DNA of 64,000 bases. Origin: Schizochytrium sp. TIO01. Lineage: Eukaryota > Protista > Bigyra: Labyrinthulomycetes. The notes under the pieces were generated by a model. It searched no databases. It saw nothing but the letters and a program-made list of their open reading frames with translations, and was not told where the DNA came from. Below are positions 1 through 64,000 of this stretch, one piece after another (position 1 is the stretch's first letter; every line of letters starts with the position of its first letter). The position numbers and the translations under genes were made by a program. The stretch covers positions 4,318,862 through 4,382,861 of the forward strand of contig SMSO01000025.1 of NCBI GenBank assembly GCA_004764695.1. Reading direction: 5' to 3'.

Positions 1-1526
1 TGAGCTAGACGCAACAAACTCTCCCGATTGTGCGAACCCGACTTCAAGTGGCGGAGTACAGATACAATGTTGTCCATTGCCTGCAAGACTGTTTGCTGAG
101 CCTGATTGATATGATTATCGAAGGCCATGAAATTGATGGCGCCGCCCCCTTCCACGCCTGTGTTTCTTGCTGTTTCTTGGTCAAGCTGATGCTTGAAAAT
201 AACAAAGCGCTCATCAAAATGAAGATCAAGGCTTTTGCATTTTTGCATATATCTTTCAGAACGCAATGTGTCATTCCCGCACTCACGCAGAACAGTAGCT
301 ACTTGAATTGCGATATAGGCACTCTTTGGAAAGTGAGTCTCGACGAGTGCAAGATATGCACCACGGCTCTTTTCCCAAGGAGTATGAGGTAACGGGTGAT
401 GCAATCGCACGATCAGTTCACCAATCATGGGTGAGTCGACGACCGAAAGCTGTATGTGCTTTAATCTGCGAATACGCATCTCGATGAGCGAATCACACAC
501 AAAGAAACATAGAGGGGCACCGACAGCAAATGCCATGAAGGCACCAAACCGCTCTTGGTCGTCTGTATAAGCCAACATTTCAATGACGAGACATAACGTC
601 GAGAAAAAAAATGTTCCATAAACCGCCATCGAAATTTTGTTCAATGTCATGTGGTAGAACGGAAGATAATAATGGTAACCCACGGCCAGTAATAAAGCAC
701 TCAAGACAATTTGTACAGCTAGAATTATGGGGTTGTCAGACCCGATCGCAACAAAAGTGAAACTCATTAAACCTCTGAGAGCAAGGGAAAGTGCGTGAAG
801 CCGTCCATGGACTTTAGCCCCAAGGTCGCCACTTGCAGGGTTACGTTCAATTATGACCAGTACAGCCATGCCTGAAATTGTCATGAAAATAATGATTAGA
901 ACGGCAACTACCGTGCTTAGAATTATGTGAATTGTTGCGCCGCATGTAATGCTTTCACTCAGCTTTGTTGTGCATTGAAAAATCTGCAAGAGGGAATCCA
1001 ATGCTGGTACGTAGAGAACTGTTGTCAAAAGATCCAATGCTATTCTTAAAGGACCAAGCAGCCAGAGTTGCTTTACACCTTCTGTAGCGAATGCATACCC
1101 TACGTATCCTACAACACCGAACGTGCAGGTTACGAATGCGAAGCTTCCCATGAACATGGTCAAAGTGAAGCTTGAGGTTGTTGATGAAATGAAGGAAAGG
1201 TTGCTTGCCTCTAAAATTGGAACAAACTTTTCTTCGACCCAGTCTGACCATGGGAATCCTGCTGATGTATTGAATGTGAAAGATAAGAGCTGGAGAAGGT
1301 TCATAAACTCAATACCCAGAGTAAACCAAATCGATGTTTTGTTTTGCCCTTTTTGCAAGAGGCTAAGGACACCAAGCAGTCCAAATTGAAACTTGCCCAA
1401 CAGTGAACCATATTTGCGAACGTTGCTAATTTCTCCACCAAAGTCGGTCTTCGCTTGGTCTAAGCCGAGGGCTTCATTCAGATATTTGCGCGGGTGAGAT
1501 TTATCAATCATCCTCGAACCTTTCAT
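1..1526 (-). CDS. Partial (3' end runs off the window) tiny macrocysts TmcB/TmcC-like multi-pass membrane protein, >508 aa
   Basis: Manual minus-strand translation from ATG at 1526 (MKGSRMIDKSHPRKYL...) is open down to position 1. It is absent from the ORF track because there is no stop in the window. About 8 hydrophobic segments, including 'GYHYYLPFYH', are followed by a helical region 'HFPKSAYIAI...DLHFDERFVIFKHQ...GAINFMAFDNHINQA', which resembles the N-terminal half of TmcB/C-like proteins. Confidence 0.7.
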   Translation of the reverse strand, partial: MKGSRMIDKSHPRKYLNEALGLDQAKTDFGGEISNVRKYGSLLGKFQFGLLGVLSLLQKGQNKTSIWFTLGIEFMNLLQLLSFTFNTSAGFPWSDWVEEKFVPILEASNLSFISSTTSSFTLTMFMGSFAFVTCTFGVVGYVGYAFATEGVKQLWLLGPLRIALDLLTTVLYVPALDSLLQIFQCTTKLSESITCGATIHIILSTVVAVLIIIFMTISGMAVLVIIERNPASGDLGAKVHGRLHALSLALRGLMSFTFVAIGSDNPIILAVQIVLSALLLAVGYHYYLPFYHMTLNKISMAVYGTFFFSTLCLVIEMLAYTDDQERFGAFMAFAVGAPLCFFVCDSLIEMRIRRLKHIQLSVVDSPMIGELIVRLHHPLPHTPWEKSRGAYLALVETHFPKSAYIAIQVATVLRECGNDTLRSERYMQKCKSLDLHFDERFVIFKHQLDQETARNTGVEGGGAINFMAFDNHINQAQQTVLQAMDNIVSVLRHLKSGSHNRESLLRLA

Positions 1527-4500
1527 TAATTGCTTCGTGGAAGGCTCAACCTAAACAGCTGCCCGCTCCAGAGCAGCAGCGGCAGCAGCAGTAGCTGCAG
1601 CACCCTTGCCGCAGCGTTTGTGCTTTGCTAATAAACACACGTGGTCCCCGTTGATACTGTTCCGTTAGTCACTACTATCGCTTTCCAAGGTGGGAGTACG
1701 AGCAGTCAGACGCTCGAAGTAACAGCTTACAAGCCTCGCTACTGTTCTACCCAAAGGCCTGAAAGAGCAACCACCACGCTTATCTACGCGCGAATGGATG
1801 GCACAAACTAGCCTGGGCAAGCCTAGGTGAATTAGGCAAGCTCTTGATTTGCCTTTCTGCACAGGATTCTAGCCTCAAAGCAGCACGAGGTATCTATCCT
1901 CTGCACTTGCTCAACGATGTCAATTCTCAATCGCCAAATTTTGGCAAGACAAGACAAGACAAGACAATACCTGACTGAATGCCAGTGCTTGTCTAGGCAC
2001 GGAATCGATCGATTGCACTGACGCCGTCCGCCGGAAGCGGAACTCTGAAAATTTTGCAGTCACCAAGGGGAAATTATGATTTACCATGAGCAATGAAAAA
2101 CGCAGGACGTTGACAACATAATAATGTGATGGTCCAAGGTGGTGATCTGCCAAGACGGTGTGCCTTTTGGGAGCTTTCGCAAGTATAACAGCTATTTATC
2201 TATCCACTGACAAATTAAAAGACAGCAGGATAAAAAAGAAGAAAGAAGAAAAGAAAAAGTATAGGACAACGGGAAAGAGAAAGAGGAAGTTAATGGTCCT
2301 GTACTTTAACCTAAAACTAGACAGAAACGGCAAGCCAGGGCGAGTAAGTGTGCTCAATCTTGGCGAGTGGAAGATTGCGACCCTGCACGACTGGCATGTT
2401 TTTCGTGGACAGTTTGTCGACAATAAGCCAAAATAACTTGGCGCTTTCCTTCCGTCTTTATTTTTAATTAACTTTAACTTTTTTTTTTCTTTTTTTTCAA
2501 ATGGAGAATAATAATGGAAAAAATGGCACAAAACCTTTTCAGAAAATGCGCAAACTTTGTAGAATCTCTAGAAACTCATACACAGTCGATATCAACTGTT
2601 CGGTTTAAAGGCCTTTTTCAAGTACAAAAACTCAAGTCAAGTCTCTATGAGCACTATTTTTCATCATTTTCAAATATTAAGAGTAGAGATTTTTTTTTTT
2701 TAAATATATATATATATATATATATTAAGTAAAGGTGCTATTCAAGTGTATGATGCTCATCGAGTTGTCCCATTATTTACACATTATTAACATTTAATTG
2801 TGCTTTTTTGTTCTTTCGCACTTCCTTGTTGTCTCGCTGCTAAGGATTCGGACCCAATTAAAAACGGCTTCTTTCGTAGTTTTTAAAAAGAATAAAAAAA
2901 TGTAGACGCTAAACTTAGGAGACAAGCCTTTGTCCGTTTTTGTGGATAATGCAATGGCACACATGTCCCGTAGTACCAAGTCATGTCAATTGCCAACGCA
3001 TCAATTGAATTCGGGGTTCACAGCCAGTGCATCGCTTGTCTTGAAAAAGATGAACAACCTGGAATTCTTGAATCAACTTGGCCATCACTCTGGGTCGAAA
3101 AGCCACGCAATCATCCAGGTACGTGAGATTGGGTAATCATTTATGTCTGTCAAAGATTTCAGGAGATGTAATACATTCCAAAAGCATGGCAGCAATGACT
3201 GATTTGTATCGCACCCGTATGCATTAAAGCACATTCGCTCTAAATTATTTTCAATGCATAAAGTACCAAGCACATCCTTCGCACTTCCTCATGGCCTAAT
3301 ACTTTATATTATGTATTTTTAATCTTCTTTGTTCATGCACATGGCGATGATTACCCAAGAGCAACCCGAAAGAAAGTGGGTAGGTAGTACGGATCACGTA
3401 TCAATATGTCTTTTCGTCTACTTGCACTTCCTCTAACAACAGAGCCGTTAGTGCTTCCCCCGAGGTCTTGAATTGAGTCGGATTGTATAGGAAGGAATTC
3501 AGAAATATATTGGTGGTACCAAGAAACAATTTTCCTCTAAATGATTGTTCAGTATTCCCTGCGGTGTATCCATTCAAATTTTGTTTGGTCATTATTATTT
3601 AAAGCTAAACCATGATGCAGATCATCTTAAAACTAAGTCATATGCATGTGTTTAGGATCAGGAGATTAAGGCTTCTCTTATATCAAGAGAGGTTTTCAAG
3701 AAGAAGATGATGAGTGCGACCATAACAAGAAAAACTGTGTTGCATGCAATATACCGCTTGAGCTTCTGTACTTAGACTTTGGGGAGGGGGTAGCAAGTTT
3801 TAGAGCCAATCGTATTCCTTCTTGTGTCGAGCTTTCAATGTTTTATATTGAAAGTCAAATAGATTAATAATAAATTGTAATATAGCGTTGGCACTCAGTC
3901 AGACCTTGAGATGTAAAACGGCAAGGGATAACCGTAACTCTTTACTGCAGTCTGGCATAGAAATTGTAGTCAAAAGAGGCTCCAACTTCTCTCTCCAACT
4001 TGAGGTTATTGTTATTTAACTTTGCGAGTTGTCCGTTGCGACTCTTGACGTACTCTTTCGTGTCTTCCCAACAAGCAAGTGATTCTTATATAGAAATGGT
4101 TTTGGTGTTGCTGAGAGCTTCTCCTACAGCAAGAAACCGATTAACCACCCCTATTGGTCGTGGTATGGAATTGGAATGACCCATCTGTTTCATTTGGGGG
4201 TGGTATAAACCCTACGCATTGTTCTCGGCTTTCTGCTCACGAATAGTAGCGCAGGTTTTCAAATGCGCCCCTGTTTGGTCTCCCTGGTCCCATCCCGTTC
4301 AAAGAACGTCCGTAGCAAGCTGGTTCGTCAGAAGATTTCTAAAAATCTCATTGTTTACCTGAAAGGTTACCCTTCCGTGATATGTTTGGTTCCCTCGACA
4401 AGGCATTAGGTTTAAAAAGTGGAGACATCCAACATGCATGCAGTACAATAGATTGCACATTTGATCTATTTCGATACCACGATTACAGGGCACAACGAAG

Positions 4501-5027
4501 CACCTCCGGTTATGTTGGCTTCTTTGCTTGCAATAGAGAAGAGATGCCAATCTTCAGCATTTGGAAAAAAGCACTCATTCTTTTTTTTTTTGTACAATTT
4601 CAGGATTTTTTTTTCTTTTTAATTATTACTATGATCAAATTACTATCTTTAGTGAAAAAAAAAAAAAAAAAGCTTTATTTTCAAATAAAATAAATAAAAT
4701 TTGATGAAGTATAAGATAGACTTAGCATCTGTTATTGATAAATATAGTCTTACAACGGTATTTTTTCTTCTTTTTATTATTTTCTTCTCTTTTTTTAAAC
4801 TAAAAGCCCGTTCCATCTTTACTATGCAAAGAATATTGCGTCAACTTCTTTATTACTTTATAATCAATGAGCGCATTCTCTATGAAAATAGCTTGAACAT
4901 AGCCTTTCTATAGGTGAATAATCGTCTTCTTTTGACGAACATACTATATTCTTTTCAAATGAAAGGATCTTGAAGTGATAGGGAAGAATGAACAGAATGC
5001 CCTGCAGAGGTACACTGCCTTTAGTCA

Positions 5028-5107
5028 CCCCCCCCCCCATTAAAATATTAAATATATATATATATATATAATAAATAAATAAATAAATAAATAAATAAAA
5101 CTGTTAC

Positions 5108-5150
<43 letters not shown>
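5028..5150. repeat. Compound low-complexity tract: C-run, (TA)n, (AAAT)n and a 40-nt poly(A)
   Basis: Directly visible; the A-run spans 5111-5150. Confidence 0.95.
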
Positions 5151-5151
<1 letters not shown>

Positions 5152-7698
5152 AATATCAACAACAATGATCACAACAAGATGTTTTCGTTCTCTTTTCTGA
5201 ATTCCAACAATAGACACATTTGCCCGGCTTTTCTCAGTCAGAGTGTAGCTCGTGCTGAGATATCAGAAGAAGCGTTTTTACTTTTTGAGACTGATTCTCG
5301 AGAGCCTTGAACTGCCGAATCTCAACGAAGACCAACTAGGAAGACGAGATCCTCTACAGCAACGCTGAACCAACCTTAGGATAGCCTAGAGATGATTTTC
5401 GTTTGCGCACCTCTTAAGGCGAACTTGTGTGGTTCGAGAGGCATAATCCAGTGGTACAAGGGAGGATAGGGCACGAGAGTGCGTTTATGAGGTGCCAGGT
5501 TTCTTGACGAACTTATTCATTGCATGTTTTTTGTTTTCTGTTTCGATTTTGACAACACTGTTCTTCCCTCGAACGGCGAAAACTAAAAATAACATATACC
5601 TAGAGAGTGAAATGAAAGCTCTTTCGTTCTTGTAATGCTGTTTTGCCTAAACCTACGAGGTTTTCATTCAGGTGAAACTATCTCTGGTAGTAGTAGTGAC
5701 CTCTCTGAATCGTGGAGGTCTCCTCTTTCCTTTCACATCATAACAGCATAGTATAGATACTAGCCAGAGCAGTATGAAAGGACCATTGTACCATTGTACT
5801 AAGTATTTATCGTCATTATTATTTTAGTTTATTCCGATTATATAGGAGGTACCTGTTGTGCAATTTACTAAAAAGAACAACAGGATTTATCCAGCTCATC
5901 TACTTTTGACTCCGCAAGTTACAACGCTCTCGTAAGCCGAGCGACAATCATGGAAGATATCTCTTGTCTCTCTTCCTAGATGGGTCGTTCACATCTTTTC
6001 ATCTTTTCCGTTATGTCATTGAACAACTCGCCCCGAAGTCATGCATCTGCGCGATCACCAAACGACAAAGGTTCCAAACCGAGGAGATGGTCACAGCTAG
6101 AGATGGCTTCATTTCACTCGAAGTAGGCACTCTTTAGATAATCAGGGCTGATGATAGTAGTATGCATGCTTCAATCATAATCCGGTATTCATTCTTCCGA
6201 GTAATTCTCTAGTCTCTGGAATGCTTACAAGAGATTGGCTGCAAATAGATTCGTTATTGCCGTTTAATTGGTTCAACCTAGTTCCTACTTGTTTTTATTT
6301 AATTTATATGATCTTTTTCCCCTCCTTTTTGTACACTGATTTACTATGCCTCCTTCCTCCGCCGTTCCAACCACGAGCTGAGAATTGCATTTCAAGCTCC
6401 CGTTCGATCATACCTGAATAATGTCTCTGTTTGCTAAATTATGGTGGCATGTCGTGTGACTTCAAAAACAACCTCTTTTGAAGACTCTCTTTCGAAGAGA
6501 TTTGTATCAATGATTATTACTATGAGAATGCTCGAATTGCGCGCTTCTACTGTCTTGACAGCACACTAGGAGATAGTATTTGATCTCCCAGTTCTGTCCT
6601 AATTCCCAGGCAACCAGTTGGTGGTAGGCTTTGATGAGTTGAATTTTAGCAAATGTCACGCCACAGTTACACAGCAAAATGATACTCCTTTAAGATGATC
6701 ATGCATAAGTTAAAGGTGGAGCTTTCAAGGTGCTCCGTTTGTCCCGAGTACTAGTCGACATTGCATTGTTGGTTCGAATGAGCTATTTTATCTCGCTTTC
6801 GAATGCAATTCACGTTCGGAGTTGGTGTCTTATTCTGACACTTCCAAGACGAGACAGCTAAAGTTGATAAACGGCACAGGGACGGATTTTATCAACTGGA
6901 TATGATAAGTTGAACCCCTGAGAAAGTTGTCTTTGTCAGGTGTGGTAAATTTTAGTCGTGGAGCAAAGACCGATAATTGGAAAAGTACCTTACCTTAAAT
7001 CCAAACTGTCATATTCATATATGTTTTAGCTACGCAGATGACTAGTCTCTGCTTTTTGGACAGTCTAGCATCGGGCATTCCAAGGTTGTTATGCGGACAT
7101 TTCGCCCTCTATTGTTTGATTGTGTAACCATATTCACAGCAGACTCCGCTTTATTCATGAATAGTTAGACTAATTCATTGCGCTGACTTGATTTACGTCA
7201 AGTTTACTTGCACATTCTACCTACTTCAATCTCGAATAAAATGAATTGACTTCTATGAAAGTATTTGCTTACTTTGGATTAAACCTATTCGAGATGTTAA
7301 GGTGATTTTAAAGATAGCCTATCTGGTAATAATGTCACTGTGTATATTCCTCAAATGCTTTCACAATTTATTTGATTCTCGAATAGAATTAGAATTATAA
7401 TCGGTGGTTATTCTGTCCAATATAGATTTTTTTCATGGATAATTCCACAAATATCCTCAATTCATTGAAGTCTGACGTTGCCTTCTTTTTTGAAGCACAT
7501 GCTTGACCTGATTATTAGGATATCTTTGTAATAAGTCAGACTTGAGACCCATCGGTGGTTAGTGTTGATTTAATTAGTACCTAATAGTATCTACTTACTA
7601 GTACCAAAGTGAGAATGAATAAATCAATGATTGTACTCCTCTATTTTATGTGGGAATGAATTTCAAGAGCGCAAAGTTGGATTATTCCTCAAGGAACC

Positions 7699-9141
7699 AT
7701 GGACCACTCATCGCGAGACCTATCCGGTCGAAAGCGTAAGCGTGCATCAACACCTACGCCATCCCTTGGCGGTCCGCGCAGACGACCTTTGGGCGCTCGC
7801 GGTGGGCTTGGCGTTGTTCATGGGTTACGACGCCGTGAGATGGGCTCCCACCTCAAGACTGCGTTCTTTGCGAGCGCTCTCAGTCCACGTCCTGTGCTGA
7901 CCTTGGTACAAGCTGTGCGCAGGAATCAACGCCTTCGAAGGTCATCCCTAATGGGTTTTGTAGACCCTGGCTTGCGCCTCATAGCAATGGGCGGTATGGA
8001 AAGCATCGAGATCTGGAACCTTGATGCTAATCGCAAATCACTCGAACTCTTCTTCGAGGTGTCTGTGCCGACGCTGCAAAGCGCTGCGATGCTAGGCAAT
8101 AATTTAAGGTCTGTAAGCGTCACACAGACGGAAGACGGTAGTGCAATGATTGCAGGAATCTGCCGAGAGGAGTGCGATATGCAAATATCGATATTTGCCA
8201 TTTCGCGCGCGTCCCAGCATGTTGCATCATTTATGTACACTATTCCGCGGCGGCTTGAACGGACGTCAGCGCACCTAATTAACGAGGATATGCTAGGCTT
8301 TGATTGGGAAAGCCGTGATCATGTTCTCGTTTTGCCACTTGAACATCACGCACTGTTAGCCACCACGTTTTGCTCTATTGACGACATTGGCAACAAACTC
8401 TCGTTTCCTTCACAGGTCCCATTCTGCCGCTGGCGGTGGATTTCTCCGTGTGCTCCAAATGTACACATGTCAAACTCCTCTCCAGAGACAGCTTTACCGG
8501 AAGACACCACTACCGGCATGATAATCATCGACCAAGTTCGTATTGACATCGAAGCTCTTCTTGCTCGTTCTATCACCCTCAACCTTGGCTTGCATATTCA
8601 GGGCGTTCTCGAAGAAGAACGCCGCCCTGATATTGGACATTGCTGTGAGATAAATGGAGAAGGAGCATGTGCAGCTCTTCGGCGAGCACGAAGGCGTCTT
8701 GCTTCGTTAGGCTCTAAGACTGCCACCCACATAATGCAAGACTTTGAATATAAGTTGCTCAGCGTTTCTGCATCGGGAAAGGTTGTTAATGTAGCATGCG
8801 TAGCACGCCTTCGTCCTCTAAATGAGGCAGAGACACAAAACGTTCGCGATGTTGGCCTTTTGTTGAGCATATGTGTAAAAACGGGCAAGCATCGTATTCT
8901 TCAAAGCCTATCTGCCCCGACGATTCCTCGACTTCGAGATTCGCTAGCAAAGTTTTGCAAGCGCCTACAGAAGTTTCACCCCTTGCCTAGTCGGGTGCAA
9001 AAGACTCAACCACGCTCTGTATCTTTGGAGCATTCGATTCTTTCTCTTGCAAATCTTGAGAGTCCATCTACTCCCCTTTCTATTGTTCATACCCCAGGCA
9101 GTCGGGTAGCAGAAAATCTGGCCTCTTCCTCTGTCAACTGA
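7699..9141 (+). CDS. DCAF15-like (DDB1-CUL4-associated factor) protein, 480 aa
   Basis: Long ATG-initiated ORF with a basic NLS-like start (RKRKR). 'VVHGLRRREMGSHLKTAFFASALSPRPVLTLVQAV...SLMGFVDPGLRLIAM...IEIWNL' parallels the DCAF15 N-terminal helix-loop-helix and GF motif as I recall them. 'QDFEYKLLSV...KVVNV' parallels its C-terminal DYDIxILEV segment. The gene is well supported; the family call is tentative. Confidence 0.55.
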   Translation: MDHSSRDLSGRKRKRASTPTPSLGGPRRRPLGARGGLGVVHGLRRREMGSHLKTAFFASALSPRPVLTLVQAVRRNQRLRRSSLMGFVDPGLRLIAMGGMESIEIWNLDANRKSLELFFEVSVPTLQSAAMLGNNLRSVSVTQTEDGSAMIAGICREECDMQISIFAISRASQHVASFMYTIPRRLERTSAHLINEDMLGFDWESRDHVLVLPLEHHALLATTFCSIDDIGNKLSFPSQVPFCRWRWISPCAPNVHMSNSSPETALPEDTTTGMIIIDQVRIDIEALLARSITLNLGLHIQGVLEEERRPDIGHCCEINGEGACAALRRARRRLASLGSKTATHIMQDFEYKLLSVSASGKVVNVACVARLRPLNEAETQNVRDVGLLLSICVKTGKHRILQSLSAPTIPRLRDSLAKFCKRLQKFHPLPSRVQKTQPRSVSLEHSILSLANLESPSTPLSIVHTPGSRVAENLASSSVN

Positions 9142-10020
9142 TATAGTTACATTTATAATTCATAAAACTGATGATCTGCCCCAAGTCCTCTTCTGCATTA
9201 AGAAACCTGCTTCTCTTCTCACATCGCCATCGCGAAGTAGTGGCAAAAAACTGTCCTACTTAAGATTTAGATGTGCGTACACACATCTAACCTGTCCACG
9301 TTGTATTGCTAGATAAACCTTACTTTGAGGGCCAGAATTCGTACTAAAGTTAGCGCAACAACCCTCCCATTATTTATTTTGCCAACGAATGCAGTTCACG
9401 AAATGTAGCTAGAGCCAGATAATACATACAGTGTGCAGGCGCTCCTACGAAGCTCATCACATCATATCAACTCCAAGGCTTTTCGCGAACGAAGCCGAAT
9501 AAAGAAGAAAGGAAAGAAAAGCTCACTTACTTATTAACCATGATAGGGTTAATCTTAGGCGAGAGGTAGAATAACTCTCTGCCTAAGTACAGTGACAATG
9601 TGAGATATGAAAACGATGAGATCATGAAACAAAATGTCAAACTCCCTTCTTTCACATGCGTAAGTGAAACTCGACATGGTAGAAGTGCTTGGGTTGCGAG
9701 ATTTTCAGGAGACCACGAAAATGCGAATCGAAATACCCTTTGGAGAAGCGGCGAGGAAGGCATTTTTATTTCAGACTTTAAAATGGCGTGAAAATTGACG
9801 TTTTCATAACTTTTTCATTCCAAAGGAAATAAAAGAAGAGGATGTAAAGACAAATCATCCAAATCATCCAAATCATCTTCGGCAGAGCAAACCTCTGTGA
9901 CAGGAAAAGCGCCCGTCTGTGAGGCGCAAGCTCTTAACTGCAAGCTCTGCAACGCAGTCTCAGACATAGATTTCTGCGCAAAGCTTGCCAGTCTCCCCTC
10001 CCGCTGCCCAGACAAGCGCC

Positions 10021-11898
10021 ATGGAGGTGATTTTGCACGTGTATGATCTTAGCGGTGGCATGGCGCGTGCCATGTCACAGTCCATGCTTGGTTTCCACAT
10101 AGACGCTGTGTACCACACGGGCGTGGTCGCTTTTGGTCGCGAGTACTTTTACGGAGGCGGTATCCAGCGCATGGACCATGATGCTGTTGTGCGAACTTTT
10201 GGCCTCACGCCAGTAGAAAAGATCTCGCTTGGAACCACCTCAAAGACGCAGGAGGAATTCCACGATTTCTTGGAGTCAATCAAATCAGATTTCACACCAG
10301 AGAAGTACGATCTTTTCCACAACAACTGTAACAACTTTTCAGATAGAGCTGCGAAGTTCCTGCTTGAAGGTCGCGGAATTCCGGAGCACATCGTGGAGTT
10401 ACCCAGCCGTGTTCTCGACACGCCTCTCGGCAAGATGATCGCACCGATGTACCAAGGAATGCAACAACGCATGCAAAATGAGATGATTCCGTTCAACCAA
10501 ACAACATCTTCCTCTGTAGAGCCTTCGAACTCAAGCTCAACTGCGAACAACGCAAGTGCAAGTGGTGCTCCTACTGCCGCTCCGAAGGATTCACCGTCTT
10601 TGTCGTCGCTGAGTTTAGGCAAGGAGGCCGAAGCCGAGGAAGCTGAATCTGCGGAGGCTGAGGGTATTGAGCTGCGTGTGAAAATATCTACGCAGGAATC
10701 CCCCGTGAAACCAAAGGTGAAGTCCATGATGGCAACCGTGGGTGAGCTGAAGCGCGCTCTTGCACGGGTGTCGGATTATGCTGCTGATGACCAGCGCCTA
10801 ATCTTCAAAGGACAGTTCCTTAAGGACGATGACAAGACTTTGACCTCGTACAACATTTTGGAAAGTGAGGTAATTCACATGGTTCCAAAGCCTGGTGCTG
10901 CTAAGAAGTCTGCTTCTGCTGCGTCTAGCGACGCCAGCAAACCATCTAGCCCATTGGACATTGCTCTAGCTAAACTCAACGAGGCACCAGCGAAGGAGCG
11001 TCTTGTAGCCTTGAAGACGCTTCAGAAAATTGTCCAGAACCTCATTGACTATCCTTTGGAAGCCAAGTACAGGAAAATCAAGCGTGAGAATAAGGCCTTA
11101 ACAAAACGTCTAGCGATCCCGGGAGCTATGGAATGCCTTCTGTCTTTAGGCTTTAAAGAAGATGCTGATGCCGATACAGGTGAGCAACTGTTGGTCCTTG
11201 AGGCATCCGCCGAGGCATGGCAAAAGGTTGTGGATGGAAATGAGAAATTAACGACCCTCGTTGAAAGCCAACAAGAAGAGCAAAAAGCCCCGTCCTCTCA
11301 GGCCCAATCCTCCTCTGGTGCGGGATCGTCTCAGAACTTCGGTGGGGCTATGCCTTTTGGAAACCCATTTGCCGGCTTTCCGATGCCTAGTGCAGGGAAC
11401 GGAGGCATGGGCGACGCTGGCATCAACTCCTTTCAGCAGCAAATGATGCAATCACTTTTGTCAAACCCCGAAATGATGCGTAGTATGCTTCAAATGCCGC
11501 ATATTCAGCAAATGGCTCAAAACAATCCAATGATGGCCCACGCACTTCGGGAAATTCAGGAGAATCCCGAGCACTTACGAAACATGATGAACAACCCTGT
11601 TGTCCAATCTATGATGCAGAATCCTGACATGGCACGTTCATTCATGAATTCCATGGGTGGGATGCCTACCAGTATGCCTGGCGGTATGCCTGGTGGGATG
11701 CCTGGCGGTATGCCTGGTGGGATGCCTGGCGGTATGCCTGGAGGAGCAAATCCATTCAATATGGGCATGGGCGGAAGCGGCGGTACCAATAGCAGCAATG
11801 GTAACGGTGGCAACGGTAGCGGCGGAGGCAATGATTCTCAAATGACTGAGGAGGAGATGATTGAGGAAGCTATCCGGCGCTCACTTCAAGAGCAATAA
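10021..11898 (+). CDS. DeSI/PPPDE-family isopeptidase fused to UBL, PUB, STI1 repeats and a C-terminal UIM, 625 aa
   Basis: PPPDE: '[40 protein letters not shown]' with catalytic His and Cys intact. UBL: '[30 protein letters not shown]'. PUB: '[33 protein letters not shown]'. Met/Gln/Asn-Pro STI1 boxes. UIM: '[16 protein letters not shown]'. First ATG is at 10021; the track starts at an upstream TTG (9985). Confidence 0.9.
11653..11745 (+). repeat. 12-nt coding tandem repeat encoding (GGMP)n
   Basis: ATGCCTGGCGGT/ATGCCTGGTGGG units, about 7 copies, inside the DeSI-like CDS. Confidence 0.9.
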
Positions 11899-13572
11899 AT
11901 TCAGGAAGAGCAGTTGATAGAAGGTGTTCTTGTCTTCACAATAGAACACCTCTACTTAGTTGCTTTCTTGGAGGATCACTCATTTCATCCTGATTGCTCT
12001 CGCTTGCGAGTTCTGCCCTATTTGCTGTCAAAATATAGTGTTGGATCCTTCTATCAAGCACCGCTTAGTACACGAGGAGGAAAACCTTTTTGAAGTAGCA
12101 GCAGAAGACATTTCCTTGGTTTCCTAATTCTAAAACACAGCATCTCCTGGGCATGATTTAAAATGTTTCTGTATTCAAACAAATTCATCTTTCTTTTTTA
12201 CTTTCCTTTTACCCAAATTGGACAATTGTTCTTCGCTAGATCAACCAATCCTATTAATCATCCAGTTATCACTCCGACTCGTATAATCTTTTTACTTTCG
12301 TAAGCCACAAGTCAAAGATTAAAACGTTGCCGATTCTTGCAAAATACGCGAATGCAAGTATAAATTAATGATGACATTTGTGCCATAAGTACTATGATTT
12401 GACTAGAGAGAGAAAGAACCTCTGATTAGTCGGATTGCATGCAAAAGGTTGTATTTGCAAAGGCTGAAGATTTATGTACTTCTATTAAATTTAAGTGAGA
12501 TTTAGACTGGGGCAAAGTCACACCTCCACTTCATCATCCTCAATTATAAATCACTTAAATCAAATCATTCCAGCAACAATACTATGTTAAATACATTTTG
12601 AAATACATGTTCCTTCCTCCTTTTTCTTTCTCTCTAAATGACAAGTTGTTCTAGGGATTGATTAGCAGGGTCTGCAGACTCTAAAAATGCAAGGTTGTGA
12701 TTCCCCTGATTGGAGAATCTCTTTTTTTTCGCAGGTGTGGAACTAACTATGCGTTGTGTAATATATCGCTGGAAAAAGAAATTGGAGCTGTTGTCAGCCA
12801 TTTATAATTGGCAACTACAGATGTATGACAAGCATAGAAGTTTTGAAAAGATATCGAATAAGTGGGAAAATGTTATAAAGCGCGTTTCTAGAAGTTGATT
12901 CATGATTCTCTCAATAAGTGTGTACCCACACAGAAGGTGAGGAGAAACTATCACAGGTAAGCGACACAAAAGCGTCCATAGATATTTTTCGCGCACAATC
13001 AACTATGACACAAAATATCGTGAAAAGGATCTGTGCAGAAAGAGGGGTAATCCTATGGGAATGAACGCATGCCCTTGCCAGTGTTAATTTTGTTGGTGGT
13101 AGAAAGAAAGGTACTTGGACCCCAAGGAAGGGAAATCGCAAAGACAAATAGCCATGATCTTTGACATCATGCAAAAAACTTAGTCCATTTGTTTCTCTAT
13201 TCCCTCAAGGCCGTTCGATATTGGAAGCGGGAGATAGAAATAGAGATAGAGAGATAGAGACGGATGAAAAGAGGCAGGCAAGTGAAACCCTGAAATCAAT
13301 ATCGGGACACGGAAGAACAGAAGGGATCGATTCCTGATCTCCAATGTATGTATGATCTTAGTGGCTAGCTCTGGCTCGATTACTCGCTCAAGGAGGCATC
13401 TGGCTAGCAGGTTGAGCAATAAAGGAACCTCGCCCTTACATCTCGTCTTATCAGGCCTAACTAAGAACTGAGAGAAAAGAGTTTAGACAGCATGTAGACT
13501 GAAAGAGGCAAAGCATAAGAAAGATAGAGAAGGTGGTACAGGCTGTGGGAGCAATCAATCAATTTCTGTTGT

Positions 13573-16431
13573 TTAATCTTCGTCCTCGTCATCATCATCA
13601 TCATCATCAGCTTCGAGCCAGGCGACAAACTGCGCGGTCTGAACCAGTGCAGTAACCTTACCATCGGTGTCGGTAAGGTCGTCCTTCCACTCGATAATAG
13701 CCTCAGGGGGCACAACGTCGTTGTTGTAGAAATTCATAAAGACCTTCTCCAGCAAACTTTGGTTGTTGGAGGCACGCGGGAACCCAGCCTTGTGGAAAGC
13801 AGCCTGGATAGCAAAGATCATGTTCATCTGAGCCTTGAGCTTGTCGCTGTCGGGGTCCTCCTCATACAAAAGTTTGCCCAAGAGAGCACCGTACCCGGCT
13901 GGACTGGCCCACTTGCAAGACTCGTCCTCAACATACTCGGGGTGAGCTGCGAGTGCGCGCTTGATGAACTCGGCACCAAAGTCCGCGCTGACATCTGCCA
14001 CCTGAACCTTGCCTGCAAGCTCCTCTCCCTGCTCTCCAGACGCAATGAGCTTCTCAATCAACTTGACATCTGCGCTTGCGTCCTTCTCCTCTTCTGCGGC
14101 GTCCTTCTTCTTTGACTCCGGCAGAGCGACCTCCACAAGAGCCTCTCCAAGCTCCTCGTCTCCGAAGCACTCCTTCTCCTGGAGCATCTTGGCAATACGT
14201 TTCGTGTTCTCGAGGCGGTCCTTGTCCACGTCCTCCTTAGCATCAATCTTGCTCTTGATTTTCTCGCAAACAACCTCCAGTCCCTTGACAACATCAGACT
14301 TAGTCACAAGCTCCTCCTTAACGAGGGCCTCAATCAGAGCCACCACGATCTTGCACTCCTTAAGTCCCTCCTTGCTGCCACGAATCACCGCCTTGCGAAC
14401 GACCTGAGCCATGTACTCCTTATTGTTGATCTCGCGTACAGCTGCAATGGCATCCTTCTTGTTCTCCATCAGCATGTATGTCTTCAGCATGGCCTCTGTG
14501 CGTGCCTGCATCTCCTCCTCAGTCAACTGCTTCTCCTCCTTCTTGGGAGCCTCCTTCTTGAGTGCTGCGACGTCGTTCTCATCGTCGCCCCAATCACCAG
14601 GCTTGTCCGAAATTTCTGCGAGCTCTGCAAGGTTGCGAGTTTTTTGAGCGCCAAACTTGGGTCTTCCGGCATCCATATCAGCTGCAGCTCCGCGAGGTCC
14701 TCCAAATCCTCCACGCTCACCGCGCTCACCACCGAATGCACCACGATCGCCGCGCTCGCCACCGAATGCACCGCGATCGCCGCGCTCGCCACCGAATGCA
14801 CCACGCTCGCCGCGCTCGCCACCGAATGCACCACGCTCGCCGCGCTCGCCACCGAATGCTCCTGCTCCTTGCTGCTGCTGATCCATGTCGCGGTCACGAC
14901 GGCCACTGCTTCCGAAAGCCATCGAAGCACGCTCACGGTCATAGTCAGGTTGACGACGGCCCATGGGAAAGTCACCTTGGGGTCCCCTGACTGCGCCTCC
15001 AAAAGCGTTGTTACCCTGGGGTCCGCGTTGAGCGAATCCTCCTTCTTCGTCACGGTCACGACGGGAGGATCCAAACGCGTGAGATCCCGGTCGCTCTCTA
15101 GGTCCACCGAAACCTCCTGCGGCAGGTCCTCTGCTGGCAAAGGGTGTAGCGCCGTCCTGGCCTGCTCCAGAGGCCTCTCCAGACCCGCGCCCCCTGCTGA
15201 AGGCTTCGGGTGCCGGCGCAGGTTTGCGCGGGTTGAACGCCGAGAATTCTTTCTCACGTTCACGGTCACGGTCCTGGTCCCCATACATGCGGTGTCCCTC
15301 TGCCTCCTTGTTGCGAGAGCCAAAGATGTTATCCCACTTATCCGCACCACTCTTGGGCGCTTGCGGTGGTTGTTGCTCTTCCTTCTCAGCAGGCTCTCCA
15401 GAGACTGAAGGCTTCTCGCTCTCTACCTCCTTGGGCTTCTCACTCTCTTCCTTAGGAGCCTCCTTGTCAGCCTTCTCGGAGTCCTCCTTAGGCTCTTCCT
15501 TGGCATCTCCAGCCTTGGGCTTAAGCTTCAGGCGAGGTCTCGAGTCTTCAGCTGCGTCTTCAGCTGCTGCAGGGGCATTTGCGGAAGTCGAAGTTGAGGT
15601 GGCCGCAGGTCCTTTGCGCCAGTTGTCCTCAGCAAGAGCATCTTTGCCATCCTTGCCAGCGGATGAACCAGCAGCAGCGTTGGCTGATGCCGAAGCCGCA
15701 GGGGGTCCACGACGCCAGTTGTCTTCAGCAAGAGGATCAGCGCGAGGAGCGGCGTCCTGAGCGGCAGGCACAGCTGCAGGCGGCGTCGAGCGGCGCCACT
15801 GGTCCACGGAATCAGCTTCACTGGGCGGTGCAGGGCCGCGGCCAGGAGCAGGAGCCTGCTGGATACGGTTGCGACGCCATTGAGTGTCTTCATCAGCCAT
15901 TGAAGGTGCTGCGGGGGCGGCGTCCATGCCGGCATTACCCGCACGAGGGCCGCGACGCCATTCATCCTCGGCATCAGCAGCAGAGAATGCAGGGCCGTCT
16001 GTACCCATGCCACGGTCGCCACCGAAACCGCCGCGGTCGGCACCAGGAGCGGGTCCACGGCGCCACTGTGTGTCCTCGTCGGCGGCAGAGAACATCTCTT
16101 CGCGTTCCATGCCACGGTCTCCACCACGGTCACCGAAGCCGCCACGGTCTCCGCCGCGGTCGCCGAAGCCACCACGATCTCCACCACGATCACCGAAGCC
16201 ACCGCGGTCTCCACCAGCTGCGACACGGTCACGAACCCACTCGCCTTCGGAGGCGCCGGCTTCGCCGAAGCCGCCACCGTTACCGAAGCCGCCGCCCATG
16301 CCGCCACGGGGACCACGACGATCTTCACGGGGCATGCCGCTAGGGGCGCGGGGGAGAACATCGCCTTCGGACTTGAAATCCTTGCCGAGGAACTCGCCGA
16401 GGCCCATCTTCTTACCCTTCTTCTTGCTCAT
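13573..16431 (-). CDS. Translation initiation factor-like protein: eIF4B-like low-complexity N-terminus plus MA3 and W2 (eIF4G-type C-terminal) domains, 952 aa
   Basis: N-terminus: 'KKKGKKMGLGEFL..LPRAP', GGFGDR repeats, six AD/AE-x-D-x-WRR motifs and 'RPRLKLKPK' (eIF4B-like). MA3-like: 'TEAMLKTYM..KKDAIAAVREI..VVALIEALVKEELVTKSDVVKGL'. W2: 'FYNNDVVPPEAIIEWKDD..GK..AL..TAQFVAWLEADDDD'. Confidence 0.8.
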   Translation of the reverse strand: MSKKKGKKMGLGEFLGKDFKSEGDVLPRAPSGMPREDRRGPRGGMGGGFGNGGGFGEAGASEGEWVRDRVAAGGDRGGFGDRGGDRGGFGDRGGDRGGFGDRGGDRGMEREEMFSAADEDTQWRRGPAPGADRGGFGGDRGMGTDGPAFSAADAEDEWRRGPRAGNAGMDAAPAAPSMADEDTQWRRNRIQQAPAPGRGPAPPSEADSVDQWRRSTPPAAVPAAQDAAPRADPLAEDNWRRGPPAASASANAAAGSSAGKDGKDALAEDNWRKGPAATSTSTSANAPAAAEDAAEDSRPRLKLKPKAGDAKEEPKEDSEKADKEAPKEESEKPKEVESEKPSVSGEPAEKEEQQPPQAPKSGADKWDNIFGSRNKEAEGHRMYGDQDRDREREKEFSAFNPRKPAPAPEAFSRGRGSGEASGAGQDGATPFASRGPAAGGFGGPRERPGSHAFGSSRRDRDEEGGFAQRGPQGNNAFGGAVRGPQGDFPMGRRQPDYDRERASMAFGSSGRRDRDMDQQQQGAGAFGGERGERGAFGGERGERGAFGGERGDRGAFGGERGDRGAFGGERGERGGFGGPRGAAADMDAGRPKFGAQKTRNLAELAEISDKPGDWGDDENDVAALKKEAPKKEEKQLTEEEMQARTEAMLKTYMLMENKKDAIAAVREINNKEYMAQVVRKAVIRGSKEGLKECKIVVALIEALVKEELVTKSDVVKGLEVVCEKIKSKIDAKEDVDKDRLENTKRIAKMLQEKECFGDEELGEALVEVALPESKKKDAAEEEKDASADVKLIEKLIASGEQGEELAGKVQVADVSADFGAEFIKRALAAHPEYVEDESCKWASPAGYGALLGKLLYEEDPDSDKLKAQMNMIFAIQAAFHKAGFPRASNNQSLLEKVFMNFYNNDVVPPEAIIEWKDDLTDTDGKVTALVQTAQFVAWLEADDDDDDDEDED
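14710..14860 (-). repeat. 30-nt coding tandem repeat encoding GAFGGERG(E/D)R, about 5 copies
   Basis: CCGAATGCACCACGCTCGCCGCGCTCGCCA-type units on the + strand. Confidence 0.9.
16115..16215 (-). repeat. 30-nt coding tandem repeat encoding GGFGDRGGDR, about 3-4 copies
   Basis: Visible in both the DNA and the translation. Confidence 0.85.
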
Positions 16432-17880
16432 GGTGCTAGTGCTTTGAGTACTGAAGACTCTAAAAGCTGGGTTCTAGGTTCTAGGTTTGTAAATCGGTCG
16501 GTTTGTAGTTCTCTAGGAGATTGATTTCCTGCGCTCACCAGTGCGCTAACTGTCGTCGATCAGACTCCTGTGCGATACAAGTTATGTGTTTTTGTTTGTG
16601 ATTGTGAATAGCGTTTTGGTGTCGGGTGAACAAGAAGAATTGCAAAGAATGTTTGCGGATTGGGATCGAAAAGTAGAAAGGTATTGTCGGCAAGGTAGCG
16701 TTGTCGGTATGAAGAACCAGTAGGTAGGCTCAACCAAGATCATCCAGAACATTCAACATTTCCCGTAAACAACAGATGAAGAAGCAGCGTGCATCCATCG
16801 CCATGTCCACGTCCGAAGCCCAAGTCACACATATGTATCCAAGTTGTAGAAGAAAAAAAGAACCCAACGACGCCAGCGACAAGCAGGTAATAAGTGATAT
16901 ACCAAACAAAAGGAAGAGATAGATCAAAGAGCGCCAATAACCAAACACCCAAAAATCAAACAAGCAAAACTCCCAAACGTCAGTCCTCCAAACTCTTTCA
17001 CTCTGCATTCTCCCCCGGCCTTCCTGCTCTTCCCCTGGCCTCCACCCACGTCTTTCGCGCCGCTCTGCGAGCGCCATTCTTTAGGCCTTTATTACGCCCC
17101 AAAAGGCCTTTTTCACGCAGTTGGTGGCCACGGCTGCCTCATGAAGAGACGCCATGCTAGCCCATGCACCGCTCTTCGCTACTTCTACGTCGATTAGACC
17201 GCAAGAGGGGCTCCGACGTGAGGCCGGGTGCCGCGGGAGCAAGCCACGCCTCCGCAAACCTACCGTACCCGAGGCGCCGCGCGCTCGAGAGGAGTTGATT
17301 TGCCGCAGCAAGCGCGCCGCCGCCACCTCAAACTCGCCGGGGCCACTCAAGTTCACCTGACCCCCCATAGTTATCCCGGTTACGCCGAGGTCAATGGAGA
17401 CCCCACAGAAAGACTGACTGACTGACAGACAGACAGACAGACAAAACGACTGCGGAAACAAAGGTTCCCGAGGTAGTCCAAGCTTCGAGGTCGGCTGGCC
17501 TGGCTGCGAGAGAGGTAGCCCAGGCTCGCATGGCGAGGTGCGAGGGGTCTGATGCCTACATTAGAGAGTTGAGTGGGCTTGTGCTGCCTTTTCGTTTCGT
17601 TCTTTGCTCTGTGGGCGAGAGTACGTTAGTTAGTTTTCACAGTACCTAGGTTTCGTAGTGCTGGCGCAGCATGAAAGGTTGATCAGGAAGCACCACTCGC
17701 TACGTTCTGGCTAGCTGGCTAGCTAGCTGGCCGAGCTTCCACCACCACGAGCATCGCGATCTACGATGCTTGTTGCCACAATGGTATATATTGCACACAC
17801 TCTGGAGAGCTTAGTTCGCCTAATGTAAGACCGCGCTCAGACGAGGTGTTAGGCCGGCAGAACCTTTCGATTATTATCCT

Positions 17881-18138
17881 CGACTTAGAGAAGAGAAGAG
17901 AAGCAAAGCTGGCGACCGTGTTGGTGCTTGTGGGCTGCTTATTACGTGTCAACTTGGCAGTGCTCAATCCGCTGCTGAAGCAGTCTTATTCTCAGGCTGA
18001 ATGGAATGTTCGACTTGGAGAAGAGTAGAAGCAAAGCTGGCGAACATATTGGTGCTTGTGGGCTGCCTAGTACGTGTCAAGCTGGCAGTGCTCAATCCGC
18101 TGCTGAAGCAGTCCTATTGTCAGGCTGAATGGAGTGTT
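17881..18138. repeat. Intergenic direct tandem duplication of about 130 bp (2 copies)
   Basis: Copy 1 starts CGACTTAGAGAAGAG at 17881 and copy 2 starts CGACTTGGAGAAGAG at 18011. Both contain AAGCAAAGCTGGCGA..TTGGTGCTTGTGGGCTGC..TGGCAGTGCTCAATCCGCTGCTGAAGCAGTC..CAGGCTGAATGGA. Confidence 0.95.
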
Positions 18139-18259
18139 CTTTGTATAACCGATAGTAGGTAATTTGGTTTGGGCAAGATATCCTGGTACGCTGTGGTTAA
18201 ACGAATGGGGAAATATAAACCGGCAGTTTTTTTTTAAATTCTAAAATGAGGTAGGTACC

Positions 18260-18302
18260 GTAGGTAGGTAGGTAGGTAGGTAGGTAGGTAGGTAGGTAGG
18301 TA
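18260..18302. repeat. (TAGG)n microsatellite
   Basis: About 10 perfect units. Confidence 0.95.
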
Positions 18303-18371
18303 CCTAACTAGTATTAGGCGTGTCAATAGTAGGCAGGTGGTGCCTGAATGGACCGCATCGGTTTCTTTGAA

Positions 18372-20090
18372 TTACATTTCGGCAAATACGCCGCTGGCAG
18401 TTGCATGGTGCTTGCGAATCATGCTCAAGAATTCCAGGTGGGCATCGGCGTCCTCGGGGTCTTCAAAAACCCTGCCCACAGTGTGAGGATGCTCCAGGTC
18501 CATGGCCGTGAGAAATGGTCCATAAAACCCCCCATTACGAATCGCCTGAATGCAGGCCTTGATGTTGCCCTTGCCACGATGTGGGTTGAAATTATCCTTG
18601 TTGAGCTCTGCAAGACGTTTCTTCATCGCATCAAAAACACTTGAGTTCGTTGCACTAATCTCTTGGTGTTCTGTGGGATCCTCCCAAATATTGAAAAGAC
18701 AACCATCGCGGCATCCAGTGAACTGAAAACCAGGTGGAAAGAAACCAGGTTGTTTCCCCGTAGCATTGGGGTAGTAGGGACCTGTCCATGCAGTCATAGG
18801 TTGGTCTCCCATCACGAGTTTGTACGGTCCTTGAATCAGAGCTGTTTCACTGAGATGGATCTCCTTACGAAGGCCGGTGGCCTCGCCCAAAAGAACCTTA
18901 GACTGATCAATTCCGTCCACTGGCGGCAGTCCAGCTAAATCAGCTAGCTTATCAAACGAATCAAGGCCTGCCACGCCCAGAAATGTAGCGTAGACATCCG
19001 CAACGTGGATATAGTCACTGATCACCTTGCCACGACGATTCTGAGGAACCCAGCCACCAGAGACAAAGGCATTCACACGGTTCCCACCTTCCCAATCCGA
19101 ATATTTTCCACCCCGCAATGGGTAATTATTGGCACTGCCAGGGGTATAAATGGGGCCGCCATTGTCACTCAAAAAGAAAACCAGTGTATCATCCCACATA
19201 TTTCTCACTTCAAGCGCAGTGCGAAGGCTACCGACCACATCATCCATATAGGCTACCATAGCTGCGTAGGTACGCCGATTTTTATAGTCAATAAAATCAA
19301 ATCGTTCCTCGTACTCTTCAGGCACCTGGAGAGGTGTATGGACAATATGAAACATATGCGACAGGAAGAGGGGCTCGGAAGTGTTGTGGTTGCCAATGAT
19401 ATCAAGGCTTCGTTCAAGAAACCACTCTTCTTCGTATGTTGCGGGGGAGGTGCGAAAGTCTTTTCCTGGCTTTTCATCATTCGTAAAGTCTGTGAATAAA
19501 TTCATGCACACGTTGATTTCCCCGGTGCTGGCAAGAGGTAGTCCATAGGTCCAATAATCGTTCGCATGATGAAAATAAAATCGAGATGTCTCATAACCGC
19601 GGCCGCGCGGTGTATGTTCGAACGTGGCCATACCTACGTCCCACTTACCAACCATATGAGTGCGATAGCCAGCCTCAAGGAGTCGTGTAGCCATGCCAGT
19701 CATGTTGCGAGGAATCCCGGCAAAACCACTCATGGTGTCTTCAGGATTAAAGGACTCCGGTCCAACGTTCTCGACATTTACATGTTGTGCAATGCGACCC
19801 GTCTGCAACGATGAGCGAGATGGGGAGCAAATTTTGTAGCTGTAAAATCTGTCGAGCTCGAGGCCATCCTTGACCATTTGGTTCATGTTGGGGGTATGGA
19901 CCTCCTCGGATACCTTAGGACCTGAACTGTGGAAGCCCGCGTTATGCCATCCAAAATCGTCCGCGACAATTAAGAGGATGTGTGGTAGCTTCTTTTCCGT
20001 CGAACGGCTGTCGCAAGTCCTCACCTCAAGTGCCATCACCACTGCTAATAAAAGAGCAAGAAAATCGCGTTTCCAGAGAGTTTTCTTCAT
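18372..20090 (-). CDS. Arylsulfatase B/I/J-like formylglycine-dependent sulfatase
   Basis: Motifs 'PHILLIVADDFGW', FGly signature 'CSPSRSSLQTGR', 'GKWDVG', 'HTPLQVP', 'SDNGG' and 'NYPLRGGK..WEGG.RV'. Start placed at the ATG (20090) preceding a signal-like segment (FLALLLAVVMAL). The ORF is open to 20333, so the start is uncertain. Confidence 0.92.
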   Translation of the reverse strand: MKKTLWKRDFLALLLAVVMALEVRTCDSRSTEKKLPHILLIVADDFGWHNAGFHSSGPKVSEEVHTPNMNQMVKDGLELDRFYSYKICSPSRSSLQTGRIAQHVNVENVGPESFNPEDTMSGFAGIPRNMTGMATRLLEAGYRTHMVGKWDVGMATFEHTPRGRGYETSRFYFHHANDYWTYGLPLASTGEINVCMNLFTDFTNDEKPGKDFRTSPATYEEEWFLERSLDIIGNHNTSEPLFLSHMFHIVHTPLQVPEEYEERFDFIDYKNRRTYAAMVAYMDDVVGSLRTALEVRNMWDDTLVFFLSDNGGPIYTPGSANNYPLRGGKYSDWEGGNRVNAFVSGGWVPQNRRGKVISDYIHVADVYATFLGVAGLDSFDKLADLAGLPPVDGIDQSKVLLGEATGLRKEIHLSETALIQGPYKLVMGDQPMTAWTGPYYPNATGKQPGFFPPGFQFTGCRDGCLFNIWEDPTEHQEISATNSSVFDAMKKRLAELNKDNFNPHRGKGNIKACIQAIRNGGFYGPFLTAMDLEHPHTVGRVFEDPEDADAHLEFLSMIRKHHATASGVFAEM

Positions 20091-20928
20091 CTTTTCAGGT
20101 CCCGCAGAAGCAGTTTTGCTTCTTGGCATCACCCCCATCACTCCAAGCAGCAGAGCCTGGACCCAAGAGCAAGTGCCGTGAGTGTACGTACTCTCAACAC
20201 CAAGCTTTCTCTCAACACTATCAGACCCACGGAAGAGCGTCTCGCGTTGATCTTGCAAGTATCTGTTTCCCGTTTTGGATTTGCTATTTGGAATATCCTT
20301 GAGTCGAGTTCTGCGTCCCGCTCGATTCCGCACTCCAAGATCTTCTCAAAAGAACTTGTTTCTAAGCTGAAGAAAGTTAAGAGAGAAAGAAAGGAATTCT
20401 TGAAGTTCACCTTTTATTTTCAAGACCCCTACACTTTTCCGTAATTAACTCATAGATACCACAATCTAGAGTCAGAGCCGCAATTCGTTTGGGAACAAAG
20501 GGAATGAGCTGAAGTTGGGATGCTAAGTACAGAGGTATCTATATTGTCAATTGATAAGTTGACGTCCTTGAAGTTCTTTTTCAGCATTGCAAAAGTTCTG
20601 TCGAGGACAAGAGTCCCATGTATTTTTTACGTGTCTGAAGACAGATCCCCGCCACTTGGCTTTTTCTTGGGTGGATTAAGATTGGAAAACTCCTGCTTCT
20701 TAGAACCCGCTCGTTCCCCTGAGACCGTCTTGAAGAATGAACATTCGTACTTTTCAAGAAACCTACATTCTTATAAGATAGTATTTGGGATTATAATTTA
20801 TGTGCCAACATTCTGGGGAGACAATTTGTATGGCGAAACGTGAAATTTAAGAAGCACACAAAAGGGGGAAGATTAGGCTCATTCGATTAGTTCGGTTGTT
20901 TTATTTGCTTGCTTGATGACATTAAGCT

Positions 20929-22167
20929 CTATCTAAATCTGACGGCGTCGATCTGCTCGAGGGACGGCAAAGTGGCTGCGAGACGTTTACGATATTCGTA
21001 GTCCCGAGCGATTGGGTTGTGATCAAGGTAGATTGTGGACAGCTGTTCACTCAAAGGCTTGAGCTTCTCGATCTCCTCAAAAGTGGAGATGCCATTGTAG
21101 CTCATCCAAAGTTCCTTGAGGTTTGGGAGCTTATCCACAGGAAGTCCATCCATAGACTTAATCCGGTTGTTGCTCACATCAATAGTGTCAAGCTTAGTTA
21201 ACGTTTCGAGCCCACTAAACTCCTCAATGCCCTGGTGGCTTAAGTAGAGCTCTTCAAGGGACTCTAAGCCAGCGAATCCGTCCCCAATATGCCGCATCCG
21301 GTTGCTCTGTACCGAAATCCGTACAAGTTTCTTCAGCTCATCGATCCCTTCGACGCGCTCAATCTTGTTACGGCCAAGCCAGAGCTCCTCCAAATTAACA
21401 AGCTGGTTAAGGCCTTCCATCTTACGGATACGGTTCATGCCGAGATCAAGAACACGGAGTTGGGTGAGGGTCTCTAGGCCCTGGATCTTTGAAAGCTTAT
21501 TCTCTGCGACGTAAAGCCTTTCGAGCTTGGTCAAAGGAGCGAGAATAGCTGGGTCTAACTCGCGGAGTCGGTTGTACGAAATGTCAAGGTTTGTAAGGTT
21601 CACGAGGTGCTGCACGCCTTCCAAGGTGTTGAGCCGGTTTTCATAAAGCTCGAGAGACACGAGGTTAGTCAATGTTGCGAGTGCAGAAACCTCACGCACA
21701 AAATTCGATCGGAGGCAAAAGGACTCCAGGTTTGTTAGATGCTCCACGCCAGTCACCACAGTGACCTTTTGACCAGAAGTGCCAATCCACTCCAATCGCT
21801 CCATGCTTGTGTCGCTCACATCCACGACATCACCAGGTTTGATAAATCGCAGCGCAGGAGGGAGCTCTTCGTCCTTCTCGTCGTCGCTAAGATACCCCTC
21901 TTCCCCAGGCTTGGGACCTTCTTTGGCATCACCACCTTCTGCATCAGTCTTGATTTCGGAGTTGGCCTCGGATTTGGGGCCCAACATGGAAGGCGTTTCG
22001 GCCACACGAACTGTTCCGTATTGGGTAACCTTGACGCCGTTGATCTCCACCGTCTTGGGCTGAAGCTCTACAGGAAGGTCTTTCTTGTCCCCACTTTCAC
22101 CATCGACGGCGCTAGAGCGGTCTTCGGCGGAAGCCTTGGCGTCGCGAGAGGCGTCTTCATCGGACAT
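20929..22167 (-). CDS. PPP1R7: Protein phosphatase 1 regulatory subunit 7 (Sds22), LRR protein
   Basis: About 11 Sds22-type 22-aa LRRs (LxxLxLxxNxIxxIEGL) and an LRR cap 'LDHNPI..YRKRL...LPSLEQIDA'. First ATG is at 22167; the track starts at an upstream TTG (22191). Confidence 0.88.
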   Translation of the reverse strand: MSDEDASRDAKASAEDRSSAVDGESGDKKDLPVELQPKTVEINGVKVTQYGTVRVAETPSMLGPKSEANSEIKTDAEGGDAKEGPKPGEEGYLSDDEKDEELPPALRFIKPGDVVDVSDTSMERLEWIGTSGQKVTVVTGVEHLTNLESFCLRSNFVREVSALATLTNLVSLELYENRLNTLEGVQHLVNLTNLDISYNRLRELDPAILAPLTKLERLYVAENKLSKIQGLETLTQLRVLDLGMNRIRKMEGLNQLVNLEELWLGRNKIERVEGIDELKKLVRISVQSNRMRHIGDGFAGLESLEELYLSHQGIEEFSGLETLTKLDTIDVSNNRIKSMDGLPVDKLPNLKELWMSYNGISTFEEIEKLKPLSEQLSTIYLDHNPIARDYEYRKRLAATLPSLEQIDAVRFR

Positions 22168-25100
22168 GATTGCAGAAGCAGCAGAGGCCAATAGATCAAC
22201 AGATTAATCGGTGGACAGATCACGAACGCAGCTGACGACACTCAGCTAGCGAAGACCAAGTCAGCCAGGGCACCCCACGAGGGCCGTATACTAAGCTGCT
22301 CACCGCCGAGGTCTGCTGTGGCTATTCCAAGCAATATGAAAGATTGCTGCGATTTGGTATTTTCGGCCGAATCTCGAAATTTTTAATGAACATATTATTT
22401 AGATAATTCATGAAATAAATCAACTTCGAAACATGCATACTCTGTTTTGATGAAGTACGAGTATACCCAACACACGGTTTGGAGAGAGCAAATGCGAAGC
22501 AACGATTTGCTTTGGTGCATCAGCTCCTTGCAGGGTCTTCATTAGTAGTCTTTGATTGACTCAAGTAATTTGATGAGACAAATTGCTTATAAGGTTACTA
22601 ACTAGCCCAAGTAGCCCAACATAGAACCTAGATACTAGCGGGAAGTGGGTACTATTGGTGGCAAGGACTGATGCCTAGTACTTCTACTGGTCGCCAACTA
22701 ACAAAGGAATTTGCATGGAACCCCGGCATCAATGATGTACCTGAGTTGTATCATGGTTAACAACATATGGTATAGAGTACCGTCCTTTTCTCAAGCCGTG
22801 CTAAGCACACTCAAACAATATGCCTAACTTTAAACTTTGTCAGCAGTGTTATAGGAGAAATTTAATCTATTTACAATTTGAGGAAACAGGAAAGTGCTAA
22901 GGAGAAGGATTCTTTTTGGAGAGTTGGTGTACGTATTTCAATCTGAGAAGGGTCTACAAATTCGTAGAACTGACCTCTATCTTTGGTTTACGAACAGGCA
23001 AACTGCTGTAATTCGCAGCCTGCGTTACTCTATGAAAGTAATATTAGTTCTGCTTGAGTTGTAGAGTAAGTTTCAATCGTTCTAGTGGACGTTCTAGCCT
23101 GTTTTGCATTTTGAAGTCAACATAGATTAGGGGGGAAACTTTTGATCCTTCATTAAGTATGCTATTTTGACCCAGGTCATTTGGCTTCTTATTCTCAATG
23201 TTGCATTTTCTATGCAAGAATATTCATAAATCCTTGTTGTTCTCAAGTTCTAAGAACTTGGACATGGTAAATGAGATTTCACGCGTAGTTTAACAAGCAT
23301 CAAAAGACGTTTGAGGGGCTGCTCAAGCATTATTAAACAAGCCATATGTATTTGGGGTGAAACATCCGTTTAAACAGATCATAGTCTCTTCGGACTTGAA
23401 AAATGTTGAGAAAAATAATGAAAAAACAGTGAAGTATAAAAGCAAATTCCAGTGGTCAATAAGCTGAGTGGTACAATCTTATTATATGACCGCCATATGT
23501 ATGTTGTTGGTTCTTTTTACTGTTAGCGCAAAATAGTTCAAATTTAGGAGCGCAGGCTTCTTCAAACAACCACTAGTTTAACTGACACAAAACAGCAAAG
23601 GGAAGCCTTTGTGTCACGTTGGCAAGGACCCCACCTGCCCATGTGCCAACAACACGTAATAAGCTTTATACAATTCCTGAAAATGAGTTCGACATGTCGT
23701 AACGAATCTATCTTCAAAACCGAGTTTGATCCATTGCTTATGGAGGTCTGCTGATTTCAGTCTAAGAAACCCGCTTGCTTCACACACTTAACTGATGCGC
23801 ATTTGATACACATCATTTTCTTCTACAGGCCCGCCTACTTTGTAGCATCATCAATGGCTCACCTGCCCACGACAACTTCCTGTACCAGATACTCTTCGGC
23901 AAGTACAACACATCTCACCACTAACACCAAGCAGGCCGTCCTATCCTTGATTTCTACTTCTTTACACAGAATGTGTCCTCTAGAGGCACATTTAGACCCA
24001 CCAATGAATTATCATATTAGTTCATTCAGTTCATTGCATAGCGACATGATATATCAGTACCAAGTCCCTCCTAAGTAGGTATTAGAATGTTTAGTACACG
24101 AGAAAAATATATATAAAAATTTTAAAAAAATTGCCCGTTACGCCAGGTGTACAAAGCAAGTTTGTCAGCCTCTAAGACATGACGCATTTATCCGTGCTCA
24201 AGGTCACGCCTCCATAGAGAGGCATTCGACCAATGTTCGCTATCGCAGAGCTGCACTTAAATCAGCTGTGGCTCGCAAAAACGATCGATCTCTTGTTCTA
24301 AATTACTCGCCCGACACTGGTACGCATACATACATATATATATATCAGCAAGAAGTTGCGTAGAAGACCTTCGTTGCCCCCCTCCGTGAAAAGGTGCCAG
24401 GGAGGGTAACGTCTCCATAAGAGAACGATCAAATTCAACATCATTGCAAAGGAAGGGTGGCTGAAATGGTGATCACTGCCTGCCACGCTGCCTGAACGTT
24501 GCCCAAAGTCTGGATAGGAGCAGGCGCTGAGAAAAAGCTGTCAGTCTGTGCACGCCACCTCGCTGACTCAGGTACCTTGATAGTAACGCAGCGCGAGAAA
24601 TACCCTCGAGAAAGCGACCAAATCTGTGAGGTCAAGTTGATATGCGGTTCTCCTGGAACTAAAGGGAGAAAGAAAGAGCAATTGACCCATTGATCAATCA
24701 GAAACACACTATCAACTTAGTTCGAAGAAAGCAGGAACAGAAGAACATCTTAGTGCATAAAAACGGGAACTTTGATGTTACAAGCAGGTATTACAGTGGC
24801 AGGTTGCACGTTATAGAGGAGCACTTTGGCGCAGTAAGTAAACAATACACTCGACGGAAGTGGCTCCGCCGGAGGCCAAGACCTTGACGTCTCGTGGCCT
24901 TCGTGCACAGGGTGGCAAGCTGCAGGGCACGGCAGGGCACGGCAGCTTTACGCCAGAGTGTACGCACGGGGCGTATGCACTGAGCAAGTCTTGTGCACTG
25001 CGATATATCAAGGCCGCAGCACTATTTCGTGTACGTGTGCTGTCCTGATTATTTTTCATGAAGAAGGACTGAGACTGAAAGACCAAGGAACTGTTGAAGT

Positions 25101-25187
25101 CAGAAGGACAGACGCCGTAGAGCAAAGGAAGGATTATTTGCTCGCTTCCTACTTAGAGCGCAGTAACCTGTTGCGGGAGTAGGTATC

Positions 25188-28100
25188 ATGACTGGGTTTG
25201 GGTCTTCTCAGTCTGATGACAGGCCAAATAGTTATAGCCAAGGGAACACATCAAATAAACAAACCAAGAAGGTGCACGCAGCCAACTTTGACGACATGAA
25301 GTCGATCGACTCGGTTCAAAGTCATGCATCTGTAAGCACGCACGACGACGATGAAGAAGATGACAAACATGAAACAGCGCGCATGAGATTCGCATTAGGT
25401 TTCACCCTTCCATTTGATTTTGGGAAATTCTACTTGATTCCAATCACTATTATTCCTGGAATCGCTATTGCCCTTCAGCAGGGGTTATGGCGATTTGAAG
25501 ATGATTTACCACTGAAAAACCAAATTGATGACGTTGTCCAAGTCCGTGCGACAATGGACATGATCGCCCGCGATGTTGTTATCGTACTTGGATTACTCGT
25601 AACATCGTCATTTGTTGTACTGCAAATGTTCGCTGCCAACTTCCTGACACACACAATTTCATTGTTCTTTCGCAATCGAAGTCTTTTCCTTATTTTGGCA
25701 TTTATTTGTATGTCAGCAATCTTTTGTGTCGTTGTTGATACAATGGTGCATGAAGAATTCAACCTTTATATATCAATACGTATTGCATACGCACTTCGGA
25801 TGCTGTCTCTGTCCATCACCTTTCCATACTTCAATTTTCTTGTAAATTTTCTCAGTTCCGAATCACTCATTAAACAGGTGTGCGAGAATGCTGTGCAATG
25901 TCTTCATAGCCTTGGCAAGCTCGTTGTAGAGGAGAAAGGCGACTATGACGATGATGTTCTGAGTGTTCACTCAGCACGCGCATGGCTCAGTGGATGGCCT
26001 AAAGCCAGGTCAATGACACAAGATAAAATTGAAAAGGCCGTAGTCTCACACCAGGTTGATTGGATCAACGCAGTAGAACTCCTCACCGACATTGGCTTGT
26101 CAACGTTGAAGCAAAAAGACAAGGAAAATGCAAACAACGCAATGCTGTCACTTTATACTATTGCATGTGAGTATTCACATTCCAAAATGTCAGGCAAAGT
26201 TCCAGATTCTTGGTTTCTATTATCTGATCCTATTCGAATCCGCCCTGACTTTTCATCACTTTCGGTAGAGGTACTGGATAACTTAGAAAGCAAGGAGATA
26301 TGGTGCGAGTGGAAGATTTTGCGTGCTTATCAGTTGTTACTGGAGACGTCCAATACGTTGGATATGCCGAACCTTTGCGGTTTAGCAGCATTTTATACCC
26401 GCAAAATTGGTGAACTAGCAGCTCAAAGAGGCCAGCGCGAAGTTGTTGAGGTATGCATTAAGTTCTTAAACACATACATTGCTTATCTCATTCATGAAAA
26501 GAATATCCCCGTTCTTTCAGGAGTTCTCAATGAATACCGTGAGCTAGGTGTGGAGATGGTTCGTATGGATGCCTTTTTCACAAACATGATTAAAGAAATT
26601 GATAGCACACTAAGCTCCGCTGAGCGGCAACGAAAGAGTAGCGTTATTTTACGAAGCATCACCTTGGCACGTCGAAGCATGCGGGGACATTATGGTAATG
26701 CTGCAACCAATAGTACATCGCTTGATCCGCAATCATTGAGTCTGCATCACATGCGTCGTCAGCGGAAGAGTCTGGGATCTATCAGAAATGAAATTGCATC
26801 TGCTAGGCGCCAGAGTGGAGATGCTACAGCTGCAGGCTCCGCGCTTTATAATATCAAAGCAATAGCGCCTGGGAGACTTACAAATTTTATTTCTGGTATT
26901 CGAGGAACATTTATACAGGGGCAAGATGATTTTGACAACCGCTCTACGGCTCGTATGCGATCGATGAGGTCTCGGTTCATCAACCAAAAGCTTCACTATA
27001 GTAAAATGCTTGGAACTGTAGCCAATAATCTACGACAACATCTCGTTGCAAGTACAGATCATACCCTTGGAATTATTGCAGAAACAATTGCTCACGACAT
27101 GGGTGAGATCTGCGCAGAAGCGTACAAAAATGAATGTGAAGCCCATGAAGAATTATTAGCTATCTTTCTTACGCTAGATGATACACAAACTCAAAGTTCC
27201 CAACGCCAAACCCATCGAGGCATCCGTCGGTCTCAAGTTAAGCTCGCTACATACTACCTAGTTGGTGGTGACATCGAGCTAGCTAAAGAGATCCATCAAG
27301 ATATGGAGGAAGAACCCATGTTTCGAATTAGGCAAATTTATCGCGAGTTAGTAGCTATGGATACTGAAAACTTTTGGGAAATTTCATTTCGTAGCCGAAA
27401 TTTGGATTACCTCAGCCCCCCTTATCGAGCTCAATTAAAGACCTTTTTTGGATGGTTCGAAGATTTTAGCTTCGAAAAGCTAGGAAAGATGGACAATGAC
27501 CTATTTGATGTTTCCAAGAATGTTCATTTAGGAGTTAATGATGAGGACCAAGAGGGCCACTCGGAATCGAGTCTGGGTCAAGAAGAGAAAGATGAAAGCC
27601 AGGAGCATGGTTCTCCCATTGCAATGAGTACTGAGGAGAATGACGGCCAAGAACGCGATGGCGCGTCAGCTTCCCTGTGTTCTGATCGGGACGAAAGCGA
27701 AGCTGATATAAGCATGAGTGAAAAGTCGGAGGCTAAACGTCGTACAAGAGCAAGTATCGATGTTCGTCGGCGATCAATTTTAGAAAGCGACATTCGTAGA
27801 CCAAGTGTGGTTAAAAGCGAGACGGAACAAGTCTTAGAAGATCTCAACCAGAAAACTGGCTCGTTATGTTGGCGTTTGCAACTTTTTGGGGAAGATGGTC
27901 TCTTACGAATTTTTATCAACACCTCCCTTTATACCGTTGGTTGTCTTGTTGTTGGTGTTCTCCTGGACCAGTGGAATGGGAGCAGCGCCGTTCCTGTTAG
28001 TTTTACTCAATTTGAGGCCGATGTCATGATCAGTGGTTTAGCTGTTACATCCATTCTTCTATATGTGGTGTTGTGTGTGAGCTCTATGATTATCTTGCAG

Positions 28101-31100
28101 CTTGTCGCAGCGAGATATAAGTTTCATCCAGATATGCTTTCTTTTCTGCGAGATCCTATTCTCTACTTTATTTTGGCTCAAATCATGGTAAGTTGCATGC
28201 TTACTACAATGATCAGCATTTACATCGAAGAAGAAGCTGTACCAAAGCGTACGATTCGTTTTACGATCGTGCTTATTATGCTTAACATTGTGCTTTTGCT
28301 GGTTTACTATACTCGACTTTTCTTTGTTCTGCAACCAGATAGCATTCTCAACAATGTTCAACGCCGTACGCTTAGTCATGTTCGAGTTGCAATTGGCCGC
28401 ACCAACACACTCCGAAACCTGAAAAAGAAATGTGCAACAGGCACTACAAAATCACAATTTTTGCGAATGAATACTATTACAGCGCGGTACGGGCCAACGC
28501 AAAATAATACAACGGATGCAAAGGCAGAGCAGTCTGCTGCAAAAGCGTCTCTTGATAAACTTCGAGAAGAAGTATGGTATCACCAGTTCCAAGCTCATGA
28601 ACATATCAAAAGAATCTGTGATTTTGCATTCGCTTGCGTGCAAGACTCCGATGAAACAAATCTCAACAAGGCAATCTCGATACTCTTGGTCATCATTAAG
28701 GAGTATGCCGTGAGTAAGAAAAAGTTGCCAGATGAGTGGTTCGAAGTTCGTGGTTTGCTTCGTCGTACATCTGATTTTATCAACTTTTCTGCATATAGAA
28801 TTACGCTGGTTACGGAACAGCGTGTGTGGTTTGAATGGAAAGTTCTTGCACAGTATCTTCTGATATTCGATGAATGCATTAAGCTTGCTCGTGTTGATGC
28901 ATGTCAAGCAGTGACACTGAAGACCGGAAGTATTGCAAAAGGTTTCATTCAGGCAAACGATACCAATGCATACAGAGTGGCAATAAACTTTATTAATACG
29001 TTTATGCGTCGCGCAATCAATAATAAAAGCAATGAGGTTGCAGGCCAACTTGTCATGCAGAACTATATGCTTATGCAAGAGATCATTAGAACTAAGTTTG
29101 ATGAACGTACTGAACCAGTAGTTCAAGAAAGATGGCGTGCCATTATCTCAGACCAAGGTCGTTATCAAAAGTATTATGCACAAGTTGCGCTTTTGAAAGG
29201 GCTTGGAGCTATTGTTGAAAACGTAGCTATGTCGTTGAGTCAAATTTGCAGTGTTGCCCTTGAAGTTGATGAATTAGTTCACATTGACATGCTTGAGCTG
29301 CTTTTGACAGTCGATGATACGGCGGATGGAGATCAGGATTCTCTTGTGGGCATTCGTCGAGCACAAGCAAAACTTGGCCTCAAATATATAATCACAAACA
29401 ACGAGTCCTTCGCGCGGATGGTAGCAAGTGATTTTGAGGTAGAGACCTACAGTCGCCTTAAAAACATTGTAGATGAAATGTTATCAACAAATCGGGCAGA
29501 ATACTGGGAGGTGTCTGAGAATGGACTGCCAACAGAGTTTCTCTCTCATGAAGAAAAAATGCAACTTGCAACTTTTTTTACATTTGTTGAAGAAGAGAAG
29601 GCCGCGGAGGAGCTTAATAACCCCTCAGGTAGCAAACCTGCTCCACCTCTAAAACCATATATTGACGAAATTCTAGAAAACAAAACTAGCAAGCAGCTGG
29701 GTTTCCGTCCTAGGACACAGCAAGAACTCATTGACCGTCGCCGAATGGCTGGAGGATCATCCAGATCTCTACAAAGTATCGACGACAAACTCAAAGCAAC
29801 TACGAATACATTTCGTATGGGGACAGGGCGAAGTGCATCAATTTCTATCGTCAATAACCATACGAGCATTTTGGATGATGGCTTTAGTGTGTCTCAACTT
29901 GATGATTTCCTAGAGGCTATTTTTGCACAAGTGAAGGGTCAACTACCCATGCAGGAATTATGTACCAGACTTCTACTTCCTCTCACTCTGATGGGGATTT
30001 TTACGATTGTGCTGTTATCTATTAGTTTTGCTGTTGACAACGTCATGGCTCAGGACGATGAGACCATCAAATTCACCCTGAGTGATATCTGGTCCCTGAG
30101 TAACGAGCCAAAGGATACTACTTTACCTGCTGAGCTAGTCATTCGCATTTTTTCTGTGATTATGATGTGCTCATTGATTGCACTTCAAAAGTCGGCTTCA
30201 CGAGTGGTCAGGCATGTATGGATGCTTTTTCGCTCAGCACGTTGGGTACAGGTGATATGGCTACTTGATATCTGTGCTGTGAGTTTTGCATTGTTAAACG
30301 CAGGATTCAGTATTGAAAAAGCTCGACCGACACTATCTCTGATAAGTGTGATTTTGGCTTCACTTAGTGTTATGACTCTCTACCCGTACTTTTCATACTT
30401 TTTTGTCTTTCTTGACGAAAACCGTTTGCTTACCCATGTCGTTCTGCAAGATTTACGAATGCTAAATCAACTGAGTAAATCCAGCGATTCTACGTCTAAC
30501 GTTCTTCATCTTGTACATTCTCTCCAGCGTGTTGCGGATTTTGCATCATCCACAATTCGTGTCAAAGATAAAACAAACGCAATGAAATCCGTTAACGCTC
30601 TCTACTGTATTGCGCGGTGCTACCTGAATGTGAAGCAGAACCTTGAGACTTCCTTCTTTTTCAAGTTCAACGAGCTTCCAGAACTGGCATCGATGTCAGA
30701 CTTTGCACGGCTTTCAATCGACTTTCGAACCACAATCTCGGAGGACCGATCATGGGTTGAGTGGAAATTTTTAAGGCACTTGCTCATTTTGTTCCAAGAA
30801 AGTGTGGGTCATATGGCGGAAGTGTGCTACCGCATAGTTATAAGTACTCGAGAGCTCGCCGAAGCAGCTATGCGGAAGGGTGATCTTGCTCTTTTGGACC
30901 TGTCCATTAAATTTCTTAACACTTTTCTGAAGATTGCTCTAGAAAGGATGGATATTCGACTGGTGTATAATATCATGTTTCAATACCGGAAGCTAGGAGA
31001 GAATATAATAAATGGGCGTCTTCTGTCCCCGAACAACAACATCACAGCCAAAGAGTCAGATCGCTATGTCTTAGACATTGCCTTTTTCTTTCGTCATTAT

Positions 31101-34100
31101 GCTCATGTTGCTCAGTCACGTGGTATTGGTTTCGTTACTGAGTTGATCACTCATGACCTTTTCGTTCTATGCATGGCCGCCTCTCGTCGTAATGCAAAAT
31201 GTCATGATGATTTGCTCAATATTTCTCTGCAGTCATATTCAAAGGACTCTTCGATTGGCCGAAGGGGCGTCCGGCGAGCACAACTCAAATTGTCAGCGTT
31301 TTATATTGTTCAAAAGAGGATGGCTCATATGGAAAAGGTTCTTGAGGAAATACTCAGTGAAGACAATTTAGATCAAATTATTAGGGCCTATGCAGACCTT
31401 AGCGCTCCAGAAGTATCGCTGAACTTTTGGGAAATTAATGAGCGCAACTACAACATTGATCACATGATTCCTGAACAACACCGTGCGCTACGTGAACTTC
31501 TTGAACGTTTCCCTGAGAATTTGCGTGACCTGTGCCATGGATTTGAGAGCCGGGTGCACAAACGAATTGATGTCAAAGCTAACCAAGGTTCGGACAGACC
31601 AGCTTCCTCAAGCAAAAAGTCAGAAAGTACCGGAAATACACAGAGTCTTGAGTCTGTCTTTAGTGGATTTTCTCGCGAAATTGTTATTCGTGCCCGTGAA
31701 AGTGCAAAAAGAGTAGAGGCGAGGGATGCAAGTTCCGTCAATAGAAAGACAATGCGATATTTGGGCATGCAAAAAGCGCGCTTCGGCAGCACCATGCGTA
31801 TTCTCTCAACGTCAAATGCTGAAAATGGAGGAAAACCAGGTGAATCTCCGGGGTCGTCAATGGAAAACCTGAATACAGGTAGTAGTATGGCAAATGCAAG
31901 CCAGAAGGCTTGGTTTGTAGTTGTCCTGCTCCTTTTTATTGCCTTATCTGCCACTTTTATTGCCGCTGCGCTTGATTCGAATCTGAGCACAGCTCATCTT
32001 TTTCTCTTCCTGCCAAGCACCACAGTAAAAGATCGACAACAGACTCTTAAATTTCTTGGCAAGGCCTCGGTAGTCATCTTTTGCATTGTCTTGACCCCAA
32101 CCCTTATTATGCTTCAAATAAATTCTCGCCATCTATTGGGAGTGATAGCAGAGCAATTTTTCAAGGATCGGCGTGTCGCTTTTCTACTAACCTACTATTC
32201 ATCCGCGGCTGTATACTGTTTGGCAGCTCATTATGTTACAACAGACACTTATGCTCCAAGGCTAGCTGTGCTGGCCAGTGGTGCCGTTGTGGCGACATTA
32301 ATTTGCTTTCTCTTCCCTTACTTTGCCACGGTCTTTGAGTTTTTAGATCCTCACGGCGTGGTAATGCGGATGCTTAAACACTCAACAAAAGCAGTGAACG
32401 AGAGCACAACCGCTCGTAAGCCATCACACTCCAAAATTATCTTTGAGCAAATGCAGCTAGATAGGCTTTTACAGCAACTCACTGGCTTTGCAAATGCATC
32501 TTTGCGAGATAAAGACAAGAACAACTTAACGAATGTAGTTCGTGTTCTATCAACTTTTATGGAGCATTACCTCTATTTAAAAAGCCGTCTTGACCAGAGG
32601 TGGTTTGATGCAACAGGGCGTCACATGCGAATTTCTCAAGATTTCGGGTCTCTAGAGCCTGACCAACTTGTCATCATGTCAGAGACCCGGACATGGGTTG
32701 AGGCTAAGCTACTTCGTCAATTCCTGGGACTTTTTAACGAAGCGTTAGTCAACATGCAAGAAAGCTGTTTTCTTATTGCTATCGAGACAGTGAAAATTGG
32801 GCATCTAGCGATTGAAGTCCTTGACTACCACACCGTTGAGCTTGTGGTCAAGATGCTGAATACTTATTTGAGGTCTTGCTTGAATAAACGTGCTATTCGT
32901 GCGATCTACAATACTCTTCATCAATATCGGCAATTTGCTGAACTGTTAGTTATATCTTCGGCAGGACAGCATCAACCCTTGAATAAATTTGCTATCAGTA
33001 TTGCGCAGTACCTTCGCTACTATGGGTCTGTGGCAGCTTCCATGCGCATTGAATTTGTTGTTCAGGTTATTGCTTTCGACTTGGCTCGTATGTGCGAAAC
33101 GGCGTTTACACTTGGTTTCGATAACAACGTTACGAATGACCGTACTTTGGCGGAGCTTTTAGCCCTTTTTGATAGCATGCAACCAAGCACCTCGACCGCA
33201 AATGTAGTGAGTGAGTTTGAGCGCCGCGAACAGGTCTGCAAAGAGTTTGGCAATAATATGGAGTCGATTGCTCGTGCGAGCATGTGTCTCGCTACTCTTT
33301 ATCTCGAAATGGGCGATCAACATCGTGCAGACGTCATCATTGACAAACTGAACGAAAGCTGTCAACCTAATATCCTAGAACGTGCACGAGATAAAATTGA
33401 GAAGTGCACTGAGCGGGACTTCTGGGAAGCGAACGATCGGGGATCAAACTTTGATTTCTTACCAGAATCTCGGCGCGCAAAGCTCATGCAACTTTTTATG
33501 GCTCTCCGCAATGGAGAGGAGCGTCTTCGGGAGCGTGAATCTGCCTTGGTCATTCGCGCTGGAGCTGATCCAACAAAGATCAAAAGCTTGAACATGCCGA
33601 ATAGCTTGTTTGCTGCAATCCACCGTCGAGCTGCGGAGTCTCGTAGTTCAGGACTTGTGCCAGCAGTCAACAACGGACCAAGCTTGGCAACGATTAGCCT
33701 TGCCCATGCAGCGATGATGCGTAAAGTGAAGCGAATCAGAGACGCTCGGGAGCAGCATGAGAAAGAGCAGGTTCAAATTGAGCAAGATGATTCTGTTGAA
33801 ACGCAGGCACTGGTAATGCAGTCTTTCATGGGAGCTCACATGGAAGAATCAACTCGAAGCACTCGCCACCGGAATTCTGTAAGAGAGATGGCCCACGCAA
33901 CTCGTGTTCGCCAATCTCGCAGAGGAAGTGCTAACAATTTATTGTCCCTCTTTGCAGGGACGAGCAAAGCAGCACAACGTGCTCACGAAGAAAACATGAA
34001 TGAAGGTTCTGTTGTATCGTTTACCTCAGTCGCTTCGATGACTGAGACTCGACAGGGGCGAGGCGCATACAATTCAGTTGCTTCCCTCGATGGTCCAGGC

Positions 34101-36728
34101 TCTCCCGTCATGGGTCACGAGGTTGCTGCTGCTAAAGTCACGCGGAAAAAGCTTTTACCATCTCTTGTGAAAGGAGGCGGACATCACAATCACAGCCGTA
34201 ACTCAGGTGGAGGATCTACGCAAGGAAACAGGTGGGGTCAGTCATTCCTGACCATCCCATTGGCATCCTCTGCATTGCTTCTCATTCCACTGTTAATTCA
34301 GTGCCATTTTAGTGGAGTTTGCATGGCTTTAGCGTTTTCTATAGACGACAATGAACTTAAGTATAAGCTTCAGTCAGACACAGTTCGTACCATTGCCTTG
34401 ACTATGATCACCTTTCTAGGAAGTGTAGTGACTGTCTCGACTGTTGTCTTACAGATCGTCTCCACGCGTTACACACCACGCGTTGCAATTCTCTTCCTCA
34501 GAAATTTTCGAATTGTTGTGAGTCTGACAACGTTCTTTGGTTCGACTCTTTTTGTAGAACTACAAGCTGTGCAATCTTCTGAGACTGGTATGAGTCGAAT
34601 TGGCTTCATTTGGTCTATTGTTCTTATGGTTCTTTCCTTCATCTTGCTCATGCCCTATATCGCTCACTTGCTTCGGTTCCTCGACGCCGCTCACATCTTT
34701 CGAGAGATCGGTCATGAGGGGCTGGAGCTTGCTCTTGCAGACCTCCGAGGCGGCCAGCGCCCCAACAATGGGAAGTCTCAAAATAATAAGCGTAGAGTGG
34801 CGCCCGTTGATCAAACCTCCTCCGAGGAAGGTAGCAACAAAGTCATTGAGGATTCAGCTCAAGTTAAGAAGTCTGATCAACCATCTGGGCCAGGTCCAAC
34901 TGAGAATCAAGAAGGCACGAAGACAGCTAAATTCACTAGGCAACAAGGAGTCTTGCATTCTCTGGATCAAATTTCTGACTTTTCCGTGACTGCACTGCGC
35001 CTCAAAGATAAGCACAACGCATTTCATGGTATTGATTTGCTATGCGCTTTCGCAGTTGCGTACATCCAAGGGAAGCAAGAAATTGCTGAAGATCAAGGCT
35101 TAGAACACACCAAAGTTTCAACTGCTGTTAATCGGGATCCAGATTTTGTGAGTATGTCTGATGCAATTCTGTGCGACTTGGAGTCGCAGCATATTTGGGT
35201 ACTATGGAAAGCTCTACGTCAGCTGTTAAAAATGTATGAGTTGTCCTTAGGAAAGTTTAATGATGCGATCTTACGCATAGCTCGTGGCTTGCGTCACATT
35301 GGACAAGCAGCTGCATCATGTGACGATATGAACGCAGCACATCTTTGTATCAAGTTTATGAATACAATCCTTCAGCTAGCTTTAAGCCAAGAAAATCAGC
35401 GCGCTGCCGATACTGTAATGGTCCAGTATAGATTTTATTGCGAGTTTATATTAACGCAACGAGTAGTTCACGAAAGCGTTGTAGAAGATGATGAGGAGCG
35501 AATTTCTCCCTGGTCAAATCTGATTTGCGATGTTATTGGCTACTTCCATCACTATGCTCTCTCTAGTAGTCTTACACTGCGTCCAATGACAGGTCGGATT
35601 ATTCACGATATGTGCTCGCTGGCTGCATTTGCGCGTCATTTTGATTTGAAGGATATGAAGAACTATATCCAGCAGGAAATTTTCACTTTTCTGCTGGAGT
35701 GTCCTATCCCGCCTCAGAGTAACGGGCCTATCTCTGATGCTCAGAAAGTTGACCATTTACCTCGTGAGGTCCTGCGGGCTATATTTAAGCTTGCTAGTAT
35801 ATACATTTCCGAATTTGGAGATCGCGTTTCAGATGTAGGAGGCGACGTTCGCAAAATAAAAGTTGCACTCAGATATCTCCAGCCCTCCACACTTGAAGAG
35901 GTTTGGAAAGATTTTCGCACACTGAGTTTCAAAGAAGACATTCAAGTGTCTGATCGTGCCGTCAATATCGACTCGCTAACACCCAAACAAGTTGCAGCTG
36001 TAGGAATGTTTTTTCGTTCCTTTGAAGTCGATGTCACAGAAATCGAAAGTGGAGCTGATGTAGTAGCTCGATTAATGGCCCTCAAGCGTCAATCGCGTAA
36101 TGTTAACTCCGAGGAAGCTCATGCTCCACCAAATCGGAGACAATCAGTCACAGAAGAAGGTACATCACGTCGTCTCTCGGTGGCTTCAGTTGAAGCTCTT
36201 AATATCAAGAAAGAGTATCTTGATAAATCCCAAGAAAACGAGGGAAAGCCATCGTCTGAGTCTTTCAAAGGTACCTTTGACGATGAGCGAGAAAACAGCC
36301 GTAAAAGTCTTAGTCTCGAAATGGATGTCAAAAACGATGATAATGAGGAGGAGAGCGATGATGAGATCAAGTTTGCTGCTAGTATCAACCAAGCCAAAGA
36401 GCGGATTCCCAAGGAGGAAGGAGAGAATCCTAACACAGAAATTGTTGAGATGGCGAGCGACCAGTATGTGCTAGAGACTGTTGCACTTCACCCTAATATT
36501 GGTGGTAATGCGATGGAGAGTACTACGGAACTCGTCATGGAGGTTAGCCATGCTGTACAGCCGGGAGATGAAGGAGAACACGATGCTGTTATTCCGGAAA
36601 CGGGTAGAAGTGTAAAGAGTTCAGACGATCTGAATGTTGTTGATGAAGTTCAAGAGCAAGCTTCAGCAGCTGTCACAACCTTACCAAAGCCAGAGCGCGA
36701 AGATTCGTTGCAAAACATCGAGATATAA
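25188..36728 (+). CDS. Giant multi-pass membrane protein, 3846 aa, with five tandem DUF2254-like modules
   Basis: Uninterrupted 11.5-kb ORF. Each of five units has about 4-5 hydrophobic helices (LQ and PYF..FL motifs) and a soluble helical domain (KDK, WxEWK, KFLNT, RRAQxKL, FWE..R..N.D motifs). The repeat structure is seen directly; the DUF2254 assignment is from recall of 'VVLQIVSTRYTPRV..LF'. Confidence 0.85.
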   Translation: MTGFGSSQSDDRPNSYSQGNTSNKQTKKVHAANFDDMKSIDSVQSHASVSTHDDDEEDDKHETARMRFALGFTLPFDFGKFYLIPITIIPGIAIALQQGLWRFEDDLPLKNQIDDVVQVRATMDMIARDVVIVLGLLVTSSFVVLQMFAANFLTHTISLFFRNRSLFLILAFICMSAIFCVVVDTMVHEEFNLYISIRIAYALRMLSLSITFPYFNFLVNFLSSESLIKQVCENAVQCLHSLGKLVVEEKGDYDDDVLSVHSARAWLSGWPKARSMTQDKIEKAVVSHQVDWINAVELLTDIGLSTLKQKDKENANNAMLSLYTIACEYSHSKMSGKVPDSWFLLSDPIRIRPDFSSLSVEVLDNLESKEIWCEWKILRAYQLLLETSNTLDMPNLCGLAAFYTRKIGELAAQRGQREVVEVCIKFLNTYIAYLIHEKNIPVLSGVLNEYRELGVEMVRMDAFFTNMIKEIDSTLSSAERQRKSSVILRSITLARRSMRGHYGNAATNSTSLDPQSLSLHHMRRQRKSLGSIRNEIASARRQSGDATAAGSALYNIKAIAPGRLTNFISGIRGTFIQGQDDFDNRSTARMRSMRSRFINQKLHYSKMLGTVANNLRQHLVASTDHTLGIIAETIAHDMGEICAEAYKNECEAHEELLAIFLTLDDTQTQSSQRQTHRGIRRSQVKLATYYLVGGDIELAKEIHQDMEEEPMFRIRQIYRELVAMDTENFWEISFRSRNLDYLSPPYRAQLKTFFGWFEDFSFEKLGKMDNDLFDVSKNVHLGVNDEDQEGHSESSLGQEEKDESQEHGSPIAMSTEENDGQERDGASASLCSDRDESEADISMSEKSEAKRRTRASIDVRRRSILESDIRRPSVVKSETEQVLEDLNQKTGSLCWRLQLFGEDGLLRIFINTSLYTVGCLVVGVLLDQWNGSSAVPVSFTQFEADVMISGLAVTSILLYVVLCVSSMIILQLVAARYKFHPDMLSFLRDPILYFILAQIMVSCMLTTMISIYIEEEAVPKRTIRFTIVLIMLNIVLLLVYYTRLFFVLQPDSILNNVQRRTLSHVRVAIGRTNTLRNLKKKCATGTTKSQFLRMNTITARYGPTQNNTTDAKAEQSAAKASLDKLREEVWYHQFQAHEHIKRICDFAFACVQDSDETNLNKAISILLVIIKEYAVSKKKLPDEWFEVRGLLRRTSDFINFSAYRITLVTEQRVWFEWKVLAQYLLIFDECIKLARVDACQAVTLKTGSIAKGFIQANDTNAYRVAINFINTFMRRAINNKSNEVAGQLVMQNYMLMQEIIRTKFDERTEPVVQERWRAIISDQGRYQKYYAQVALLKGLGAIVENVAMSLSQICSVALEVDELVHIDMLELLLTVDDTADGDQDSLVGIRRAQAKLGLKYIITNNESFARMVASDFEVETYSRLKNIVDEMLSTNRAEYWEVSENGLPTEFLSHEEKMQLATFFTFVEEEKAAEELNNPSGSKPAPPLKPYIDEILENKTSKQLGFRPRTQQELIDRRRMAGGSSRSLQSIDDKLKATTNTFRMGTGRSASISIVNNHTSILDDGFSVSQLDDFLEAIFAQVKGQLPMQELCTRLLLPLTLMGIFTIVLLSISFAVDNVMAQDDETIKFTLSDIWSLSNEPKDTTLPAELVIRIFSVIMMCSLIALQKSASRVVRHVWMLFRSARWVQVIWLLDICAVSFALLNAGFSIEKARPTLSLISVILASLSVMTLYPYFSYFFVFLDENRLLTHVVLQDLRMLNQLSKSSDSTSNVLHLVHSLQRVADFASSTIRVKDKTNAMKSVNALYCIARCYLNVKQNLETSFFFKFNELPELASMSDFARLSIDFRTTISEDRSWVEWKFLRHLLILFQESVGHMAEVCYRIVISTRELAEAAMRKGDLALLDLSIKFLNTFLKIALERMDIRLVYNIMFQYRKLGENIINGRLLSPNNNITAKESDRYVLDIAFFFRHYAHVAQSRGIGFVTELITHDLFVLCMAASRRNAKCHDDLLNISLQSYSKDSSIGRRGVRRAQLKLSAFYIVQKRMAHMEKVLEEILSEDNLDQIIRAYADLSAPEVSLNFWEINERNYNIDHMIPEQHRALRELLERFPENLRDLCHGFESRVHKRIDVKANQGSDRPASSSKKSESTGNTQSLESVFSGFSREIVIRARESAKRVEARDASSVNRKTMRYLGMQKARFGSTMRILSTSNAENGGKPGESPGSSMENLNTGSSMANASQKAWFVVVLLLFIALSATFIAAALDSNLSTAHLFLFLPSTTVKDRQQTLKFLGKASVVIFCIVLTPTLIMLQINSRHLLGVIAEQFFKDRRVAFLLTYYSSAAVYCLAAHYVTTDTYAPRLAVLASGAVVATLICFLFPYFATVFEFLDPHGVVMRMLKHSTKAVNESTTARKPSHSKIIFEQMQLDRLLQQLTGFANASLRDKDKNNLTNVVRVLSTFMEHYLYLKSRLDQRWFDATGRHMRISQDFGSLEPDQLVIMSETRTWVEAKLLRQFLGLFNEALVNMQESCFLIAIETVKIGHLAIEVLDYHTVELVVKMLNTYLRSCLNKRAIRAIYNTLHQYRQFAELLVISSAGQHQPLNKFAISIAQYLRYYGSVAASMRIEFVVQVIAFDLARMCETAFTLGFDNNVTNDRTLAELLALFDSMQPSTSTANVVSEFERREQVCKEFGNNMESIARASMCLATLYLEMGDQHRADVIIDKLNESCQPNILERARDKIEKCTERDFWEANDRGSNFDFLPESRRAKLMQLFMALRNGEERLRERESALVIRAGADPTKIKSLNMPNSLFAAIHRRAAESRSSGLVPAVNNGPSLATISLAHAAMMRKVKRIRDAREQHEKEQVQIEQDDSVETQALVMQSFMGAHMEESTRSTRHRNSVREMAHATRVRQSRRGSANNLLSLFAGTSKAAQRAHEENMNEGSVVSFTSVASMTETRQGRGAYNSVASLDGPGSPVMGHEVAAAKVTRKKLLPSLVKGGGHHNHSRNSGGGSTQGNRWGQSFLTIPLASSALLLIPLLIQCHFSGVCMALAFSIDDNELKYKLQSDTVRTIALTMITFLGSVVTVSTVVLQIVSTRYTPRVAILFLRNFRIVVSLTTFFGSTLFVELQAVQSSETGMSRIGFIWSIVLMVLSFILLMPYIAHLLRFLDAAHIFREIGHEGLELALADLRGGQRPNNGKSQNNKRRVAPVDQTSSEEGSNKVIEDSAQVKKSDQPSGPGPTENQEGTKTAKFTRQQGVLHSLDQISDFSVTALRLKDKHNAFHGIDLLCAFAVAYIQGKQEIAEDQGLEHTKVSTAVNRDPDFVSMSDAILCDLESQHIWVLWKALRQLLKMYELSLGKFNDAILRIARGLRHIGQAAASCDDMNAAHLCIKFMNTILQLALSQENQRAADTVMVQYRFYCEFILTQRVVHESVVEDDEERISPWSNLICDVIGYFHHYALSSSLTLRPMTGRIIHDMCSLAAFARHFDLKDMKNYIQQEIFTFLLECPIPPQSNGPISDAQKVDHLPREVLRAIFKLASIYISEFGDRVSDVGGDVRKIKVALRYLQPSTLEEVWKDFRTLSFKEDIQVSDRAVNIDSLTPKQVAAVGMFFRSFEVDVTEIESGADVVARLMALKRQSRNVNSEEAHAPPNRRQSVTEEGTSRRLSVASVEALNIKKEYLDKSQENEGKPSSESFKGTFDDERENSRKSLSLEMDVKNDDNEEESDDEIKFAASINQAKERIPKEEGENPNTEIVEMASDQYVLETVALHPNIGGNAMESTTELVMEVSHAVQPGDEGEHDAVIPETGRSVKSSDDLNVVDEVQEQASAAVTTLPKPEREDSLQNIEI

Positions 36729-37199
36729 AATAGATCAGGTTTAAAACGCCTGGGTAAATAAGCTTATTGGTTAATTTGCATATCCCTATGAAGAATTTTC
36801 TGATTTCTTCGTGTTGGAGGATGTATACGTCAGAAAAATAGACTACTTTTGTTTTGTACTATTTTATTTTAAAAAATATATATATATATTTCTGATTTTA
36901 CCTCTGAGAATTGTGTTCAGGCTATTTTAGATCAAGGAAAAGAACAGATTGCACGTTTCTTCTGTTGTTTACACATGTTTTTACTTGAAAAGGCGCTCAT
37001 GAACTGACAATACCGCACTAAAAGAATACTCTTGGAGAATACCCTTTTCGGTTATCCAATCTTTTATGTTGACAACTTGACAAGTCTTTTTAATTTCAAA
37101 GAATAAGAATACGAAAAATCGGTTTGCTTTAGATGGTTGGGGGTAAAGAGTTAGAGGTTACGGATAAGTGTTATGCAAGTTGGATCTAAATCTGGTAAT

Positions 37200-38105
37200 T
37201 TAAAGTCGCAAGATCTGGTCAAAGCTAGCGCGTGCCCGCTTGAGATTGTGGTGTACGATTGCTGGCTGAATATCGGGGTCTGAAACGATGACCATGATGT
37301 ATGTGTTGGCAGTGAAGACATCGATGAAGGCTGTAAACTTTGAGTTGCTGACTTCCATAGCCTGGAACTGAGACATCGATTTGCCACAGCTGAGCTTAAA
37401 TTGTTTGATGATATTGGATATCTTTTCAAATCGGTGCATGTCTCCATGGAGTTTCCGGGTCGCGTGTGAGATGACTAGGAAAGTAGCGTGTTCAAAAAGA
37501 ACGACCTCATCACCCTCAAGAATTTCACACAGCTTACCAAGGTTACTCTCTAGGATCTCCATGTCGGGAATGAGGGAGTAGACAATAGCGGACCATGCCT
37601 TATAGAGTGTTTCATCCCAAATCGATGTGCCGAAGCAACGAACCTTCATGCCAGCCGAGTGACCAAGAATGAGAGCTTGGCGTTCCTCAAACATTTTCTG
37701 GCGCAACATGGGATCGTGGAAGATATCCATCTTATGGATGAGGACAAAGATGTTCGCATTATCAGAGTTTTGCGTGATTGCCTCAAGACATCCTTCGTAG
37801 TACTGAAGGTCCTTCTCCAGCTGCGTGCCTGTACTCTCAATGTTAAATACGTAGATAAGCACCGCGACGTTGCTGAAAATGTGGTCCCGCTGCGATTCAA
37901 AGTAGCTCTCATAGAAGGCGTCCTGACCACCACAGTCCCACAAGTTCAGTACTAAGTTGCCCAGAAAACGCACATGCGAGTGTTCTACATCCAAGGTTGG
38001 CGAGAGCCGCATTGTGTCCCTCGCAAGGTAGTTGGCAAAAATGATGGATCGCATCGAGGTCTTTCCTGACCCGCTGCTGCCCATCAGCAGCACCTTTTGC
38101 TTCAT
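37200..38105 (-). CDS. RRAGA: Ras-related GTP-binding protein A/B (RagA/Gtr1), 301 aa
   Basis: '[23 protein letters not shown]', 'LNLWDCGGQ', 'HKMD', '[13 protein letters not shown]' and '[16 protein letters not shown]' are hallmark RagA/Gtr1 sequences. Confidence 0.97.
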
Positions 38106-39159
38106 TTTTCTTCGCCAATTTTATGACTTCCGCTGCAATTCCTTCGCAAGTCTCAGCGACACGAGTCACAGTCTGCGAAGCAGAATCTGGCGTCTATCTA
38201 TCCCTTCGTCGAAGGTTCTTGACGAGAGAGGAGACTAATATATACCAAGTTGACAGAGCAGAGAGAGCTTCGCGTCCGCTTCGCCAATGTACTCGTCCGC
38301 TCGCTCGCAGCCAGCAACGCTAGTTGTTGCGCAGCTTCGCAGAGGCTATCCTGCGAGACCAAACCACCAGGGGGACCTGGCAACTCCGCAGCGACGTCTC
38401 CCACGGGGGCGCCTCTGCACGGGAAGTCACCGTTCGAGGATTGATTGAGCGTGATCTTCATAAAAATCTTACCAACTAATGTTATAAATTCAAAACAAAA
38501 CCCAAAATGAATATCAATAATATATCATATCGAACAACAAAACAAAACAAATCAAATGACATCATTAAAAAAACAAACATCCCCATCAATAAGTTAGCGG
38601 AGAGAAGGAAAAGAAAAGAACAGAAAGGAAAAGAAGACGCTCTGGCAGATGATCCAGCAGTTCCAGGCGTTCCCATCAAGATCGCCGATCCCAAAGTTCC
38701 AGATGATCCATAAGATCCAACACCAGAAATTAGTTCCAGCAGTTCTATAAGTTCCAAGAGAACCAGATGTTCCTCAGAGGGCGCAGCGCACGCGTGCGCC
38801 AGCCTTCTTCTTTTTCTTCTTCTTCTTCTTCTAATACGCTGCGGCGGCTTCTCGCCTGCTCGCTGGAGAGCGAGGCTGGAGACGGCCTGTGGATGCAGGC
38901 TCTTGAAGGCGGGTGCGGTCTGCAGGGACGCCCATCGTCTACCGCGACCTGAAGAGGCGAACGAAGAGTCCGTTGGGATGGTCTTGCCGGGAGTTACGAT
39001 TGATTGGCCTCGTGCCCCAAAACATGAATGAAAGAGAGAAAGAATAAATTAAATTTAATAAAAATAAAGAATGAAGAATGAAAGAAAATAATTGAACTGA
39101 TATGATTGTTCCTGTTTCGAGTTATTTGCTTATTGCTATTATCATGTTTTAATATTGTA

Positions 39160-39270
39160 TTTGCTTCTTCTTCTTCTTCTTCTTCTTCTGGCTATTGTTA
39201 TTTTGTATGAGTGCTAGGATGATGACGGCTTTAAATAAATAAGTAAATAAATAAATAAATAAATAAATAA
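39160..39270. repeat. (TTC)n and (AAAT)n microsatellites in the divergent RagA-SelT spacer
   Basis: Directly visible. Confidence 0.9.
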
Positions 39271-40153
39271 GGTTTTTAAAAGCACCGTTTTTTAATAAAA
39301 AGTTGAATAATCATTCACAGTAGTTTTGGGGTGAATAAAATATACTATAAAATGATTTGCATTTATCAAAAGTTATTTATTCCAAGTTAAAATCAAATGA
39401 AATGAAATAAAATGAAAAATTTAGAGCATCAGCAAATGAGAAGCTCTAAAAACTCCGAAGAAACCATGAGTTCTTGATTGCTTTGCAGTCCTCGGGCCAA
39501 ATCGTTTCACGACGGAGGAGCCAAGGAGTGCTGCTCGTGTACACTACCGATCGATCTGCACCCTTTCCTCGACGTCGAAGGGGTTCTTCCATTCATTCAT
39601 CCGGGTGATTACGGTGCCTCATTTAACATCGGTGATTGAAATACGCAACAATTTTCAGAGCAGGAAGTGCATTAATTAATTATAGTATGGCACGATCTCT
39701 GTCCTACTTTCCCTGTTTGCTCTACTTTGTCGCCTCCGTTTCTCTACTTGCAGCTTCGGAATAGTTCACTGTAAACTGCGCTTTACACTGCAGTATTTGA
39801 TTTTATTCTGGTGTGCACGTTGAGCTGTGAAATGAAGTAAACACGTTGGAGACACTCGAGTTGAAGTTACTCTGAGCTATGTACCTACAGCGTCAACGCT
39901 CCGAGCAGCCTGAGGTTCTCCTGCGAACGCTGCACATGCGTGTTGATCAAAGGCAGCTCCATTCTGGAGCAGAAGGTGCTTTTGTTTCGTTCATTCCTTC
40001 GTTCACAGTTTTTAACACATTATGGCAGTACACTTACATTCTATTACACATTCTTGAGGGTAAAATTCGCTCTTTCTGTGCGATTCTTCGTGCGCTCGAG
40101 GCCTCTGCTGCAGATCTCGAACTCGTTTCGCTCCGTAGCGAGGTCGAAGAACG

Positions 40154-40897
40154 ATGCGGTGGCGCGCGGCTGCTTCTGCCGCGTTGGCGGCGGTGACGCT
40201 GCTTGGCGGCGTAGGCTCCGGCAACCGCTTCGACGACGGAGGTCTGGTAATTGCCGCTGCGGAGCCCGTGCACAAAGCTCATGAAGTCATAGATGTCTCG
40301 GGCAACAGTGAGGACGAAGACGAACTCGATGGCTGGGAAGGAGATGCGTCCTTTGCAGACGGCGAGGACGTTTCCTCGGCGCTGGCATCCGAAAAGGCTG
40401 CCTTTGGGGGCCAGGACCCTGTGCAGATTTTTGTGGAGTTTTGTACCAGTTGAAACTACCGCAGCAACTTTATGGCTTTGAAGCGCTTCTTGGAGAAGGA
40501 ATACCCCAACCTCCAAGGAAATATCTTTGGCAGCAATTATCAGTCCTCGTGGATCATTCCTTACCTTTTGCAAGGTGCAGGTGTGATGCAAGTGGCTGCC
40601 ATTGCGCTCATGGTGTTTGGAGACCAACTCTTTAGCATGCTCGGGATCCAGACCCCAGAGATTGTCACTTTTATGCGGCAATATCAGGTTCAGACATTCA
40701 TGTTCCTCTTTGTGCTCAGCAGTGTGGCGCAAAACCTGGCGGCATCCGGTGCTTTCGAAATTGCGGTCGGTGACAAGGTCGTCTACTCCAAGCTTCAGGC
40801 AGGACGCATGCCTACGCTCGAGGAAATAGTGAACCTTCTTGATGATGCTGGCGTGCATCGCCTAGGAGGACGCCCTTTTGAGGATCGACAAATCTAA
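40154..40897 (+). CDS. SELENOT: Selenoprotein T (Rdx family, CxxU), 247 aa with Sec at the in-frame TGA 40451-40453
   Basis: Track ORFs 40154-40453 and 40472-40897 are in the same frame: ...GAG TTT TGT ACC AGT TGA AAC TAC CGC... = EFCTSUNYRSNFMALKRFLEKEYP. It has a signal peptide, an internal hydrophobic hairpin and the SelT C-terminus 'SGAFEI..VYSKLQAGRMP'. A SECIS lies downstream. Confidence 0.95.
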
Positions 40898-41139
40898 ATA
40901 CACATGGCCTCCTGTGCATAGACAAGCAAGTAAAGAACCCTTTCCTCCAATACTAGGACGATCAACAGAGCAAGTCTTGCTCAACAGGTCGCCGGCTTCT
41001 TTCACGTAATGTTTACCCCTGTCCGGTCATATTCTATTATCACTATTCGTACAGTATTCGCGACTGGCATCGATAAGTGTGGATTAATTACATCACTAAA
41101 GTTTGTATGTACACCCGAAATTATTTTGGTCAAGCAATA

Positions 41140-41232
41140 TTTTGCACTGATGACGGACTGTCCTGTTAAAGCTTACACTCTGGTGCTGGTGAAACGCCCA
41201 GGGGACAGGGCTGTCCCGACAATGACGTCAAG
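41140..41232 (+). promoter_or_regulatory. SECIS element (form II-like) in the SelT 3' UTR
   Basis: ATGAC core at 41150-41154. Helix II GGACTGTCCTGT (41155-41166) pairs with ACAGGGCTGTCC (41205-41216), with one U-U mismatch and one G-U pair. Unpaired AAA at 41168-41170 and 3' core CGAC at 41217-41220. Confidence 0.88.
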
Positions 41233-41928
41233 TAGGATCTACAGATGATTTTCTCATATGTGGCTCTGTGCTTGGGGTGGCGGCGTGGTACACTGCTGCC
41301 CGCAAGGAGCTCTCTATGGCATCTATTGGGCCTAAATATCTTCTGCCTTTATTGCAGGAAAACGGCTCATTATAATGCTTGGGAAGGCTAGCGTTGGAAG
41401 ACACCGTGTAGATCAGCTTCATTTGGTTTCAAGTCTGCAAAATTAATAACCAAGAGTCGCTTCAAAGCCACTACACTGTGTTCATTCACCTGACTGGAGT
41501 TCATGTTGCAAATCGAGATATGGGATAGGTTCGCTGTTTTTATACAACATATCCTCCCTCGAAAGGCTTGTGAACCGCTTCTTGCTCGGCAAAAGTATTG
41601 TTTGGAGTTTAAATTCTAAGCGTGGGGTATGCACAAAGTTTATTATAACTTTTAAATTAGTAATTTTACATATACTTAGTACTCCTGAATCAGTCATATT
41701 TGTAAATGAAGAAGACTTCTGACATGGGTTTCTGGTTGGGCTCTTGCTCTATTTCTATTTAAAATCACCCTGAAACTCGATGATACAATGCATTAAACCA
41801 CGTATTTTAATACATTCATTCTCTTATCGAGATTCTGCCTGTTCTCCACGCAGGGGAAAAGTTATAAAAATGAAATCAAAACTACCCACCCAACCAACAT
41901 CAAACTCAAAATATAAATTACGACATAA

Positions 41929-42903
41929 TTATCGACCGCCCTTCTTTGATTTGCTGGAGCGTGTCAATTCATTGTATTGACTATTGCTCTCTTTTGCAAT
42001 AGTGTTTTCGTCTTTGTAGTTTTGAAACTCTCTGGCAGCCTTTTCAAGAGCCGACTGCCAAGCTTTGCTTGCGCGACTATCGGTACACTTGAAATAGAGG
42101 TCGCGCAGACCTTCTTTACCACATTTTAAATTCTGCAGTTTCACGCAATAAATAGGCGCATGGTTTTTGCCTTCATTCTCTTGATATTCAATCGTGGTGT
42201 CGCTTGTAATCCAAAATACTTTGCGTGGTTTCAGGTGAGCTTGATCGTGGAAGTATTGCAATTCGTTCTCTTTGAGGGATAAGAACCGCCGTTGCCATCG
42301 AATCCAGCCAGACAAAGGTGCATATGATTTCTTGCTCACATAGCCACTATGAGTGACTGGTTTGTGTTCACGTGGACTAGATAGCGCGTTGGTTGCGTCT
42401 GCATTAAATTCTAGTCTTGGTCCTGTGCCGTTTCGAGAGCCCGAGGCATTTTCACGCGGGTGTAGCAGTCCTTCCCGTAAGGTCTGAGCAGCATCTTTCC
42501 AGAACTCTTGGCCAACAGCCTCTTTCTCAGCAAGGCTAAGAACTAAAGCATCCTTGGCGGCCTTTTCCCTTTGGGCCGCCGCCCATTCGGCAACCTCTTC
42601 TTGTGTCCAGTCGCATGAACATTGTCCATCGAGCTCTGCATCAAAGTCTTCGCCATGTGTCATTGATAATGCAGCTGGTCGGGGCAAATGTGCAAGCATT
42701 GTATGTTGTCCTGTTGCTTCTACCTGTTGAGAAGAAGCTCCCGGAGGCTGTTGACGGTGAACGTGACGGTGATCGTGTTCGGTAAAATGGTACTGTCTAA
42801 CGTGTAGATCCCTTAAATGAGTTCTTGGGTTTTGGCGGGCAATCAGCTGCCTCACCAGTGTCCTCAAGAATTTAGTTTGGCCACCCTTGTACTCTAACGG
42901 CAA
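41929..42903 (-). CDS. PH-domain protein (5' end uncertain)
   Basis: C-terminal PH domain 'HSGYVSKKS...WQRRFLSLKENELQYF....KPRKVF...LYFKC.D....KAWQSALEKA'. The track start is a TTG; the true start may be an internal ATG or a spliced upstream exon. Confidence 0.8.
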   Translation of the reverse strand: MPLEYKGGQTKFLRTLVRQLIARQNPRTHLRDLHVRQYHFTEHDHRHVHRQQPPGASSQQVEATGQHTMLAHLPRPAALSMTHGEDFDAELDGQCSCDWTQEEVAEWAAAQREKAAKDALVLSLAEKEAVGQEFWKDAAQTLREGLLHPRENASGSRNGTGPRLEFNADATNALSSPREHKPVTHSGYVSKKSYAPLSGWIRWQRRFLSLKENELQYFHDQAHLKPRKVFWITSDTTIEYQENEGKNHAPIYCVKLQNLKCGKEGLRDLYFKCTDSRASKAWQSALEKAAREFQNYKDENTIAKESNSQYNELTRSSKSKKGGR

Positions 42904-44154
42904 GCTATGGAATGGGTTTGGTGCCCTGAACTTTGTTTTGATCAGCGTGAGAATACTTCGATTGCTCAGAGGTCAACTTGTGTTTTTGACACAACTCCGT
43001 ATACATGTATGAGAGAATACGACACTACTTCTTTGCCATATAACAAGATACGGCAACTAGTTTTGAGTTGGCTTGGAAACCCTGGACTCTACCTCTATTC
43101 CCACACCGTGCGCAGTCTGGTGACCACCTATTTTGATAAGGGCGCTATGTTTCAGCAGGCCACGTTTGACCAGACCCGGTTCCCCTCGCCTCGCTCGCTC
43201 GCTTGCCAACGACGGCCGCGACACAGTCCAGTGTCTTCTCCACGCCCCAAGAAGCCATTTGCCGAGATTAATTGACTCTAAATCCATCTTTTAGAGTTCT
43301 ACATTCACGGCGCTCTTCGGGTGTGTACTCCTCTCACTAAAACGAAGAACGCTTCTTTCAAATGGACTACTCAATTTAGTCCGCGCCGGGATCGGGTGCC
43401 ATTCCTTTCCTTCCAAGGTCCTAGATTACATTGGCTACGTCTACGACTTCCTCTGCGTCCATGCCCCATCCTCATTCGCAAAGCTCTGTCAAAGGTTCAT
43501 GAATTGTTGCGCGAGGAATCCATTTGTCTAGTTTCGCGCCAACAGCAATTCATTAATTGCTGTCTTCTTTATTAAGACTACCCTACACCCGACTAGCACT
43601 CACGCATGTTTGCATTCCTTTGCTAAAAGGCGACTACTACGCTTTACTTTAAGAGTAGACTCGGTTAGTCCTAGGAGCCGTTCTTTTGCTGTTCTTTCTC
43701 GTCTGTAATGGGCACATAGAAGGCAATAGTCCTCTGTAAAACGAAGCAGGAACCTGTAAGTCCTTTTCTAATAGGTAGAAAACTCTTCAAGTACATGGAG
43801 AGACAAAGGAGGAGGAGGGCGCGGACATTGGAGGGACTCGGGATATCAGGGTAATCCGCGCCCATAAAGGACCATTTTGAGCTTGTGGCGCGGAGAAGCC
43901 TATGTCTTGCGCTGCATGTGGCAGTAGCAGACGGGGGGGATTGACCTCGCACCAGAACCCTTCCGAATTTGGTTGCAGCGTTTCATACGGAGCCTTGCGA
44001 AAGCCAAGGTCTGAAAGTCGAGGCAGGGCTTTCGTGACAAAAGCGCGAGGATAAATTGCAAACGTGCTCTTCTTGGGTCGCGACCGGGGCGAGGCGATCC
44101 CTTGGAGAACAATAGTCTGATAAAGCTTAGCAGATAGACTTCGAAAGCGTCACA

Positions 44155-47100
44155 ATGGCGGACCTCATTGACGCGCAACATAAGGTCGAAACAAGCATTG
44201 GCGTCCAGCGAAGCGTGGATGGCCTATGGGCGTTGCTCGTTAAGCACAAGACAGGAATTATAGATCATGGAGAGCTCGTCCGGTTTGTCAGTTGCTTGGC
44301 CAAGACATTGCTTGCAGGTTGCTCAAATGATCAAGCCACCGCAACAGCGCGGCAAGCACTTGAAGCTACACAGAGCATGGACAAACAAGCGTTTCAAACA
44401 TTTATGATTAATCTTGCGCATGTCTACTGTGAGTCCTTTGATCCTCTGGAATATGAAGCTTTCTTTGTTGGGCTCAAGATTCGTATTTCTAGGGCAGCAG
44501 TTGTAGTGCCTGATCTGAAGGAACCTGTAGAATTGGTAGCTCGTATTAATAAGGTAGCTATCGATGAGGATGATGATAAACTAGAATCGTTCTGGAAATT
44601 ACAAGCAAGGTCAGGTATTAGTAACACGTGGACTCCTGAGGCTATCAAACCTTTCAAAGGAGGTGCCAAAGCAGCTCAACTGATGGTGTTCGAGGTTGCT
44701 TCTACCACTGCAGCTGAGCACCTTCAACAGAGTGGATCTTCCTCAAGCTTGAGCTTTCCCGTAATCTCCCAGAGTCTTACGGATTTGGATAATGTCACTG
44801 CGATGCCTTCACATATTGGTAGCAAGGATCCCAAAGAGGCTCATACATTCTGGTCACCTCAGGTGGCTGCACAAGCAGATACTAAACTCCCCCTAATCGA
44901 CGCTATCCTTGCCAGATACAAGGAGCACTTTGGATCTTCAACGAGCAAAGCCGTTTTTGCTTCTGCATATGCCCATCAGGGATTAGAGTCGGGATTCCCG
45001 CCGCCGCAACCGCCAACACAGCCCATGGAACACTCTAGCGTGATTGCAGGTGGAATTGGATCCCGGTCTCCGCACATTGCTATTGTCGGCCTTCCCCGTT
45101 CAGGAAAGTCATCTGTTGCACGAAACCTGTGCAAGCGCACAGGATTTCAGTATTTGACACCCGCTGAGGTTGCTGGTCAAAACCTTAGCCTCTTCACGGA
45201 ACGTACGGGGGGATTTGTCCTCGACATTAGCGAGACTCTAGCATTAGATGAAAGCTCTACTGCGCCAACAACTGTAGTGCATCTCAAACTGCATTCTCAG
45301 GATGCACAATCCCGACTTACATCAATGAAGATTCACCGGGCGAGTGATAACGTATTCACGGGCGCTGAAGTCCGTGCTTTACAGGCTCAAGAAGCAGAGG
45401 CAGAGGCAGCTGCAGCAGCAGCAGCAGAGGCTCGCCTCCTTCGGAAGAAAGCGCGAGAAGCTCGAGCCGCAGTCCGAGCTGCAGCTCTAGCTGCAGGTGA
45501 AGAACCTGCTGAGGAGGAAGACGAGGAAGAAGAGGAAGAGGAGGAAGAACTGCAAGAGACTCAAGGAAACACAGAAGAAGAAGCCGAAGGTGAAGGAGAG
45601 GGTACTGAGAAGCCAATCAAAATCCACTCCTCGGATCTCGAACCTCTTTACACAAGTGATGAAGTAGAGCAAATGATGAGTTCCCATGCGAATGCTATCC
45701 AACAAGTTCTTAGCAGTGCTTCTCAAGTCATTACTGTGGATGCAAGCCAGAACCTCGATGTTATGTTAGAACAGACATTCAATCACCTTTCGGATGCTTT
45801 GGGGGGGCTCCCAGATAACAATTTTGTTCGTGCTTATTGCACTCCGCGTGCCCTCCTTTACAAACCTCCAGCCGTACCCAGTGACGAGGAAGAGGGAGAA
45901 GTGGAGGCCGAACCACCTCTAGAAACCCCTGAAGAAGAACAAGAGCTTCGATTGCAACTGCTTTACAATGTCGCAGTCGAATATAAGAAAGAGGATGAGA
46001 ACCCTGGCGAGGAAACTGAGGAAAAAGATGAAGATACTCCTGAAGTAGAACCAGAGAAGTCACCCGAACTTGCCAGCTTTAGACATTTATCAGCGTGGGG
46101 CTTAATTTGTCCTGTCACTTTGGAGGAGGGTCGAGCTCGTTATGCAGTTCTTTGGCGTGGTCATGTCTACTTTTGCTCACAACCATCAGCATTAGAAACA
46201 TTTATGGAGAACCCTTCTCAGTTTGCATTACGCACGCCAGTTTCTGCGGGTCGTGTGCTTGTTGTTGCTGCAAGTGCAGAATTAGCACATAAAGCGGCTG
46301 AATCGCTAGCTAAATCTAACACATGGACTGACATGTCCATGGCTGCGGGTGCATGGTACGACCTAAAGCCGCCCGAACAGGATACTGAAGCAATCCAAGA
46401 TCCTCCTCCTTCTGAGGAAGATGGGCTGGCCCAAGCCGAGGGTGTCGAATCAAAGCCACCTCCGGTTCACCCTCTTAGTGCTATTCTTAGTGACAATCGC
46501 TGGACACTAGCTCTCGGAGCCGAAGTCACAACCCCTGAACAAGCGTTTGGTGTTTTCCAGTCAGCAGAACGTATGCCTCGTGTAGTGATTTATGCTAAAT
46601 TCGAAGACCCCCCCTCTTCTGAGCAAGAAGAGGTGGGACTAACGCCCGAACAAGATAGTGCTGTCCAAGATGGCTCAGCCGAAACAACTCAAGGTGAAGA
46701 ATTAACTGAGTCCAAACCACCCCTTGACTTAATGGCAGAACCTTGGGCAGCTTTGGCCCAAGAAAGGGGTGTCACATTCATCAGTACGAGTATCCCATTT
46801 ACAGAAAGTAGAGAAGATCTCATTGTGCCATTCAACGAGCCATTGTCTCAAATAGCTCCACAGCTTGACAATCTTTTTGCTGCTAAAGCTATTGAGGAAG
46901 GAGCATATAAAAAGTTGCTGGGCTGGTCCCAGAATTATTGTCCTGTCGTTTTTATGAATGAAAGCCGTCTTGTGCCTGGCAAGCCTGAGTTTACTGCCTT
47001 TCATGACAAAGCATTTTACACGTTCTCTTCCGCAGAATCGATGGCAAAGTTTAAAGAGCAGCCATCAACCTACCAGAGACCTTTGGACTTACAGCGACCA

Positions 47101-49548
47101 CATCCGGTGGTTCTTCTCCTCGGTGCTGAGGGTACTGGTAAGACAGAGTGCGCACAATATTTGTCTAGCTCCTTTGGTTTGCAGCATATCACACGCCATG
47201 ACATTGAGACCCATGTAGTATCGCGTCAAGTTGTTCGCCGAATGTTAAAAGAAAGCATTCATCTCGTTGAAAATTCTATCGCAGAAGCTAAAGCCAAAGC
47301 GGCAAGAGAGCTTGCGCTAGCAGTAGCTGAGTCGAAAAAATCCGAGATAAAAATGGATCATGTTGAAGGAGAAGAGAAGGCAAATGAAGAGGAAGAATCC
47401 GAGGCTAAAGACCAAGAAGAAGGTGAAGTGCAAGAGGAAAGCCCGGAAGACCCGGAAGCAGCAGCAGCCAGAGCAGAAGCAGAGGCGGAGTCCGAGAGAC
47501 TCCAAGATGTTGAAAATCGTCAATCTTTCGTTGCAAATCTACTTCAACAAGGTGGATGCATTCTTGATGATGTCGTACAAAATCTTGAAATAGTACAAAG
47601 TCTCGCTTCTTTAACTTTAGTCCCTACTGTTGTTCTACGACTTGTAGCCGAGCAAGAGCTTGCTGTACAGAGGACTATGAATGCAACTTTCCGCTGGACA
47701 CCTCCGCAGCCGAAAACAAAGGGTCGCGTTGTAGAAGGCATTGAAGGCGAAGAGGGTACTTCAGAGGAAGGCCAACCAGAAGAAGAAGATGCAGGTGATG
47801 AGGAGGAGGAGCCTGTCAATCTCGAAGAACTACGTGAAAATGCTCGAGCAGAATGGGAAGAGGCTGTCCGGAATCGTTTTGCTCAGAGTGAGCAAGCAGG
47901 CGCTGAGATCTTGCAGTTCCTGCGCGAGGCAGGCGTTCGATGCTACGATTCGATTGATATGAATGGCCGCATGGGTCTCATGCCTGCTCTTCGTTCAATC
48001 CGTTCAAAGGTTCTCCCATTTTCACAAAAAGCTCCACGTGATTTGGATGCTCCTCAAGCTTGTCTCGTATCTCTGGGTATGGCAAATATGCTTATGAAAG
48101 AAGGCCTCGTTCTTGGGGCTCCAATAGGAAGCCACTGTCCTGTGGACTTGACAGATCATGGTCGCATTTGTAGATGTCATAGCTCCGCCTCCGAGGTGGG
48201 CATTGTTCTTTTCCGCAGTTTCCTCTATTCTCCAAGCTCAGACAAAAACGTAAAGCGTTTCTTAAGCTCTCCAGGTCCTTTTGCTGAAAATGCGCATAAA
48301 CAGAACCCAGAACCACGCAAACTCTTACGTTGTGCTGTCCTTGGAGGCGGTGGGGATTATAAGCGAAGAGGTTCATTTGTGGGAGAATTAGCGCGTATGT
48401 TTGGCCTTGTGTCTGTAACTCTAGCAGACTCTATCGAATATGTAAAGTCTCATTCAACGGACCCAGACTCGGGCTCTCTAGGCTGGCTTGGCGAACAGCT
48501 TCAAAATAAACCTTCAGATACAGAAACTCTTGCTCTATGCGTAGCTGCACGCTGTCAAGCATATGATGCGGCTGTGCAGGGATTTGTGTTAGAGGACTAC
48601 CCACGCACTGTTGACGACGCGGATTGGTTGAGAATGCAGGGTCTGTTGCCAGATTATGTTATGTTTTGTGGGGCCCGCCAAGGGCCTAGGCTTGCTGATC
48701 TTGTTGATCTTGAGCGTTGGATTCACAATTGGTCTTCTATCGCCCGTATTTACTTAAATTCCAATCACACAGTTTGGAGTAATGTGGACGAAGCGTCTGC
48801 GACGATTGTACAAAAATCCATTTCTTCATTGGGGACAGCATCCCGCACTGAAGATTCGGGAAGCAGTTCGAGATCTAGGGTAGTTAAACTTAATGGTGTG
48901 GCTGCAATGGGTGTTCAAGATCTCTTGGATAGATCACCAGCTCTAGGTTATTGCGTTGTGAGTTATGTAGATTCTGATGCTCAACGTGTGGTCCAAGGAA
49001 GTCCAAGTGAGCTTGTTTACTGTGATCAAGGATATTTTGTTTTCAGTAACCCTTCAGCTAGTGAAAAATTTATTGAGAACCCAGAGACTTATCTCAGTAG
49101 TGTTGAAGCTTGTCAAGCTGCAGTCAAAGAACTGCCTTTGAGCGCAGCTGCTCTCTTAGCGCATGGCGATCGTATTGGATATCTCGAGCAGACTGTTGCC
49201 CCTATTTTGCGAGACGGTCTTGAGCAGTGTGGTATTCTTCGTCTCAAACATCCCTCTCTAAGTCTGGAAGATTCTTGCGCAAAATTTATGGCTCTTTATC
49301 TGCGTGCAAAGAATGATAACGTTACGTCTACAGCTCGTGCACGACGGGAGCAAATGCTTCACCAGTACCTCACGGAGTGCCAGTTATTTGATCGTATCTC
49401 TAAGCATGCTGCCGGTGGCTCGGGACTACGTGCAGTGCGTAGTTGCCGTGATCAAATTGTTGATGAGCGTTCAGTACTTATTGACAAATTCGAAGATCTC
49501 TTACACCAGCCTCCAAGTATCTTGCTTGCGCGTTTCACTTCTCAATAG
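44155..49548 (+). CDS. AK9: Adenylate kinase 9-like multidomain protein, 1797 aa
   Basis: P-loops 'GLPRSGKS' and 'GAEGTGKT', an AK-like 'GFVLEDYPRT', four CPV/YHS-like modules (e.g. 'YCPVVFMNESRLVPGKPEF..F..K.Y.FSS..M.KF..QP'), Glu-rich inserts and the AK9-type C-terminus 'GYLEQTVA..L..G.LRLKHP.LS.EDS..KFMALYLRAKN'. Confidence 0.8.
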   Translation: MADLIDAQHKVETSIGVQRSVDGLWALLVKHKTGIIDHGELVRFVSCLAKTLLAGCSNDQATATARQALEATQSMDKQAFQTFMINLAHVYCESFDPLEYEAFFVGLKIRISRAAVVVPDLKEPVELVARINKVAIDEDDDKLESFWKLQARSGISNTWTPEAIKPFKGGAKAAQLMVFEVASTTAAEHLQQSGSSSSLSFPVISQSLTDLDNVTAMPSHIGSKDPKEAHTFWSPQVAAQADTKLPLIDAILARYKEHFGSSTSKAVFASAYAHQGLESGFPPPQPPTQPMEHSSVIAGGIGSRSPHIAIVGLPRSGKSSVARNLCKRTGFQYLTPAEVAGQNLSLFTERTGGFVLDISETLALDESSTAPTTVVHLKLHSQDAQSRLTSMKIHRASDNVFTGAEVRALQAQEAEAEAAAAAAAEARLLRKKAREARAAVRAAALAAGEEPAEEEDEEEEEEEEELQETQGNTEEEAEGEGEGTEKPIKIHSSDLEPLYTSDEVEQMMSSHANAIQQVLSSASQVITVDASQNLDVMLEQTFNHLSDALGGLPDNNFVRAYCTPRALLYKPPAVPSDEEEGEVEAEPPLETPEEEQELRLQLLYNVAVEYKKEDENPGEETEEKDEDTPEVEPEKSPELASFRHLSAWGLICPVTLEEGRARYAVLWRGHVYFCSQPSALETFMENPSQFALRTPVSAGRVLVVAASAELAHKAAESLAKSNTWTDMSMAAGAWYDLKPPEQDTEAIQDPPPSEEDGLAQAEGVESKPPPVHPLSAILSDNRWTLALGAEVTTPEQAFGVFQSAERMPRVVIYAKFEDPPSSEQEEVGLTPEQDSAVQDGSAETTQGEELTESKPPLDLMAEPWAALAQERGVTFISTSIPFTESREDLIVPFNEPLSQIAPQLDNLFAAKAIEEGAYKKLLGWSQNYCPVVFMNESRLVPGKPEFTAFHDKAFYTFSSAESMAKFKEQPSTYQRPLDLQRPHPVVLLLGAEGTGKTECAQYLSSSFGLQHITRHDIETHVVSRQVVRRMLKESIHLVENSIAEAKAKAARELALAVAESKKSEIKMDHVEGEEKANEEEESEAKDQEEGEVQEESPEDPEAAAARAEAEAESERLQDVENRQSFVANLLQQGGCILDDVVQNLEIVQSLASLTLVPTVVLRLVAEQELAVQRTMNATFRWTPPQPKTKGRVVEGIEGEEGTSEEGQPEEEDAGDEEEEPVNLEELRENARAEWEEAVRNRFAQSEQAGAEILQFLREAGVRCYDSIDMNGRMGLMPALRSIRSKVLPFSQKAPRDLDAPQACLVSLGMANMLMKEGLVLGAPIGSHCPVDLTDHGRICRCHSSASEVGIVLFRSFLYSPSSDKNVKRFLSSPGPFAENAHKQNPEPRKLLRCAVLGGGGDYKRRGSFVGELARMFGLVSVTLADSIEYVKSHSTDPDSGSLGWLGEQLQNKPSDTETLALCVAARCQAYDAAVQGFVLEDYPRTVDDADWLRMQGLLPDYVMFCGARQGPRLADLVDLERWIHNWSSIARIYLNSNHTVWSNVDEASATIVQKSISSLGTASRTEDSGSSSRSRVVKLNGVAAMGVQDLLDRSPALGYCVVSYVDSDAQRVVQGSPSELVYCDQGYFVFSNPSASEKFIENPETYLSSVEACQAAVKELPLSAAALLAHGDRIGYLEQTVAPILRDGLEQCGILRLKHPSLSLEDSCAKFMALYLRAKNDNVTSTARARREQMLHQYLTECQLFDRISKHAAGGSGLRAVRSCRDQIVDERSVLIDKFEDLLHQPPSILLARFTSQ

Positions 49549-50008
49549 TATCGTTTCGAAGTCTGTAGGTCGAGAAATTCGTCAAAAACAACGTCAGAAT
49601 TGATGATCATAGCTATTTATGAACGTTCTTTCGTTGGTTTTGAAGTGCTACTTGTTGAAGGAGGAACCTATGATTATGAATAAATATATACTACCTATAT
49701 GAATAACGAAATTAAATAAATCAGTTTCCAAGTTCTTAACATGGCTAATATTTGGATATACACTTTTGAAGTGTCTTATATATGCCAACAAATATTTTGT
49801 AGTTGCAGCAAGCTTTCAACTTACCTTGATCCTAAATCGTACTGCGACGAGCCCGCAAAGAATAAATATGATCACCGATGAAAGAGAGAGCAAGCAAGAT
49901 TCCTGTTGAAGAATGTCAAAGATGAGCAACAGAAAAGAAAAGAAAAGAAAAAGGTAAAGATCTTGATTTTGATTTTGATTCATACAAGAATAGTTCCGGG
50001 CAAGTTGA

Positions 50009-53000
50009 TCATTTGTTTAAATGGGGCAGTACAGCACCCTGCTCAACAAGAACGAGGGCAACAGAAGTATTGCCTTGCTGAATAGCTACATCAAGTGCAG
50101 ATGAGCCATCACGATCCGCGTGATGCATATCCGCACCTGCTGATGCTAAAAGGCGAATGGCCTCGACGTTGTTTGCGACGCAGGCCCATGCAAGTGGTGT
50201 CCTACCTATTGCATCCACCACATTCACGTGTGCGCCATGCTTGAGGAGTAGGGCGACCATATCATTGTGTCCAAGCGCGCAAGCCAAATGAAGAAGCGAA
50301 GCGCCATTAGGTGTGTCCATGTTCACATTCGCGCTCGGATTCTGGAGCAAGCGCGCTAAGAGGTCTGTATTGCTCGTCCGTAAGGCGGTGATAAGAGCAT
50401 TTGTTCTGGCGTGCTTGGCACCAGAAAGAGCATTGACATCAGCGCCGGCATCGAGAAGAGTGTTAACAAGTTGCATTTGGCCCTGCTCACAAGCCCAGAC
50501 CAGGAGGCTGTGGGAGGTTGACTCATCTTGAATCGTGTTGATGTCAAGATTTCCTTTGTCAATCATCAGCCTTACCAACTCTGGTTTGTTCTCAGTCAAT
50601 GCAGCTAAAATAGGTTTACGCGGTCGACGGCGAACTTTACTAGGCAGCAGCGGTTCCGCAGCCTTGCTAGTGTTATTTCCGTTAATATTGCTGTTGCTGT
50701 TAGCGGACTTGTTCTCCGAGGGCGATGGATCCGGGAGCTGCATGTTTGGGTCAGCACCAACCTTGAGCAGACTTTCCACCAGGCCAGCATCAGGGTCATC
50801 GACGTAGCAGAGGTCGAGGAGCACATGCGTAGCCATCTCGCGTTTCGTTGCCTCGGAAGCATCGGGGCCGCCAAGAATTTGCTCCAGTAGTGATAATTTT
50901 CCCTTAAAGAGTTTCGAGATAATACCAGGACCAGACGAGAAGACCTCAGGGTTTATCTTAGCACCACATGCAATAAGAGCATCAACCTCTTCCTCGTGAC
51001 CAAGCTCACAGGCAAGAAGGAGGGGAGATGCATGCTGTGGATCGGCCTTGCATTCCTTAACAAGTAGCTTGATAAAGCGCCCATTGCGGTGCTTTACACA
51101 AGCACGAAGAGGCGTTGCACCCTTGAACATTACATTGGGGTTGGCCCCGGCTTGACAGAGTTGCATCATTGCTACGCGAACTTGCAAACGCATGCGTTTC
51201 TCCGTTAGTGTACAGAGAAAAATAAGAGGTGGCGCCTCATCTTCCTTGGTTCCAGAATTGAGATCAATAAGCTTGTTCCGACGCATCCAGGTTATTATAC
51301 GGGTGAGCATGCGAACCTCGGTGAAAGAGCGCGTAACAATATAGAAGAATAGAATGAAACGAATCGGAGAGTGAAGACCCCAGGGCTCCTCCATGGAGGC
51401 CCATTGCTCACTGAGCGTGCACTGCCAATGCGCAGGAGAGAGGGTTAGAGGTTTTTCAGCAGCGCCAGCTTTCCGCAGTTCCATGTCCATGAGACGCATG
51501 GCCATTGGGATATTGCCGCGCGCCATGGCCTGTAGTAATGGGGTCCCTTCTACGACCGAGTTGGAGCGGTTATCTCTCATGGAGGGCTGCTGTGCTGACG
51601 CATGCAGGGCCTTGTCCAAATGAAAACCAAACGGTTTTTCCGCAGAAAGTGTTTCCACAACCATTTGATCAAGCTTCTCTAATTTGCCCTCAGCATTGAG
51701 CTTGAGAATGTGCTCAACGCAAAAGCGGAAAAGGTCATCTCGCACTTCGTCTGATTCAAAGGCGGTATCCATGCGTGAGGCTTTATCAAGAATACAACGA
51801 AGAAGAACGGGGTTTTTGAGGTCGTCCACAGCACACTTGAACAATTTGGCCAATGTCTCTTCACTAATGGGCAATTCAAATTCATCAGCAAGTAGAACGC
51901 GGATCATGTCAGCCCGGCCAGATGCTGCTGTTTTAGAGAGAACAACATCGAAAATCTCACGTCCTTCCACGGGCTTGAGTTTGTGGAGGTCAGCTCCGGC
52001 CCGGAGGAGCTTCTCCACACTGGATGCGTCGCCTTTCATGAATCTCCGCTGCAAGATAGGTGTTGGAACCCGCTCTTTGTAATCTACGATGATGCCTTGC
52101 TCCACATTCAGTTCTCCAAGTTTACCTTCCACAGATGAAGGGACCATAATATATTTGTCACCTTCGGCTTTGTAGGCAACGCACTGGCCTTTCAGAGGCC
52201 CATCCCTCGGCTTTTCTACAGAAACATATTCCACACGCCAGCCAACGGCATCCTCTTGTTTAGCAGGAGCAGGCACAACCTTGCTAAGAAGAATTGCAGG
52301 GTCCATCTCCTCTTCCTCCTTGCGCTTGCGCTCAGCTTCTTCCTCTTCCTTGCGCTTGCGCTCTTCTTCTTCTTCTTGCTGCTTCTTCTTCCTTGCTGCT
52401 TCTGCCTCTTCTGCTTCTTTACGTTTGCGCTCTTCCTCTGCTTCTTTTTCGAGTCGTGCCTTTTCCCTGGCCTCCTCTTCCTCCTTGGCCTTCCTTTCAG
52501 CTTCTTGCTTCGCTTTTAGCTCTGCTTCTTCCTTGGCCTTGCGCTCGGCCTCTTCCTTGGCCTTGCGCTCGGCTTCTTCCTTAGCTTTGCGCTCGGCTTC
52601 TTCTTTGGCCCTTTTGTCAGCTTCTTCTTTGGCCTTTTTGTCGGCTTCCTCTTTAGCCTTTTTGTCGGCTTCCTCTTTAGCCTTCTTGTTGGCTTCCTCT
52701 TTGGCCTTTCTGTCAGCCTCTTCTTTGGCCTTTCTATCAGCTTCTTCTCTGGCCTTTTTGTCGGCTTCTTCTCTGGCCTTTTTGTCAGCTTCTTCTTTGG
52801 CCTTTTTGTCGGCCTCGTCTTTAGCCTTTTCGTCGGCCTCGTCTTTGACCTTTTTCGCTGCAGCTGCAGCTGCAGAATCTCCATCGTCAGCACTAGCACT
52901 AGCAGAGTCTTTATGACTTTTGTCTTCATCCTTGTTGGTGATATTCAGCTTGCTGTTTGCTGCAGTGCCCTTTTCGTTCTCCACAAGTGTTTTCTTAGTC

Positions 53001-54454
53001 GCTGCGTCTTCTTTCTTAATCTTCGCACCAGTGGTATCTTTATCCTCTCTATCTGCGTCCTCGTCATTTTCATCCTCTGATGCATGCTTGTCGGCTTCGT
53101 CCTTCTTAGACGACTTGTGGTGATGGTGGTGATGGTGATGATGATGGTGATGCTTAGAACGTCCGTTCTCAGCATCTTTCTTAGACTCCTTCCGGGACCC
53201 TTCTGAAGTGGCTTTATCTTCGTCTTCATCGTCCTTGTTGGTGCTGACGTCTTGTTTTTCCTCCATTGAGTCCTCATGTTTGGTGGTACTGCTGCTCTTC
53301 GACGCGCTCTTGGCAGCTTTAGCCTTTGCACTGCTCTTTTTAGCGGGTGTGCGACGCACCTCCTCTTCTTCTTCCTCGTCGTCGTCGTCGTCTTCGTCGT
53401 CATCATCATCCTCTTCCTCTTCTGGGGGCAGGGAGTGAACTTCGGAGACCTTCTCCCAGAAGCTGTCTCCATCATCATATGCGACCTGGACTTTTTGTCT
53501 CGTTTCGTTCACTTTCTTAACGGTGCCATGGAACCACTCCTTTTCTCCATTCCAGTATACTTTGACCCTTTTCCTCAAGAACTTCTTCTTTAGTTCCTTG
53601 GCCGTCATCGTCTCCCGGCCGTCCGCGTCCTGGCCTTCTCCACGCCGCTTGCGTTTCTTGCCTTTGTCGTCCTCGTCGCCGCCGGCCTTTTTCTTCTTCG
53701 AGAGCGGTCCTCCTCCGTCCCCCATCTTCATAGGCGGTGTACGAGGTCGCTTGCGTTTCCGCGGTTTTCCATTCGCCTGGCCTTTCTCATGCAAGAACCA
53801 GCTCTCAAAGTCCAGGCCGTCCTCGTACTCCCATGACTCCTCGCCATCGTCGTACTTCACCAGGTACTTCTTCCGAGCGCGGCTCGGATCGTAGTTGCGC
53901 ACCTTTCCGTAATAGAACCGTTCTTCACCGTCCCAGTAGACACCAACGCGTCTGCCGACAGCCTCGCGTCCCACGTAGAGTGGCGCCCTCCCGGGGGACG
54001 CTGACGCCGACGCCGGGCCTTCCTCGTCGACCTTGCCCATTCCTGCGCCGCTCTGTGTATCCTTGGCGGAGGCGGTGTTTCCGTTCTCGGAGGAGCTCTT
54101 GCTGGATGTCTGCTGGAGGCTGTTGGCGTCGCTAGATTTCCGGTTTGAGTTCGAGTTCGAGTTTAAGCTTGGGCTTGCGCTTGAACTTGAGTCTGGTTTT
54201 GGTTTTGGTTTTGAGTTCGAATTTGGGTTTGAGTTTGGGTTTGAGCTCGAGCTCGAGCCTGGGTCTGCACCCGCGTTCGCAGAGCTAGCGCCCTGCCTCG
54301 AGGCTTTGTCTGCTGCTGCTGCTGCGTCTCCTCCTTCTTGTGTTTTTTTCAATCCCTCAGAGCTCCTCTTGCCGTCGTCTTCCTCCTCGTTGTTGTTGTC
54401 GTTCTCGTTGTTGTTGTTGTCGTTGCTCTTCAGATCGGGCCTGGGCTCCGCCAT
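50009..54454 (-). CDS. Tudor-domain, coiled-coil and ankyrin-repeat protein, 1481 aa
   Basis: Two Tudor-like domains ('VGRRVGVYWDGEERFYYGKV..YD....YLVKYDDGEESW' and 'KRVKVYWNGEKEWFHGTV.......VAYDDGDSFW'), NLS-like basic patches, a poly-His run, (KAKEEAxx)n coiled coil and multiple C-terminal ankyrin repeats ('G.SLLHLACALGH.DMVALLLKHGA', 'GRTPLAWAC'). Confidence 0.88.
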   Translation of the reverse strand: MAEPRPDLKSNDNNNNENDNNNEEEDDGKRSSEGLKKTQEGGDAAAAADKASRQGASSANAGADPGSSSSSNPNSNPNSNSKPKPKPDSSSSASPSLNSNSNSNRKSSDANSLQQTSSKSSSENGNTASAKDTQSGAGMGKVDEEGPASASASPGRAPLYVGREAVGRRVGVYWDGEERFYYGKVRNYDPSRARKKYLVKYDDGEESWEYEDGLDFESWFLHEKGQANGKPRKRKRPRTPPMKMGDGGGPLSKKKKAGGDEDDKGKKRKRRGEGQDADGRETMTAKELKKKFLRKRVKVYWNGEKEWFHGTVKKVNETRQKVQVAYDDGDSFWEKVSEVHSLPPEEEEDDDDDEDDDDDEEEEEEVRRTPAKKSSAKAKAAKSASKSSSTTKHEDSMEEKQDVSTNKDDEDEDKATSEGSRKESKKDAENGRSKHHHHHHHHHHHHKSSKKDEADKHASEDENDEDADREDKDTTGAKIKKEDAATKKTLVENEKGTAANSKLNITNKDEDKSHKDSASASADDGDSAAAAAAKKVKDEADEKAKDEADKKAKEEADKKAREEADKKAREEADRKAKEEADRKAKEEANKKAKEEADKKAKEEADKKAKEEADKRAKEEAERKAKEEAERKAKEEAERKAKEEAELKAKQEAERKAKEEEEAREKARLEKEAEEERKRKEAEEAEAARKKKQQEEEEERKRKEEEEAERKRKEEEEMDPAILLSKVVPAPAKQEDAVGWRVEYVSVEKPRDGPLKGQCVAYKAEGDKYIMVPSSVEGKLGELNVEQGIIVDYKERVPTPILQRRFMKGDASSVEKLLRAGADLHKLKPVEGREIFDVVLSKTAASGRADMIRVLLADEFELPISEETLAKLFKCAVDDLKNPVLLRCILDKASRMDTAFESDEVRDDLFRFCVEHILKLNAEGKLEKLDQMVVETLSAEKPFGFHLDKALHASAQQPSMRDNRSNSVVEGTPLLQAMARGNIPMAMRLMDMELRKAGAAEKPLTLSPAHWQCTLSEQWASMEEPWGLHSPIRFILFFYIVTRSFTEVRMLTRIITWMRRNKLIDLNSGTKEDEAPPLIFLCTLTEKRMRLQVRVAMMQLCQAGANPNVMFKGATPLRACVKHRNGRFIKLLVKECKADPQHASPLLLACELGHEEEVDALIACGAKINPEVFSSGPGIISKLFKGKLSLLEQILGGPDASEATKREMATHVLLDLCYVDDPDAGLVESLLKVGADPNMQLPDPSPSENKSANSNSNINGNNTSKAAEPLLPSKVRRRPRKPILAALTENKPELVRLMIDKGNLDINTIQDESTSHSLLVWACEQGQMQLVNTLLDAGADVNALSGAKHARTNALITALRTSNTDLLARLLQNPSANVNMDTPNGASLLHLACALGHNDMVALLLKHGAHVNVVDAIGRTPLAWACVANNVEAIRLLASAGADMHHADRDGSSALDVAIQQGNTSVALVLVEQGAVLPHLNK
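52480..52850 (-). repeat. 24-nt coding tandem repeat encoding KAKEEA(D/E)(K/R), about 15 copies
   Basis: Visible in both the DNA and the translation. Confidence 0.9.
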
Positions 54455-54654
54455 GGCGCCGCCCTCGCCTCAGCGCCCGCGCAAGCGCTCCAGACGCCGC
54501 CACGCCGCCTCCGACGGCAGCGGACGGGCCCGCGGATCCTCCACGCCGCCCCGCCCTCCGCCGCTCCGCGACACCGCCGAGCCCTCGCCGAGCGAAGGGG
54601 TAATGAATGAATGATCTCTCAACTTCTTTTCCTCCTTCTTCTTCTTCTCTCTTT

Positions 54655-54960
54655 CTATTCTATTCAATTCATTCTTCTCTTTCTATCTATTCATTCTATC
54701 TATTCTATTCGTTCTATTCATTCTATCTATTCATATTCTATTCATTCTATTTATTCATTCTATTCATTCTATTCATTCTATTCATTCTATTCATTCTATT
54801 CATTCTATTCATTCTATTCATTCTATTCATTCTATTTATTCATTCTATTCATTCTATTCATTCTATTCATTCTATTCATTCTATTCATTCTATTCATTCT
54901 ATTCATTCTATTCATTCTATTCATTCTATTCATTCTATTCATTCTGTTCGTTCTGTTCAC
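54655..54960. repeat. (ATTCTATTC)n 9-bp minisatellite, about 300 bp
   Basis: Near-perfect array upstream of the Tudor/ankyrin gene. It generates the spurious ILF/HSI/SFY ORFs in the track. Confidence 0.97.
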
Positions 54961-55320
54961 TCCAATTCAAATCACTTCTTCGCTTTCAATTGATTATTGA
55001 ACATTCATTCCCTCTCAATCTCTGATCTTTTACAACATCTTTCTTCTCCCTCTTATTCTTCCTAGCTACCTGCTACCACATAGCACCCGCCTACCGCCCG
55101 CTACCCTTATAGGACCTACCTACGCCTCTCTACCCCCATATTGGCGCCCATATCTGTACTTAATATGTATATATATCTTCGCCGTGAGGATTCATTTCTT
55201 TATTTCTTTTAGCTTACTTACAGACTACTACTGCGCGCCTATTGGCTCCTACTGCGCCCTCCTTCCAAATTTTTCTCCTTCGTCTCTCCTAGGCCTCTCG
55301 CTAGCCCTCGCTATCCCCCG

Positions 55321-55415
55321 ATTGTCCACTTGCAGGCCTCCAATTGTCTACTTGCAGCCTCCAATTATCTACTTGCGGGCGCCCATTGTGCACTTGTGGC
55401 CCCCCATTGTCTACT
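55321..55415. repeat. Degenerate 21-bp tandem repeat, about 4.5 copies
   Basis: ATTGTCCACTTGCAGGCCTCCA / ATTGTCTACTTGCAGCCTCCA / ATTATCTACTTGCGGGCGCCC / ATTGTGCACTTGTGGCCCCCC / ATTGTCTACT. Confidence 0.8.
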
Positions 55416-55650
55416 ATCAACGGTCTTGCTCATCGCAGTAAGTAAGTGGGATGTTCTCTGTGTCTGTTTATCTAATAACCCAAACAATCAAAATCCAAAG
55501 TTAACATTTCTTCCCTTTACTAAGTTTCTACATAATTAAACAACATCAACAACATACTACCCTCATCTACTCTAAACTATATAAAGCAGCACTAGAGAAG
55601 AAGAAAAAACCAATTAACAAAGAACAAATAACAAAAAAACAAAAAAAAGA

Positions 55651-55681
<31 letters not shown>

Positions 55682-58370
55682 TTTCTTTCTTTCCTTCAAT
55701 AACATTAATACTGCTGTTTCCGTGCCCCTAGCACCTCATCTATCGTTAACGATAGCACCTCCGCTGCGCAGTTTTACGAGGATGAGGATCCCACGCCAGA
55801 AACCTGAGCAGGCGGCCGCAGCTCTTGGGCGCCAGAGGACGCGTGCTGCCGAGGTCCCTCCGGGGGCCCCTGGCCCTGTTTCCCCAGGCTGGAGCGGCTT
55901 CGCGGCGGGTTCGCGGCGGCTTCTGGGGCTCCTGCCCTGCATCCTTGAGCTCTTCTCTCTCTCTCAATCTTCGCAATCAGAGACTTATTAAACCATTTTG
56001 TTTTGTTACTGTTTCGGTATCATTCTCTTCGCTGAGCCGTTCCAAAGCAGTGAAAGTGAACAGAACGGGTAAACCATGAGTGCATATTATTATTTTCAAC
56101 TGTTATGATCATAAATCAGATGGGAAAACAAACAAACACGTTCATTCCAGCCTCGCAAGACAGCCGCTATGGGCCCATGGCCGGGCAGGCTGGCAGGCAG
56201 GCAGGCAGGCAGGTGGGAAGGTAGGCAGGTCCTGGGCAGCCCCGGAGGGGTTGGAGAGCAGGGTTTGCTGGTCTATCTTTGGCTGTTCGTTGATTTCTTT
56301 CTCTTATTTTTCTTTTTTCCTTTTCTTTCCTTTTGCTGCTTTCTCAAAGTTTCAATCCAAAACGCATTCGCTTCTTTTAGTTTTGATTTATAGAAAAGAA
56401 AAGAAAAAGAAGTGAATAGCTTTGATCTCTCTTTGCAGAAAATCTCTCCGTTCATTGAATGATGCATTCATTCATTCGTTCGCTTATGCATTTAATGGTT
56501 CATTGAGAGATTCATTGAGAGATTCATTCGTTTACTCATTCGATGATTCATTCATTCATTCATTCATTCATTGATTTCTTCATTTCTTCAGAGTGGTTTT
56601 TCCCGTCATACTTTTCCCTCTTTCTTTGTGAGAAGGACTTTGGGTTTGTTTTTTCCAACAAATACAGAGCAGAACCACTACTATCACCCTCTACCCTTTA
56701 CCGCTAAGGGTGCCCAAAAGTATCTTCCAGATAGGAGTCAGATAGAGATTATTGCTAAGCCTTCAACAAGCAGACGGAAGGAGTTTAGGACAACCCGCGG
56801 GTTGATAGATTGCTTATGCGCGGCATTTTGGACGCGGCTCTTAAGGGTTTTGGTTAGGTGGAGTAGTCCCCACAAGCGCTGGTGTGCAGAGGAGGCCGTG
56901 CTAACTGTTTTCAGTAGATAGCGCTATCCCTCCTGTCCAAAAAGCGTTGAAGCCTGAGGCCTGGGCGTATTTTATTGCTTTCTGCCCAATATAATTATAA
57001 TAACTTTCTTTCTCTTCCTTCCTCTTTCTTTTCTTTATAGACTCTCTCCAATCCAAGTTCAAGAAAGCGGAGAAAAGGAACACTTTAAATGAACGAAGAA
57101 CAGCTAAGCGGGCCTCTATCGTTCTTCCATACCCCCTTATCTCCCGCTCCCTCCTGCGCCGGGAAGGGCCCTTTGCGGGGCTACAGTGGGAGTCATGCTG
57201 CATGCGTTCATTTCCTTCACTTGGAGTTCCTGGAACACGTGGAACGCTCCTTTCTCCTTTCTCCTTTCTTTCATTCTCTCTTTCTTTCAAGATCAGATCT
57301 TTCGTTTATTTCTCTGTTTGTTAGCAGAAACGGAAGCTGCTCCTTATTTCGCAGGAGCGCCAGCCTGGACTCCCTCCCTCCCTCCCTCCCTCCAGGCAGG
57401 GAAGAAGCCGCCTCTCCCTTGGACCAGGAGCTGCAACGAGCGAGGAAGGGCCCTGCTTTCTCGAGTCTCTGCAGCCTCAACGCGGTCGCCGTCTTTGTCC
57501 TCTCCTCTCTCTTTGCTTCTTATGAAAGGCAAGCAGTTGAAAGATATATATATATCTTACTTACTAATCCTTTGGCAATCATTTATGTTTATGATTTTAA
57601 TTTCTTTGTTTGAATGAATGAATGAATGAATGAATTAATTAATTGAAATTGAAATTGAAATTGAAATTGAAACTACTAAGTCAAAAACCATTGAACCGAT
57701 AGAATAGAATATGGGAGATATGTGTATCCTATGCCCATATGTAAAGAGAGGGAGAAAGATTGAAAAGACGGGTAAAACGTATGCTACGCTCTCCTAATGT
57801 TTACCGCAGAGGACTTTTTCCCATCAGTCGCAGAGCCAAGGACTAGGAGTGCGGTAGGACTCGCTAGTCAGCCGTTAAGACGTTCTTGTGTGTGCAGCTA
57901 TAGGAGCTGGTTAGGGGCTGCTAGGAGGAGGAGGAGGCCAGAGAGGGTATAGAGTATATATATATATATGTAAAGCTTCTCAGGAGAGGGATTGAGGGGT
58001 TGAGTTGAGGTCGGGAGATATGCATGAAAGGGGACCTGCAAAGTTTGGATGCAGAGAATCAACTGTGCGAATCTACTGGCTAGCCATCCGGCGCTTGAGA
58101 TTTGTATTAGGTTGTGGGCTGCTTTAACGTGGAAGGTTGTCACCGCGGAAGCAAGAGACAATTTGCAGCCAATATCCAGGCCACTTCCAACAATGGTAGA
58201 ATTGCTGCAATGCTATAACAACGATCTTACCCGTCAGGAAAGGAAAGACTCAATGTGCAAGGTCATTTGATCATTTCAAGAATATTATTGTAATTCTTAA
58301 ACAAAAACACCACGTACCCACAGTGTGCCCCTCACAATGATGCCGAGGGAAACCTCACTCTTGTAACTTG

Positions 58371-60083
58371 CTATTCAAATAGAATCGCACTGCCAACACT
58401 CTCAACAGTGCGCATAAGTTGATCTTTTTCTTTTAATGCTGGTTTTCTGCGTGTAGTTTCATCAAGGATTTTCGGAGACATCTTCAGCAAGTTTGTAGGG
58501 GTCATCGGTGTCGAACATGTTTCAAGCTTGGCAATGACTTGAACACCGATTGTGGTCCGTTCTCCATGCCAATCTGAAAAGACCCATTCTGAAGGTGTAA
58601 AGACAAATTTGTCAGATCTTCGATCATTATTATACTGGCAAGAAACATGCCCCTTATTCAGAACCAAATATGCTCGGGGGGAACCTCTAAAATAGCTATT
58701 CGTACGAATCTTTTCAATGTAAAATGGCTGACAAATGCTATTGGTTTCGCCACTCGATTCTTCAAAGCGACAAAAATGACCATCTTTGAAGTATCCTGAC
58801 GTAGGATTGCCTAACATGGCTAGTTTATCATCTACATTGAAAACTCGAGAATAAGCCCCAAACTCCATTGTCACAACGAGACTAAGGATTCGAAGTGTAT
58901 ACGAGTCGCTAAAACTGGAATCAAGATCATCTGCTACGGCAATCTTCACTTCAACAGGCTTGTTTATCTTGCTTCCAGACACTGTTACAATCACCGGGAA
59001 GTCTGCTGTAACGTCATGTCGAGGAGTTGGCTTTGGGCAGAACTGACCGGAAAACTCTTTTGCTTGGAGGGGATCTTTATCAGCCAGCTCCACAACAGTA
59101 GCACTAGAGAATGAACTGTGCCAAAGTTTAGCTTGAATATCAAACTTACCCATCGGCATAAACTCGCAAGTAGAATCTGAATAGGTAGCGACAAGGAGAC
59201 ACTCTAATGAAACTAGATCTTGCTCACACACATAACCTTCATGAGATACGTCGCAACGTCTAGGATCTATTGGCTTGAGTACCACATCCCCAACCTTGCA
59301 GGTATCTAGGAACCTCAATTCAAGAGGTACGTCTTGCAGAATTAAAGTGGTGACAACATGCAAGCGACTACTAGCCACCAAACGATCCGTGCAGGGTTCC
59401 ATCCAGTAGTCCTTAATTTGCATTATGTTTGGATCTACGTGCACGCGAGCAATCCTTACATCAAAGCGAATATGCAGTTGCAAAGGGTTATTGACCCTTT
59501 TCTCCCCAGGGTTGCATTCTGTGGGAGTCGAAATACTTACGAAAGCTTCCACGCCTCGATATACCTGCTCACTAGTTACATGAATGACCTCTGGTACCAC
59601 TTGCGTACAGCTTTGAAGTATTTCAATGAATCCACTTGCGTTCACCTGACTAGAGTATCTTCCTTGGCCATTCCCTTCAAGATGCATCAGACAATATCCG
59701 TGAATGTTCTCAAGACCGACTCTTAAGATCACCTCAGGCGGGAATGAGCAACTATCTGTGGCAGCGTTTGTCTTGCGAAGTTCAAGAACTACGGCTTCGA
59801 GCTCACCACGCTCACGCATCACAAAATTCTGCACAGAAAAGGCAGGATCGTTGTTCTCACCCTCGACGCCCAGCTCGCTAATATTGGTTATCTTCAGAGC
59901 TGCAACATTATTGTCAAACACTTCAGACTTTTCAAGGAGTTTTGCAAAACCCTTTTTTGCCTCAACACGTAGACTTCTCAAAGGAAATCCGGCTACAACA
60001 GTTGTAAGTGCTATGAGTAACAACAACAGCGTTACAACCGCAACAGCGGTCCTGCCACAAGCCACCATGCTTCGCTGGTCCAC
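58371..60083 (-). CDS. Uncharacterised Cys-containing secreted or signal-anchored protein, 570 aa
   Basis: Long ATG-initiated ORF with an N-terminal hydrophobic stretch (AVAVVTLLLLLIALTTVVAG), many Cys and Val/Ile-rich strand-like segments. No family recognised. Confidence 0.75.
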   Translation of the reverse strand: MDQRSMVACGRTAVAVVTLLLLLIALTTVVAGFPLRSLRVEAKKGFAKLLEKSEVFDNNVAALKITNISELGVEGENNDPAFSVQNFVMRERGELEAVVLELRKTNAATDSCSFPPEVILRVGLENIHGYCLMHLEGNGQGRYSSQVNASGFIEILQSCTQVVPEVIHVTSEQVYRGVEAFVSISTPTECNPGEKRVNNPLQLHIRFDVRIARVHVDPNIMQIKDYWMEPCTDRLVASSRLHVVTTLILQDVPLELRFLDTCKVGDVVLKPIDPRRCDVSHEGYVCEQDLVSLECLLVATYSDSTCEFMPMGKFDIQAKLWHSSFSSATVVELADKDPLQAKEFSGQFCPKPTPRHDVTADFPVIVTVSGSKINKPVEVKIAVADDLDSSFSDSYTLRILSLVVTMEFGAYSRVFNVDDKLAMLGNPTSGYFKDGHFCRFEESSGETNSICQPFYIEKIRTNSYFRGSPRAYLVLNKGHVSCQYNNDRRSDKFVFTPSEWVFSDWHGERTTIGVQVIAKLETCSTPMTPTNLLKMSPKILDETTRRKPALKEKDQLMRTVESVGSAILFE

Positions 60084-61021
60084 TCTGTTTATGGGATTGG
60101 AACAACGCCTTCTCAGTTTTAGCCTTCAAGTTTTGTTTCGGGTACTGCTGTTCTAGTTGGAAAACCCTCGGACTTCGAAATGCATGGGGGTTCGATTACT
60201 TACCTCTTATGACTCTCAATTAGCATTTCTTCAGGTCATAAGCACTATAACGTGATTGTCAGCACATGAACAAGCAAGCGAGCAAGTAGAAACCCAAGAA
60301 TGTAAAAAGCACGAGGGGCTATTCTGCGTGATCAAAGAAGGCATACCTTAAACATACAAAGTTCTGCAATCCCAAATTCCAAATACTCAGGCTGTCCGGG
60401 TCTGCTTAGTTGTGAGGAAAGTGCAGGAAAGAAATTTCGAGATTGGGTAATCGTGCCTTTATACTCTTGGTACACATGGTCGCTCACGACCCTCACTGGA
60501 AGGAGAAAAGGGGAAGGAAGGAAAAGGAGGGACAAATTAGCGTTCAGGGTGGCGTCAAACTATCCAACCGTGCGGTTGGTCGGCTTTCCTTTCTTTGTTA
60601 TTCAATCGCTATGTTGAAGGCCTCTATCTCTATTTCCACCCCTATGTGTGCACGAATCACAAAATAACTTGCACAGGCAATGAGAATGTTGGCTGACGCG
60701 TATGCTCGTTTGTACCACCACCCAGGCCCTGCTTCTGAGCTCGTGTAATCTTAGAACATATGCAGAAAGTTTTTACTTGCGAGAAGGTGCAGCTCAACTG
60801 ATACAACTCGAAGAGTTCTCTTCAAGGGTAAAACTTCTATTTGGCTTGAAATCACTCTTCAAAAGCTTCTCTCGTCACAAAATGAAACTGTTCTCAAAGC
60901 TTCTGTATTCTGCACCACTCAAACAACTAAATCCTTACTCGATTGCAAGACAAAATGGGACAGATGGATCTTCTTTTGAAGTTTTAGAAGAAAGTATTTA
61001 CTAACCTTAAGGGTGGTATGC

Positions 61022-62881
61022 TCAATACATGAAGGATTCGGTGACGACATTATGCGGTTTAGGCGCTTGTGCGGAGGACCAAGCCGATTGGAAATGAGCC
61101 ACGAATGGATCGGTTCCGCAGGCAAATAGAGCCTCTATTTTTGCATCTTCATAGCCTTGTAGTCCTTGTCTAATTGCTTCCGGACTGACCCGGCCATTGA
61201 AGTAATACAGTTTGCCTTCTTTTGATTCTGGTAGGCTCACTTGGTCCTCAACTCTTGTAAGATTAATTACGATTCGAATACGAGAGCTTACAAGAGCTTG
61301 GAGCTCACGTGAGAAAATCACGTCAGCTGCGTTTTTCGCTGAGAGAAAGACAATCGCCGTTTGTCCAGTCATGGCCATCCGACGCAGGTTTGAGATCACA
61401 GGCGTCACCCCTGAACCTGCTGCGGCAAAGACGTATATCCCTTCCTTGTCTTGGCCATCATCGGAAGCACATACTCCTTCAGAATGTGCTTCAACAACAT
61501 CATCTGCAGACGACCTCCACGGATGGCGTACACAGAAATTTCCCTCGATACCTAAGAGGCGAAGCTTGAGCTTACGCAATTCCTGCATGTCGTGTAAGAG
61601 ACCTGATACCTTGCCTCCCTTTTTATGTTTTACAGTGATGGCAATGCGGGTGTCACCTCCAGCACTTGAAGATCCCTGGCGTGGTGTCGAAGAAATGGTC
61701 CAAGCTCGATTAAATGAATCTTCGCCATTTTCAATCAGGAAGTTTCCATATTGCCCTGGCTCATAATTGATAGGACGACTCAAGGCCAAGTAAAATGTAG
61801 ATGTGTCCTCTGTCTGCGGCATGATCTGGGTGATTCGCACAGGATCACCTGAGCGCGTAGCTGCAGGGGGGTTGAATGGCGATGGAATTGGGTCATCAGT
61901 AGATACCATACGCAATGCACTCTTCATGAGAAGCGCTGAGGCGATTTCAAGATGGATAACCCGCTGCGAGCCGGGCATCGACGAATCCTTATTGAAGTCA
62001 ATTTTGGCAGATGCTTTGATCTGTACAATGTCTCCATTGGCAAAATTAACGAATAGGAGACCAACCCGAGGATCAAGAGCGATATTACCAAGCGTGTTGA
62101 AAAAGAAATTTCCGACATATTCGGGATAAACCAATGTTCTGGGCCCAACCGGTTTGACGAAGCCAGGTGGCCCACCTCTGTGCGAGGCGTCTAAACCATT
62201 GTCTTCTCCTCCAGATACTATGAAAAATGTGTCTGCATGGCGGATCATGTCATGCAGGGCGACAAGTTCCTCGTCGTATTGCAGAAGCTGCACCTTGGGG
62301 CCTCTGTTGCCGTGTCGCACAGGGTTAGGCTTCCAAGTCCTGGCCTGAATGTATTTAGGGCAGTTTCCGTACGACTGTCGAACGCGAGCTTTGATTTTGG
62401 CATCACTGGTATTGTTTTGGTCTACAACAACGCCATTGAGGCGCGCTCGCTGTCTTCTATCAAGCTCGATCCGTAGCATACCAACTTGAGCGTTAGGTCG
62501 TTGTAAATTCTTCTCTAAAGGATCACCTCGGATGATGCCATTTGCATTGAGTTCGAATGTTTGCCCATCTTGCGGAATGCTTACAAGGCCTTTATCGGCT
62601 GGCAGCGGGTCTAGCGACGCACCAGCACCTTGGGGCAATGAAGATATCGGGGCTTGCATAATGGACGCTCGCGGATGCCCGTCAGCATCTTGGCTTGCTA
62701 CGACAAGCCAGGATGCATCTTCAAAAAAGTCCTTGTAGTTGTCACGGATAGTGTCTGAGATAAAGTCATTGTACTGCGCTCGCACCTGAGCAGCGTCCAC
62801 AGGGCCCATAACCTGCTCCTGCACCTTGATTTCACCCACGTGCCACGGCCCGATGCCTCCATTGTCTTGGTACTCTGACAT
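61022..62881 (-). CDS. Pyridoxamine 5'-phosphate oxidase-like FMN-binding domains fused to a ferredoxin-reductase-type FAD/NAD(P)-binding domain, about 619 aa
   Basis: PNPOx-like part: 'WHVGEIKVQ', 'RRQRARLNG', 'QSYGNCPKYIQAR', 'ADTFFIVS..DASHRGGPPGFV', 'GNFFFNTLGNI..DPRVGLLF'. FNR part: 'PGQY..RAWTISS', 'AAGSGVTPV', 'CG..PF' and terminal 'ESF'. Start placed at ATG 62881; the ORF is open to 62965. Confidence 0.88.
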   Translation of the reverse strand: MSEYQDNGGIGPWHVGEIKVQEQVMGPVDAAQVRAQYNDFISDTIRDNYKDFFEDASWLVVASQDADGHPRASIMQAPISSLPQGAGASLDPLPADKGLVSIPQDGQTFELNANGIIRGDPLEKNLQRPNAQVGMLRIELDRRQRARLNGVVVDQNNTSDAKIKARVRQSYGNCPKYIQARTWKPNPVRHGNRGPKVQLLQYDEELVALHDMIRHADTFFIVSGGEDNGLDASHRGGPPGFVKPVGPRTLVYPEYVGNFFFNTLGNIALDPRVGLLFVNFANGDIVQIKASAKIDFNKDSSMPGSQRVIHLEIASALLMKSALRMVSTDDPIPSPFNPPAATRSGDPVRITQIMPQTEDTSTFYLALSRPINYEPGQYGNFLIENGEDSFNRAWTISSTPRQGSSSAGGDTRIAITVKHKKGGKVSGLLHDMQELRKLKLRLLGIEGNFCVRHPWRSSADDVVEAHSEGVCASDDGQDKEGIYVFAAAGSGVTPVISNLRRMAMTGQTAIVFLSAKNAADVIFSRELQALVSSRIRIVINLTRVEDQVSLPESKEGKLYYFNGRVSPEAIRQGLQGYEDAKIEALFACGTDPFVAHFQSAWSSAQAPKPHNVVTESFMY

Positions 62882-63479
62882 AGCTACTAATGAAAGCCAC
62901 GCCGCCGCTCCAATCCTCATACAAAAATCGCGTGCGACCGTCCGTGCGAAGTTTTCTTCCTTCAAGAGCCTGAGTTCACAGAGTTCTGGGTCTGCTGGAG
63001 CCTTTCTGCTTCGAAGTTTATTTCAATTGCTGCTTCTCTAATGCACGGGGAAGGCAATCTCAAGCGCCGCAAAAGTCGCATTCCGGCAAGCAAGACGCAC
63101 CACAGATTTCGCCGTCGGGCAAGCGGGTGCTGGCGAAAATACCCAACCTGTTGCAGAAACGGGTGAAGATCTTGGGCGTTCACAGACGGGTATGATACAG
63201 TAGACGTGCTTAGGCTTCGCTCTTGCAGGCCACGCGGCACTTTTCCTCCAAGTCCCGAAAGCGGTCCAGTGCAACGCCGGCGAGTTCTAGTTCTAGCTCC
63301 TGGTCTTCGCGAGTTCGCTCCAAGGTCCCGAGCAAACCCCTTTATCACGCAAGAGGGCAAGCGAACACGCACGCAAGCACGCAATCACCTCCAAGCTGAA
63401 TCCATCGATTTGATCCAAAGTGCTCCTGATTCCTCGCTCCAATTGTGGAGATTTTGGTCTCAATTTTTGGTGCAGTACT

Positions 63480-63600
63480 ATGTACCTACACTGATGTACT
63501 TAGTACTTACTTACTTATACTTACTTAATTACTTACTGAGTCTACTGAGTCTATTTAGACCACTTAGTCTACTTAGGCCACTTAGTCCACTTATAGTTAA
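63480..63600. repeat. Degenerate (TACT)/(ACTTAGTC)-type low-complexity repeat
   Basis: Directly visible. Confidence 0.7.
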
Positions 63601-64000
63601 TCATATCAGCCCTCTAGCAGCAGACTAGATCGCCACCTCTTCGCGCCACTTAGCCTTATCTCTAGGACCTCCACTTCTGGCGAAACCAGTGCGAGGTGGT
63701 TACACAGTCCTGGCGCATCTTTCACGCGCAAAAATCTATCGTGGCTAGTGCAAATGTGGCAAGGCAGCGAGTTATATTCGCAGGTATGCTATTCGCCGAC
63801 ATGGCCTTCGTGTTATTTCTTGACGGCTGTGCTGGGATGACCATTCTCTAGCCTCGCTCGCTCACTCACTTGCTCAGGCGGTCTTCACTTGGGTCCAAAC
63901 CAGGCTTCCAAGGCGAACCCGCCTTCCTCACGAAAATGGGTTCCGCAGAAACACATAGAAACGCATACCGCTTGGTAGTAGTCATAATAGTGCTCGCTAG

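Follow-up and report, generated by a model that had tools for sequence, protein, structure and literature searches.

A single-chain protein of five DUF2254-type membrane modules from Schizochytrium, a candidate pseudo-pentameric channel

The window, the whole 64,000-nucleotide stretch of Schizochytrium sp. TIO01 DNA that was analysed, carries an intact open reading frame on its forward strand (25188..36728), which starts with ATG and runs for 3846 codons plus a stop. An earlier note on this DNA, made from the letters alone, had described the frame as unbroken and the protein as five diverged copies of one unit. Both descriptions hold: there is no stop inside the frame, and the module borders set with a profile built from all five units lie close to the ranges given in that note. 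The protein is organised as follows.

25188..36728 (+), whole five-module protein, a single ORF of 3846 aa
25398..27560 (+), module 1 (M1), aa 71-791, from the five-unit profile; transmembrane (TM) domain aa 72-220 (25401-25847)
27561..27866 (+), linker M1-M2, 102 aa, rich in Ser, Glu and Arg and poorly conserved
27867..29690 (+), module 2 (M2), aa 894-1501, from the five-unit profile; TM domain aa 895-1046 (27870-28325)
29691..29939 (+), linker M2-M3, 83 aa
29940..31610 (+), module 3 (M3), aa 1585-2141, from the five-unit profile; TM domain about aa 1595-1740 (29970-30407)
31611..31913 (+), linker M3-M4, 101 aa
31914..33587 (+), module 4 (M4), aa 2243-2800, from the five-unit profile; TM domain aa 2242-2384 (31911-32339)
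33588..34244 (+), linker M4-M5, 219 aa, rich in Ser, Ala, Arg and Gly
34245..36110 (+), module 5 (M5), aa 3020-3641, from the five-unit profile; TM domain aa 3021-3163 (34248-34676)
36111..36725 (+), acidic C-terminal tail, 205 aa, rich in Glu and Ser

The five-fold repeat is far above chance. In module-versus-module BLASTP, all ten pairs matched one another (E 4e-16 to 2e-40, 70-144 bits, 20-27% identity), the lowest E value being that of M3 against M4 (2e-40), while the top score among 100 shuffled modules, which served as the chance baseline, was 29.6 bits. Each of the 25 motifs that had been quoted for the five units was found once, at its expected place in its module and in the same order from module to module. 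Hydropathy analysis gave four hydrophobic helices per module followed by a helical soluble domain, and hence 20 membrane helices overall, the lower end of the 20-25 that had been predicted. The copies also have features of their own: the alpha-solenoid of M1 is interrupted by a low-complexity insertion of about 130 aa; M3, the most diverged of the five, carries an Arg and a Lys on the face of its second TM helix (TM2); and M5 has an insertion of about 80 aa after TM4.

The modules had been likened to DUF2254 (PF10011, IPR018723), a large family of predicted membrane proteins of unknown function, for which we know of no experimental structure or functional study. Against the whole protein the PF10011 profile scored 110.2 bits (E 1.3e-31; gathering cut-off 28.8) in four stretches. 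When modules were searched singly, M5 (71.8 bits) and M4 (39.2 bits) exceeded the cut-off, M1 (26.6 bits, profile positions 13-168) and M2 (24.7 bits) fell slightly below it, and M3 by itself gave no match to PF10011. The match is confined to positions 3-186 or so of the 368 in the profile, which correspond to its N-terminal, four-helix membrane half. The same partial match is seen in the Polyangium protein P0012, in P0010 and in eukaryotic single-module proteins, and a separate gene of the same genome (C13:2783904-2785154) is matched over positions 3-366. The remaining 350 or so residues of each module, the alpha-solenoid, are covered by no Pfam model. Thus, the DUF2254 assignment stands for the TM half, on a profile score above the cut-off, whereas the C-terminal solenoid sets the modules apart as a distinct long-form subfamily. 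Both the DUF2254 profile and the modules have (V/L)Q in TM2, R-Y/F-T-P after TM2 and P-Y-F in TM4, but the canonical C-terminal half has in the modules been replaced by, or has diverged into, the solenoid of about 350 aa, and canonical members have one copy per chain whereas the window protein has five. Of the four papers found to mention DUF2254 none deals with its function, the family having been discussed only for the knotted or slipknotted fold that AlphaFold predicts for its membrane proteins (PMC11184937), and a search on thraustochytrid channels found nothing relevant.

A profile search returned 3054 representatives at E <= 0.001, and the five-module profile matched hundreds of proteins of about 500-550 aa over positions 10-570 or so of its 594 (E 1e-60 to 1e-125). 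The solenoid is common, from end to end, to bacterial proteins of about 520-550 aa, mainly from Myxococcota, and the prokaryotic single-module relatives that the earlier note had mentioned therefore do exist. Across 97 sequences the solenoid motifs KDK, W-E-K, FxNT-R, QYR, RGVR-AQ and FWE-DR are nearly invariant. Myxococcota long-form proteins such as Polyangium WP_136965780 and Kofleriaceae HET6610696, each about 520-550 aa and a single module, match M4 with E values down to 1e-110 (25-29% identity) through both TM domain and solenoid, with the motifs in the same order; since they have a single module, any oligomer they form would be a homo-oligomer. Judged by sequence, the window modules belong to this subfamily of DUF2254 plus alpha-solenoid proteins found in Myxococcota and other groups. 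Behind the bacterial long-form gene there often lies a gene for a REC-GAF-HD-GYP response regulator, which is absent beside the eukaryotic gene. Among 40 Polyangia loci such a regulator adjoins the homologue in 17 and Ser/Thr kinases do so in five, and no small single-TM partner gene recurs beside the homologues in the 40 bacterial loci. PADLOC and NCBIfam searches with the modules gave no match, and a role in anti-phage defence was rejected.

An AlphaFold 2 (AF2) model of M4 (pLDDT 92.6, pTM 0.90) has four TM helices (residues 2-31, 46-92, 94-116 and 124-152) and an alpha-solenoid, and confidence values of this order imply that the solenoid is rigidly fixed to the TM bundle. No solved structure resembling either the TM domain or the solenoid was found with Foldseek or VIA. 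Whole modules retrieved only designed toroids and HEAT/ARM repeats, the HEAT/ARM-like matches reaching Z 13-18, and the TM domain retrieved generic helical bundles only (top Foldseek E 1.3, top VIA Z 10.9). A match of the TM domain to PorLM (7sat_B, Z 8.4 over 108 residues) is at the noise level of helical bundles, and a PDB sequence search with the modules returned nothing credible.

Self-association was predicted when the TM domain of P0012 was modelled in four copies with ESMFold2, which gave a score of 0.46 against 0.00 for the top control; in a calibration made with two copies rather than the four used here, 21 of 30 solved homodimers scored as high, as did 0 of 23 solved monomers. The copies are arranged head to tail, with TM3 (111-125) of one against TM4 (144-155) of the next, and with TM2 central and touching itself at the same residues (58, 65, 69 and 80) in neighbouring copies. 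The model was made without an alignment, its partner pLDDT is low (about 59), its runs share at least 51% of contacts, and it fits rings of four, five and six subunits alike.

The number of modules per chain was surveyed in the top matches of a profile search that covered 1.84 billion representatives. At the top stand seven multi-module representatives, including the window's own, the others being single-module proteins or fragments. Every multi-module relative found has five modules (five Labyrinthulomycete proteins, one each from Fabomonas and Diphylleia, and P0006), and all other relatives found have one. The five modules are complete in the protein of Hondaea fermentalgiana, which is the top named orthologue (60% identity), and in three further Labyrinthulomycete proteins, two of the three being among the top representatives. 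In P0006, Fabomonas P0152 and Diphylleia P0008 five modules are likewise seen, the sequence ending inside the first. The earlier note had set in advance a module count that varied freely among orthologues as evidence against a pseudo-pentamer; the count is five in every multi-module relative found, three of them being cut at the N-terminus. The Hondaea protein also has a 485-aa N-terminal extension, for which no counterpart was found upstream of the window ORF. The eukaryotic distribution is patchy, taking in Labyrinthulomycetes, Amoebozoa, an ancyromonad and a collodictyonid, in a family that is mainly bacterial. In addition, the genome encodes a single-module paralogue (L006:511-3225, 904 aa) with a highly diverged TM2 region, and Hondaea keeps one too (P0052, 71% identity); the presence of such a paralogue makes stoichiometries other than five possible.

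Each of the five modules is 60-70% identical to its Hondaea counterpart as compared with 39% for the linkers, a pattern that, at the level of sequence comparison, indicates equal constraint on all five and that bears out the earlier description of the gene as old and maintained. Within this framework the modules differ consistently in TM2. Numbered on the Polyangium protein P0012, position 65 reads R/V/E/K/L from M1 to M5, position 69 I/L/R/V/T and position 84 M/L/K/I/I, and each of these residues is kept across five Labyrinthulomycete species. One face of TM2 hardly varies within the family (T76 in 83, I80 in 87 and Q/E83 in 90 of 97 sequences). After TM2, RFTPL is present in all Fabomonas and P0006 modules, and M5 of the thraustochytrids, including that of the window, keeps the bacterial-type RYTPR.

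In a phylogenetic comparison of topologies (fast LG+G4 search, 34 rows), orthology of Labyrinthulomycete and Fabomonas-type modules by position was rejected (delta lnL 87, p-AU 0.001), the best fit being that of lineage-specific clades. This hints that five-fold amplification took place independently in the thraustochytrid and Fabomonas-type lineages; co-evolution of modules or gene conversion could instead have grouped them by lineage, and the deep nodes of the module tree are short and weakly supported. The eukaryotic sequences group with no more than 90% SH-aLRT support, and the branch that unites them is very short; the gene may have been acquired horizontally from bacteria, as the earlier note had considered possible.

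Taken together, the five-fold repeat, the family membership, the modelled fold of one module, a module count that stays at five and the conservation of module-specific residues observed here are in our view best explained by a pseudo-pentameric ring, to which we give a probability of roughly 45%; from them we infer the ring itself, the central position of TM2 and conduction. The predicted single polypeptide consists of five diverged long-form DUF2254 modules, each with four TM helices to which an alpha-solenoid of about 350 residues, most likely cytosolic, is rigidly joined. Because the number of TM helices per module is even, all five modules are the same way round in the membrane, and the disordered linkers of 83-219 residues connect them on the solenoid side. 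The modules would lie side by side in a pseudo-five-fold ring that copies the homo-oligomer of their single-module relatives, TM3 of each module packing against TM4 of its neighbour, with a central conduit lined by the five TM2 helices. In P0012 numbering, the lining would be the family-wide face of Thr76, Ile80, Gln or Glu83 and Leu84, made asymmetric by module-specific charges (at position 65, Arg in M1, Glu in M3 and Lys in M4) and further by Arg at position 69 and Lys at position 84 of M3. The likeliest function would be that of a gated, channel-like conduit in which the ring of solenoids senses a cytosolic signal. The pseudo-pentamer proposed in the earlier note thus gains indirect support from the fixed count, the module-specific TM2 residues and the four-copy TM model, whereas its pore and conductance stay at the level of prediction.

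Alternatively, the modules may be beads on a string, independent units (membrane-anchored sensors, for instance, or scaffolds with the alpha-solenoid as a binding platform) that merely inherited the number five and share neither ring nor pore. This we consider unlikely, though well worth weighing, as the AF2 monomer is confident and self-contained, the linkers are long and disordered, alpha-solenoids with HEAT/ARM-like matches are typical protein-binding scaffolds, and the Polyangia homologues adjoin signalling genes. Against it stand counts of one or five and nothing in between across very distant eukaryotes, together with equal conservation of all five modules; TM2 residues that are specific to a module and conserved among orthologues are hard to square with independent units; and the TM domain self-associates in a model in which controls do not.

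It is rather improbable that the ring or oligomer transports a substrate, handles lipids or works as an enzyme, rather than as a channel, with the conserved polar residues of the solenoid as its catalytic or substrate site. The many near-invariant charged and aromatic solenoid residues do go beyond what a passive scaffold needs, but comparisons with Pfam, with NCBIfam and with PDB sequences and folds showed no similarity to an enzyme or transporter family, and a carrier would be expected to have more than a bundle of four helices per module.

A slightly slimmer chance attaches to a ring other than a simple five-fold channel. One form would be a 5+1 hexamer with the paralogue retained in this genome and in Hondaea, against which stands the divergence of the paralogue's own TM2. 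The other would be a stator-like ring enclosing partner TM helices, as in the 5:2 assemblies of MotA, ExbB and PorL, and using the flow of ions for mechanical work or signalling. Such a ring would accord with the Pro of the PYF motif, which is invariant in TM4, and with the conserved intramembrane Thr and Gln/Glu, residues reminiscent of the proton path of 5:2 stators, and PorLM is among the fold matches of the TM domain; that match lies within helical-bundle noise, however, MotA_ExbB (PF01618) is absent from the Pfam matches at E up to 1, and the bacterial loci have no recurrent small single-TM partner gene.

Finally, five adjacent genes read as one through an assembly or annotation artefact can be rejected as exceedingly improbable, since no evidence for it was found and against it stand 11.5 kb without a stop, an identical protein (P0001) found independently in another public assembly, public contigs that are colinear without joints across 29400-34512, and five-module orthologue sequences from Fabomonas and Diphylleia that include Trinity transcripts.

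The proposed pseudo-pentameric ring follows the same principle as Nav, Cav, NALCN and two-pore channels, in which subunits of a homo-oligomer are fused and the repeats then gain pore residues of their own. In the four-domain Na+ and Ca2+ channels these repeat-specific residues are DEKA and EEEE; the analogue in the window protein would be R/V/E/K/L at one TM2 position. There is no relation in sequence or fold: unlike the four-repeat Nav and Cav channels, the window protein has five repeats of four TM helices each and neither voltage sensor nor P-loop. A further comparison is with natural pentameric channels whose pore is lined by TM2, the pentameric ligand-gated channels (pLGICs) and bestrophins. 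These likewise have five subunits of four TM helices each and a central TM2 (here in the model), and the modelled TM2 would present similar rings of Thr, Ile/Leu and Glu/Gln. Bestrophins, moreover, have an all-helical cytosolic domain. Membership of either family was rejected. The hallmark of pLGICs is an extracellular beta-sandwich with a PF02932 TM domain, whereas the modules gave no Pfam match at E up to 1, an all-helical model and no fold match; for bestrophins (PF01062) there was likewise no Pfam match, and none was among the Foldseek or VIA matches of module or TM domain. The subunits of both families are separate chains, whereas here they would form one. To our knowledge, the only concatenated pentamers are engineered ones. 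Such constructs have been described, for example, in PMC5839718.

If the ring is real, we know of no other natural channel built from five repeats in a single chain, and the window protein would be the counterpart of Nav and Cav with their four repeats. More tentatively, a bacterial-type homo-pentameric pore may have been concatenated in two or more eukaryotic lineages independently and its modules then have specialised to give an asymmetric TM2 pore comparable to the DEKA ring of sodium channels, which would make it the first natural single-chain pseudo-pentameric channel. Fusion to exactly five may have happened more than once, and the patchy eukaryotic spread is relevant to the question of ancient gene transfer. 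Natural concatenation would also read out the oligomeric stoichiometry of a family, here five, from sequence alone, and for the uncharacterised DUF2254 proteins it offers a concrete hypothesis, that of a TM2-lined pentameric ring with named residues.

The open reading frame at 25188-36728 on the forward strand runs for 3846 codons with zero internal stops in the ORF listing of the window, and all 25 motifs listed in the earlier note were found, once each and in the same order across five successive units, confirming the five-unit repeat proposed there. When aligned, the units are 18-26% identical to the first and share 21 invariant columns. A profile built from the five units set the module borders:

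M1: aa 71-791, + strand
M2: aa 894-1501, + strand
M3: aa 1585-2141, + strand
M4: aa 2243-2800, + strand
M5: aa 3020-3641, + strand

All 10 pairwise BLASTP comparisons between modules were significant (E 4e-16 to 2e-40, 70-144 bits), against a top score of 29.6 bits for shuffled modules (n=100). Four hydrophobic helices open each module, 20 in total, in keeping with the 20-25 or so anticipated from the sequence, and the modules are separated by Ser/Arg/Glu-rich linkers of 83-219 residues.

The gene lies in a host genome of 64 Mb (37 contigs), and the adjoining ORFs are eukaryotic, coding for RagA/Gtr1, PPPDE-ubiquitin-PUB, sulfatase, LRR, FAP206-containing and ankyrin proteins. Another public assembly encodes the identical protein (P0001). 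Of the orthologues with a name, the best comes from Hondaea fermentalgiana (P0002, a hypothetical protein; 4157 aa, 60% identity), which places the host among the thraustochytrids (Labyrinthulomycetes). The five-module protein is real, intact and conserved, and the reading of the gene as an artefact is barely credible. Residues 1-485 of P0002 form an Ala/Glu/Lys/Ser-rich N-terminal extension in the Hondaea gene model, which may have been added in that lineage or stem from a wrongly joined exon; tblastn found no counterpart of it in window 22000-25400, and the ATG at 25188 is therefore a plausible start. The ORF stretch is contained wholly or partly in 20 public runs, none recorded as RNA; contigs from four of these are colinear with the window, with no intron-like joints seen, and one of them (29400-34512) crosses three linkers. 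This colinearity is consistent with an unspliced gene and does not in itself prove a single mRNA. Elsewhere in the window, a 1797-aa ORF (44155-49548, forward strand) has a FAP206-like segment alongside several weak matches of P-loop/AAA type. It implies a life stage with flagella, in line with the zoospores expected of thraustochytrids. The stretch at 52001-56000, partly within a 1481-aa ankyrin/Tudor ORF (50009-54454, reverse strand), is strongly asymmetric between strands (GC skew -0.22 to -0.26, AT skew -0.50 to -0.30) and looks like long biased or low-complexity sequence.

Pfam PF10011 (DUF2254) matched the whole protein with an E value of 1.3e-31 (110 bits; cut-off 28.8); taken singly, M5 and M4 scored above the cut-off and M1 and M2 just below it, and M3 gave no match to this model. 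All matches cover only positions ~3-186 of 368, the TM half, as do those of bacterial and eukaryotic single-module relatives. Each module consists of a DUF2254 TM domain and an alpha-solenoid C-terminal domain; the earlier note's DUF2254 call held for the former, the TM half of the profile being matched in each protein, and not for the latter, which no Pfam model covers. Searches with PADLOC and NCBIfam gave no match. A five-module profile search among 1.84 billion representatives returned 3054 relatives with E values of 0.001 or below. The top single-module matches, of ~500-550 aa, align end to end with a module, and the named ones among them are annotated as DUF2254 family proteins and come from Myxococcota (Polyangium, Kofleriaceae). 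Scanning genomes gave 390 encoding stretches, the best 80 of which are almost all from Polyangia, and the ESM Atlas likewise points to Cyanobacteriota and Myxococcota. Since these end-to-end bacterial relatives are as similar to the window modules (25-29% identity) as sister modules are to one another, we place the modules in a long-form subfamily. Two further DUF2254 genes were located on one contig of the host genome:

G000:C13:1610081-1612795 (= L006:511-3225): single-module long-form paralogue, 904 aa, module at aa ~130-712
G000:C13:2783904-2785154: canonical DUF2254 gene, Pfam positions 3-366 (144.6 + 99.9 bits), 587-aa open frame

Canonical, long single-module and five-module DUF2254 genes thus coexist in the host. 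Hondaea carries a 71%-identical orthologue of the single-module paralogue. The paralogue also shares 60% identity with a protein labelled Durusdinium trenchii, which may reflect contamination of that assembly or gene transfer.

DUF2254 has been described as a membrane family that AlphaFold predicts to be knotted or slipknotted, without an experimental structure (PMC11184937, the sole substantive paper found). As far as the literature searched shows, the five-module architecture is unpublished; the family itself is known, its function blank. AlphaFold2 modelled M4 with 97 sequences as an all-helical fold in which the four TM helices precede about 17 others (pLDDT 92.6, pTM 0.90). Foldseek against the PDB matched this model only to a designed toroid (E 2e-5, TM 0.31) and helical repeats, and a Foldseek-independent structure search returned HEAT/ARM-type solenoids over residues ~85-554 at Z 13-18, about the level of any helical repeat. 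Modelled alone, the TM domain reached a pLDDT of 88.1 and was related to none of the solved structures; its best hits were generic bundles (Foldseek E 1.3; VIA Z 10.9), and a PDB sequence-profile search gave no credible match.

The Hondaea protein and the Labyrinthulomycete orthologues P0003, P0004 and P0005 are complete, with exactly five modules each at identities down to 34%. Five modules were also found in P0006, a GC-rich sequence, and in proteins of the ancyromonad Fabomonas tropica (P0152) and the collodictyonid Diphylleia rotans (P0008), the latter two each from a single Trinity transcript spanning more than four modules; in all three, module 1 is truncated by the contig or transcript end and five is a lower bound. 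As the scores of individual modules sum, any multi-module protein would come near the head of a profile search; at the top of ours there was no protein with two, three, four or six modules, bar P0009, a fragment of 871 aa that holds parts of two modules. Single-module eukaryotic homologues occur in Amoebozoa: Mastigamoeba (three), Mastigella, Planoprotostelium and Phalansterium. Proteins of this group thus showed either a single module or five, and every multi-module case showed five. The check set in the earlier note, on free variation of module number among orthologues, came out in favour of the pseudo-pentamer.

Module trees recovered same-position clades within the Labyrinthulomycetes (100% support) and between Fabomonas and P0006 (97-100%), and no thraustochytrid module paired with a Fabomonas-type module. 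The best tree has lineage-specific module clades; forcing same-position orthology across both groups was worse by 87 lnL and was rejected (p-AU 0.001; 34 rows, 524 columns, LG+G4, fast search). The motif after TM2 is RFTPL in all Fabomonas and P0006 modules; thraustochytrid M5 has RYTPR, the commonest bacterial form, and M1-M4 are unlike either. Together, the clades and motifs favour, suggestively, an independent five-fold amplification in the two groups. The deep branches are short, though, the tree model is simple, and modules that co-evolve or undergo gene conversion could produce the same signal. The split that bears on whether eukaryotes took up the family once from bacteria has 90% SH-aLRT on a very short branch, with the relative P0010 between both groups.

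Identity to Hondaea is 66% in M1, 70% in M2, 60% in M3, 70% in M4 and 69% in M5, and 39% with 28% gaps in linkers and tails; three more distant orthologues repeat this module-over-linker pattern, and none of the five modules is decaying. One face of the TM2 helix is near-invariant family-wide (97 sequences, numbered after P0012, a single-module Polyangium protein): T76 in 83, I80 in 87, Q/E at 83 in 90, L84 in 85 and R88 in 87. On this face, each module of the Labyrinthulomycete proteins also has residues of its own, kept across all five species:

Position 65: M1 R, M2 V/L, M3 E, M4 K, M5 L/V
Position 69: M1 I, M2 L, M3 R, M4 V/M, M5 T
Position 84: M1 M, M2 L/V/T, M3 K, M4 I, M5 I

In the M3 TM domain (window 29970-30407), Arg69 and Lys84 lie on the presumed inner face of TM2 in 5/5 orthologues. 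A fixed TM2 asymmetry is what a pseudo-symmetric assembly would predict. It is harder to explain if the modules act independently of each other, which we regard as unlikely.

Four copies of the P0012 TM domain (residues 1-180) were modelled together, an arrangement from which subunit number is not derivable. The tool's verdict supported binding (score 0.46, best control 0.00), a mark reached by 21 of 30 solved homodimers and none of 23 solved monomers in a calibration on two copies, not four. Runs had at least 51% of contacts in common, at a modest partner pLDDT of about 59. The contacts modelled with confidence are head to tail, between TM3 (111-125) of one copy and TM4 (144-155) of the next, and neighbouring TM2 helices meet at the same residues (58, 65, 69 and 80); in the model, the contact pattern is that of a cyclic ring whose innermost helix is TM2. 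Some ring-like assembly between modules is, in our view, rather probable. The solenoid has many near-invariant charged and aromatic residues, which would fit a ligand or partner site; a non-channel activity seems improbable, and a ring completed by a partner, or a 5+1 assembly, slightly more so.

In a set of 40 diverse Polyangia loci whose adjoining genes were callable (of 44 examined, L042-L087), a REC-GAF-HD-GYP response regulator, with a sub-threshold match to NosR-family c-di-GMP phosphodiesterases, lay at most two genes downstream in 17, nearly always on the same strand (e.g. L055:7683-9233). A type III pantothenate kinase gene stood divergent and upstream in 10 of the 40, and a Ser/Thr kinase nearby in five. 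These neighbours suggest a link to cyclic-nucleotide signalling; the arrangement could also be mere lineage synteny. With a probability of about 0.45 for the statement as a whole, we propose that the five modules would form a pseudo-five-fold ring around a TM2-lined conduit, a pseudo-pentamer whose function may be channel-like and gated via the solenoid ring.
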